This document shows positions 1 to 51,454 of a stretch of 51,454 nt of DNA, in pieces; within the stretch, counting starts at the first letter, position 1, and every line of letters starts with the position of its first letter. Source of the DNA: Aulosira sp. ZfuVER01 (GTDB taxonomy: Bacteria > Cyanobacteriota > Cyanobacteriia > Cyanobacteriales > Nostocaceae); contig JAVRCV020000070.1 of the NCBI GenBank assembly GCA_034530615.2, positions 1 through 51,454 of the forward strand, read 5' to 3'. The notes beneath the pieces were generated by a model, which made no database searches, was not told the origin of the DNA, and saw only the letters and a list, made by a program, of their open reading frames with translations. A program made the position numbers and the translations under genes.

Positions 1-111
1 AGAATAGCCACTACTGAGTTGAGAATAGCCGCTATTGAGTTGAGGAAAGCCACTATTGAATTAACGATAGTGGCTTCTGTTGTTGGCAAGTTTGCGATCG
101 CAGCTGAATAA
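1..111. repeat. 21-bp tandem repeat running off the window edge; may be the 3' end of a heptad-repeat CDS (stop at 109-111)
   Basis: Units are AGAATAGCCACTACTGAGTTG / AGAATAGCCGCTATTGAGTTG / AGGAAAGCCACTATTGAATTA. Frame +1 reads RIATTEL RIAAIEL RKATIEL...AAE*. AAGCCACTAT..ATAGTGGCTT forms an inverted repeat at 47-76. Confidence 0.55.
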
Positions 112-137
112 GTAGTTACACAAAATTAATTACAGAT

Positions 138-355
138 TGTAGGGGCATGGCAGTGCCCATTGGTGTCAACTTAAGCTTAGATGTATACAGCGTAAGTCTT
201 TGGGGTTATCTCTCTTAGCACCATAAACTTTCGATCCCCCCTAACCCCCCTTAAAAAAGGGGGGAAAAGAATCAAAGTCCCCCTTAAAAAGGGGGATTTA
301 GGGGGATCTATAATTTTTTGCTACGCACAAGAGGACTTTTAAAACATCCTCTTAG
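138..355. mobile_element. Cluster of small dispersed repeat/MITE-like fragments
   Basis: GTAGGGGCATGGCAGTGCCC (REP-like) is interrupted by TGGTGTCAACTTAAGC, the same end motif seen at 22138. An imperfect palindrome GATCCCCCCTAACCCCCCTTAAAAAAGGGGGG...CCCCCTTAAAAAGGGGGATTTAGGGGGATC follows, and the cluster ends with AAAACATCCTCTTAG. Confidence 0.55.
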
Positions 356-992
356 GTAAGCGAGAGAATGTTTGGAACAAAATTGCTGTTTATAATGCAC
401 TTTTAGCAAAATTAATCTTTGCTTTATAAAGCACTTATTTATTTCTTATGTTGATTTATCTTGAAAAAACACTAAAAAATTTTGGGGATTTATGATGTTA
501 TGCTGAAAAAAATACGGTTACTGCTTCATCCAATCTTTGTACTAATTACAACGTAATCTATTTAACTTATTTATTACGGTTATTATTGCAATTATTATTT
601 AATCGATATCTAGCTAATAAGCAAGCAAATATGGGGTTGCTAATTAAGGCGAAAACTGATACCTGTGCTTTCAACTTAATTAAATCTTTTTGTCAGCAAC
701 ACTCAATTTTCTTTCTTAAATTACTTGAAATAAACAATTCAGTTTATTGAAGTTGTGCTAGTCTTTGTATTAATTCAAGTATTTTAAAGCGGTAGGTAAT
801 TTAGTTGATTTCTGCATAGTAGAAAAGAAAAAACTAGTCTAAGCCGCGTTGTCATCACCTTAGGAATGCTCGAAGATTATTTAAATAAGTGCATCAATTC
901 GGAGTATAGGTGAAGTTTTTTTGGTAACGAACTTGTCAACTTCTATCGGGCGAATTGCATAAAATACATTATCCTGGAAGCTGAAACTGGCT

Positions 993-1271
993 ATGACATT
1001 TATCAAGATACAGAACGTTGTCATTAACACCAGCTATGTGGCTGCAATAAACTTAGATAGTCAAACTAGTTTGGGAGAAAAAAGCGTTTCTGTCCTAATA
1101 GCTACTCCTAAGTTTCCCTTGCTTCAGTGGGATGCAGTTGCCCAAAATCTCTATCACTACGAATGGATTGAATTCACTGGTCAAGCTGCTAACGCGCTTC
1201 AAGACTATTTTACTAATTTCAACAACGTCGTTGATCTGCTGCCACATTATCAAGAGACGGGCGTTGTCTAG
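993..1271 (+). CDS. Small hypothetical protein upstream of hglE (position matches the small asr5349/asr5350-type ORFs of hgl islands)
   Basis: 92-aa ATG ORF with protein-like composition in AT-rich DNA, co-directional with hglE. Confidence 0.65.
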   Translation: MTFIKIQNVVINTSYVAAINLDSQTSLGEKSVSVLIATPKFPLLQWDAVAQNLYHYEWIEFTGQAANALQDYFTNFNNVVDLLPHYQETGVV

Positions 1272-1598
1272 GATTTTTTCAAAATCACTACTTAATAAAA
1301 TGTGAAGGATGAAGTGTGACTTATGAAATATATGATTCATCCTTTAGCCTTTACATAATATGAGTGATTTTAATTCCCAAAAGAGCATTTAGCTTTTGCA
1401 GATAGGATAGCTAGCTGCTTATAACAACAGATAGCTTTCATTGTTGCTTAGTCACAGGAAATTACACCAATCATCCAAAATTCAACAAAATATCCAAACT
1501 CAGAAGCACGGGAAAAATCTCACTTTCTTAATTTTGAATTTTGAATTGGTATTACTGTCGCTGCGCAAGTCAAAGTCCCCCAGATTAGTCGATGTCCT

Positions 1599-4500
1599 AT
1601 GTCTGCTTATTCCATTGATACTGCCTTAGCGGATTTGGAAACCCAAATCAACAGTTGTGAAAAGGCTTTGGTTAAGTTTATAGAGGAGAAAAAAGTGAAG
1701 TCGGATAAACCAATTTCCATTAACAAGATTAACAGACAATTACAACAAAATCCTATAGCCATTATTGGGATGGCTTCTCTATTTCCTAAAGCGCGGAACT
1801 TACGGGAATATTGGCGCAATATCGTCAACAAAATTGACTGTATTACTGATGTTCCCGAAACCCATTGGAGCGTTAAGGATTACTACGATCCCAACCCCAG
1901 AACGCCTGAGGATAAAACCTACTGTAAAAGAGGTGGGTTTATTCCTGAAGTTGATTTTAACCCTATGGAATTCGGCATTCCTCCCAGCATTTTAGAAGTT
2001 ACAGATGTATCGCAACTATTAAGTTTAGTGGTTGCGAAAGAAGCAATGGAAGATGCTGGCTATGGTGAAGCGCGTGAGTTTAGCCGGGAGATGGTTGGGG
2101 TAATCTTAGGCGTGGCGATGGCCAAGCAGCTAGGAATGCCACTTTCAGCCAGGTTAGAATATCCGATTTGGGAAAAGGCGCTGAAAAGCAGTGGTTTATC
2201 TGATGAAGATACCGCCAAAATTGTTGAGAAAATCAAAAGTGCTTATGTCAAGTGGGATGAAAATGCATTCCCTGGGATGTTAGCCAACGTAGTTGCAGGG
2301 AGAATTGCCAACCGTCTGAATTTTGGCGGGATGAATTGTGTAGTTGATGCAGCTTGTGCTAGTTCCTTCGGCGCCTTGAAAATGGCGATTAGCGAATTAG
2401 TTGAGTATCGCAGCGACATGATGCTAACTGGTGGCGTTGACACTGACAACACCATCATGGCTTACATCTCCTTCAGCAAAACCCCGGCTGTTTCTCCCAG
2501 TGAAAATGTCAAACCTTTTGATGCTAAGTCCGATGGGATGATGCTGGGTGAAGGAATTGGGATGATTGTCCTCAAGCGCTTGGAAGATGCGGAACGGGAC
2601 AAGGATAAAATCTATGCAGTCATCAAAGGTATCGGCACTTCTAGCGATGGACGCTACAAGAGTATTTATGCTCCCCGCAAAGAAGGTCAAGTCAAAGCCT
2701 TAGAACGTGCTTACGAAGATGCAGGCTTTTCTCCCGCTACGGTGGGTTTGATGGAAGCCCACGGCACAGGTACAATGGCTGGCGACCCCACAGAATTCGG
2801 CTCTTTAAGAGATTTCTTTAACGAACATGATTCCCAGAAACAGCACATTGCACTGGGTAGTGTGAAGTCGCAAATTGGGCATACCAAAGCGGCGGCGGGT
2901 GCAGCAAGTTTAATTAAAACTGCTTTGGCACTACATCACAAGATATTGCCACCAACAATTAACATTACCGAGCCAAACCCCAAACTCAACATTAAAAATT
3001 CCTCATTCTATTTAAATACAGAAACCAGACCTTGGATTCGGGCAGAAGGTGAAGCGCCAAGACGCGCGGGTGTGAGTTCCTTTGGCTTTGGCGGTACGAA
3101 TTACCACGTCGTTTTGGAAGAATACGGCGCTGAACAAAATCAGCCTTACCGTTTACACAATGCGCCTGCGGAAATTCTTTTGTTTGCTGGTACTTCTGCT
3201 CAACTTGTAACCAAGTGTGAAGAAACTTTGGGTAAGTTGCAGTCAAAAGACGGCGACAGACATTATGCAGAATTGATTCAAGAGTGTACATCGCAAGAAA
3301 TTCCCCAAGCGGCGGCGAGAGTTGGATTTGTTGCTGAGAATCTGCAAGAAGCTTGCAAGTTACTGCAAATTAGTCTGGACTGGCTCAAGCATAAAGGTTC
3401 AGCAATCTCTTGGGAGCATCCTCAAGGAATTTACTTCCGTTCTGCTGGGATGAATTTGGGTGGTAAAGTCGTCGCGCTATTCTCTGGACAAGGTTCTCAG
3501 TACTTAGAGATGGGTCGGGAAGTGGTGATGAACTTCCCCGAAATGCGCCGTCTTTACGGTCAAATGGATAGCTTGTTACTCCAAGATAATTTGCGGCCAT
3601 TGTCTGAGATAGTGTTTCCGCATCCGACATTTGAGGAAGCAGAAAAGAATGCTCAAGTCGCTGCTTTACAACGCACAGAATATGCTCAACCCGCAATTGG
3701 GGTATTGAGTGCTGGGTTGTATTCCATATTGCAACAAGCTGGTTTCAAATCAGATTTTGTTGCTGGACACAGCTTTGGCGAACTGACAGCTTTATGGGCG
3801 GCGGGTGTTTTGAGCGAGCAAGATTACTTGTTCTTGGTGAAAGCTAGGGGTCAAGCAATGGCGGCTCCCGAAGACCCAGACCACGATCGCGGTAGTATGT
3901 TGGCAGTCAAAGAAGAAATTGCCAAGGTAGAAGCGATTGTCAGACATTATCCCCAAGTTGCGATCGCTAATATTAATTCTCCCACCCAAGTTGTCTTAGC
4001 AGGCCCGACCGCCGAAATCGCTAAAGTTCGGCAAGTGTTGCAAGATAAAGGCTGCGCGGCCGTTTTACTACCTGTATCCGCAGCTTTCCACACTCCATTG
4101 ATTGCTTTTGCTCAGAAATCTTTTGCAATTGCAACTAAATCTGTCAAGTTCCAAGCTCCGCAAATCCCAGTTTTCAGCAACGTCACTGGTCAAAAGTATC
4201 CTCAAGAATCGCCATCAATTCAAAAAATCCTGGAAACTCACCTATCAAATTCGGTGCTGTTTAAGCAGGAGATTGAGAATATCTACGCTGCTGGTGGTTA
4301 CTGCTTTGTGGAATTTGGCCCTCGCAGAATACTGAGCAACTTAGTCAAAGATATTTTAGGCGATCGCCCACATCTTACCATTTCCTTGAACCCCAGCACC
4401 CAAAAGAATAGCGATCGCTCTTTACGCGAAGCGGCTGTTCAGTTGCGTGTAGTTGGCTTGTCTTTAAAAAATCTCGATCCTTATCAACTCCTACCTGTCC

Positions 4501-7034
4501 TACCTGCGCCCGAAAACGAGAAGAAGAAAGCGTTAACTGTGAAGTTAAACGGCATTAATTATGTGTCGGAAAAAACCAAAAACGCCTTCCCCCAAGCTTT
4601 ACAAAATGGACATCAAGTTAAGTTAGCTGCTAGTTCAGAACCCACAGTTATCAGTACCCCAGAAGTCTCTGCACCTGCACCTAAAGTTACCAGCATTCCC
4701 GAATTCTCTGCACCTTCACCTGCACCTGTGAACATAGAACCTGTAATTCATACACCCATCCAAAGTAACGGACATAAAAAAATTGCTCCTGCTCCTACTC
4801 CAGTAGTCAACACCGTTACTTATGCTGCTGAACCAAAGCCTCAAATGAATCCTGCGACCCTTTTAGAACTTCCAGCCCAGGAATCAAAGATGCAAACACC
4901 AGAAAAACCTGTAAATTATCAACGAGTTCTAGAAAGTTTAGAATACCTCCTGTCACAGTTCCAGAACAATCAAAGCGAAAATTTACAAGTTCACGAACAC
5001 TATCTCAATCATCAGATGGAATATGCCAAAACATTTTTCCAACTGATGCAGCAACAAAACTCCTTGCTAGCTGAAGCTAAATCTTCACCAGAAACTGCCA
5101 AGCTCAAGCAAGTTGTCATGGAAAGCTTAGAGCGCAGCATGATGCAGTTTCATTCCCAACAAGGTGAAACTCTACGCATCCATGAGCAATATCTCCAAGA
5201 GCAAATCGAATATACGAAAAACTTTTTCCAACTAATTCAACAAGAGTACTCTCACCTAGTTTCAGGTGAAGAACTCACCCTACCTCAAGTAACATTACCT
5301 TTTGTCAGCGAACCTGTTACCGAAGCACCTGTTCCACCTACCGTCCAAATTGTGGAAACGCTGACCGCACCTGTAATTGAGCCTGTTGCCAAAAATGGCT
5401 CAACTCCCAAAATTGTCGAACCTCAGCCTGAGCCTGTAGCGGAAATTTCGGCTCCCCAGGTTGTAGAAATTCCCCCTCAGCCTGTAGTTGAGATTCCTAT
5501 TCCTGTAGCGCCCGTTCAGCCTGAACCTGTCGCTGAAATTGTCGCCTTCAACCCCGAACCTGCACCTGTAGCTGCATCCAGCACAGTCGATTTATCTCAA
5601 TTGGCTAATAACCTGTTAACCATCACCAGTGAAAAAACAGGCTACCCCATCGAGATGTTAGAGATGGACATGGACATGGAGGCTGACTTAGGTATTGACT
5701 CCATCAAACGGGTAGAAATCTTAGGCGGATTGCAAGAATTATACCCCGACTTACCCAAGCCCAACTTGGAAGAGCTAGCAGAAAAACGTACCATTGGGCA
5801 AGTAGTTGAGTATCTGCAATCTAACGCAGGCGGAAATACCTCAGTAGTAGCGTCGAGTAATCCAGTACCAGAAGTTGCGGAAATTCCTCAAGTAGTCACC
5901 CCAGTAGAAACTGTAGTTACTACTCCTGAGCCAGTAGTTAGCTTTGAATCAAACCCAGCCAGCGACGCTATCTTATTCCCCGAAACCGAAGCAACAACTA
6001 CCACTGATTACGCAGACATCGGTCAAACTCTACTCAACATTACCAGTGAAAAAACAGGCTACCCCGTTGAGATGCTGGAACTGGAAATGGACATGGAAGC
6101 CGACTTAGGAATTGACTCTATCAAACGAGTAGAAATCCTGGGTGCGATGCAAGAAATGTACCCCGACTTACCCAAACCAGACATCGAAGAACTCGGAGAT
6201 CTCCGCACCATCGGTCAAATAGTTGATTATCTCCAGAAGCTGGCTGGAGGTGAAAAAAAAAAGTATCAGCTTGAGTTTGACGACGAGCCGATAATAGATG
6301 TAGAACACAACGTTCAACGTCTACCCGCCAAACTCAAATACCTTCCCCAACCAGATTACTTAGACTTCAACTTACCTGAGGGACACATCGCGTTAGTCAC
6401 CGATGATGGTTCCCTCACCACCTCGGTGGTAGTGCAATCCTTAGTTGATCAAGGTTGGAAAGTCGTAGTTTTAAGCTTCCCCCAATCGATTGTTGCTCAA
6501 CAAGCACTTTTACCCCCAGGCGTTACCCGCATCACCCTAGCCGATTTAAGCGAACAACTACTCCAAGATAAATTATCTGCGATCGCAACTACTATCGGCA
6601 GCATTGGAGCTTTCATTCACATACATCCAGTATTCCAAGTCAGTCACACAAAGACACTTCCTTACATTGAACAGGAAAAGGCGATCGTTAAACACGTCTT
6701 CTTCATGGCCAAACACCTGAAAAAATCCCTCAACGAAGCCGCACGTTACGGACGTAGTTGTTTTATCACAGTAGCTCGTTTAGATGGAGCCTTCGGGTTT
6801 GAGCATAACACCAACTTTGGAGTCATTGGAGCAGGTTTAGCTGGTTTAACCAAAACAATGAGATGGGAATGGCCTCAAGTATATTCGAGAGCGATCGATA
6901 TTAGTCCTTCTCTCGATGCTCAACAATCAGCGCAACACATTATTGCTGAACTACACGACTCAAATCTTTATCTTAGTGAAGTTGGCTACGGCACTCAGGG
7001 AAGAGTTACCCTAACCACTTCATCTGATAAGTAA
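1599..7034 (+). CDS. hglE: Heterocyst glycolipid synthase, PfaA-like iterative type I PKS (KS-AT-ACP-ACP plus C-terminal KR-structural/HglF-like region)
   Basis: KS motifs DAACASS, EAHGTGT and IGHTKAAAG; AT motif GHSFG; two ACPs with DLGIDSIKRVEIL; Pro-rich linkers; first gene of the hgl cluster. Confidence 0.93.
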   Translation: MSAYSIDTALADLETQINSCEKALVKFIEEKKVKSDKPISINKINRQLQQNPIAIIGMASLFPKARNLREYWRNIVNKIDCITDVPETHWSVKDYYDPNPRTPEDKTYCKRGGFIPEVDFNPMEFGIPPSILEVTDVSQLLSLVVAKEAMEDAGYGEAREFSREMVGVILGVAMAKQLGMPLSARLEYPIWEKALKSSGLSDEDTAKIVEKIKSAYVKWDENAFPGMLANVVAGRIANRLNFGGMNCVVDAACASSFGALKMAISELVEYRSDMMLTGGVDTDNTIMAYISFSKTPAVSPSENVKPFDAKSDGMMLGEGIGMIVLKRLEDAERDKDKIYAVIKGIGTSSDGRYKSIYAPRKEGQVKALERAYEDAGFSPATVGLMEAHGTGTMAGDPTEFGSLRDFFNEHDSQKQHIALGSVKSQIGHTKAAAGAASLIKTALALHHKILPPTINITEPNPKLNIKNSSFYLNTETRPWIRAEGEAPRRAGVSSFGFGGTNYHVVLEEYGAEQNQPYRLHNAPAEILLFAGTSAQLVTKCEETLGKLQSKDGDRHYAELIQECTSQEIPQAAARVGFVAENLQEACKLLQISLDWLKHKGSAISWEHPQGIYFRSAGMNLGGKVVALFSGQGSQYLEMGREVVMNFPEMRRLYGQMDSLLLQDNLRPLSEIVFPHPTFEEAEKNAQVAALQRTEYAQPAIGVLSAGLYSILQQAGFKSDFVAGHSFGELTALWAAGVLSEQDYLFLVKARGQAMAAPEDPDHDRGSMLAVKEEIAKVEAIVRHYPQVAIANINSPTQVVLAGPTAEIAKVRQVLQDKGCAAVLLPVSAAFHTPLIAFAQKSFAIATKSVKFQAPQIPVFSNVTGQKYPQESPSIQKILETHLSNSVLFKQEIENIYAAGGYCFVEFGPRRILSNLVKDILGDRPHLTISLNPSTQKNSDRSLREAAVQLRVVGLSLKNLDPYQLLPVLPAPENEKKKALTVKLNGINYVSEKTKNAFPQALQNGHQVKLAASSEPTVISTPEVSAPAPKVTSIPEFSAPSPAPVNIEPVIHTPIQSNGHKKIAPAPTPVVNTVTYAAEPKPQMNPATLLELPAQESKMQTPEKPVNYQRVLESLEYLLSQFQNNQSENLQVHEHYLNHQMEYAKTFFQLMQQQNSLLAEAKSSPETAKLKQVVMESLERSMMQFHSQQGETLRIHEQYLQEQIEYTKNFFQLIQQEYSHLVSGEELTLPQVTLPFVSEPVTEAPVPPTVQIVETLTAPVIEPVAKNGSTPKIVEPQPEPVAEISAPQVVEIPPQPVVEIPIPVAPVQPEPVAEIVAFNPEPAPVAASSTVDLSQLANNLLTITSEKTGYPIEMLEMDMDMEADLGIDSIKRVEILGGLQELYPDLPKPNLEELAEKRTIGQVVEYLQSNAGGNTSVVASSNPVPEVAEIPQVVTPVETVVTTPEPVVSFESNPASDAILFPETEATTTTDYADIGQTLLNITSEKTGYPVEMLELEMDMEADLGIDSIKRVEILGAMQEMYPDLPKPDIEELGDLRTIGQIVDYLQKLAGGEKKKYQLEFDDEPIIDVEHNVQRLPAKLKYLPQPDYLDFNLPEGHIALVTDDGSLTTSVVVQSLVDQGWKVVVLSFPQSIVAQQALLPPGVTRITLADLSEQLLQDKLSAIATTIGSIGAFIHIHPVFQVSHTKTLPYIEQEKAIVKHVFFMAKHLKKSLNEAARYGRSCFITVARLDGAFGFEHNTNFGVIGAGLAGLTKTMRWEWPQVYSRAIDISPSLDAQQSAQHIIAELHDSNLYLSEVGYGTQGRVTLTTSSDK

Positions 7035-7074
7035 AGAAATTAGGGAGATAAGGAATAATAACACCTCATCTCCC

Positions 7075-7285
7075 TCTTTCTAAAAATCTCATTTCTCTGT
7101 GTCCTCTGTGTCTCTGTGGTTTGTTTAAAAATCTTTTTTTCTCACGCAGAGACGCAGCGAAAAGTCGGAGCGGCGGCTTCCGCCGATCTGAACTTTTCAA
7201 GACAGAGGTGCAGAGAAGAGGAAAGAAGAGAAGAAAGTATTTGTAATTATCTGCGTTTATCGGCGTACCTCGGCGGTTAAAAATC
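7075..7285. repeat. Intergenic short repeats with a nested palindromic element
   Basis: TCTCTGTGTCCTCTGTGTCTCTGTGG repeat, and CGCAGAGACGCAG[CGAAAAGTCGGAGCGGCGGCTTCCGCCGATCTGAACTTTTCAAGAC]AGAGGTGCAGAG. Confidence 0.6.
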
Positions 7286-7297
7286 CAAAATTGAAAT

Positions 7298-9031
7298 ATG
7301 ACAACACAAACACCTATTCGTCCCTCATCAGTTTTTCTTGTTAGTGGTGGAGCCAAAGGTATCACCGCCGAATGCACAATTGAACTAGCTAAAAAACAAC
7401 CTTGTAAATTCATCCTCCTGGGACGTTCCGAACTATTAGAAACCGAACCAGATTACGCTCAAAATTGCCTTGAAGAAGCCGCATTAAAAAAACGCATCAT
7501 GGAAAATCTTCTCGCCCAAGGTGAGAAGCCCACACCCATGAATGTACAAAAAATATATAACAAAATTCACTCCAGTCGCGAAATCAAAAAAACCCTCGCA
7601 GCAATTCAACAAACAGGCGCTACCGCCGAATATCTCAGCGTCGATGTCACCGATACCCAAACATTAAAAGCACAACTTGCGGCTACTGTTAACCGCATGG
7701 GGCCAATTACCGGCATCATACATGGCGCAGGGAACTTAGCTGACAAGTTAATTGAAAAGAAGACAGAACAGGATTTTGAAAAGGTTTACACAGCCAAAGT
7801 TCAAGGATTAGAAAATCTCTTAGCTTGCGTTCCGGCTGAACAACTCCAGCATTTAGTGTTATTTTCCTCCATCACAGGATTTTACGGCAATATCGGTCAG
7901 TCCGATTATGCGATCGCCAACGAAATCCTCAACAAATCCGCCCACTTGATGAAACAGTCCTATCCCAACTGTCACGTCGTAGCAATTAATTGGGGTGGCT
8001 GGGATAGTGGGATGGTAACACCAGAACTCAAAAAAGCGTTTGCAGAAAGAGGAATTGACATTATTCCTGTGGAAGTAGGAACAAAGATGTTAGTCAAAGA
8101 ACTACATCCCAAACATCACGACACTACTCAATTGGTGATTGGTAGCCCGCTAATTCCACCACCTGCACCTTTAGATGCTGAACTGAAAACTCATTATATT
8201 CGTCGCCGCATCACAGTTGAAGCCAATCCATTTTTAATGGATCATGTAATTGCTGGTTATCCCGTAGTTCCAGCTACCTGCGCGATGTCATGGATGATTA
8301 ATGGTTGTGAAGAAGCTTATCCCGGTTATAGATATTTCAGCTGCAAAGATTTTAAAGTTTTAAAGGGAATTACCTTTAATGAATCTGTAGCCAGCGAACA
8401 CATTTTGCAACTCAAAGAAATTGCGAAGGCTGACGGAGAGTTCATCGAATTTCAAACAACTATCTTTAGTAAAACTCCTGCTGGCAAAACTCATTATCAC
8501 TTCACTTCTACTATTAAACTGGTGCGGAAATTACCAGAAGCACCTATGTATGATGGCATAAATCTCACTGAGGATAATATCATTACCGGGATTGGTAAAG
8601 ATTTTTATCAAAATGGGCCATCTACATTATTTCATGGGCCATGTTTCCAGAAAATTGAAAGGGTTTTAAATATTAGCCCCGAAAAAATTACTACGGAATG
8701 CTTTTGGTCGCAAATCACTCCACAACAACAAGGACAATTCCCGATTCATTGGCACAATCCTTATGCAACTGATTTGAGTACACAACCTTTATGGATTTGG
8801 TTAAACCATTTTCATGAGGAAGTTTGTTTACCTGGACAGTTAACAACATCTGAACAGTATAGAGCCATACCAGTCAATGAAACATTTTATGTTTCTTGTG
8901 ATATTAAAGAGAAAAAAGGCACTGGTTTAACTGCCGATTTTATCCTTCACGATCGCGCAGGGCAATTATATTCTAGAATCTTGGGTGCTAAGGCTGTTGT
9001 TGTGCCGATGAGTTTGTTACAACCTAAATAA
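7298..9031 (+). CDS. hglG: Heterocyst glycolipid PKS ketoreductase-dehydratase subunit
   Basis: NADPH-binding SGGAKGIT, HGAG, catalytic YAIAN and WGGW; DH motif DHVIAGYPVVP; follows hglE. Confidence 0.88.
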   Translation: MTTQTPIRPSSVFLVSGGAKGITAECTIELAKKQPCKFILLGRSELLETEPDYAQNCLEEAALKKRIMENLLAQGEKPTPMNVQKIYNKIHSSREIKKTLAAIQQTGATAEYLSVDVTDTQTLKAQLAATVNRMGPITGIIHGAGNLADKLIEKKTEQDFEKVYTAKVQGLENLLACVPAEQLQHLVLFSSITGFYGNIGQSDYAIANEILNKSAHLMKQSYPNCHVVAINWGGWDSGMVTPELKKAFAERGIDIIPVEVGTKMLVKELHPKHHDTTQLVIGSPLIPPPAPLDAELKTHYIRRRITVEANPFLMDHVIAGYPVVPATCAMSWMINGCEEAYPGYRYFSCKDFKVLKGITFNESVASEHILQLKEIAKADGEFIEFQTTIFSKTPAGKTHYHFTSTIKLVRKLPEAPMYDGINLTEDNIITGIGKDFYQNGPSTLFHGPCFQKIERVLNISPEKITTECFWSQITPQQQGQFPIHWHNPYATDLSTQPLWIWLNHFHEEVCLPGQLTTSEQYRAIPVNETFYVSCDIKEKKGTGLTADFILHDRAGQLYSRILGAKAVVVPMSLLQPK

Positions 9032-9090
9032 TTGATTTTGTAACAAAAATAGCATTTCCTTGATGTATTATAATCAATTTGGAAATGCTA
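9013..9090 (+). terminator. Two adjacent hairpins at the end of hglG (terminator or transcript stabiliser)
   Basis: TTTGTTACAA(9013-22)/TTGTAACAAA(9038-47) and TAGCATTTCC(9050-59)/GGAAATGCTA(9081-90). Confidence 0.4.
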
Positions 9091-9262
9091 TAAATTCCAT
9101 TTGGTTTAGTTCAGTTGAAAGCGTAAATCCTGCCATATTCGGGGAATCTAATTTATGGTGGTTGTTTATTTTGTAACTAACCGCCAAGTGCGCCAAGGGG
9201 AGAAGATTGAGGAATATAGATAAAATCCCCTTTTGTTTAATACCCCAACGAGGATATCAGCA

Positions 9263-10624
9263 GTGGAAAAAATAGCTATTATCGGATTATCATGCCTCTT
9301 TCCCGATGCCAATAATCCTGAACAGTTTTGGCAGAACCTTACAAATGAGAAAGATTCGACTTCAGCTACTACTGTTGAAGACTTGGGTGTAGATCCCACA
9401 ATATTTTACGAGCCAATTAAGGGACAACCGGAAAAAATTTATTTTCTCCAAGGTGGATTTATTCGTAATTTTGAATTTGACGCAAGCGAATACAATTTAC
9501 CTCCGGAGTTGGTTGAGAGTCTGGATAATTCATTTAAATGGTCGCTGTATGCTGCTAAACAAGCAATTCAGCACAGTGGTTATTGGGGGAATCAGAAAGT
9601 TCTCTCGAAATGTGGGGTAATTCTAGGGACATTATCCTTACCCACAAAGATGTCTAATCAATTATTTGCGCCAATTTATCAGCAAACGATTGAACCTGCG
9701 ATCGCAGAACTTTTACAAGATGTAAATTTCCGGTTGGCTGCGTTACCAACCACAACGAAGGCTTCACCATATAATGCGATGATAACCGGCTTTCCAGCTG
9801 CGCTCGTCTCGCAAGCATTTTCTTTATCCAGTAATCATTTCTGCATAGATGCTGCTTGTTCGTCATCATTTTATGCAATTAAAATGGCATCTCATTATCT
9901 GCAAACACGCAAAGCTGATGTGATGTTAGCGGGTGCGATTAGTTGTGTAGATCCGCTATTTTTACGGATGTTATTTTCGGGGATTCAAGGTTATCCCGAA
10001 AATGGTATTAGCCGTCCTTTAGATAAATCTTCTCGTGGCTTAGTTACGTCCGATGGAATTGGGATGGTAATGTTAAAGCGCTACAGCGATGCTGTGAGAG
10101 ATGGCGATAAAATTCTCGCCACTATCGCTGGTAATGGACTCTCTAATGATGGCAAAGGTAAGCATTTATTGAGTCCTAATTCCAAAGGGCAAATTCTCTC
10201 TTTTGAACGGGCATATCAGGAAGCAAAACTTAGCCCAAAAGACATCGATTATATGGAGTGTCATGCCACTGGAACATTATTAGGAGACACCACAGAATTT
10301 AACTCCGTAGAAACATATTTTGGTGAACACCAAGCATCGCCTTTGGTGGGTTCTACCAAAGCTAATGTCGGTCACTTATTAGTAGCGGCTGGTATGGTTG
10401 GACTGACTAAGGCGATTTATAGCATGAATGCTGGTGTTATCCCAGCAACGATTAACGTCAGTGAACCGATTGGTTCTGAAAATAATGCTATTTCTGCCAA
10501 AAATATTGTCAGAACGGCGACGACATGGCCAAATAATTCGCCAGTTAAACGTGCAGCTTTAAGCGCATTTGGTTTTGGCGGAACCAACTCACATCTGATT
10601 CTGGAAAAGCAGGATGAAGTTTGA
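9263..10624 (+). CDS. hglD: Heterocyst glycolipid ketoacyl synthase (PfaB/C-type KS)
   Basis: Motifs DAACSSS, ECHATGT, VGHLLVAAG and AFGFGGTN. Start placed at GTG 9263 after GAGGA; the ORF track starts at 9233. Confidence 0.88.
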   Translation: MEKIAIIGLSCLFPDANNPEQFWQNLTNEKDSTSATTVEDLGVDPTIFYEPIKGQPEKIYFLQGGFIRNFEFDASEYNLPPELVESLDNSFKWSLYAAKQAIQHSGYWGNQKVLSKCGVILGTLSLPTKMSNQLFAPIYQQTIEPAIAELLQDVNFRLAALPTTTKASPYNAMITGFPAALVSQAFSLSSNHFCIDAACSSSFYAIKMASHYLQTRKADVMLAGAISCVDPLFLRMLFSGIQGYPENGISRPLDKSSRGLVTSDGIGMVMLKRYSDAVRDGDKILATIAGNGLSNDGKGKHLLSPNSKGQILSFERAYQEAKLSPKDIDYMECHATGTLLGDTTEFNSVETYFGEHQASPLVGSTKANVGHLLVAAGMVGLTKAIYSMNAGVIPATINVSEPIGSENNAISAKNIVRTATTWPNNSPVKRAALSAFGFGGTNSHLILEKQDEV

Positions 10625-10626
10625 AA

Positions 10627-10953
10627 AGGCAGAAGGCAGAAGGCAGGAGGCAGAGGGCAGAAGGACGAAACAAGGGGATTTTCTATTAAAAAATAATCCC
10701 ATTAATTCAACACATTACAGTTAAGTATTTCTCTCTTCTCTCTGCGTCCTCCCTTCGGGTACTCTTCGAGAACGCCTGCGGCGAACGCAGTCGCCTGCGG
10801 AGGGAAACCCTCCCGTAGCCATGTCTCACTGCGTCTTGGCGGTTCGTTTAAAAATTGACTTTGATAACAAAGTTTGAGCTTTAACTGAACCTTATTGCCC
10901 ATCAATCAGCAATCTTTCTTTCCTTCTGCCTCCTGCCATCTGCCCTCTGCCTT
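10627..10953. repeat. Inverted STRR arms (GGCAGA[A/G])n flanking nested small elements
   Basis: GGCAGAAGGCAGAAGGCAGGAGGCAGAGGGCAGAAGG at 10628-10664 and complementary CCTTCTGCCTCCTGCCATCTGCCCTCTGCC at 10922-10951. Confidence 0.75.
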
Positions 10954-10988
10954 AGTCAATAACAAACTTTAGTTAGCGTAATTAAACG

Positions 10989-13900
10989 ATGTTTGAACAA
11001 GAAATACAATCAGGCAAAATTGCCATTATTGGCATGGATGCCTTTTTTGGTGAATGTAAAGATTTAGATGCTTTTGAACGTAGTATTTATGACGGCAAAC
11101 AGCATTTTATTCCCCTACCTTCTCAAAGATGGTATGGCATAGATGGCAAAGAAGATTTACTCAAAGAATACGGTTTACCCGATGGTAAAGCACCGATAGG
11201 CGCGTACATTCAAGAGTTTGCCCTCGATACTTTAGCTTACAAAATCCCCCCAAATGAAGTAGAACAACTGAATCCGCAACAACTGTTACTGTTAACAGTG
11301 GCAGATGGTGCCTTGAAAGATGCAGGGGTTCAAGAAGGGGGAAATGTCGCTGTAATTATTGCGGCTGAAGCAGAATTGTCTGTTCATCAGCTACAGCAAC
11401 GATGGAATTTATCGTGGCAGATTAAAGATGGTTTGAATGCGGCGGAAATTGCTTTGCCTGCGGATAAAATTGCTCAGTTAGAAACCATTGTGAAAGATAG
11501 TGTTCACCATCAAGTAGAGATTGGTGAATATCTGAGTTACATTGCTAACATCATGGCGAGTCGCATTTCTGCGCTGTGGAATTTCACTGGCCCATCCTTT
11601 ACGATGACGGCGGTGGAAACTTCTGCTTTCAAAGCTTTAGAAGTGGCACAAATGCTACTCATGACTGGAGAAGTAGACGCTGTTGTAGTTGGTGCTGTTG
11701 ATTTGGCTGGCGGGATAGAAAATGTCTTGCTGCGCAGCCAATGGGGAACGGTGAATACTGGTGCTAATACCTTAAGCTATGACCAAAATGCTAATGGTTG
11801 GACGGTTGGTGAAGGTGCAGGTGCAGTTGTTCTTAAGCGTTATGATACGGCGAAACAAAATGGCGATCGCATCTATGCTGTCATTGATGCTATTAGTATT
11901 GGTCAAGCCGCTTCTACATCTATAGATGCGGGTACAATTAACCAAGTCTGCCAAACAGCTTTCCAAATGGCGGGAATTCAACCCACAGACGTTAACTATG
12001 TAGAAGTAGTTGCTAGTGGTTTTCCCCAGGAAGATGCGGCAGAAATCGCTGGGATGCTTCAGGCTTATCCCTCTGTAGGAGACGGTTTACATTGTGCCAT
12101 TGGCAGCGTTAAGGCCAATATTGGACATACCTATGTAGCATCGGGAATTGCCAGTCTCATCAAAACGGCTTTGTGTCTCTATCACAACTATATCCCGGCT
12201 ACTCCCAACTGGTCTGGTGTAAAAACGCCGCAAGTATGGCAAGGTAGTCCTTTCTTTGTAGCGACCGAATCTAGACCTTGGTTCCTCCATAAAGATAGTA
12301 CCCATAGAATCGCCGCTATAAATGGTATCGGTTGTGATGGGACTTGTGCCCATGTGATATTGTCCGATGAACCAGACCAAATCAATCACAGCAGCAACTA
12401 TTTACAACAACGGCCTTTTTATCTGTTCCCCTTAGCAGCTGATGACCGTTCGACTTTACTCAATCTGTTAGATAATCTCCAACAAGAGATTGAAAATGCT
12501 GAGTCTCTAACGAATGCTGCTAGCCAGAACTTTGTCAAATTTCAGCAGCATTCTACAGCCAAGTACACCCTAGCCATTACCGGACGCAACAAGAAGGAAT
12601 TACTCAAAGAAATCGCCTCGGCGCAAAAAGGTGTCAATACGGCCTTTGAAAAGGGTAGTGATTGGCAAACACCTATAGGTAGTTATTTCACCCCTAAACC
12701 TTTGGGTAAAGAGGGTGGGGTTGCTTATGTTTATCCGGCGGCTGTCAATTCCTATGTAGGTATTGGTCGGACTCTGTTTCGCCTCTTTCCTAACCTGCAA
12801 AATGAACCCTTCGTTAAGAGTCTATATAAACGAGTCTCTGATGTAGAGAAACTTGTTTTCCCCAGAAGCTTACATAAGTTGTCTACCAGAGAACTAGAAA
12901 CGCTAGAGAAGAAATTGCTAGATGACTCCCTAGCAATGTTTGAAGCGGAAATGTTCTTTACTAGGTTAATTACTACAGTTATCCGCGATCGCTTTCAAGT
13001 CAAACCTAAATATGTGTTTGGCTATAGCCTGGGTGAAACTAGCATGATGGTAGCCCAAGGCGTTTGGAGTGATTTCTTTGCTGGAAGTAACAGCTTTAAC
13101 TCCTCGGCTTTATTTGGCGATAGGTTATCTGGCCCAAAAAATGCTGTGCGTGAATATTGGAATCTACCACCAGCCACCGACACTTGTGACAATAACTTCT
13201 GGGCTAACTATGTACTCATGGCCACCCCAGATAAAGTCAGAGAATGCCTCAAAAATGAGAGTCGCGTTTATTTGACGCAGATTAATACACCAGAAGAAGT
13301 ATTAATCGCCGGCGAACCAGCAGCTTGTCAGCGCGCGATCAAAGCTTTGGGTTGCAATGCTTTTCCGGCTCCTTTCGACCATGTAATCCATTGTGAAGCC
13401 ATGCGCTCTGAGTACGCAGAGCTAGTTAAACTCAACACATTACCAACTCAAAAAATTCCCGGAATTACCTTTTATTCGGCTGCTGGGTATAAACCTATAA
13501 ACGTTAATAGTGAAGTAGTAGCCCACAGTATCGCCACCGGACTCAGCCAACAACTAGATTTTCCCCGCCTAGTTAACCGCGTTTACGCCGATGGTGTGAA
13601 AATCTTTATCGAAGCCGGTGCTGGTGGTGTCTGTTCTCGCTGGGTAAGTAAAATTCTTGAAGGACAAGAACACATCACCGTTTCCCTCAATCGCAGAGGT
13701 ATGGATGACCATACTTCTATAGTCAAAGCACTAGCCAAATTACTCAGCCATAAAGTTGAGTTAGACATCTCATCTCTATACAATCTCACCCAAGAAACTG
13801 GGAAACAAAGTAAACTAACCCAACGAAATATTACATTGGGTGGTAACTCAATTACTGCCACAATTTTGAGTGAAGAGAATCGCCAAATTTTCCAAAATTT

Positions 13901-14348
13901 AGCTAGTAAATCTCCTAACGTTGAGTATTCCATAGCCAAGCCAGTCATCAATTCACTGAATACTCCAGTGGTAATTGCTACCAATAATAAACCAAACAAT
14001 GATATTTTGCTGCCAACAAATCAGCCAGAAGAAATCGCAGAAAAAAATATCATGGAACACGTTTTAGTCTCAACAGAACAAGTACAATCCTTTGAGATAA
14101 ATACCACTCCCCAACAACCAACTCAGCCTAGTTTTACCCCACAAAATATAACTCGCAAATCTGTTCCAATTATCCGTATGCTCGATTTAAATAAGACTCA
14201 ATATCAAAAGCTCAATGCTAATAATGCCAACTTGACTAAATCTCATACTGCTTTCTTAAAATCCCGACAAGATTTTAGCAAGCAAATGAGCGAAATTATT
14301 CAATTGCAATTAGCTTGCGCTCAAAACTTATTGAATGAAGAATCCTAA
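10989..14348 (+). CDS. hglC: Heterocyst glycolipid chain-length-factor plus acyltransferase subunit
   Basis: KS-fold lacking the catalytic Cys (TAVETSAF); AT motif GYSLG; lies between hglD and hglA. Confidence 0.88.
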   Translation: MFEQEIQSGKIAIIGMDAFFGECKDLDAFERSIYDGKQHFIPLPSQRWYGIDGKEDLLKEYGLPDGKAPIGAYIQEFALDTLAYKIPPNEVEQLNPQQLLLLTVADGALKDAGVQEGGNVAVIIAAEAELSVHQLQQRWNLSWQIKDGLNAAEIALPADKIAQLETIVKDSVHHQVEIGEYLSYIANIMASRISALWNFTGPSFTMTAVETSAFKALEVAQMLLMTGEVDAVVVGAVDLAGGIENVLLRSQWGTVNTGANTLSYDQNANGWTVGEGAGAVVLKRYDTAKQNGDRIYAVIDAISIGQAASTSIDAGTINQVCQTAFQMAGIQPTDVNYVEVVASGFPQEDAAEIAGMLQAYPSVGDGLHCAIGSVKANIGHTYVASGIASLIKTALCLYHNYIPATPNWSGVKTPQVWQGSPFFVATESRPWFLHKDSTHRIAAINGIGCDGTCAHVILSDEPDQINHSSNYLQQRPFYLFPLAADDRSTLLNLLDNLQQEIENAESLTNAASQNFVKFQQHSTAKYTLAITGRNKKELLKEIASAQKGVNTAFEKGSDWQTPIGSYFTPKPLGKEGGVAYVYPAAVNSYVGIGRTLFRLFPNLQNEPFVKSLYKRVSDVEKLVFPRSLHKLSTRELETLEKKLLDDSLAMFEAEMFFTRLITTVIRDRFQVKPKYVFGYSLGETSMMVAQGVWSDFFAGSNSFNSSALFGDRLSGPKNAVREYWNLPPATDTCDNNFWANYVLMATPDKVRECLKNESRVYLTQINTPEEVLIAGEPAACQRAIKALGCNAFPAPFDHVIHCEAMRSEYAELVKLNTLPTQKIPGITFYSAAGYKPINVNSEVVAHSIATGLSQQLDFPRLVNRVYADGVKIFIEAGAGGVCSRWVSKILEGQEHITVSLNRRGMDDHTSIVKALAKLLSHKVELDISSLYNLTQETGKQSKLTQRNITLGGNSITATILSEENRQIFQNLASKSPNVEYSIAKPVINSLNTPVVIATNNKPNNDILLPTNQPEEIAEKNIMEHVLVSTEQVQSFEINTTPQQPTQPSFTPQNITRKSVPIIRMLDLNKTQYQKLNANNANLTKSHTAFLKSRQDFSKQMSEIIQLQLACAQNLLNEES

Positions 14349-14361
14349 AAATTAAGTATGA

Positions 14362-14487
14362 AGGCAGAGGGCAGAAGGCAGAAGGAAAACTACAATCTTC
14401 TGCCTTATAAAAGAAATTACGGATTTTTAAACTCTATCATTTCTCTTCCCTCTGCGTCCTCTACGTCTTGGCGGTTCGTTTAAAAAT
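14362..14487. repeat. STRR plus a dispersed repeat shared with 10731-10856
   Basis: AGGCAGAGGGCAGAAGGCAGAAGG...CTTCTGCCTT, then TCTGCGTCCTCTACGTCTTGGCGGTTCGTTTAAAAAT. Confidence 0.65.
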
Positions 14488-14569
14488 ATCCTTACAACTC
14501 AGCCAATATTTAACGAACTTACCTCTTTTTTCACTGTTCATCCTTTATAAAAACCGAGGGATAACTAGC

Positions 14570-16243
14570 GTGACTACTGTAGATACACCACTAACTCAAC
14601 ACGAAAACGGACTAGCATTTACCTGCTATTCCTATGGACAAAATCTCATCTGGAAAGGTTCCCTAGAGTGCATATCTTTTGATCAAAAAGGCATAGTAGA
14701 TAAATTTCTTACCTTAGAACAACCCTGTTATATTGTTAACGCCGAAGGCAGAATCGGGGTGACAAATGTAGGGTATTTATGCCCAGTTGATAGCACTGTC
14801 ACCGCACCAGCAGTAGAACTTCTCGCCTCAATTCCACCAATTAAAATTCACCAATTAGGTGACCCCTCTTTTCTCTCCTTTTATGGCGTGAAATATGCCT
14901 ATGCAACTGGTGCAATGGCTGGAGGTATAGCTTCCGAAGAAATGGTCATTGCACTCGGAAAAGAGAAAATTTTAAGTTCCTTTGGTGCAGGTGGTTTAAG
15001 CCCAGAACGCTTAGAAGCTGCTATCAACAAAATACAGCAAGCCTTACCACAAGGCCCCTATGCTTTTAATTTAATTCACAGCCCCAACGAACCAACGATT
15101 GAACGTCGGGCTGTGGATTTATTCCTTAAATATGGCGTGAGAGTAGTTGAAGCATCAGCATTTTTAGACTTAACTCCCAACATTGTTTATTACCGAGTTG
15201 CGGGATTAAGTTTAAATGATGCAAATCAAATTGAAATCAAAAATAAAGTCATCGCCAAAATTTCTCGTAGAGAAGTAGCTACCAAATTTCTCCAACCACC
15301 ACCACCCAGAATCCTCAAAGAACTTGTTGAACAAGGATTAATTACCGAGTTACAAGCAACCCTTGCAGCCCAAGTTCCAATGGCTGATGATATTACTGTC
15401 GAAGCTGATTCTGGTGGTCACACAGATAATCGTCCCTTGGTTTGTCTGTTACCTTCTATTATGGCTTTGAGAGATGAGATTCAAGAACAATATCATTACT
15501 CACAACCAATTAGAGTCGGAGTAGCAGGCGGAATTGCTACACCACAATCAGCTTTAGCTGCTTTTATGATGGGTGCAGCTTATGTAGTCACAGGTTCAAT
15601 TAATCAATCTTGTGTAGAATCTGGCGCTTGCGAACATACCAAAAAATTACTCGCGCAAGCAGAAATGGCTGATGTCATGATGGCTCCCGCTGCTGATATG
15701 TTTGAAATGGGAGTCAAATTACAAGTTCTTAAACGGGGCACAATGTTCCCGATGCGGGCGCAAAAATTATATGAGTTATACCGGAATTATGACTCAATTG
15801 AAGCAATTCCCCTTGAAGAAAGAGAGAAATTAGAAAAACAAGTTTTTCGCAAGACAATTGCTGAAGTTTGGGAAGGAACTGCTGCTTATTTATCCCAAAA
15901 AAATCCGGAAAAACTTGGCAAGGCAGTAAACAATCCTAAATTAAAAATGGCTGTAATTTTCCGCTGGTATTTAGGATTATCTTCTCGGTGGTCTAATACT
16001 GGCGAAAAAGGCAGAGAAGTTGATTATCAAATTTGGTGTGGCCCGGCGATGGGTAGCTTCAACGACTGGGTGCGCGGTACTTATTTAGCTGAACCCCAAA
16101 ACCGCAAAGTTGTTGATGTTGCTAATCACCTTATGACTGGTGCAGCATTTTTATATCGCATACAAAGTTTGAAATTTCAAGGATTGCAAATTCCCGATTA
16201 TTACAGTCAATATCGCCCAGCTAGTTCTACATTGGAGATGTAA
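14570..16243 (+). CDS. hglA: PfaD-family enoyl reductase of heterocyst glycolipid synthesis
   Basis: Motifs [29 protein letters not shown] and [11 protein letters not shown]. Likely start is GTG 14570 after GAGGGA; the ORF track starts at a TTG at 14468 inside a repeat. Confidence 0.9.
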
Positions 16244-16245
16244 AA

Positions 16246-17754
16246 ATGAATTCAAAAAATTCTTTTAGTGCAGCAGATATTCAAGCATGGCTGGTGTCTA
16301 ATCTGGCTGAATTGATAGGGGTAGAAGCTGAAGAGATAGATGTCCATGAACACTTGGAAAACTACGGTTTGGATTCAGCCCAAGCCATGATTCTCGTCAG
16401 CAAATTGGAGAAAATGTTGGGATTCCAACCTTCTCCTTTGCTGTTGTGGCATTACCCAAATATTGCTGCACTCTCCCAGCGTTTAGCGGAAGAATTACCA
16501 GAAGAGTCAGCAATTCAAGACACAACTTCTGCATCGGTTAATACTTCTATCCCGACTTTAGATTTAAATGCCGAGGTGGTTCTTGATCCCACTATCCGTC
16601 CTGATGCTTTACCTCCAGTTTCAATTACTGAACCAAAAAACATCTTTTTAACTGGTGGTACAGGCTATTTAGGCGCATTTATCATTCGGGAACTGCTACA
16701 GCAAACTAATGCAGATATTTACTGCTTAGTGCGTGCTGCTAATGCACAAGAAGGTAAGAGCAAATTAGTAAATAATCTCGAAACTTACGCCATTTGGGAT
16801 GAACAATATAAATCGAGAATTGTCCCAGTTGTCGGCGATCTAGCTCTACCATTTTTGGGTATGGGCGCAGAACAGTTTCAAATTTTAGCTGCCAATATTG
16901 ACACCATTTATCATAGTGGTGCTTTGCTAAATTATGTTTTTCCCTACTCAGCATTGAAAGCAGCTAATGTGTTGGGAACTCAAGAAGTATTGAGATTAGC
17001 TAGCCAAATCAAACTCAAGCCTGTACATTACGTTTCTAGTGTGGCGGTATTTGAATCACCTGCTTATGCTGGCAAGGTAGTTAAAGAGCAAGATGATTTT
17101 AATCATTGGGAAGGTATTTTCCTTGGTTACTCACAAACTAAATGGGTAGCTGAGAAGTTAGTTAAACTCGCCCGTGACAGAGGTTTACCTGTAACTATCC
17201 ACAGACCACCATTAATTTCTGGAGATAGCCAAACAGGTATTTGTAACACCCATGACTTTATCAACTTGATGGTTAAAGGCTGTCTACAAATGGGATATTT
17301 TCCAGATGTGGAATATATGATGGATATGTCTCCTGTAGATTATGTCAGCAAAGCGATTGTTTATCTATCAATGCAGCCATCATCTATAGGTAAAGCATTC
17401 CACCTGCAACATCCCCAACCAGCGCCATTGAGTACCTTAATTAAATGGGTACAATCATTTGGTTATCCAGTTAAGGCGATTCCTTATGAACAATGGCAAT
17501 CAGAGTTGATCAATAATGTCTCTTCTGTAGATAATCCTTTATATACACTGCGACCATTTTTGTTAGAACGCTGGTCTGATGAGCAATTGACAATTCCAGA
17601 TTTGTATCTGCAAGCAAGAAGACCGCATATTAGCTGTCAGGAGACTCTACAAGCACTTGCTGGTAGTTCTATCGTCTGCCCGCCAATCAGTTCAGAAATG
17701 TTTATGACCTACACTGCCTATTTGATTCAGACTGGTTTTCTGAATGTTGCATAG
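16246..17754 (+). CDS. hglB: ACP plus thioester reductase (HglB/HetM)
   Basis: ACP motif YGLDSAQ; reductase motifs LTGGTGYLG and YSQTKWVAE; starts 2 bp after hglA. Confidence 0.92.
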
Positions 17755-17831
17755 TTGCTAATAGCCGACATCCTCAAGGGTGCAGCTATAGGAACAAAGC
17801 CCGCCTGCACAGTCTAAGATTTTTGATTGAA

Positions 17832-17861
17832 TGTAGAGACGTAAAATTTTACGTCTCTACA
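17832..17861. repeat. Perfect 30-bp REP-like palindrome
   Basis: TGTAGAGACGTAAAATTTTACGTCTCTACA is its own reverse complement and has the GTAG start typical of REP-like elements. Confidence 0.85.
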
Positions 17862-17948
17862 ATGGTTTTTAGCATACGCAATTTGAGGAGTAGCTTAGAT
17901 AATTGCTAAAATAATGCATAACTGATAGTAAATACCCACGCTAGGAAA

Positions 17949-18215
17949 ATGAGTATATCGCTTAATCCTACTCAAGAGCAATTTGTTCTATCTAAAATTG
18001 AAAGTGGAAAATATGCGAATGTGGATGAAGTAATTTATGCTGCATTTAAATTGTTAGAAGAACAGGAGCAAGAATATTCTCTTTGGCTAAATGAGACTCA
18101 GAAGAAAGTAGAAGTTGGTTTTGCAGAAATTGAACGAGGTGAAGTTCTTGATACAGAACTTGTTATTAACCAACTCAAAGATAAACTGCGCCAAAAACGC
18201 GAGGCTCAAACATGA
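17949..18215 (+). CDS. ParD-family (ribbon-helix-helix) type II antitoxin
   Basis: MSISLNP..ESGKYANVDEVIYAAFKLLEE pattern; acidic; overlaps the toxin by ATGA. Confidence 0.85.
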   Translation: MSISLNPTQEQFVLSKIESGKYANVDEVIYAAFKLLEEQEQEYSLWLNETQKKVEVGFAEIERGEVLDTELVINQLKDKLRQKREAQT

Positions 18216-18508
18216 GTCGTTCTATCATATCTCAAACTGCCAGTAAGGACTTGACTGAGATTGTCGATTACTTTGCAAATATTAATGTTGAAGCAGGGGA
18301 AAGTTTTATCCAAGAGTTTGAGAAAAAATGTAAAAATATTGCAAATTTTCCTAATATGGGGCGTAGTTATGAAGATGTCTCTCCATTTTTAAGAGGAATT
18401 CCTATTGATGGACATATTATTTTGTACAAAGTAATTGGTGATGTAGTCACCATTATCCGAGTTGTTAGTGGAAGGCGAGATTTAAAGTCATTATTTTCAG
18501 ATTCTTAA
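18212..18508 (+). CDS. RelE/ParE-family type II toxin
   Basis: Pattern ASKDLTEI..FPNMGR..HIILY..IIRVVSGRRDL; translationally coupled to the antitoxin. Confidence 0.85.
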   Translation: MSRSIISQTASKDLTEIVDYFANINVEAGESFIQEFEKKCKNIANFPNMGRSYEDVSPFLRGIPIDGHIILYKVIGDVVTIIRVVSGRRDLKSLFSDS

Positions 18509-18536
18509 TCAGAATATTAAGTTAGCCAAATATCCC

Positions 18537-19325
18537 ATGCAGCAGTCAACTCAAGGCAACAACCGCGATTTTCTTCGCCAGCTTATCACCCTGGCGGCAA
18601 TTATCGGCGCTTTCGTTATCAATGTGATATCGAACATTTTTCCGCTGAATGGACTCAGCATTGGGGCAATTTCCAATACTTTGTTCAAAAATGTCTTGAT
18701 TATCCCTGCTAACTATGCATTTGCTATTTGGGGGTTGATTTACCTCGGTTTGTTTGCTTTCGGAATTTACCAATTTCTCCCTAGCCAAAAAGATGATTCA
18801 GATTTACGCAACACAGGATATCTGTTGGTAATTGCTTCTATTGCTCAAAGTATCTGGGTATACCTCTTCCTCTCTCGGCTGTTTGCTCTTTCTGTTGTCG
18901 CAATGCTGTTGATTTTGCTACCCCTGATTGGTGTTTATTTGCGGCTAGATAGTGGCAATAAACCTGTAACTCGGCAGAAAAAGTGGTGTATCCACAGGCC
19001 TATCAGCATTTATCTAAGTTGGATTAGTGTAGCAACTATTGTAAATGTCGCCTGTGCTTTATATTTCCAAAGTTGGAATGGTTGGGGCATTTCTGGGGAA
19101 ATGTGGACTGTCATTTTGTTGTTGATAGCAAGTGCAATTGCTGCCATCATTGTCATTCAGCGCCGAGATATCGCTTACGCAGGAGTAACCGTGTGGGCAA
19201 TTTTGGCGATCGCAATTAAACACTGGAACAACCCTATACTGAGGAATGTGGCATTAGCTTTGGTAGTGGCTCTTGTCCTCATCACCGTCATTAAAAATTC
19301 ACATACCCAACAAGAACAGATTTAA
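18537..19325 (+). CDS. Tryptophan-rich sensory (TspO/MBR-like) membrane protein
   Basis: Multiple TM helices; motifs PANYAFAIWGLIY and SIYLSWISVATIVN. Confidence 0.7.
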   Translation: MQQSTQGNNRDFLRQLITLAAIIGAFVINVISNIFPLNGLSIGAISNTLFKNVLIIPANYAFAIWGLIYLGLFAFGIYQFLPSQKDDSDLRNTGYLLVIASIAQSIWVYLFLSRLFALSVVAMLLILLPLIGVYLRLDSGNKPVTRQKKWCIHRPISIYLSWISVATIVNVACALYFQSWNGWGISGEMWTVILLLIASAIAAIIVIQRRDIAYAGVTVWAILAIAIKHWNNPILRNVALALVVALVLITVIKNSHTQQEQI

Positions 19326-20044
19326 TATTGCCAGCACTTCAAATCCCAGCCAAAACCGCCTACAGCTACAGCAGAAACATAATTTTCAGCGGGTACTAGC
19401 TCCAGTAGACTCCAGTCTTTAAATGTCTGCAACTTAGCTGGTTCTGTGGGAGTGAGGGAGATTTCAATTTTCTCTAACTGCGCTATTCCCTCACCTGTGG
19501 CTTTTAAATAGGCTTCCTTGCAAGTCCAATAGCGGAAAAATACTCCTGGTCTTTGTTCAGGAGGGAGCGATCGCACTAAATCATATTCTCTCGGTAAAAA
19601 GAACCTTTGAGCAAGAGATTCCAAATCAGACATCGGGCGGATGTATTCTAGATCTATCCCAATTTGGCGATTTTTACTCACTGCACACAAAGCCAAATCT
19701 TGAGAGTGGGATAAATTAAACGCTAATCCACTGTCAGCAAATTCATGGGCTAAAAATGGTTTGCCACGGGTTTCATAATCAAATTGCACTTCTTGCGGCG
19801 CAATACCCAAGTAACGACCCAATATAGCCCTGAGGCTACCACGGCCAGCAATAAAACGTTGGCGATGTTCTTGAAAATAGAATCTTTGCGCCCGAGCCGA
19901 TTCATCTTCAGATAGAGTTGCTGCCAAGTTTTCCAGCGTTGGTTCTGGTTGGTCGAGGCTGATTCGCCAAATATGGACATCATTCGGCAACAAAGTTAAA
20001 TTTGTCGGCGCAGGGAGCCATAAATACTTAGAAGCAGTCATCAA
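19322..20044 (-). CDS. hetI: Sfp-type 4'-phosphopantetheinyl transferase
   Basis: Motifs FNLSHS, IGIDLE and WTCKEAYLKA; convergent at the end of the hgl cluster, as hetI usually is. Confidence 0.9.
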   Translation of the reverse strand: MMTASKYLWLPAPTNLTLLPNDVHIWRISLDQPEPTLENLAATLSEDESARAQRFYFQEHRQRFIAGRGSLRAILGRYLGIAPQEVQFDYETRGKPFLAHEFADSGLAFNLSHSQDLALCAVSKNRQIGIDLEYIRPMSDLESLAQRFFLPREYDLVRSLPPEQRPGVFFRYWTCKEAYLKATGEGIAQLEKIEISLTPTEPAKLQTFKDWSLLELVPAENYVSAVAVGGFGWDLKCWQY

Positions 20045-20086
20045 GTTAGAACATTAAGGGTGTGGTAAATGAAGCCATTTTACTCC

Positions 20087-21151
20087 CTATTGCCCTGTTC
20101 GCTTTTGCTCAAGCCACTGCAAAACCCGATTCCACGCCCACCAAGGGTCTGGATCTTGTGCTTGGCTCTGACCTTCTCTACTATTTAAATAGCCAATATG
20201 TCCACCGTAACGGGTGAGTAGCAAATCTATCATAGAATTGTTAGAACTGGCAGCTTTTAATTCAGGGATGATGGCTGGATGAAAAAATGGGTCATCAGCG
20301 GCATATACAATTAACGTAGGCTTTGCAAGATGGGGCAGTAATGGTAAGGCGCTGCTGGCTTGGTAATAGGCTTCCACAGTGGGAAAACCCAATCTCTCAA
20401 TTACCAGTTCCTTGTCAAAATTCCAAATACTGTTTGCCCGTTTAATTGCTTCTGGGTCAAGCCTACCGGGATGAGCATCATGTATCCGCCAAGCCAGTTT
20501 TTTCAAATTCCGCGTTATGCCTGCCTCGAAATATTTGCCAAAGGGGTCTTTAACTAAATAAGATAGCGATCGCACAGAATCCAAATTAGGACAAATCACT
20601 GCACTACCGCCAATGTCGCTAAATTGGATTCCTAAATCCTCATTGCTCTTAGTTAGCTCTACAGCAGCTTTTATCCCCCACAGCGCCAATTGTCCCCCCA
20701 AAGAAAACCCCACAAACCAAAACTTCTTCGGGCAGCCCATTGAGGCAGCAGCGGCAGCTAGGCGGACAAAATCTTCTCCTTCGTACAAGCCATCGGATGT
20801 CAAAGTCGGTGACAACTCCGCTGTCTTACCGTGGGCACGCCAATCAAATAACACCACAGCATACCCTTGAGCATAAGCCTTACGTCCGAAGAGTCTCAAA
20901 TTCCATTCTTTACCCAACTCTCCGGTAATGCCATAGGTGCCAATAATCGTACTGTGAGCTTTTTCTGGTATTGCCACCCAACAAAAAATTGGCACACCTT
21001 GCCCACCAATCAATACTGTTTTATGATAATGCGGTTCTGGATGTTGAATTGTACTTTCCCAATAACGGCTGCCCCACAAAGCGGTGTATATAGTCATTGC
21101 TACACCATTTTGTAATAAACGAGCCGGATTGTAGGGGGTGTAACACATCAT
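20087..21151 (-). CDS. YheT-like alpha/beta hydrolase
   Basis: Nucleophile elbow GFSLGG; also DWRAHG, AADDPF and GGHIG. Confidence 0.8.
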   Translation of the reverse strand: MMCYTPYNPARLLQNGVAMTIYTALWGSRYWESTIQHPEPHYHKTVLIGGQGVPIFCWVAIPEKAHSTIIGTYGITGELGKEWNLRLFGRKAYAQGYAVVLFDWRAHGKTAELSPTLTSDGLYEGEDFVRLAAAAASMGCPKKFWFVGFSLGGQLALWGIKAAVELTKSNEDLGIQFSDIGGSAVICPNLDSVRSLSYLVKDPFGKYFEAGITRNLKKLAWRIHDAHPGRLDPEAIKRANSIWNFDKELVIERLGFPTVEAYYQASSALPLLPHLAKPTLIVYAADDPFFHPAIIPELKAASSNNSMIDLLLTRYGGHIGYLNSREGQSQAQDPDPWWAWNRVLQWLEQKRTGQ

Positions 21152-21304
21152 ATAGAGAATTTCGTGTACTCTAAGAAAGATTTGGCAATCCTGTTATCTT
21201 AAGGTTTATGTTAGATTTAAAATCTTTTTTATAATCAATACAGCAATCTTTGTATCTACCAAAGGTTCTTATTTATCCTTAATAAGTAGTAATAATTTTT
21301 TAGA

Positions 21305-22048
21305 ATGCCGAGGATTCTTGTCATAGACGATGACCCAGCAATTTCAGAACTCGTTGCCGTCAACTTGGAAATGGCTGGCTACGATGTTAGTCAAGCAGAA
21401 GACGGGATCAAAGGTCAGGCGCTAGCTCTCCAGCTACAACCAGACTTGATCATGCTCGATTTGATGTTGCCAAGAGTAGATGGATTTACCGTCTGCCAAC
21501 GCTTGCGTCGGGATGAGCGCACATCTGAGATTCCCGTGTTAATGTTGACCGCTTTAAGCCAAACACAAGATAAAGTGGAAGGCTTCAATGCTGGTGCAGA
21601 CGATTATCTCACCAAACCCTTTGAAGTTGAAGAAATGCTGGCACGAGTGCGGGCACTATTGCGACGCACTGACCGTATTCCTCAAGCGGCAAAGCATAGT
21701 GAGATTCTTAATTATGGGCCACTGACCCTCGTTCCCGAAAGATTTGAGGCAATTTGGTTCCATGAAACCGTGAAACTGACCCACTTGGAATTTGAGTTAC
21801 TTCATTGCTTGCTCCAACGCCACGGACAGACAGTTTCTCCCAGCGAAATCCTGCGGGAAGTTTGGGGCTATGACCCAGATGATGACATTGAAACGATTCG
21901 AGTACATATTCGCCACCTGAGAACCAAACTCGAACCAGATCCTCGCCATCCCCGCTACATCAAGACCGTATATGGCGCTGGCTATTGTCTTGAGTTACCT
22001 AGCCTACCTCCATCCGCTGAAGGCGCTTCAACATCAGTTGTTGAGTGA
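21305..22048 (+). CDS. rpaA: OmpR-family response regulator RpaA
   Basis: [26 protein letters not shown]...DLMLP...[17 protein letters not shown], recognised as RpaA. Confidence 0.9.
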
Positions 22049-22080
22049 AATCAGGGTAAATTCCCTAACCTGAGCCATAA

Positions 22081-22118
22081 ATTGGCACTCTGTTCTGTCA
22101 AACTTAGCGAGTGCCAAT
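22081..22118. terminator. Hairpin downstream of rpaA
   Basis: Perfect 10-bp stem ATTGGCACTC/GAGTGCCAAT between convergent genes. Confidence 0.45.
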
Positions 22119-22137
22119 AGGATGTTGTGTCTGAAAT

Positions 22138-22265
22138 TGGTGTCAACTTAGCAAATACTGCTTGTAGTTAAGCTCTTCATTTGCTCAAACCCGACATTAA
22201 CTCATAGTCAGTATTTCAGCCTTTCAAGGCACTGAGATCCATTGATAACTTGTGTGTAGTTGACC
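22138..22265. mobile_element. Degenerate MITE-like element
   Basis: Left end TGGTGTCAACTTA (also at 161) and imperfect right end TAGTTGACC. Confidence 0.4.
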
Positions 22266-22271
22266 GAAAAA

Positions 22272-22449
22272 AGGCAGAGGGCAGAGGGCAGAAGGAGTCC
22301 TATTTCTCTGTGAAGAAATTTCATTGTCCTGCGTGAAAAGGACAAGGGGGACAAGGGAGACAGGGGAGATAAGAAAACAGAGGAGAAATAACAAATTCCT
22401 CTTGAGTCTTACCCAATGCCCAATGCCCCATGCCCCATGCCCAATGCCC
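22272..22449. repeat. STRR-type short tandem repeats
   Basis: GGCAGAG x3, GGACAAGGG-type x3-4 and CCC(A/C)ATG x5. Confidence 0.8.
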
Positions 22450-23723
22450 TATTTCTTACTAAAAATTCGATAGTAAAGCCAGGTGCTAATTTCGTTTAAG
22501 GGAAAAAGCAGGTATGTTAAAGGATTTATCGTCACAATAATATTGCGAAAATCTCGCCGTGCTAAAAACAGAATCGCACGAGCTACTTGCTGTGCTGACA
22601 TGACCCCGTAAGGATTAAGTTGACTCTTAAACGGCCCCAGGATTAACTTGCGAATTATACAATCCCTATCTAGGCGCTTCAGCGTCACAATATCCCCTAG
22701 GGCGCGTTTGCTCAGTTCATAAAGAGGACTTAATGCTGGAGATACCTCAGCCTCAGATGTATTCACCCAGATTTCTTTAGTTGCTTTTGATTGTGGCCCT
22801 GTCACAGTTGTTAAAAATATATCCATCAACCGCAACGTCGAAAAAGTATTGACTTCATAGGAGGAATTAATCGCCTCAGATGTGCGGCTACCATAGACAT
22901 TGATTCCGTGATTGAGAATCAAAATATCAACTTTCTCTAAACTATTTTTCAAATCTGCTTCCTTACCCAATTCCCAAGCAACTATCGCTACCTTATCTTG
23001 TGCCTGTAATTTATCTGGGTGAGTAGTTAATGCTACTACCTTGGCGTTATGCTTGAGCAATTCAGCCGCTAATGCTTGCCCTAAAGCACCAGAAGCACCA
23101 GTTAAAGCTACGGTTTTACCCTTCAGGGAAAGTCCTGTGCCCAATATAGTATCGACTAAAGGAAATACACCACTATAGTAGGCGTTGACATCATCAAAAT
23201 GATGCCGCCAGTGATAAGACCGATTCACCCACCAAACTGATGGAATCGTTTCTAATGGCCCGGGAAGATGGGTGTAATCTGTGTCAATTTTCCCTAGGAA
23301 ATATCGCCGGGACGCACCATATAAGAAGGTACAAGCATAAGCTACTCCTAGCCACAAGCCCATTTGGTTGAGAAGCAAAGCAACTATTGTCAAGATTGTA
23401 ACTAGGATACTCGACTCAACAATGTCGTTGTACAGCTGGGACTCTTGGTAAATTTTCAAGGAAACCACCGATAAATCCCGGCGATATGCCTGGTGGTGCT
23501 TATTGTGCCATTTACCCAGCCAAATCCAATAGTGACACAATGCATGATAGCTATCTCTTACTACCTCAGCCAGCAATAGCGAGAATAATCCCCAAATAGC
23601 AAACTGTAAGCAGGTATTTACTAAATCCCAATTTATCTGTAATTGGTTCTCAATCCCAGCCAAGCCAAGAGCTAACATATTCATCGTGATTTTGCTGTAC
23701 TCGTTTTTGTAACCATTCTTCAT
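22449..23723 (-). CDS. Bifunctional sterol desaturase-like / short-chain dehydrogenase
   Basis: His boxes YHALCH, WHNKHH and YHWRHH; SDR motifs TGASGALG and YELSK. The true start may be a downstream Met. Confidence 0.82.
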   Translation of the reverse strand: MKNGYKNEYSKITMNMLALGLAGIENQLQINWDLVNTCLQFAIWGLFSLLLAEVVRDSYHALCHYWIWLGKWHNKHHQAYRRDLSVVSLKIYQESQLYNDIVESSILVTILTIVALLLNQMGLWLGVAYACTFLYGASRRYFLGKIDTDYTHLPGPLETIPSVWWVNRSYHWRHHFDDVNAYYSGVFPLVDTILGTGLSLKGKTVALTGASGALGQALAAELLKHNAKVVALTTHPDKLQAQDKVAIVAWELGKEADLKNSLEKVDILILNHGINVYGSRTSEAINSSYEVNTFSTLRLMDIFLTTVTGPQSKATKEIWVNTSEAEVSPALSPLYELSKRALGDIVTLKRLDRDCIIRKLILGPFKSQLNPYGVMSAQQVARAILFLARRDFRNIIVTINPLTYLLFPLNEISTWLYYRIFSKK

Positions 23724-23981
23724 AATCTAATAAGAATGCTTTCAGGTCGAGTTATAAAGCACACGAAAATTAAACTGCGTCAGTTTTACTATACACAAAA
23801 ATTTATCAAAAAAAGTTGATGTATTAGCAGCGATTATCAGCCAGCACCCAAAAGTATTATTCGAGGTGTGTAGAGGTAGCCCGTCGTAGATAAAACTGTG
23901 AGTGCAAAATAGTTTACAAACAGAAAAATCATGTACTATTTTTGTACTAATATTTTTCTTGTACCTTTTGAATAAATACCC

Positions 23982-24800
23982 TTGGCATACGATAGCATCT
24001 GCCGATTTTTGACATCTGAGTATCCATTACCTTTTGTAAATTGGTTACTTAACTCTGGGGAAACAAATATTCAGGTATTACCCAGCGAATTAAGTGTGGA
24101 ACCAATTCGTTCTGATGCTTTATTTCAACTACCAGAACTAAACAGTATCCTGCATTTGGAGTTCCAAACAGTTCCTAAATCAAAACCGTTTCTCCCTGTG
24201 AGGATGCTGGATTACTGGTTGAGAATTTATCGAAAATACGAATGTCCCATTGAACAAGTAGTTATCTTCCTAAAACAAACAGATTCTCCTGCTGTTTACA
24301 TCAATGAACTTGCAGTTGGGAATACAAGACATAAATATAGAATTATCCGCCTGTGGGAGCAAGACCCGCAACCGCTTCTGGCTAACCCCGCACTGCTACC
24401 ATTAGCAGTTTTGGCTTCCACAGATGCACCAGCAGCTTTGCTAGAGCAAGTTGCTGTGGAAATAGATAAAATCGAGGAACCAGAACAACAGCAAAACATC
24501 ACAGCTTGTGTAGAAGTACTAGCTGCTTTGAAATTTGATAAACAACTAATTCGCCAGTATTTCAGAGAGAAACTAATGGAAGAGTCACCTATTTATCAAG
24601 AAATACTAGAAAAAGGTGCCAGGAAAGGAAAGCTACAAACCTTAACTCGCCTACTTTCACGGCGATTTGGCACAATTTCTACTGAGTTACAGCAACGGCT
24701 TCAAGCACTGTCGATTAACCAGCTAGATGATTTAAGCGATGCGCTGTTTGACTTTTCGGAAATATCCGACTTGGCCATTTGGTTGCAAAACCAGCAGTAA
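23982..24800 (+). CDS. Rpn-family PD-(D/E)XK nuclease/putative transposase with C-terminal DUF4351
   Basis: Motifs IRSDAL..ILHLEFQ and RMLDY; C-terminal RLLSRRFG...QLDDLSDALFDF...DLAIWL; TTG start. Confidence 0.85.
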   Translation: MAYDSICRFLTSEYPLPFVNWLLNSGETNIQVLPSELSVEPIRSDALFQLPELNSILHLEFQTVPKSKPFLPVRMLDYWLRIYRKYECPIEQVVIFLKQTDSPAVYINELAVGNTRHKYRIIRLWEQDPQPLLANPALLPLAVLASTDAPAALLEQVAVEIDKIEEPEQQQNITACVEVLAALKFDKQLIRQYFREKLMEESPIYQEILEKGARKGKLQTLTRLLSRRFGTISTELQQRLQALSINQLDDLSDALFDFSEISDLAIWLQNQQ

Positions 24801-24839
24801 CTCAATTTATTTACAGAGCGTGAAGAAGGCAATTGAAAA

Positions 24840-25101
24840 GCGATCGCCTGTTTTAAACTTATCACCAGAAGTGCGATCACATAAAACAAGAGTATAAATA
24901 TTTAGGATGCGATCGCCTGTTTTAAACCTATCGCCAGAAGTGCGATCGCCTTTACGAGAGTATGAATATTTGAGATGCGATCGCCTGTGTTAAACTTATC
25001 ACCAGAAGTGCGATCGCCTGTAGTAAAGTATGAGATGCGATCGCTTGTTTTAAACTTATCACTAGAAGTGCGATAGCCTTGACAAGAGTATGATTATTTG
25101 G
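24840..25101. repeat. HIP1-anchored tandem array of four 41-bp cores with related linkers
   Basis: Core GCGATCGCCTGTTTTAAACTTATCACCAGAAGTGCGATCGC (with variants) starts at 24840, 24909, 24977 and 25037. Confidence 0.9.
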
Positions 25102-25134
25102 AGCGTGCTCAATTTATTTAAAGCTAACAGATGA

Positions 25135-26484
25135 CTACTCACTAGCTGCGAGCTTATCAAGAATTTCTTCACAATAACTAATAACATTACCTGAGCTTAT
25201 CGTTTTCCAATCTGACCACTGATATGAAGAAGCAAAATTCAGAATTTTATTTTCTATATTCTTCATTTCGTCTTGGGAAAGTTTCCTTTCACGACCATAA
25301 CCATTGTTTGATAGTCCCCATATAATGGCTATAAGTTTAATTGCAATATTTTTAATATCTGTAGACTCCATATGAATTTTTACGATATCATCGCCATCAT
25401 CAAGTGCACCTAAAGTACCCAAAAAAGCTCCTCCAGCAAGCCCACCTATTTGTGCACCGAATAATGCTCCTGCCCCTGCTCCAAGTCCTCCAGTGAGCAA
25501 ACCTGTAATAGCGCCGACTATGGCAGCCCCGACACCAGCTCCAATTACACCACCAGCACTCGCAAGCCCTGTACCCCAACCTATCCTGGCTGGAATATTA
25601 GCTGATGATTCTACTGCTGTCTGTAATTCTTTTTTAGGTGTAGTTGGATACTCAGCAGCTACCTTATATAGTTCCACAACATCGTGTACAAAGTCTACAA
25701 TTATTGCCTGTAACTCTCTCACCATCTTATTCTTGGCTTTCTCCTGAGAGAATGAATTCTTTTTAGTTGCTACCTGGAACTCTTGTATTTCAGTAATACA
25801 GTTGGCTAACATAGAGAGAGCTTCTGTAAGTATTTCTTTTTGTCTATTTTTAAATTCATTCAAACCTTGAGAAAATAAAGCCTGCTCTTCAGAATTTAAG
25901 ACGCGGTAAATAGCATCATAAATTTCATTTATCTTTGAAGGTTTATCCCAATGGGCATCGAAAATAATAGTATTTTCAATACCTTGCTCTTTTAACACTT
26001 CTTTCCAGAGCTTAATACGGTTATCAACTATTTCTTGACTACTAGCTTCTAACTGTTTTTTTGCTTGATTTAAAATTCCTATAACTTTAGGATGAATATT
26101 TACAACTGCTTCAATTTCTTCGATATAAGTTTCATCAGGAACGACACTTAAATTTCCTACATAGAAAACAATATTACTTTTTCCTATAGCTTGTATGGCA
26201 TCCATATCTAAACTCATTTTGTCTTCCCATTTCTTAGGTAGTTTATACTCACGATTTTTATCTATTTCTTCCCGATACATATTGTATATTTGAGCATAAC
26301 GAAAACCAGGTGTGTCTATGAAATAAGCTTGAAGCCCATCATAATAGTATGCAGTACCTACTTTAGTAACATTTGGTGAATCACTTACCTCCCCAATAGT
26401 GCTTTTCATTAAAGTTCTGATCAGAGTAGTTTTTCCCGTATTTGTGTGTCCAGCAATTGCAATGCTTATCTTTGGTAATGCCAT
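25135..26484 (-). CDS. P-loop GTPase (DUF3482-like) with C-terminal glycine-zipper membrane segment
   Basis: G1 GHTNTGKTT, G3 DTPG and G4-like LNQ; helical region followed by about 60 aa of GxxxG-rich hydrophobic sequence. Confidence 0.8.
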   Translation of the reverse strand: MALPKISIAIAGHTNTGKTTLIRTLMKSTIGEVSDSPNVTKVGTAYYYDGLQAYFIDTPGFRYAQIYNMYREEIDKNREYKLPKKWEDKMSLDMDAIQAIGKSNIVFYVGNLSVVPDETYIEEIEAVVNIHPKVIGILNQAKKQLEASSQEIVDNRIKLWKEVLKEQGIENTIIFDAHWDKPSKINEIYDAIYRVLNSEEQALFSQGLNEFKNRQKEILTEALSMLANCITEIQEFQVATKKNSFSQEKAKNKMVRELQAIIVDFVHDVVELYKVAAEYPTTPKKELQTAVESSANIPARIGWGTGLASAGGVIGAGVGAAIVGAITGLLTGGLGAGAGALFGAQIGGLAGGAFLGTLGALDDGDDIVKIHMESTDIKNIAIKLIAIIWGLSNNGYGRERKLSQDEMKNIENKILNFASSYQWSDWKTISSGNVISYCEEILDKLAASE

Positions 26485-26622
26485 ATTTATCCTCTAATTT
26501 TAATGATAGATGAGTGAAATAGAAGCGTATTTCTAAAATGTCATTGGCAATTTTGAGAACTTGTCAAGATGGAAGTCCAGCTAAAACTGCTTCATACTGA
26601 GGAAATTAAAAACTGTTGGCGG

Positions 26623-28281
26623 CTAAACGCACACAACCCGAAAGCCGATGCAGTTGTTCTTGCTGTTGGGGGCATCCCAATCGCGAGCAGCAGACCGACA
26701 GTTCATAGGTTCGTCCTTCCAAGAACCACCGCGCAGCATTCGATCATGACTATTAACCCACGCACTGCCATCATTTGGCGCTCCCTTATAATTAAAATGG
26801 AAATGGTCGGCACACCATTCCCAAACATTTCCGTGCATGTCGTATAATCCAAAAGCATTAGGAGGAAAACTTCCTACTGAAGTGGTTTCGTTTTGCTTTC
26901 GTCCTTTAAGTTCATCTGCAAAGGTTACATTGGCATTGTAATTTGCTAAATCGCTGGTAATCGTTTTACCAAAATAAAATGGTGTTGTAGTTCCCGCACG
27001 ACAGGCATATTCCCATTCTGCTTCAGTGGGGAGGCGGTATTTTCTTCCTGTTTCGGCAGAAAGTCTGGCACAAAATTCCATCGCATCATCCCAGGAAACT
27101 GTTTCTACAGGATGGTCATTAAAGACGAAGCTAGAGGGATGGGGTTTAAGATCGCGATTAACTCTGGGTAGTTCTGCTACTGATCTCCATTGTTCCTGGG
27201 TGATGGGGTATTTACTCATAAAGAATGGCTGAACCACTACTTCATGCAGAGGTTTCTCTTCATCGTTCCCTTCCCCCTCTGGTGAACCCATCATTAATTT
27301 GCCACCAGGAATAGCGGCTATTTCTAGAGTGATACCATTTCCAATATCTTCTGTAAAATATTGGGCTTGACACTCTTCTAATTTGATTCTTTTTCCTTTA
27401 GTGTCAACACTGACCACTTCATCAGGTACAAGTTTTAACAAACTTAGCCATTCTATCGGTGTCTGAAGACGTTTTTCCGGTTGTAGCTCCATCCCTGCAA
27501 GAATTGCTTGATTTACCCTGTTGCTAACACTGTGATTAAGATTTTGAGGAGGTGTGAGGGAATTTATAGATCTAGCATTTGCATGTTCTGGATCAGTTTT
27601 AGTCAACAAATAATACAGTGTTGCAGCTAAGGCATAGACGTCGGTATAACATCCTTCTCTCTTATTCGTAGAAAATTGTTCGGGCGGGGCGTAACAGGCC
27701 GTCGCCGATTTTGTCAACTGGTTTGTTTTATTTGGGATAAAATGCCGTGTTAATCCAAAATCAATCAGTACTGCTTCATTAGTTTTAGCACGAAGCATAA
27801 TGTTTTGTGGGTTGATATCCCTGTGTAGCCAGTTATTTTCGTGAAGAATATTCACTGCTTTAGCAATCTGCTTGATATAATGCAATGCTTTAGTTTCTTC
27901 AAGGAAACCTTGTTTTTCAATGTGCTGTCTCAAGTTTTCCCCTTGAATGTACTCCATTACCATACATGGTACTTTTCCCCAGTTACCTCTTTCTTCGTTA
28001 AAGGAGTCTTTAAACTCGACGATATAACGTTTTATATAGAACCTATCGTCTTTTTGTAGAAATTTACTCAATTCGTATAACTTATGTATTTCAGCCCAAA
28101 AATTTTTCTGATGATCACGATAATTCGTTGCTTTTAGGAATTCATCTTTTATGGTTTTAATAACAACTTTATTGCCCTGTTTGTCTCTGGCAAGATAGGT
28201 AATACCATAACCGCCTTCTCCCACTTGTTGTTCAATAATATAGCAGTCATTGTTCAGTTTTTGTCCCGCTTTCCAAATCAT
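26623..28281 (-). CDS. Ser/Thr protein kinase fused to an FGE-sulfatase (SUMF1) domain
   Basis: Kinase motifs GEGGYG, VVIK, HRDINPQN, DFG and YAPPEQ; FGE motifs RLPTEAEWEYACRAG, GLYDMHGNVWEW, RGGSW and IGFRVV. Confidence 0.9.
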   Translation of the reverse strand: MIWKAGQKLNNDCYIIEQQVGEGGYGITYLARDKQGNKVVIKTIKDEFLKATNYRDHQKNFWAEIHKLYELSKFLQKDDRFYIKRYIVEFKDSFNEERGNWGKVPCMVMEYIQGENLRQHIEKQGFLEETKALHYIKQIAKAVNILHENNWLHRDINPQNIMLRAKTNEAVLIDFGLTRHFIPNKTNQLTKSATACYAPPEQFSTNKREGCYTDVYALAATLYYLLTKTDPEHANARSINSLTPPQNLNHSVSNRVNQAILAGMELQPEKRLQTPIEWLSLLKLVPDEVVSVDTKGKRIKLEECQAQYFTEDIGNGITLEIAAIPGGKLMMGSPEGEGNDEEKPLHEVVVQPFFMSKYPITQEQWRSVAELPRVNRDLKPHPSSFVFNDHPVETVSWDDAMEFCARLSAETGRKYRLPTEAEWEYACRAGTTTPFYFGKTITSDLANYNANVTFADELKGRKQNETTSVGSFPPNAFGLYDMHGNVWEWCADHFHFNYKGAPNDGSAWVNSHDRMLRGGSWKDEPMNCRSAARDWDAPNSKNNCIGFRVVCV

Positions 28282-28369
28282 ATCTACTTTATCTTCTTAT
28301 CCTCTTTGATAAATAAAATACCGATATCTAAATAACAAAGGTATTTAATAAATACTTTTTAGTAATTTA

Positions 28370-29512
28370 TTATGTCAGTAATTCACAGATTAAATCTAAT
28401 TTATTTTTTTCCATTCTTAAAAATTTTCTTGCTATTTCTTGTAAGCTATCTATATTATATTTACTAGTATCATCTAAAGCATCATTAACATTTAATAAAT
28501 TGTCAAGAGATGCTTTCTTGTTATCTAAATCTATTTCTGGATATTGTATCTGGAATCGATAATATTGTCTGTCTTGAATACCCCTTGGCAATTTTGTTGA
28601 TAATAATTGTTCCATTTGATAATCTACAACTTCACTTTGTCCATTCAAGACCATATTAATCAGGGGTTCTATCCACTTGATTTGTCCCCAATTATATATA
28701 TCTTCAGTCTTCAATTTACGAGATTTTCTTCCTGTACCTAGCGATACTACTAATATTTCATCTAAAGATATGCTCTCTCCTGTCTTTATCTTATAAGAAT
28801 TTATTGCCTCTAGAATCGCAATAGAAGTTGGATTATTCGCAAATACTCCTCCATCGACTAATGTATATCTTGGCTCTGAATGATTATAAACATCAAGAGG
28901 ATAAGGTTTAAAATATGTAGGTGCTGCTGAAGTTGCCAGGGCAGCATCTTGCATTTTATAGCCTTCACATACTATACGAAAATTTTCAGAATTTTGGTAT
29001 TCTCGTTCTTTTTCAGGCTTGCTTGTAAAGAAAAAAGGTAGCCTTAAGTTTGTAGCATAACTAGGAATTAAAACTTCTGTTAATGCTTCACTTAGATATG
29101 TTACTCCTAAATATTCATCAATGATTTTTTCTTTTCCTTTTCGAGTATATTTTGTTCTATACAAATCTTCGATATTTATATCTTTTATACCGAGAATACT
29201 TAAGCCAGATTGGACAGATGATAATGTGATTTGATGGAGAGTATTTGTATTTCTTCTTTGGAAGATTATACTTCCTTGAGTTTTATATAGATTAACCAAA
29301 TCTATGGCTTTAAATTGAGGTGCAGTTTTATCTTGATTTGGTTTTGTAAGACCCAATGCCAATATACCTCCTGTTGAAGTTCCTGCAATTAAGTCAAATA
29401 GCTCACATATTGGCTTTCCCGTTCTATCTTCAATTTCCGCTAAAATCATCGCTGGCACAATACCTTTAATTCCGCCGCCATCGATTGATAACACTTTAGC
29501 CTTGAAACTCAT
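28370..29512 (-). CDS. Patatin-like phospholipase
   Basis: Motifs DGGGIKG, catalytic GTSTG, SAAPTYF, DGGVFANNP and SLGTG. Confidence 0.92.
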   Translation of the reverse strand: MSFKAKVLSIDGGGIKGIVPAMILAEIEDRTGKPICELFDLIAGTSTGGILALGLTKPNQDKTAPQFKAIDLVNLYKTQGSIIFQRRNTNTLHQITLSSVQSGLSILGIKDINIEDLYRTKYTRKGKEKIIDEYLGVTYLSEALTEVLIPSYATNLRLPFFFTSKPEKEREYQNSENFRIVCEGYKMQDAALATSAAPTYFKPYPLDVYNHSEPRYTLVDGGVFANNPTSIAILEAINSYKIKTGESISLDEILVVSLGTGRKSRKLKTEDIYNWGQIKWIEPLINMVLNGQSEVVDYQMEQLLSTKLPRGIQDRQYYRFQIQYPEIDLDNKKASLDNLLNVNDALDDTSKYNIDSLQEIARKFLRMEKNKLDLICELLT

Positions 29513-29719
29513 AGCATTACTCCTTAAAAATTATGGGTGTAAAATGTAGTAGTTACATAATCCCAGTTTGCGTACTTTCCCTTGCTTAGACGAGGCAACT
29601 TTAGGCTTTGGTAAACAAACGAGAGCGATCGCTACAATTACTCAATCTAATGAGTACGATCGCCCCCACACATCTGTACAAATCAAAACCAAGTGAACAT
29701 CCTGAGCATAAAAAATTAG

Positions 29720-29749
29720 CCCAACATTGTCCCTAGCGAAATGTTGGGT
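29720..29749 (-). terminator. Hairpin downstream of the NarL regulator
   Basis: CCCAACATT/AATGTTGGG stem; the minus strand continues CTAATTTTTT. Confidence 0.4.
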
Positions 29750-29787
29750 TTTAAACCTATCAAAATGTGAGGTTGATAAGATACAAA

Positions 29788-30417
29788 CTACAGTCTCACA
29801 ATCCCACGATTGAGTGCGGTGACTAAGGCTTGAGTGCGATCGCTCACGTTCAATTTGCCGAAAATATTATTAGCGTGGAACCTCACCGTACTCTCAGCGA
29901 TATTCAGGACAGTGCTAATCTGCTGGTTATTCTTACCCTTGGCTATCAAACGCAGTACTTCTAATTCGCGATCGCTCAATTCTTCACTACCCGTTCGCTC
30001 GGCTAGCTTGGCTGCTATACTTGGCGGAATGTACTTTTGACCTCGATGAACAGTGCGAATCGCATCTAAGAGTTCGTTTGGTTCCGCGCCTTTAAGGATA
30101 TAGCCTTTTGCACCCGCCCGCAGTCCGCGATAGATATCTTCATCGCCATCAAAGGTAGTTAAGACAACGATGCGGGCGTGTTTAAATTTAGCACAGATAG
30201 CTGCGATCGCATCAGCACCTTCCATCTTCGGCATTCGCAAATCCATCAGCACCACATCCGGCTGATGTTGGCGGAAAAGTTCTATGGCTTCTCGCCCGTC
30301 GCCAGCATGGCCGACTACGGTCATGTCTGACTCACATTCGAGAAACATTGTTAAAGCTTGTCCTAGAATCGGATGATCCTCAGCAATCAGGATGCGAATG
30401 ACTTTGGATTGGCTCAC
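29788..30417 (-). CDS. NarL/LuxR-family response regulator
   Basis: REC domain (AEDH, MDLRMP, KGYILK) plus LuxR HTH (LSDRELEVL..GKNN..I..VSDRTQA). Confidence 0.92.
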   Translation of the reverse strand: MSQSKVIRILIAEDHPILGQALTMFLECESDMTVVGHAGDGREAIELFRQHQPDVVLMDLRMPKMEGADAIAAICAKFKHARIVVLTTFDGDEDIYRGLRAGAKGYILKGAEPNELLDAIRTVHRGQKYIPPSIAAKLAERTGSEELSDRELEVLRLIAKGKNNQQISTVLNIAESTVRFHANNIFGKLNVSDRTQALVTALNRGIVRL

Positions 30418-30423
30418 GATCGT

Positions 30424-33207
30424 TTACTCCCAGTAGATGTACACTGAAACTTCTGTTCCCTGTCCTGGTGAACTCTGAATTTTTAGTTTTGCGCCGATGC
30501 GTTCAGCTCGTTCGCTCATGACTAAAAGACCAAAGCTGTTGACAATAGATAGACTGCTCATGTCAAAGCCTTGGCCATCATCTTGGATTCGCAAGCTGCA
30601 CTGGCTTTCTTGGTAGGCTAGTTTTATGTGGATTTCTTTAGCTTTGGCATATTTGAAAGCATTAGTTAATGCTTCTTGCGCAATGCGGAGCAAGTTATTT
30701 TCCACATCTGGAGGTAGGGGGTAGATTTCGCCTAGGACTTGATAATGAATCTGTGTATTGGTAGGGGAAAACATCTGCGTTGCGAAGCGATCGATCGCAT
30801 TGCACAAATCGCCTTCTTCTAATAATTGGGAGCGCATTCCTTTAATCGAACGGCGTGCTTCGGTTAGCCCAGAGTGAGCCAAGTCGCGTCCGGCTTTGAT
30901 TAATTTCTGTGCCGTTTCTCTATCTGTGAACAGCTTCCGGGAGGCGGTGTCTAAGTGAACAATCACAACGGCGAAGGCTTGGGCTAAAGTATCGTGAATT
31001 TCCTGTGCCAAACGGTTGCGTTCTGCTAATACAGTAGCTTGTTCCGCCTGTTTGCGATCGCTGATATCCTGTATTGCAGCCATCCTAATCGTACGCCCAC
31101 GATATGACATGACTCTGGCTCTGATCTCTGCGGGAAAAGTAGTTCCATCCTTGCGTAGGCATACAGTTTCATAAACTCCCTCATCTCCTGAGCGAAGCTT
31201 TCCCATGACCTGTTCCCGGTATTCAGGAGCAGTAAAATCCATCACAGGCATACCAATCACCTCAGAAGATTCATAACCAAACATCTCGGCACAGGTTTGG
31301 TTAGCGTCTACAAGTATGCCTTGCTCGGTGATAGCGATCGCTTCAAAGGATGCCTCTGCCAATAGCCGAAATCGCGTCTCGCTCTCTACAAGTGCTTGCT
31401 CTGCTTGCTTGCGTTCAGTGATTTCTCGTTGTAGTTCCCGGGTACGTTCAGCCACCTGCTGCTCTAAAATCGAATTATAATCTGTTAGGAATTTCTCTAC
31501 TTGTTTGCGTTCGGTAATATCGATACAAACGGTGAGCGCATATATTACTTTCCCTGATTCATCAAAAATTGGCGTGCTTAAAACTTCTACAGGGATAGTT
31601 TTATTCGGATGTCGAAATTCTATATTATCAACGTGGACAGTTTTACCTGCTAAAGAATAAACAGTTGGTATTTCAGCAGCAGGGTATAACCGATCAGTTC
31701 CAGCTAAATAAATTTGGTAATATTCTGCCATTTGTTCGTATTCGACAAATGGTAATATTTCTACATTGAGGAACTGTTGTGAAACTCTATTAGTGTAGTA
31801 GCTTTTACCAGTGGTATCAGTTATCGAAACGCTGACAGGTATCGCATCAAGAAATTGCTTTAAGCGAGTTTCACTTTGCAACAAAGATTTGTTTAAATCC
31901 TGCAATTCCCCAAATTTTGTTTGCAGTTGCTCTGCCATACTATTAAATGACTTTGCTAACTCTCCCAACTCATCGGAACGATTTATTTCTATTCTCTTTT
32001 CCCATTCACCTTGAGCAAGTGCCATAGCAGATTCTTTTAAAGTCAAAATTGCTTGAGTTATCCACCTTAGAATCATAATCCCAACAGCTACAGCCACTAT
32101 CAAAGCAACAATACACAGCCCAATAGTACTGCGAGTGTTAGCATTAATTTCCTCCATGAAGTCAGCTTCCGGGACTACAACCACAATCAGCCAATCAAGC
32201 CCCCGACTTTCTTGGAAAGGTAACACTTGAATAAACTGTCGTTTCCCATCGATTGTAAAATCTAATTGCTGTTCACTTTTAATCGAGTTAAAGTTAGCAA
32301 ATTTTGCTTCTAAATATTTAGCTGTAGCTTGTGTCATCACGTCATTACTATCTTTAGCTAACAGTCGCTGCACTTTATTTTCTGGCAATGCTAAGGCTGA
32401 TTTAGCAAACCGGAATGGCTTTTCTTTGGTGGAAGTTGCTACTAAATTTCCGGAACGCTCGATAATAAAACTTTGTCCTCTTTTACCAATTTTTAAGCTT
32501 GCTAAAAAAGTGCCAATTTGTAAAAGATTGAGATTTGACAGTAATACTCCTATCAATTGGCCTTGTTTGTTATAAACTGGCTGGCTAGCAGCAATATATA
32601 AAGTACTACCAGTAATATGAGGATAAATTTCACTCCAGCTTTGCTTACCTGTCTTTATCGGTTTTTTATACCAATCACGCTTTTGCGGATTGTAGTTTTT
32701 ACCTCTGTCAATTATTTTCAGGCGATCGCCTGTACCGTTAGTGCTATAGGTACGTAATTCATAGCCTGTAGATTTGCTAGATGTTCTGATAGTCAGTGAG
32801 CCATCAAAGTACTTTTCTGCTGAAAATAACTCTTTGTTAGGGTTGGCAAATCCAATTAAGTTTACACCATTGAATATTTTTAGTTGTTCTACGAAGTAAT
32901 GCTCTAATTTTGGCGAATTTTGGATATCTAAGCCACCAATGTTAATAGCTACTTCATTAGCTTGATTAATTTGGTGAAGAGTTTCTAGGTATTTTTGTAG
33001 GTTCTGCTCAACACGTCGGCTAATTTCAGTCTGAAGTTGCGTTGCAACATTATTGACTGCTTTTTGCCCATTTATTAATGAAAAATAACCCGTCAAACCA
33101 ACCGCAGCGAAGATTTGGAGAATAAAAGGAACTATCAGAACAGTTCGCAGGGAAAGTTGATCGGGAATATTAGTAAATTTTTTAAGAGATAAGTTTTTGT
33201 TAAACAA
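30424..33207 (-). CDS. Sensor histidine kinase (TM-Cache-TM-HAMP-PAS-PAS-HisKA_3-HATPase)
   Basis: HAMP DELGELAKSFNSM; two PAS domains ending DITERK/DISDRK; H-box LAQEIHDTLAQ; EALTNAFKY, DDGQGF and PGQGT. Confidence 0.9.
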   Translation of the reverse strand: MFNKNLSLKKFTNIPDQLSLRTVLIVPFILQIFAAVGLTGYFSLINGQKAVNNVATQLQTEISRRVEQNLQKYLETLHQINQANEVAINIGGLDIQNSPKLEHYFVEQLKIFNGVNLIGFANPNKELFSAEKYFDGSLTIRTSSKSTGYELRTYSTNGTGDRLKIIDRGKNYNPQKRDWYKKPIKTGKQSWSEIYPHITGSTLYIAASQPVYNKQGQLIGVLLSNLNLLQIGTFLASLKIGKRGQSFIIERSGNLVATSTKEKPFRFAKSALALPENKVQRLLAKDSNDVMTQATAKYLEAKFANFNSIKSEQQLDFTIDGKRQFIQVLPFQESRGLDWLIVVVVPEADFMEEINANTRSTIGLCIVALIVAVAVGIMILRWITQAILTLKESAMALAQGEWEKRIEINRSDELGELAKSFNSMAEQLQTKFGELQDLNKSLLQSETRLKQFLDAIPVSVSITDTTGKSYYTNRVSQQFLNVEILPFVEYEQMAEYYQIYLAGTDRLYPAAEIPTVYSLAGKTVHVDNIEFRHPNKTIPVEVLSTPIFDESGKVIYALTVCIDITERKQVEKFLTDYNSILEQQVAERTRELQREITERKQAEQALVESETRFRLLAEASFEAIAITEQGILVDANQTCAEMFGYESSEVIGMPVMDFTAPEYREQVMGKLRSGDEGVYETVCLRKDGTTFPAEIRARVMSYRGRTIRMAAIQDISDRKQAEQATVLAERNRLAQEIHDTLAQAFAVVIVHLDTASRKLFTDRETAQKLIKAGRDLAHSGLTEARRSIKGMRSQLLEEGDLCNAIDRFATQMFSPTNTQIHYQVLGEIYPLPPDVENNLLRIAQEALTNAFKYAKAKEIHIKLAYQESQCSLRIQDDGQGFDMSSLSIVNSFGLLVMSERAERIGAKLKIQSSPGQGTEVSVYIYWE

Positions 33208-33819
33208 TGAACTGTTCCTTTTCTTGTCAACAATTTAGAAGTTCATCTCTTAATAATTGATTTTTGATCGAGTAGAATTGGCAATGTCCAGCAAAAGCTA
33301 GATATGATGGGTAATACCCACCATACATAACTAACGATCTAAGACAGCCTTAACAAAACAATTCACAAGTTAAATAAGATTGCTATTTTAATAAAATTAT
33401 TTTTACATAATTCATCTTAAACAAGACTAGCAAAAAGCGGAAGTCAGAAAAAATCTGTCTTTAGAGAGATGATGAAATCTTTTAAAATCATAAAAAACTA
33501 TATAACTACAATAAAATAAAAACAATTTCCAGATTTATATCAAATGAAAAGATATTTTTTTGATAAAAGTGAAATTTTTATTATCTCCTAAGATCTGTTA
33601 ACTAGCGTGAAGGCATATTCTTTATGCAAAGTCCTCACTACCAAAGCTTTGTAAAGGTTACGCACGCATAGTTTGCAGTGTCACAGCAGTAGCGACACGC
33701 TAATCTTCAAGGGTCGGAAAGGATATGAAAGCCTGCAACAATGAAATGAGGAATGGCAATTACGAATTAGGAATGCTTAGGTGCGATCGCACTGAATTAC
33801 TCAAGTTTGGAGAATCACT

Positions 33820-35724
33820 ATGCCTGTGGAAAAAGATGGCAACCCCAATGCCCCAAATCCTCATCATTTTGGGGGTAGTTTCCTGATACTTCTATTTTTA
33901 TTATCTATATTCCACTTTTTCATTGCTCCGGGAATACGTCCCTCAAAAACCGAGGTGCTTTACAGCCAATTTCTTAAAGATGTCAAGGAAGGCAAAGTTA
34001 CTAAGGTTTTGGTGGGGGAAAACCAGATTGAGTACACTCAAAAAATGGCACAGCAGCAAACTCAGCCAAAATTGTATGTTACCAAACCCATCCCCAATGA
34101 CGAGAACTTGCCAAAGTTACTCGAAGATAAAAATGTAGATTTTGGAGCCAAGCCAGGCGATGGTAGTAGTGTTTTAGCTACCCTTCTCAGCTGGGTGATT
34201 CCACCACTGATTTTTGTTGCTCTTTGGGGCTTTATCTTAAGCCGCGCTCAGGGTGGCGCAGGAGCAGCTCTCACAGTAGGCAAAAGTCAAGCTCGCATTT
34301 ATGCTGAAGGTGACACTGGGGTAACATTTGCTGATGTTGCTGGTATTGATGAAGCCAAAGAAGAACTAGTAGAAATTGTCGAGTTTCTCAAAAATTCTGC
34401 CAAATATACTCGCATTGGCGCCAAAATCCCCAAAGGAGTGTTGTTAATTGGCGCACCAGGAACGGGTAAAACTCTTTTAGCGAAGGCTGTAGCCGGAGAA
34501 GCAGGAGTACCATTCTTTAGTATCTCTGGCTCTGAATTTATAGAGTTGTTTGTTGGTGTTGGTGCAGCACGAGTACGAGATTTGTTTCAACAGGCAAAAA
34601 AACAAGCCCCTTGTATAGTTTTCATCGATGAGTTAGATGCTTTAGGTAAATCTCGCACCGGCGGAGGGCCTAGTCTGGGAGGTAATGACGAACGCGAGCA
34701 AACTCTCAACCAGCTGTTAACGGAAATGGATGGATTTGAAGCCAATACTGGGGTAATCATCCTCGCCGCAACTAACCGTCCAGAAGTTTTAGATCTAGCA
34801 TTACGCCGCCCTGGTCGCTTCGACCGTCAAATAGCCATAGATCGTCCAGACAAACAGGGACGGGAAGCAATTCTCAACGTCCACGTCAAAGGAGTCAGTT
34901 TAGCGCCAGATGTAGATTTAGGAGCGATCGCCACCCGCACGCCAGGATTTGCAGGTGCAGACTTAGCCAATTTAGTGAATGAAGCAGCTTTGCTCGCTGC
35001 CCGTTATAATCGGGAAACCGTCACAATGGCTAATTTTAATGAAGCCATTGAAAGAGTCATTGCCGGGTTGCAGAAAAAGTCCCGCGTTCTCAACGAGATG
35101 GAGAAAAAAACCGTTGCTTATCACGAAGCAGGTCACGCGGTTGTTGCAGCCTTAATGCCTGGGGCTGGTAAAGTTGAGAAGATTTCGATTGTTCCCCGTG
35201 GTGTGGGAGCTTTGGGGTACACTTTGCAGCTACCAGAAGAAGACCGCTTTTTGATGGCAGAAGATGAAATTCGTGGTCGAATAGCGACGTTACTTGCAGG
35301 ACGTTCTGCTGAGGAGATTTTTATCGGGAAGATTTCCACTGGCGCTAGTGATGATATCCAAAAGGCAACAGATTTAGCCGAGCGAGTAGTCACTCTGTAT
35401 GGCATGAGTCAAAAATTAGGGCCTGTAGCTTTGGAAAAAGTACAGCAGCAATTTTTGGATGGATTTTCTAATCCCCGTCGTTCCGTCAGTACCAAAGTAG
35501 CGGAAACAATTGACCAAGAAGTGAAAGACATTATAGACGGGGCACATCATATCGCCTTACGGATTTTAGAGACAAATCGTTCTTTATTAGAAGAAATGAC
35601 TCAAGACTTACTACGTACAGAAATTTTAGAGGGCGAACAACTACGCCGTTACTTAGAACAAGTTCAACCACCAGCAGAATTAGCAATCTGGTTGGGTACA
35701 GGTCAAATGCTTTCTGTAAATTAA
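33820..35724 (+). CDS. ftsH: ATP-dependent zinc metalloprotease FtsH (FtsH4-like paralog)
   Basis: Two TM helices; Walker A GAPGTGKT; Walker [30 protein letters not shown]; zinc motif HEAGH; GGAGA RBS. Confidence 0.93.
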
Positions 35725-35760
35725 ATTGAAGAATAATCGCTACAGATGTTTTAGCGCAAT

Positions 35761-38700
35761 TTACGCACCTGAACTAAAAGCACATTCTGCATCAGTCAGT
35801 AAATTAATTTGTGCTAATGTCTGGTTGGGATTGGTAGCGACTACTGCTAACAAAGTTTGAAAGTGTTCGCTCATAGAGGCGATCGCCTGATGCTCAAATA
35901 AATCGCTGTTGTACTCCCAAGTTGCTTTCAGCGCAGTTGCAGTTTCTACCATTGATAGAGTCAAATCAAACTTTGCTGTCATTGACTCTATATTGATGGG
36001 ATTTACAGAAATTCCCGGTAGTTCCCAAGGACGGGGGGCGGTTTCTAAATTGAATACCACTTGCACCAATGGACTTTGGCTGAGAGAACGATCTGGTTGC
36101 AAGGTTTTCAGCAGTTGCTCAAACGGCACATCTTGGTGAACAACTGCTGCTAATGCTACATCGCGTACCTGATGTAACAGTTGACTAAAACTCAAATTTT
36201 CTGGAATCTTAAACCGCAGCACGAGAAGATTCACAAACAAGCCAATGAGGGATTTAGTAGCTTGGTGGTGGCGGTTGGCAATGGGAGAACCAACTAAAAT
36301 ATCTCCGCGATCGCTATAGCGATATAGTAAAGTGACAAATGCTGCCAACAGAGTCATAAACAGCGTCACACCTGATTGCTGGCTTAGGGTTTTTAGTTCC
36401 TGGGAGAGTTGAGCATCAATATCAACCTCTAAGCTGCTACCCCTGAACTTATGGAAACTTTTTCGCGGTTTGTCTGTAGGTAGTTCCAGCGACGATTGCA
36501 CCCCTACTAACTGCCGAGTCCAGTAGTTTAGGTGTTGTTGTAATACTTTTGTTGTTAATAACTCCCACTGCCAAAGCGTATAGTCTACATACTGAATAGG
36601 TAAATCCGGTAAGGGAGAAGGCTTACCTGCACAGAAGGCTGGATACAAGCTAGACAACTCTTGCAGCAAAATCTCCATTGACCAAGCATCACAAACAATA
36701 TGATGTATGGTCAGCAGTAATACGTATTCAAATTGAGATAATTGTAATAGCTTGACCCGAATCAGAGAATCTCCAGCCAAATCAAATGGTATATGGGCTT
36801 CTATTTTAGCTAGCTGCTGTACTTCTTTGTCTTGGTCTAATGTATTCTGCAAGTTGACAACTGGTAAGGTAATAGTGGCAGTAGGATTAATCACCTGTAC
36901 TGTTAAACCATTAACTACCTGAAAGTGAGTCCGTAAGCTGGCGTGACGTTGGACTATTTCGCGGATACTGCGCTCTAGAACATTGATATTCAAATTGCCA
37001 ACAAGCCGCACCGCAAATGGCAGATTGTAAGTAGCACTTTTTCCTACCAACTGATCGAGAAACCAAAGTCTGGCTTGGGCAAAAGATAAGGGAAACTCTG
37101 CTTGCTCTTGAGAAACAGGAGTGATAAAAGGTACTATTTGCCCCAAATCAGTTTGACGATAACTAATAATCAACTTTTCTAGCTCGGCTACTGTTGGCGC
37201 TCCAAACAAACAGCCTAAAGGTAGCTCTATCTGATAAGCTTGCCGCAACCGAGAAATAACTTGCATCGCTAGGAAGGAATTTCCTCCCAAAGCAAAGAAG
37301 TTGTCGTGAATGCCAATCTCTTCCAGACCTATGACGGTGGCAATAATATCAGCAATTACAGCTTCCGTAGGTGTTTGTGGCGGTACAAATTGATTGTCCC
37401 GTTGCAAATGGAGATGGGTTTCGGGTAGTGCCTTGTGGTTAACCTCAAAATTCGGTGTAAGGGGAATGTGCTTGAGAATCACAAAAGTTACAGGCACCAT
37501 GTAATCTGGCAGTTTTTGCTGTAAAAAACTACGTAGTGCAGTTGATTTCAAAGTACAGGTTTTTTCTTTATTGGCTGGCTCTGCTGCTACAACATAAGCA
37601 ACTAAGTACTTATCTCCAGATTGATTTTCGTTGATTGTGACTACTGCTTGCTGTACCTTTGGATGTTGAGTCAGTGCATTTTCGATATCTGCAAGCTGAA
37701 TACGGAAACCCCTAATTTTTACTTGCTGGTCAATACGTCCCAGAAACTCTATGTTGCCATCTGGTAGATAGCGGGCAAGTCCAGCAGTTTTGTACAAACG
37801 TGCCTCAGGTTGAGAGCTAAATGGATGGGGGATAAAAGTCTTTGCTGTCAGTTCTGGTTGATTGAAGTAACCCCTTGCTAGTCCATCACCACCAATGTAG
37901 ATTTCTCCAGGTACGCCAACTGCAACTGGCTGTAATTGCATATCAAGCAAATACACTTGAGTATTGGGAATGGGGCGACCGATAGGAACAGTAGCATTAA
38001 GATTAGATGCCGCTGTTACTTGATAACAGCAGGTAAAAGTCGTATTTTCTGTTGGGCCATAACCATTAATTAACTTTAATTCTGGGGCTGCCTGTAGGAG
38101 TTTTTTGGCGTAGGGAATAGATATAACATCTCCTCTCACTAGCAGTTGCTTTAACTGTTTTAATACAACCAGTTGCTCATCTACCAATAAGCGAAATAAT
38201 CCAGGCGTTAGGTATAAAGTTGTCACTTGATATTGGCGAATTGCTTGTCCTAACTCCAGCAAAGAGAGGGTTTGAGGAGGCATCAGCACTAAACGCGCCC
38301 CATTGAGTAAGCTACCCCAAATTTCTAAAGTTGCTGCATCAAAATTAATGGAAGCTAACTGAAGAAAAACATCTTCTTTTGTAAAGTTGGCATAGTTGTT
38401 ACCTTTAATTAAATGCACTACATTTCGATGGGTGATGCTGACACCCTTGGGTTTGCCAGTAGAGGCAGATGTATACATGACATAAGCTAGATTTGCCGAT
38501 GTCATGGATGTTGCAGGATTTTCTGGGCTATATTGCGCAATGATGTTCTCGTCTGTATCGAGGCAAATTAGATGTAGTTGATGCGCAGGTAGAGATGTCA
38601 GCAAATGTGCTTGTGTCAGCAACACTGATACTTGAGTTTCTTCTAATATGTACGCTAAGTCTTCTTGAGGAGAAGTGAGATCTAGAGGTACATAAACACC

Positions 38701-40524
38701 ACCCGCTTTCAGAATTCCCAAAAGTCCGACAATCATTAACAAAGAGCGCTCTACACAAATCCCTACGAGAATCTCTGTGCCGACACCTAGAGATTGCAAG
38801 TAGTGCGCTAGTTGATTAGCTTTTTGATTTAATTCTTGATAAGTGATTTGTTGGTCTGCACATACCAACGCCACTGCATTTGGCGTTAATTCTACTAGCT
38901 GTGTAAATAGTTCATGGATGCATTTATCTTGAGGATATTCTCTGTAGGTATTGTTCCAGTCTATTAATAACTGATGTCTTTCTCTGGCTGTGAATAGAGG
39001 TAATTCCCCAAGGCGTTGCTCTGGATTGGCGACAATTCCCTCTAGTAGATTCTGGTAATGACTTTGCATTTGAGTGATAGTTGCAGCATCAAATAAGTCG
39101 GTACTATATTCCCAAGCGACTTGGAAATCATTACCTACTTCCATAACCCTGAAGTTAATGTCAACTATCGCTCCCCTTTGTACTCCCAGATGCGGCAAAA
39201 TTTCGATTTTCATTGCCTGTTGTTCGCGGTCTTGGGAAGTTTGGAAACTGCGATATTTATGCCAACTAAAACAGACAGATACGAGAGGAAAACGACTGCG
39301 ATCGCGTTGAATTTTTAATTTTTCAAGTAACAAAGAAAAAGGAGCCTCTTGATGCTGGAGCGCTCCGATGAATAGACTGCGTATATGAGTTAGTAATTCT
39401 TTGAAGGTGGGGTTTCCAGCTAAATTACCCCGCAAGACAGTTATATTAGGGAAGTAACCAACAATTTTTTGAAACTCTTTGCTATCTGACCTACCTGCGA
39501 TGGGAGTTCCTATCAGAATGTCTTCTTGACCTGTATAGCGGTAAAGTAGCGCAAAGAATGCCGTTAGCATAATTGTATAAAGAGAAGCTCTGTGAGTGTT
39601 TTTTAGCTTCTTCAATTTCGGAATTAATTCTGGGTCTAACTGGAAAATAGTGGTATCGCCCCGATAAGTTTGCACTGGCGGGTAAGGTCGATCTGTAGGC
39701 AAATTTAAAATGGGTAATTCACCCTCTAATTGCTTGTGCCAATATGTCCAAAGTTTTTCTGGGTGAATTTCTAGCATATCTGTCTGCCAGCAAACATAGT
39801 CTGTATATTGGCATTTAGGAAAGGGTATGCTGAGAGAAATTGAAGATACAGTGTGAATTTCCGCAGCATACAACACTTGAAATTCTTCGATTAGCAAGTC
39901 AAAAGACCACATATCACCAGCAATGTGGTGCATGACAATTAATTGAATGTAACCTTGCGTTGTATTACTAAATAGTTTTACCCGCAATACAGGGCCGCAT
40001 TCTAGGTCGAAAAGACGATCTGTTTCTTGATAAATTTGTACTTTTAAATATTCTTCACTCCAAGAAGAAGCATCTATGACTTCTATTTCAACTTCTTGAC
40101 GAGAGTGGATCTGTTGAACTGGTTGACCGTTGCGAATGGCGTAAGTAGTGCGGAGAATTGTATGCCTATCGACTAGCTGTTTCCATACTCGTTCCCAAGC
40201 ATCTACATCTAAGTCAGAGTCAAGTCGCGCCGCCAGAAAAATATTGTAAGCAACGCTTTTTGGTGCCATCTGGTAAAGGAACCACAAGGCTTGTTGACCG
40301 TGGGAAAGGGAACAAAATGATGTGGTATCTTCTAACGGACAATAAGAATAACTATCAGATTGCTTGAGGATTGCTAGTATTTCTGCTTCTTGCTCTTTCA
40401 GTTGAGCTAACAGGGCAGGAGAGAGAGTCTCTTTGGCCGCTTCATAGCGTAGGCTGTTGCCTTCTGTCCAGAGCTTCACGTTAAGACATCGCAGCTCTAA
40501 CAACAACTCATCAACTGTTTTCAT
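35761..40524 (-). CDS. Stand-alone NRPS: docking domain-C-A(degenerate)-T-C, no TE
   Basis: TubC-type N-terminal docking region; C1 HHIAGD; A domain YTSASTGKPKG and NGYGPTE; T domain FFALGGNSF; C2 HHIVCD. Confidence 0.88.
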   Translation of the reverse strand: MKTVDELLLELRCLNVKLWTEGNSLRYEAAKETLSPALLAQLKEQEAEILAILKQSDSYSYCPLEDTTSFCSLSHGQQALWFLYQMAPKSVAYNIFLAARLDSDLDVDAWERVWKQLVDRHTILRTTYAIRNGQPVQQIHSRQEVEIEVIDASSWSEEYLKVQIYQETDRLFDLECGPVLRVKLFSNTTQGYIQLIVMHHIAGDMWSFDLLIEEFQVLYAAEIHTVSSISLSIPFPKCQYTDYVCWQTDMLEIHPEKLWTYWHKQLEGELPILNLPTDRPYPPVQTYRGDTTIFQLDPELIPKLKKLKNTHRASLYTIMLTAFFALLYRYTGQEDILIGTPIAGRSDSKEFQKIVGYFPNITVLRGNLAGNPTFKELLTHIRSLFIGALQHQEAPFSLLLEKLKIQRDRSRFPLVSVCFSWHKYRSFQTSQDREQQAMKIEILPHLGVQRGAIVDINFRVMEVGNDFQVAWEYSTDLFDAATITQMQSHYQNLLEGIVANPEQRLGELPLFTARERHQLLIDWNNTYREYPQDKCIHELFTQLVELTPNAVALVCADQQITYQELNQKANQLAHYLQSLGVGTEILVGICVERSLLMIVGLLGILKAGGVYVPLDLTSPQEDLAYILEETQVSVLLTQAHLLTSLPAHQLHLICLDTDENIIAQYSPENPATSMTSANLAYVMYTSASTGKPKGVSITHRNVVHLIKGNNYANFTKEDVFLQLASINFDAATLEIWGSLLNGARLVLMPPQTLSLLELGQAIRQYQVTTLYLTPGLFRLLVDEQLVVLKQLKQLLVRGDVISIPYAKKLLQAAPELKLINGYGPTENTTFTCCYQVTAASNLNATVPIGRPIPNTQVYLLDMQLQPVAVGVPGEIYIGGDGLARGYFNQPELTAKTFIPHPFSSQPEARLYKTAGLARYLPDGNIEFLGRIDQQVKIRGFRIQLADIENALTQHPKVQQAVVTINENQSGDKYLVAYVVAAEPANKEKTCTLKSTALRSFLQQKLPDYMVPVTFVILKHIPLTPNFEVNHKALPETHLHLQRDNQFVPPQTPTEAVIADIIATVIGLEEIGIHDNFFALGGNSFLAMQVISRLRQAYQIELPLGCLFGAPTVAELEKLIISYRQTDLGQIVPFITPVSQEQAEFPLSFAQARLWFLDQLVGKSATYNLPFAVRLVGNLNINVLERSIREIVQRHASLRTHFQVVNGLTVQVINPTATITLPVVNLQNTLDQDKEVQQLAKIEAHIPFDLAGDSLIRVKLLQLSQFEYVLLLTIHHIVCDAWSMEILLQELSSLYPAFCAGKPSPLPDLPIQYVDYTLWQWELLTTKVLQQHLNYWTRQLVGVQSSLELPTDKPRKSFHKFRGSSLEVDIDAQLSQELKTLSQQSGVTLFMTLLAAFVTLLYRYSDRGDILVGSPIANRHHQATKSLIGLFVNLLVLRFKIPENLSFSQLLHQVRDVALAAVVHQDVPFEQLLKTLQPDRSLSQSPLVQVVFNLETAPRPWELPGISVNPINIESMTAKFDLTLSMVETATALKATWEYNSDLFEHQAIASMSEHFQTLLAVVATNPNQTLAQINLLTDAECAFSSGA

Positions 40525-41264
40525 TAGTATAATTTTCCTTTGAGCAATCCACAGAATTTAAAAATCTTAAATGGCTATGATGACTTGCATACAAACTGGA
40601 CGTATCAAAAAGGGATTAGTCTTGCTATAAAGTTTTTAGCAATTTCCATCTGATTATTTATTTCTGGTGCGTTAAAGTGATACCCAGATGTTTTGACAAT
40701 TAATCTTTTTTCATTATTAGCCTTCATTTTTTGATTTTCATTAGAGGCAATTAAGAAATAGATTTTTCACTGATTTAACTTAAGCTAATTGTTATGACTT
40801 TTTCCGATCAGCCTTTAGCTGCAATGCAACCATGTTTTATATCTGTTGTTTATTAAAAATAAATAAAATATTAAAACCGACAGCCCTCAAACTAAAAAAC
40901 TAAATTGTTTTAAAAAATAAAATTAATAAAACTATATAAAAACCAAGATTTTTTATACGATATTAAGTGTTTAAACTCATCTAAAAACTGCTTACGCAAC
41001 AATATAAAAATCAATGTTGATAAAATCGTCAGTATAACTACTAGTTTTTTGTTACAAGTATGTTTTAACTAAGTAATTTTACAGTATGAGAGAATTATTA
41101 TTTAACACTGTTAATCGTACACCACACTAGCTTTGCCATTACCATCTGACCATAAAAATATGATGATTTCAGGAAAAAACTGGGCAAATGGCAAATAAGT
41201 CTCAGTTGTTACACTTATTTATCTTCTCAGGAATAGAAATGTTTCTTTACACTCATCAATATGG

Positions 41265-41747
41265 TTATTTTGGCTGACGCTCAAGGCTCGCTTCTATCGT
41301 ACTGTTTAAAAAATGGCCAGTCAGAATAGCACTACTTAAATAGTAGGAATCATCTGATAACTGATGCAATGTTTCAAAGCCACTACGACGTTGGCGATCG
41401 TTGAGTGCCCAGTAGCGTTGCACAATGGTTGATACACCAATCAAACCCTCGCCTTCAACCTGTCCTAAAGAATTATGTTGAAGTAAAAAAGTATACTGGC
41501 GCTCTCCATCATCTAAACGCCCCTTATACTGTAAAGAGATTTCCGAGCGATCGCTACCTGGAAAAATCAGCTTTGTCGCCATCGTAAACCAGTTATCTCG
41601 ATTCCAAGCCACCAAGATCATACCTTTGACATTAATCGGCATACTATCGCGTTCCAGCCAGCTTCCTTGTAATGTCCAGCGTCCGGGTTGCATTAAAAAA
41701 GTGTGAGCCACCTTGTTATGTTCCTTGTCTCGATCGATTACCGCCAA
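41265..41747 (-). CDS. Conserved-looking hypothetical protein
   Basis: 160-aa ORF with beta-rich composition; start may be the GTG for VAHTFL at 41711. Confidence 0.7.
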   Translation of the reverse strand: MAVIDRDKEHNKVAHTFLMQPGRWTLQGSWLERDSMPINVKGMILVAWNRDNWFTMATKLIFPGSDRSEISLQYKGRLDDGERQYTFLLQHNSLGQVEGEGLIGVSTIVQRYWALNDRQRRSGFETLHQLSDDSYYLSSAILTGHFLNSTIEASLERQPK

Positions 41748-41837
41748 GACATAAAGATATATTTGAAACGCAAAAATGTCAGGCGGTCAATAAGTTAAAG
41801 TATAGCCTTCTGAAATTTGGAGTGCTAAGTTGTTAAC

Positions 41838-43067
41838 TCAATACTGACTAGGGTGAATTTCTCCCAGAAGCACTTCTTGCGGTGCGCCGGTAGCACTAGG
41901 TAAGTTACCAGGGATACCTAATTGTCGCCAATAGGCTAAAACTGCAAAAGCGATCGCTTCTTTAAAATCTGCACTCAAACCAACTTCATCTGTGGTCAAA
42001 ACTGGTACGGCTGGTAATAAAGACTGCAAGCGCTGTTGCAAATAAAGATTACGACTACCACCACCACATACTAGTACGCGATCGGGCAGTTGCGGTAAAA
42101 AGGTACGGTAACTATGAACAATTGAAGCAGCAGTGAGTTCTGTTAGCGTTGCCAGTATATCAGCTGGACTGAGTTGGTAGGCTTGGGCATCTTGTAAACA
42201 CTGTTCTAGATAAGTTACACCAAATAACTCTCGACCAGTAGATTTAGGCGGCGGTAGCTGAAAGTAATCTTGCGTCAGCCATTGTTCTATTAAAGGCTGA
42301 CAGGGAGTACCACTAGCTGCCCACTGACCTTTGTCATCGTAAGTTTTAGCACCATTACTCAAATGTTCCACAGCTAGATCTAACAGGCTATTCCCTGGGC
42401 CAGTATCCCAGCCACGCATTTTTTCTAGCCAATTGTCACGACGCGCCGGAATATAAGCAACATTACCAATACCCCCGATATTTTGTATACAACGTGCCTC
42501 TTGGGGATGACTGAGCAAATAAGCGTCAACTCTGGGAACTAGAGGCGCACCATGTCCACCAATAGCGATATCAGCAACACGAAAGTTACTCACAGTTGTA
42601 ATTCCCGTCAAATGGGCAATCAAAGCACCACGACCGAGTTGCAAAGTGTAACCTAAAGGAGATCTGAGAATTGTTGTTGATAACATATCTGTGTCCTCAT
42701 ATCCCCGCGTCCCCTTGTCCATCTTCTGGGGTGGTCGATGGTAAACTGTTTGACCGTGGGAGCCAATCAAAGTAGCTGGTTGATGACCAATTTGAATATT
42801 TTGGGCAGCTTGAGCAAAAACAAAGGCGATCGCATCATCTATTTCTGCCAATTCTGCCATTGAGATGGCTTCTCCTGCACACACTGCCAGGATTTTTTCT
42901 CTCAGATGTGCGGGATAAGGATATGTTGCGCCGGCTATTAACTTAACTTTCAGATCTAACTCTTGCCCAGTAATCTCTACAAAGGCAGCATCTATACCAT
43001 CAACAGATGTGCCACTAATTAAACCGACAACACGAGTAGGTACGATAGCTTGTTCAGTTGGATGCAT
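41838..43067 (-). CDS. anmK: Anhydro-N-acetylmuramic acid kinase
   Basis: Motifs [53 protein letters not shown] and KEAIAFA. Confidence 0.95.
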
Positions 43068-43172
43068 TGACAGAGCTTTTTTATTGCTTGCAAGGGGTAG
43101 TGTAATTTATGCAACTGCTCCTGTCAAAGAAAATTGCATTTACATAGCCTGAATTTGCACAGGTATTTATTA

Positions 43173-43451
43173 CTATTTATCAGCGCAATGAATTTCTAAA
43201 CGCTTACGCTCAAGTAAAATACATCTATTACCAAGATTCTTTTTTAAAGAAATTTTCCCTTGAGCTTCGTTGCTAGCAGGCAATAATTGTGGGAGGAGTA
43301 GTGGTGTTCCAATAGCAATAAATCCTAAAGACAACATTGCTAATATTACTTTTTTATTAGAGATGGTTTCTTTTGATTTAGCTTGTGTTGTTTGGCAACA
43401 GACTTTCTTTGGAGACCAGAAATGGTCATTGAAGTTGTAATAACTCATCAA
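43173..43451 (-). CDS. Small hypothetical protein with one TM/signal-like segment
   Basis: 92-aa ORF with KKVILAMLSLGFIAIGTPLLL; co-directional with its neighbours. Confidence 0.45.
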   Translation of the reverse strand: MMSYYNFNDHFWSPKKVCCQTTQAKSKETISNKKVILAMLSLGFIAIGTPLLLPQLLPASNEAQGKISLKKNLGNRCILLERKRLEIHCADK

Positions 43452-43666
43452 TTAATTTTTTCTATTCTGTTTTATTGGGGAATACTCTAGCAATGTTTTA
43501 AGTAGTTGTCGACTTGAGACTTGCGAATTTATAGAGCTATATTTAGTTTTTCCTCAAGCCTACGCCATCTTATCCCACATATATCTCTCTCTTGAGAATT
43601 ATCTTCTAAGCCATCTCATCAGTAGATTTTTGGCTGTGCTTGGCGTGTTGTATGTCATGAATTTAG

Positions 43667-43692
43667 CTCCCCGACTTGAAGAATTCGGGGAG
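43667..43692. repeat. Dispersed palindromic repeat (CCCCGAC..TCGGGG family)
   Basis: CTCCCCGACTTGAAGAATTCGGGGAG; related copy at 45290-45320. Confidence 0.6.
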
Positions 43693-43764
43693 TTTGGCAA
43701 CAATTTTCTAGAATTAATACCATTCGTAATTACGAATTATGAATTGGTATAAATCAAGGCTTAA

Positions 43765-44709
43765 TTAAGCAAATTCCGAAACAGATGGTATCTGTTTTTG
43801 CATAGTTTTGAGTAGATCTAAAGCTTTTTGACAGGCTAGCTTTTCGCCTGTGTGTCCAAAGAACCGGGATGCTGTTTGCAAATCCGCGATCGCTCCTTGA
43901 TAATACCCTAGGTGATATCGAGTCACACCACGGTTAACATAAGCAAGGGCACTATCAGGTTTTAGCTTGATGACTTTGGAGAAATCACGCAATGCACCAA
44001 AGTTATCTCCTTTACGGCCGCAAGCACAACCCCGGTTAAAGTAAGCTCTATAGTCGTTGGCATCGAGGTGAATTGCCCTACTAAAATCGACCATAGCAGC
44101 TTCTAAGTCTTGCAACTGCAAACGCGCTAAACCTCTATCGTTGTAAATATCTGCGAGGAGTATATTTGTGGGTTGAGAGATTTGACCCAGAGCTAGATTA
44201 TAATCAACGATTGCCTGAGAATAATTGCCCTTTGCCGCATGGACTAGCGCTAAATTATAGTAGCCGCGAAACTCATAAGGTTTGAGTGCGATCGCGCGAT
44301 GATAATCAGCAGTAGCAGCAGCATAGTCTTTTTGCCTGTAGCTTGCCAAACCCCGATTTAGATAAGCTTCAGCGTTGTTCGGGGTAAAATTTATGGCTTG
44401 AGTACAATCTGCGATCGCCTGATGATAATCTTGTAGTTGTAGATAAGCAAGACAGCGATCGCTATAAGCTTCTCCAAAATTGCTTTGAAGTTGAATTGCC
44501 TGGTTTAAATCCTCGATAGCTTCCTGATAATTACTGTGTAGAATTTTATCTACACCCAACTTCAAAAATTCACTGGCTGTGATTTGGTGATTCAAGATAG
44601 GTGAAGCTTGGGCAGCATCCGTCGAAAAAGTAAGAACACAAGCAACAATTGCACTGAGAAATAATCGCCAGAAATAATTCATAAGCAATATATTTGACAA
44701 TTTCGACAT
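43765..44709 (-). CDS. TPR-repeat protein with N-terminal signal peptide
   Basis: Repeated AY.NRG....G.Y..AI.D...AI motifs; hydrophobic N-terminus ending AQA. Confidence 0.88.
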   Translation of the reverse strand: MSKLSNILLMNYFWRLFLSAIVACVLTFSTDAAQASPILNHQITASEFLKLGVDKILHSNYQEAIEDLNQAIQLQSNFGEAYSDRCLAYLQLQDYHQAIADCTQAINFTPNNAEAYLNRGLASYRQKDYAAATADYHRAIALKPYEFRGYYNLALVHAAKGNYSQAIVDYNLALGQISQPTNILLADIYNDRGLARLQLQDLEAAMVDFSRAIHLDANDYRAYFNRGCACGRKGDNFGALRDFSKVIKLKPDSALAYVNRGVTRYHLGYYQGAIADLQTASRFFGHTGEKLACQKALDLLKTMQKQIPSVSEFA

Positions 44710-44772
44710 TGCTAAAATTTAGCGGGACAAAAGCCCCGCTATTAAATCATTGTTACCGTTATATTGGGTTAA

Positions 44773-45105
44773 TTACCAACCTTTATCTGCTTGTTCAATT
44801 ACGTAAGCAGCTACGTCTTCAATCTGGCTGCTATTTAAACGGCCGTTGAAAGCAGGCATAGCATTTTTACCCTTCGTCACTTGACTGATAATCGCCTCTG
44901 CTGAGTACATACCGTATTTTTCCAAAGCATCTTTTTTCAGGTTCTTATCAGCTTGAACCAAATTCTTACCGCCTGCATGGCAAGAAGCACAATTAGCACT
45001 AAATACTTTGGCTCCACTGGTAGCGTCTGCTGCTAAAGCTGAATTACTGAAGGCGAAGGTGAAGATAGCAATGCCTAACAGTATTATGGAAAAAATCCTT
45101 TTCAT
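44773..45105 (-). CDS. petJ: Cytochrome c6
   Basis: Signal peptide ending ALA; heme motif [13 protein letters not shown] axial Met; C-terminal KGW; AGAGGA RBS. Confidence 0.93.
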
Positions 45106-45289
45106 TTCGTGTTTCCTCTACAACCAAGGCGTATTCGGTGCAGTATTCTCCATAATTTTCCGATGAACAATTTTCTAAGTCAAAAGACAAGCTGTCAAAC
45201 TTAATTTCAATGATTGATGTGTTTAAATTATGGTTAAAAAACCAACGAGAAAGTAATCTTATCTGATATATAAAAATTTGTTGTATGCA

Positions 45290-45320
45290 GATCTCCGACT
45301 TTTCAAAAAAGTCGGGGATC
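45290..45320. repeat. Palindromic dispersed repeat / possible GNAT terminator
   Basis: GATCTCCGACTTTTCAAAAAAGTCGGGGATC. Confidence 0.6.
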
Positions 45321-45327
45321 TAACTTG

Positions 45328-45837
45328 TCACGAATGATTTGATACTGTTACAGCAGCTAATTGTGCTAGAGTTTCTTCAGTCACACGACAAATTCGCCAA
45401 TCATCTAAAATAGATGCTCCCATACTGCGGTAAAATTCTTGCGCCGACTCATTCCAATCTAAAACACTCCACTCTAACCGCCCACAATTTCGCTCTACAG
45501 CTATTTGGGCTAATTTAGATAAAAGAGCCGTACCAATACCTTGACGGCGATATTCAGGTAGCACAAATAAATCTTCTAGATAAATACCTGGCTTAGTCAA
45601 AAATGTTGAATAATTAGGAAAAAATAGGGCAAAACCTACAGCTTGCCCGGCATACTCTGCTAATATTGCTTCAACATATCTGGGATTGCCAAATAAATGC
45701 TCTTTAAGAGCCATAACATTGCCACTTACAGCATGAGATAGTTTCTCATACTCTGCTAATTGCTGAATTAGATCAAATAAAACACTGCAATCAGCAGGTT
45801 CGGCAAAACGCAAAATTAAATCGCTACGCAAACCCAT
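45328..45837 (-). CDS. GNAT acetyltransferase (diamine/SSAT-like)
   Basis: Motifs LAEYEKL, IYLEDLFVLPEYRRQGIG and WSVLDWNESAQEFY. Confidence 0.9.
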   Translation of the reverse strand: MGLRSDLILRFAEPADCSVLFDLIQQLAEYEKLSHAVSGNVMALKEHLFGNPRYVEAILAEYAGQAVGFALFFPNYSTFLTKPGIYLEDLFVLPEYRRQGIGTALLSKLAQIAVERNCGRLEWSVLDWNESAQEFYRSMGASILDDWRICRVTEETLAQLAAVTVSNHS

Positions 45838-45918
45838 TATTCTATGGTCTATAAACTATAGACCATAGTTTATATTGAACAGAGCCAATTTTTTGACAAA
45901 TAACAAATGACAAAATAA

Positions 45919-47052
45919 CTAAATCAACCACCCCTTTAACCGTTTTGCAATGTGAGGACGCCTCAATTTTCGCATAGCTTTACTTTGAATTTGTCGCACT
46001 CGTTCGCGGGAGAGATTGAACATATTACCGACTTCTTCCAAAGTACAGGGTTCGCTCGTTGTCAACCCATAACGTAGGGAAATTACATCTTTTTCCCTTG
46101 GGGTTAACACATCACCCAAAACTTCCCAAATCTCCTGACGCATCATGTGTTCATTCATTTTTGCTTCTGGAGATAGGTTATCTTCATCCTCTAGCAAATC
46201 CATCAGTTCCGTGTCTTCTTCTTTACCAACACGGTGGTTTAAAGACAACGCTTGACGCCTAAGTTGCTGCAATTGACGTAGTTGCTGCACATTCATCTCC
46301 AAAACTTCTGCCATTTCAGCTTCGGAAGGATTACGTGCTAGCTTTTGTTTAAGTTCTCGTTGCGCTTTTTTAAGTTTGTTAAGTTTTTCAACAATATGGA
46401 TAGGTAAGCGGATGGTGCGCGCATCATTAGCGATCGCGCGTGTAATCGCTTGTCTAATCCACCAATAGGCGTATGTCGAAAATTTATATCCTTTATCTGG
46501 ATCGAATTTTTCTGTAGCGCGATTTAAACCCATTGCGCCTTCTTGGATTAAATCTAGAAAAGGCACTCCGCGATTAAGATATCGTTTGGCAATGGAGACT
46601 ACTAAACGCAAGTTCGAGCGAATCATTTTGCGTTTCGCCACTCGACCTTGATATAAGCGACTTTCTAGCTGCTTTTCCGTCATATCTAGCTCGGCAGCTA
46701 TTTGTCCTTTAGTCGGTTGTTGTCCTAAGCTTGAATGTAAGGACTCTTGTATGTTCCTGACATCTTCCAAAAATCTGACTCGCCGTGCTAATTCCACCTC
46801 TTCATCAGCTTTTAGCAACGGATAACGCGCCATTTCTTTAAAAAACGCGCCTACAGCATCATCATGCTCGGTTTTATTGTATCCCGACGGACGGGCTGCT
46901 GCCATCTCATCGCCATCACGTTCCTCAGATTCCAGAGTTTCTGGAATTGAAGAATCGTCATCTGCCACTGCTGCTAAATTATCAAATGATTGTTCTTCAA
47001 TTTCAGCAGCACTCTCTAGTATTTCCAGTGTTCCCAATTCAGCAATATTCAT
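45919..47052 (-). CDS. sigE: Group 2 RNA polymerase sigma factor, SigE-type
   Basis: Motifs DAVGAFFKEMARYPLL, NLRLVVSIAKRY, DLIQEG, YAYWWIRQAITR and RERVRQIQ. Confidence 0.85.
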   Translation of the reverse strand: MNIAELGTLEILESAAEIEEQSFDNLAAVADDDSSIPETLESEERDGDEMAAARPSGYNKTEHDDAVGAFFKEMARYPLLKADEEVELARRVRFLEDVRNIQESLHSSLGQQPTKGQIAAELDMTEKQLESRLYQGRVAKRKMIRSNLRLVVSIAKRYLNRGVPFLDLIQEGAMGLNRATEKFDPDKGYKFSTYAYWWIRQAITRAIANDARTIRLPIHIVEKLNKLKKAQRELKQKLARNPSEAEMAEVLEMNVQQLRQLQQLRRQALSLNHRVGKEEDTELMDLLEDEDNLSPEAKMNEHMMRQEIWEVLGDVLTPREKDVISLRYGLTTSEPCTLEEVGNMFNLSRERVRQIQSKAMRKLRRPHIAKRLKGWLI

Positions 47053-47887
47053 AACTTTCCTTTAGGGATTGTTGCTTTGTTTGGTACATAATTCAGTGAC
47101 AGCTGCTTGCTTGAGGCTTGGTAGTTTCCCTAAGGGAGAAATGCACACGTCCGGTAGCAAAACAAAAGGTTATGCTAATTTCTCATTAGAAGTTAAAATC
47201 AATGTCTAGCTGTCATTGCTTAGTTCTTGCTAGATAGATCTCATAACAATACTGGCCTATGCACCCACCAACTATCTCCTCAGCTTCCCAACCTCTATAT
47301 TCCTCATTTTTTTATTGATTGCTAAATATGTCAAATGCCCTCAAACTTTCTCAACCTTAACTCAGATAAAATTTACAGTTAGACATCCCAAAATCTTAAA
47401 TTTTTGTTTAATTTTTCAAAGTTTTTTAGACTTTATTGGTTGGGAGTGATGTCAAAAAGCGTTGGCTAACTGCTGAGTTGATCGGGTTTGATTAAGTTTC
47501 ATGACTGACACAAAAGTAGCAATTTAAAATTTGGAAATATTTTACTTGATTTGTATAAAAGCATCTCATATACATAATCAATTGAATATCTATCAATAGG
47601 GTGAAAATCTTATACCCTGTTTAGTAGATACAACAACTGTTTAGAAGATAGTAGATGAAATACTTTTATTGTGTATGGTGGGTATCCAATATTTACTGCA
47701 TCTATAGTTGAGTTTAATTTGGCGATGTGGATTACATAAGAGGAAACTTATCAAGTATTATGAGGGATAAAAGTATTGCGAATTACAGTTTATGCCGGGA
47801 AGAGAAAAAAGTTAGATGATCGAGTGCAAGGTAACTTTTGACGAACTATAAGAAAGGCATAAAAATCTATCTATTAAAATAGCAACT

Positions 47888-50446
47888 ATGTATATTGATG
47901 GCGTAAATTTATCCCATTTGGTAGTTAATGAGCCTGGGGAATCATATCAATCACAGATGAGTATTGATCGCTGGATTGAAGTGTTGGTAGACTGTCCAGA
48001 AAATTCTGGGCTATTTACTTATCGATTACCAGATCAGTTAGAAATCAAACCAGGTGATATTTTAACTGTACCCTTTGGTACACAACAGTTAGGAGGGATC
48101 GCCATTCGTCTATTGGCACAGCCAAATCCTGAGATACCACTAGAGAAAATTCGGGATGTAGAAGATGTTGTGAGTGTAGGGTTTTTTCCAAGTGGTTATT
48201 GGGAATTATTAAATAGAGTATCGACATATTACTATACGCCCTTAATTCAAGCGATCAGGGTGGCTTTACCACCGGGATTGTTAGGGCGATCGCAGTCTCG
48301 CCTCCGCCTTAAACCAGAAAACATTCCTCATGGTGCAGAGGAGTTTCTTAATTCCACAGCAGCGCGTCAAATTCTCAAAATTCTCCAATCTCAAGCGACT
48401 GGAGACTATAGCTGCAAATTTCTCAAGCGCCAGGTTAAAGGATTTAACTGGGGAAAAAAGAAATTACTTGAACGTGGCTGGGTAGAAAGCTATATAGAAC
48501 TACCTAGATACTCTCGTCCCCAAACGAAATCAGCACTCACCTTAGTTGATGATGGATTACATTTTGACCTTAACAAACGTCAACGGGAAATTTTGAAAGT
48601 GCTACGGGATTGTGGCGGTGAGGTGTGGCTGAATGAGTTCCTCCAAATTTGCAAAACAACTACTCCTACCTTGAAAGGGCTAGAGCAAAAAGGTTGTATT
48701 GTGATTGAGGAACGGGAAGTATTACGAAAAGAACAGGGTCCCGTAGTTGCAGGCGATCGCCCTAAATCTTTAACTAGCGATCAATCTTATGCTTTAGCCA
48801 GAATCCAAGCACTAGATGGATATGCTCAAGTCTTGTTGCATGGGGTGACAGGTTCTGGGAAAACCGAAGTTTACTTACAAGCGATCGCACCTTTATTAAA
48901 CCAAGGTAAATCCGCCCTGGTTTTAGTCCCAGAAATTGGACTCACACCCCAGCTAACCGATCGCTTTCGTGCTCGTTTTGGTAACAAAGTTAACGTCTAT
49001 CATAGTGCGCTCTCGGAAGGCGAACGTTACGACACCTGGCGGCAGATGCTTGCAGGCGAAGCCCAGGTAGTAATTGGTACACGTAGTGCTATTTTTGCGC
49101 CCTTACCCAACTTGGGTTTAATCATCTTAGATGAAGAACACGACAGCAGCTTTAAGCAAGACTCCCCCATCCCCACCTACCATGCTCGCACCGTTGCGCA
49201 ATGGCGCGCCGAAATCGAAAATTGTCCCTTAGTTTTGGGTTCGGCTACACCTTCGTTAGAGAGTTGGCTGAGTTTGAAAGAGGACACGGAGAGGGGAAGA
49301 CGCAAAGACGCGGGGACAGAAAATTTCTCCGCGTCTTTGCGTCCCCATTTCCCCCTGTCCTCCTACTACCTCTCCCTTCCCGAACGCATCAACTCACGTC
49401 CCTTACCGCCGATAGAAATAGTAGATATGCGACGAGAGTTGCAAGAGGGAAATCGCTCTATATTTAGTAGATCCCTACAAACAGCTTTGCAACAGATCCA
49501 AGAAAGACAACAACAGGGAATTTTATTTATCCATCGCCGGGGACATAGTACTTTTGTTTCTTGCCGTAGTTGTGGCTATGTACTGGAGTGCCCCCATTGT
49601 GATGTGTCACTAGCTTATCACCATACCGAAGATGGCGCACCCCAACTGTTACGCTGCCATTACTGTAATTATGGGCGATCGCATCCAAAATTCTGCCCAG
49701 ACTGCGCTTCCCCTTATCTCAAGTTCTTCGGTAGCGGTACTCAACGAGTAGCCCAAGAATTATCGCGCGAGTTTCCCCAACTAAGCTACATCCGTTTTGA
49801 TAGCGATACTACTCGCAACAAAGGCGCACATCGTACCCTCCTCACCCGGTTTGCTAACGGGGAAGCACATCTATTAGTAGGTACGCAAATGCTTACCAAA
49901 GGTTTGGATTTACCACAGGTGACACTTGTAGGTGTTGTGGCTGCTGACGGCTTACTACATCTTTCGGATTATCGCGCCAGCGAACGGGCATTTCAAACCT
50001 TAACCCAGGTAGCTGGGCGTGCTGGTAGAGGCGACGATCCCGGTAGGGTAATTATCCAAACTTACAACCCCGAACATGAGGTAATTGAAGCCGTAAAACG
50101 CCACGATTATCAGTCTTTTTCTACTGCCGAACTAGAACAAAGACAAGCACTCAATTATCCTCCCTATGGCAGGTTGATTTTGTTGCGCTTGAGCAGTTTA
50201 GATCCGATTCAAGTCCAAAATACTGCGCAAATAATAGCTACCGCGTTGGGAACAGAAGAAGGATTTGAGATATTAGGGCCAGCACCAGCTAGTATTTTAC
50301 GGGTAGCTAATCGTTATCGCTGGCAGATATTAATTAAGTTTGCGTCTGAAGATTTACCAAAATTACCAGATTGGGAAGAAGTGCGAGGGCTTTGTCCGGC
50401 ATCTGTTAGCTTAACTATTGATGTAGACCCATTAAACATTATGTGA
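47888..50446 (+). CDS. priA: Primosomal protein N' (replication-restart helicase)
   Basis: Motifs GVTGSGKT, DEEHD and GSATPS; four CxxC zinc pairs; QVAGRAGR; C-terminal IDVDP. Confidence 0.96.
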   Translation: MYIDGVNLSHLVVNEPGESYQSQMSIDRWIEVLVDCPENSGLFTYRLPDQLEIKPGDILTVPFGTQQLGGIAIRLLAQPNPEIPLEKIRDVEDVVSVGFFPSGYWELLNRVSTYYYTPLIQAIRVALPPGLLGRSQSRLRLKPENIPHGAEEFLNSTAARQILKILQSQATGDYSCKFLKRQVKGFNWGKKKLLERGWVESYIELPRYSRPQTKSALTLVDDGLHFDLNKRQREILKVLRDCGGEVWLNEFLQICKTTTPTLKGLEQKGCIVIEEREVLRKEQGPVVAGDRPKSLTSDQSYALARIQALDGYAQVLLHGVTGSGKTEVYLQAIAPLLNQGKSALVLVPEIGLTPQLTDRFRARFGNKVNVYHSALSEGERYDTWRQMLAGEAQVVIGTRSAIFAPLPNLGLIILDEEHDSSFKQDSPIPTYHARTVAQWRAEIENCPLVLGSATPSLESWLSLKEDTERGRRKDAGTENFSASLRPHFPLSSYYLSLPERINSRPLPPIEIVDMRRELQEGNRSIFSRSLQTALQQIQERQQQGILFIHRRGHSTFVSCRSCGYVLECPHCDVSLAYHHTEDGAPQLLRCHYCNYGRSHPKFCPDCASPYLKFFGSGTQRVAQELSREFPQLSYIRFDSDTTRNKGAHRTLLTRFANGEAHLLVGTQMLTKGLDLPQVTLVGVVAADGLLHLSDYRASERAFQTLTQVAGRAGRGDDPGRVIIQTYNPEHEVIEAVKRHDYQSFSTAELEQRQALNYPPYGRLILLRLSSLDPIQVQNTAQIIATALGTEEGFEILGPAPASILRVANRYRWQILIKFASEDLPKLPDWEEVRGLCPASVSLTIDVDPLNIM

Positions 50447-50448
50447 CT

Positions 50449-50473
50449 AAAGGGCAGGATTTACCCGCCCTTT
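50449..50473. terminator. Likely bidirectional intrinsic terminator
   Basis: AAAGGGC-AGGATTTACCC-GCCCTTT between the convergent priA and RTX genes. Confidence 0.55.
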
Positions 50474-50508
50474 GCTTTGGTTATATTAAGTTGGTGAGAG
50501 TATGCTAA

Positions 50509-51453
50509 CTACTGAATTAGGAAATCATTTGCTGAGAGTGATGGACGATTAGTGAGGGTTGCAAATTGAGCACCTGTACCAAAGCCATTTAGCACACCAT
50601 TTTCGTTATAAAACAATTTACCATTGGCAGAATTGTAAACAATCATGGCACTGCTAATGGCAGCAGCAGCATCAGTTGCGACTTGGATAAACTCATTGGC
50701 AGCACTGAAACCATTGCCAGCAATACTGGTAAGTGCAGTGAATGTATTTTTGTACAGAACAATTTTGTCACTATTCAGAGTAAAGTCAGCGATCGTGTCA
50801 ACTCCAATAGCGCTGCTATTAAAAGGAGAGTTGAGGTTATAAACAAATTGATCGTTGCCAGTTCCACCTAATAAGTAGTCATTACCAGCGCCACCTACGA
50901 GAAAGTCGTTATCATTACCGCCCAGTAGCGAGTCGTTGCCATCAGCGCCTACAAGGTAGTCATCGCCGATATCACCAGAAAGGTAGTCATTACCGTTCTC
51001 GCCTAGTAACGAGTCATTGCCATCCCCACCAAATAAATAATCATTTCCATCACCACCAATGAGAGAGTTGTTGGCATTATTTCCTCGAATGGTATTGTTG
51101 AGAGCATTGCCAGTAGCGTTGATAGCAATATTACCCGTGAGGATGAGGTTCTCTAAATTTGTACCTAAGGTATAGTCAACGGCAGCATAAATGCTATCTG
51201 TACCACCATTAATGTTTTGCTCAACCACCACATCCTTGACATTATCAACGTAGTAAATGTCATTGCCATCACCGCCTACTAAGCTATCCTCACCTGTACC
51301 GCCATCGAGAATATCGTTGCCAGCCCCACCATCAAGACTATCGTTGCCCACTCCACCAAATAAGTAATCGTTTCCATCACCACCAATGAGAGAGTTGTCG
51401 GCATTATTTCCTCGAATGGTATTGTTGAGAGCATTGCCAGTAGCGTTGATAGC
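50509..51453 (-). CDS. RTX/hemolysin-type calcium-binding protein, 5'-truncated by the window edge
   Basis: GGxGxDxLx nonapeptides; C-terminal DTIADF..D.I.L..DFLIQ T1SS-type tail. The frame stays open from 51351 to the window end. Confidence 0.9.
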   Translation of the reverse strand, partial: AINATGNALNNTIRGNNADNSLIGGDGNDYLFGGVGNDSLDGGAGNDILDGGTGEDSLVGGDGNDIYYVDNVKDVVVEQNINGGTDSIYAAVDYTLGTNLENLILTGNIAINATGNALNNTIRGNNANNSLIGGDGNDYLFGGDGNDSLLGENGNDYLSGDIGDDYLVGADGNDSLLGGNDNDFLVGGAGNDYLLGGTGNDQFVYNLNSPFNSSAIGVDTIADFTLNSDKIVLYKNTFTALTSIAGNGFSAANEFIQVATDAAAAISSAMIVYNSANGKLFYNENGVLNGFGTGAQFATLTNRPSLSANDFLIQ

Positions 51454-51454
51454 A

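Follow-up and report, generated by a model that had tools for sequence, protein, structure and literature searches.

A patatin-kinase gene pair joined by a GTPase, a candidate immune switch of filament-forming cyanobacteria

A locus of Aulosira sp. ZfuVER01 (contig JAVRCV020000070.1; the window, that is, the whole stretch of DNA analysed, is 51,454 nucleotides long) carries a patatin gene, a Ser/Thr kinase gene and a GTPase gene in a row, and its conserved core is the patatin followed by the kinase, not the trio. The two genes are linked, retain intact catalytic residues, exchange the tail of the kinase and are mobile. Judged from sequence, the pair together with the recruited GTPase looks like an undescribed immune switch of some filament-forming cyanobacteria. 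The working unit would be a two-gene conflict module of Nostocaceae, probably anti-phage, made of a patatin and then a Ser/Thr kinase whose C-terminal tail can be exchanged, in which the kinase gates the phospholipase and the GTPase is optional; the chances of this reading are put at about even. A full-text literature search, with subscription journals mostly outside its coverage, returned no description of a patatin-kinase pair.

Gene organization and base composition

Three ORFs (patatin, kinase-FGE and GTPase) lie intact on the minus strand, with 88 bp between patatin and kinase and 138 bp between kinase and GTPase; 275 bp separate the response regulator gene from the trio. These coordinates bear out the co-directional arrangement described in an earlier note on this DNA, and the catalytic motifs that it reported as intact were read in all three translations. 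The features of the locus are:

23982..24800, plus strand: Rpn-like/DUF4351 gene, a convergent bystander (Pfam DUF4351 only, no NCBIfam match; the name Rpn comes from the earlier note)
24817..25081, no strand: HIP1-containing repeat array (4 x 68-nt) that flanks the insertion, outside the module
25135-26484, minus strand: GTPase, 449 aa (Pfam MMR_HSR1 and DUF3482)
26623-28281, minus strand: kinase-FGE ORF, 552 aa (Pfam Pkinase and FGE-sulfatase)
26623..27400, minus strand: FGE-sulfatase tail (FGS, C-type lectin fold; Pfam PF03781, residues 323-550)
27427..28281, minus strand: Ser/Thr kinase domain, residues 1-285 (Pfam Pkinase, alignments, trees, loop motifs)
28370-29512, minus strand: patatin, 380 aa (Pfam PF01734, Patatin)
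29788..33207, minus strand: NarL-type response regulator and dCache-HAMP-PAS histidine kinase (Pfam), neighbours of different history

The AT-richness first judged by eye holds for the patatin (GC 0.317, GC3 0.19, the 0.3rd percentile of GC3 among the 2847 genome ORFs of at least 300 aa) and the GTPase (GC 0.361, GC3 0.24, 2.8th percentile in the same set), but not for the kinase ORF, which sits at the 41st. HIP1 octamers are absent from the trio, compared with 0.96 per kb genome-wide. All three genes show dN/dS values of 0.32-0.34, and three core genes, calculated against a different genome, gave 0.01-0.13. Matches in a promoter and terminator scan were at chance level.

The patatin and its kinase partner

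The patatin shows the traits of PF01734: a Gly-rich loop (GGGIKG), the GxSxG nucleophile (GTSTG, S46), the DG[G/A] aspartate (DGG, D220) and a patatin fold. Its structure model (pLDDT 78) has plant patatin-17 as top Foldseek match, followed by CapV/CapE. With its S46/D220 dyad it is the predicted effector of the pair.

In the kinase-linked patatin clade (support 99), a co-directional Ser/Thr kinase lies directly downstream in 10/10 loci, compared with 0/67 outside the clade and a background rate of 36/5807 ORFs in the own genome. Kinase adjacency changes at a single point of the patatin tree, and the ten loci therefore represent one origin and not ten tests. The pair has been retained at 51-86% patatin identity and about 30-50% kinase identity (nearest kinase 88%), and in at least six settings, including a conjugative plasmid, a plasmid-like contig, integrase or IS genes, an EPS cluster and the present site. 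Two kinase groups mirror two patatin subclades. In kinase trees, the partner kinases are long-branched and conserved chromosomal paralogues very short-branched; monophyly of the partner kinases was weakly rejected (AU p 0.023), and there was perhaps one kinase replacement in the history of the pair. Kinases of the same subfamily without a patatin number 2-6 per genome. In one draft genome (L149), where an assembly error is possible, an intact patatin stands beside a partner kinase with an internal stop.

The distribution is patchy (9/389 family genomes). A defence island on plasmid NZ_CP151101.1, which includes type I RM and a SAVED-type CBASS, begins with the pair, and at L155 its neighbours are SNF2- and Mokosh-like helicases. 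The expectation that the genes would sit near defence genes was clearly borne out in only 2/8 other distinct pair loci (L152, L155), two of the contigs being too short, and around the own site the window holds hgl, two-component, ftsH and NRPS genes. The sister patatins (L154, L157) have as neighbours a gene for an NB-ARC-TPR protein and one for a related kinase. A patatin-kinase fusion was absent from 39 long patatin homologues, a weak test, and these carry LamG, ankyrin or TPR fusions instead. A phospho-acceptor specific to the kinase-linked clade was sought and rejected, as no position turns to Ser/Thr only there. A metagenome search with the patatin alignment returned at least 80 distant patatins (32-47% identity) with no kinase or GTPase match among the matches listed, which is uninformative for the kinase-linked clade.

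An exchangeable kinase tail

All Hanks-type residues (K42, E64, D155, N160, D174) are present in the kinase, which shows the motifs VIK (K42), HRDINPQN and DFG. Asn replaces the catalytic-loop Lys; this Lys is replaced in 7/10 partner kinases in all, but also in eight non-partner paralogues. The FGE domain, proposed earlier as the sensor, is only one of several interchangeable tails: the partner kinases carry FGE (2), GUN4 (3), EAD7-like sequences (2, below cut-off) or none (3). It is a putative sensor of exchangeable type. The EAD7-like calls, made for a pair of kinase tails and for the N-termini of two GTPases, scored 13-20 bits against a Pfam cut-off of 32, with one tail giving no match, so that EAD7 identity is a lead for these four regions. 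The tail was also considered as an FGS target diversified by a DGR, which was rejected: no template repeat was found, the longest match elsewhere in the genome is 22 bp, and the genome holds no close second copy of the 3' end of the FGE tail.

The GTPase, a lineage-specific third gene

The third gene encodes a DUF3482-family TRAFAC GTPase with a helical stalk and a glycine-rich hydrophobic hairpin. It has a GHTNTGKT P-loop and a DTPG Walker B, matches DUF3482 (PF11981) at 29.9 bits against a cut-off of 29.2 as well as MMR_HSR1, and its Atlas neighbours are DUF3482 GTPases at 0.95-0.96. The structure model consists of a G domain and long helices, with the hairpin at low confidence; fold searches were dominated by the G domain, and IniA, SynDLP and BDLP tie with many small GTPases. 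The "glycine zipper" noticed earlier is a real stretch (about residues 300-355), but as it occurs in all 14 rows viewed of a 42-row family alignment it is a family trait and nothing special to this protein.

The trio did not prove to be a conserved module, and its reading as a universal or obligatory unit was rejected: the GTPase is absent from 7/8 other pair-carrying genomes, and in 25/26 other GTPase loci it has different neighbours, following an FGE kinase in only one. The own locus has a single such gene, and so do the 31 loci except L041, where a second, partial GTPase lies upstream. Among 17 long matches scanned, relatives are fused to EAD11 (4), SIR2, CHAT, TPR or kinase domains; the fusions to EAD11, SIR2, CHAT or kinase are an independent mark of a conflict protein.

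Mobility and insertion site

Within one Nostoc lineage the three genes move as a unit. All of them recur in one other genome (L018/L148) and in three other sequencing runs. Compared with L148, dS is 0.17-0.22 for the trio genes and 0.56-0.67 for the adjacent two-component genes. A congener (G020) has an empty site, with the two-component genes but without the trio, one contig of run X7 joins position 24988 to 29966 and skips the trio, and among congeners the site beside the SDR gene is variable. The idea of a mobile, foreign-looking cassette of conflict-system domains without a CBASS core is upheld. The Rpn-like gene and the repeat array do abut the trio, as first noticed, but they are bystanders: L018 has a Uma2 gene at the end where the own locus has the Rpn-like gene, and the repeat occurs at a single place in the genome and is shared with L148.

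Proposed mechanism and alternative explanations

In the preferred reading the patatin would be inactive at rest. The tail, here the FGS lectin-fold domain, would bind an invader molecule or a stress ligand and cluster the kinase, whose target of phosphorylation, once it is active, may be the patatin or a partner. Hydrolysis of membrane lipids by the patatin would then stop or kill the affected cell of the filament. The kinase would take the role held by the cyclic nucleotide in CBASS. The DUF3482 GTPase would be a conflict protein directed at membranes, distinct from the pair and recruited to it a single time, in this lineage. It would now move along with the pair, serving it at the membrane or acting on its own as a second defence gene. 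This explanation is favoured by the 10/10 linkage, the retention of the pair across divergence and settings, the mirrored subclades, the long partner-kinase branches, the tail repertoire, the plasmid defence island, the neighbours of the sister patatins, the GTPase fusions and the raised dN/dS. It is weakened by the single origin, the fixed neighbours of other patatin clades (pdhC, and DUF62 in 14/21 loci, no function being implied), the few defence neighbours, the patatin-free kinases, the weakly rejected monophyly of the partner kinases, the missing fusion and clade-specific phospho-acceptor, the L149 stop and a fold nearer to plant patatins, which are constitutive lipases, than to CapV.

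The alternative that survives best, though an unlikely one, is lipid signalling or remodelling outside defence, with a kinase-regulated lipase tuning membrane or thylakoid lipids to stress, tetrapyrrole (through GUN4) or a symbiotic cue. A plant patatin is closest to the modelled structure; related cyanobacterial patatins carry a LamG fusion or adjoin pdhC, DUF62, a lipoxygenase gene or a lipase gene, two pair loci lie beside a glycosyltransferase cluster, and Kaur et al. (2020, PMC7159879) describe GUN4 as a tetrapyrrole binder. However, the patchiness, the low GC3, the absence of HIP1, the raised dN/dS, the plasmid defence island and the EAD-type tails suit conflict genes better.

It is quite improbable that the pair resembles a toxin-antitoxin system, the patatin being toxic alone and kept off by the kinase through phosphorylation or binding until kinase loss or inhibition releases it (addiction or abortive infection). 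Modification-based antitoxins exist, the two-gene linkage is strict, on plasmids and next to integrases, and the three tail-less partner kinases imply that a sensor is not required; on the other hand, the L149 patatin is intact beside its broken kinase, and variable sensor-type tails are more in keeping with an activator than with a simple antitoxin. Accretion of three separately acting accessory genes, now neighbours that hitchhike as one piece of DNA, is improbable too: although the linkage has a single origin, the GTPase has many unrelated neighbours and the SDR-adjacent site varies, the pair stayed together through several moves, exchanges of the tail, perhaps a kinase replacement and a divergence of about 50% at the protein level, and run X6 keeps the three genes together despite differences in both spacers.

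Significance

Phospholipase effectors of bacterial immunity have so far been known as nucleotide-activated parts of CBASS, and control by a kinase, if true, would be a new activation route, with a parallel in the kinase-gated membrane-death pathways of animals. A bolder proposal, less likely than not, is that in filamentous cyanobacteria a sensor-tailed kinase instead of a cyclic nucleotide activates a membrane-destroying phospholipase, as an undescribed immune module, and that one branch of DUF3482 GTPases is an unrecognised EAD-coupled, membrane-acting conflict family whose members can be added to modules of this kind. That FGS, GUN4 and EAD domains act as sensors in multicellular bacteria has so far only been predicted, and the small size of the pair (two genes, ten natural variants, four tail types) allows the prediction to be tested directly. 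The fusions would be a first functional lead for DUF3482 GTPases.

Comparison with known systems

The absence of a CD-NTase, claimed earlier, was confirmed: the locus has no such ORF, and SMODS (PF18144) gave no match in the own genome, a search that distant CD-NTase clades may escape, nor in 7/8 other pair genomes, where the sole match is part of another system, a SAVED-type CBASS at a distance of 12 kb. The patatin resembles CapV/CapE of CBASS as a single-domain protein with GGGx[K/R]G, GxSxG and DG[A/G] motifs and a proposed membrane-lysing output, for which AbCapV (PMC12480259; cyclic-dinucleotide pocket F147, K149, D159, E207, R279) and DS-2/CBASS-DAC (PMC13092281, PMC13069673) are the phospholipase comparators. 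The likeness to CapV stands for these motifs, but the protein falls below the CapV-type cut-offs (NF041079, 187 against 200 bits; NF053870, 87 against 400), is nearer to plant patatin by sequence and by fold, and has a protein kinase as its fixed partner. A CBASS or orphan CBASS effector was rejected for want of a SMODS cyclase and for this plant-patatin proximity.

Ser/Thr kinases also occur in (candidate) defence systems such as PD-T4-6, MADS MAD6, BREX PglW, Mokosh and HipAD/DS-6, to which the HMM matches are generic; NCBIfam scores lie far below cut-off, the partner genes of these systems are absent from the locus, and the literature covered describes no phospholipase partner for their kinases.

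As the earlier note stated, kinase and FGS domains, and GUN4 as well, recur in conflict systems of multicellular bacteria according to Kaur et al. (2020, PMC7159879; 2021, PMC8195603), whose cyanobacterial repertoire includes the FGE, GUN4 and EAD7-like tail types. The NTP-dependent ternary and EAD-coupled systems of these papers share with the pair the FGS, GUN4, kinase and EAD modules, swappable tails, filamentous hosts and an FGS that is always C-terminal, but the own locus lacks the MoxR/vWA/VMAP/iSTAND core of ternary systems and any DO-GTPase/GAP1. The latter is defined by a Walker B glutamate and GAP1, and the own GTPase has DTPG and no GAP1. The main texts of both papers do not mention patatin, which is a scattered neighbour in seven rows of the supplements searched.

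In its GTPase domain, helical stalk and predicted hydrophobic hairpin the GTPase may resemble Dynamins (LeoA/LeoBC; Millman et al., bioRxiv 2022.05.11.491447). PADLOC LeoBC and LeoA weakly matched 42/42 family members, in the G domain only (E 4e-15 and 3e-7), and LeoA was among the Foldseek matches with a TM-score of 0.28; that system is an adjacent pair of dynamin-like genes, unlike the one 449-aa gene here. The GHTNTGKT P-loop and the DUF3482 region are those of DUF3482 GTPases (PF11981), which are fused or linked to DUF2868. That domain was absent from the neighbours scanned of the own, mostly cyanobacterial branch, which is distinguished instead by its N-terminal EAD11, SIR2, CHAT, TPR or kinase fusions.

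The conserved patatin–kinase pair

The conserved core of the candidate module is the patatin and its kinase. The genes concerned, the first three with intact reading frames, are:

28370–29512, minus strand: patatin
26623–28281, minus strand: Ser/Thr kinase with a C-terminal FGE (FGS) tail
25135–26484, minus strand: DUF3482-family GTPase
29788–33207, minus strand: neighbouring response regulator and histidine kinase

ORF, translation and domain checks agreed with the earlier note on the three genes, their gaps (88 and 138 bp) and catalytic motifs. The AT-richness that it had judged by eye was borne out by GC3 ranks among 2847 long ORFs of this heterocyst-forming cyanobacterium (8.0 Mb, GC 0.413), with the patatin in the lowest 0.3%, the GTPase in the lowest 2.8% and the kinase ordinary (41% rank). 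HIP1 octamers are absent from the trio, against about four expected. An NCBIfam scan placed neither patatin nor kinase in a family above cut-off (187 against 200 for the patatin with the CBASS lipase), and PADLOC gave generic phospholipase and kinase matches plus weak LeoBC/LeoA matches.

The patatin search gave 30 places with E ≤ 1e-85 in 389 family genomes; more distant patatins came from a phylum sample and an order sample, each of 401 genomes. On a tree of 77 patatin ORFs, ten from nine genomes form a clade (support 99) that a second analysis recovered; a co-directional Ser/Thr kinase lies directly downstream of 10/10 clade members versus 0/67 outside (three of the 67 have <200 bp of downstream sequence), the genomic background being 36 of 5807 ORFs. 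Since kinase adjacency changes once on this tree, long co-inheritance is indicated rather than ten independent events; plain accretion of the genes is considered improbable. Other patatin clades have fixed neighbours of their own (pdhC, a peptidoglycan-binding gene, or DUF62, beside the patatin in 14/21 loci of one search set) or a LamG fusion; the distinguishing mark of the kinase-linked clade is that the pair moves, its settings being a conjugative plasmid, a plasmid-like contig, an integrase, an IS element, an EPS cluster and the window site. The LamG-patatin fusions of other Nostocales (L094–L106, L108) tie a lectin-fold domain to the patatin, parallel to the FGS kinase of the window.

The partner kinases belong to a single subfamily, present in 2–6 copies per genome, and in trees they form two groups mirroring both patatin subclades, on branches long in comparison with conserved paralogues. 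A monophyletic origin of the partner kinases is weakly rejected (AU p 0.023, from a quick tree with long branches), which allows one replacement by a paralogue. Their tails are FGE (2), GUN4 (3), none (3) or a common helical tail (2), the two helical tails being 39% identical and matching EAD7 only below cut-off. The catalytic Asp, Asn and DFG are kept in 10/10, the catalytic-loop Lys is absent in seven (and in eight non-partner paralogues), and one kinase is split by a stop. At L150:10282–11940, a kinase with an EAD7-like tail is convergent with a small gene whose end weakly matches EAD7 (E 1e-4), as would be expected if the two were EAD-coupled partners. Further FGE-domain genes of the Aulosira genome (C49:89483–93398 and C26:47398–52453) are a tandem kinase-FGE pair of a different kinase subfamily and two caspase-FGE fusions.

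Some pair loci have defence neighbours. On plasmid NZ_CP151101.1 (locus L152), type I RM genes and a distinct SAVED/CD-NTase/ThiF/JAB cassette come after the pair; this cassette (L309:1349–6419), with a SAVED effector and a CD-NTase that bears the annotation 'hypothetical', is type II-like CBASS adjoining the RM genes. The L155 contig carries SNF2- and Mokosh-like helicases and TA genes, and at the remaining pair loci no clear defence neighbours were seen or contigs were too short. At L154:3490–9592 and L157:2844–8930, the two sister patatins are convergent with an NB-ARC-TPR gene, ahead of which lies a kinase from the partner-kinase subfamily. This 1150-aa NB-ARC-TPR protein has a 400-aa N-terminus without assigned domain, and the arrangement is possibly an NLR-coupled version of the module.

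Mobility of the trio

Within one lineage the trio is a mobile unit. Congener G003 matches the window over 21259–23790 and resumes at 33779 after only 386 bp, an empty site lacking about 10 kb; full-length GTPase occurs in 0/14 congeners. In Nostoc sp. LEGE 12447 (L018 and L148, one block counted once) the order is kinase-regulator-patatin-kinase-GTPase, with 85–87% nucleotide identity to the window and different flanks. Measured against this block, dS is 0.22, 0.17 and 0.19 for the trio genes (dN/dS 0.32–0.34), compared with 0.67 for the response regulator and 0.56 for the histidine kinase; the three genes therefore share a more recent history of their own. Among public sequencing runs, X6 yields a single 5.6-kb contig with all three genes, other spacers and no two-component genes, and X4 and X7 yield fragments across 25133–29533 (X7 reaching 29388); X2, possibly the origin of the window DNA, was left out of the count of trio-carrying runs. 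One X7 contig links 24988 directly to 29966 without the trio, a hint only, since its short-side anchor is 85 letters.

Elsewhere in the window, a ParE-family gene and a 262-aa ORF without assigned domain (high GC3, 0.44) lie at 18212–19325, between the hgl cluster and a phosphopantetheinyl-transferase-like gene. A lone 1587-aa NRPS (35761–40524), apparently C-A-T-C as read from its translation, has no adjacent cluster within the window.

The optional GTPase

The GTPase is optional, yet conflict-like independently of the pair. It occurs in 4/400 other phylum genomes and is unmatched in 7/8 other pair genomes (completeness 95–100%). Of 31 close loci (L018–L048), five with scant upstream DNA were excluded. 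At the remaining 26, the gene upstream codes most often for a solute-binding-type protein (ten loci); six loci have a divergent HTH-NB-ARC gene there, three (Moorena) a kinase-PBP fusion, one the FGE kinase and six something else. Thirteen of the 26 (L019, L020, L025, L027, L037–L041, L047, L042, L045, L046) have a periplasmic-binding-type domain in the co-directional upstream gene. These domains belong to three unrelated families (signal peptide-SBP-TM, amino-acid SBP, kinase-TM-PBP). The GTPase may have a tendency to lie behind genes for ligand sensing; the thirteen loci amount to only about four independent lineages. The HTH-NB-ARC gene (about 456 aa; L022, L023, L024, L029, L031, L035) faces the GTPase in two separate clades of the latter, often with toxin-antitoxin genes downstream, and GTPase copies in two genomes have an interrupting stop (L030:9986–11335, L047:9992–11397).

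A profile search gave 116 representatives at E 1e-30. Seventeen longer hits include N-terminal EAD11 (four) and SIR2, CHAT, TPR and Ser/Thr kinase (one each); the N-terminus of the kinase-fused GTPase, like that of one other hit, is an EAD7-like domain scoring below cut-off. The kinase of this fusion (25% identity) differs in type from the partner kinases. In three distant hits the N-terminus is a membrane region, and one of these matches DUF2868 weakly. The structural model consists of a G domain and long helices, plus a glycine-rich hydrophobic hairpin of low confidence; fold searches resolve the G domain only, and the weak LeoBC/LeoA matches recur in 42/42 family members.

Possible function and comparison with known systems

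The patatin–kinase module is real, patchy and mobile. The defence role proposed in the earlier note is plausible; its treatment of the trio as the unit is not supported, the GTPase being a recent addition to the pair. Beside the established linkage, mobility, intact active sites and tail exchange, a mechanism can be set to which we would give an even chance: the tail would act as sensor and activate the kinase, phosphorylation would release the lipase, and the released lipase would damage the membrane of one filament cell, with the GTPase serving at the membrane, either to help the pair or as a separate defence gene. Non-defence lipid signalling is an unlikely alternative. A kinase acting as antitoxin is somewhat more doubtful still; sensor-type tails and the one locus where the kinase is broken but the patatin intact suggest, on thin evidence, the direction of control in the sensor mechanism.

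Published work assigns FGS, GUN4, kinases and EADs to predicted conflict systems and patatins to CBASS (PMC7159879, PMC8195603, PMC12480259, PMC13092281, PMC13069673, PMC12419801, bioRxiv 2025.01.12.632604, bioRxiv 2022.05.11.491447); the available text of these eight sources does not join patatin to kinase. Two supplements of PMC7159879 hold no patatin, PNPLA or DUF3482, and 12 of 13 of PMC8195603 have patatin in seven rows, as a scattered neighbour never directly paired with a kinase. The module, with its putative function, is undescribed in the literature searched, where no paper on the pair was found; closed journals and unseen supplements may contain one. Membership in CBASS was rejected: SMODS has no match in the genome, and a plant patatin ranks above the CBASS patatins CapV and CapE as a match to the patatin of the window.
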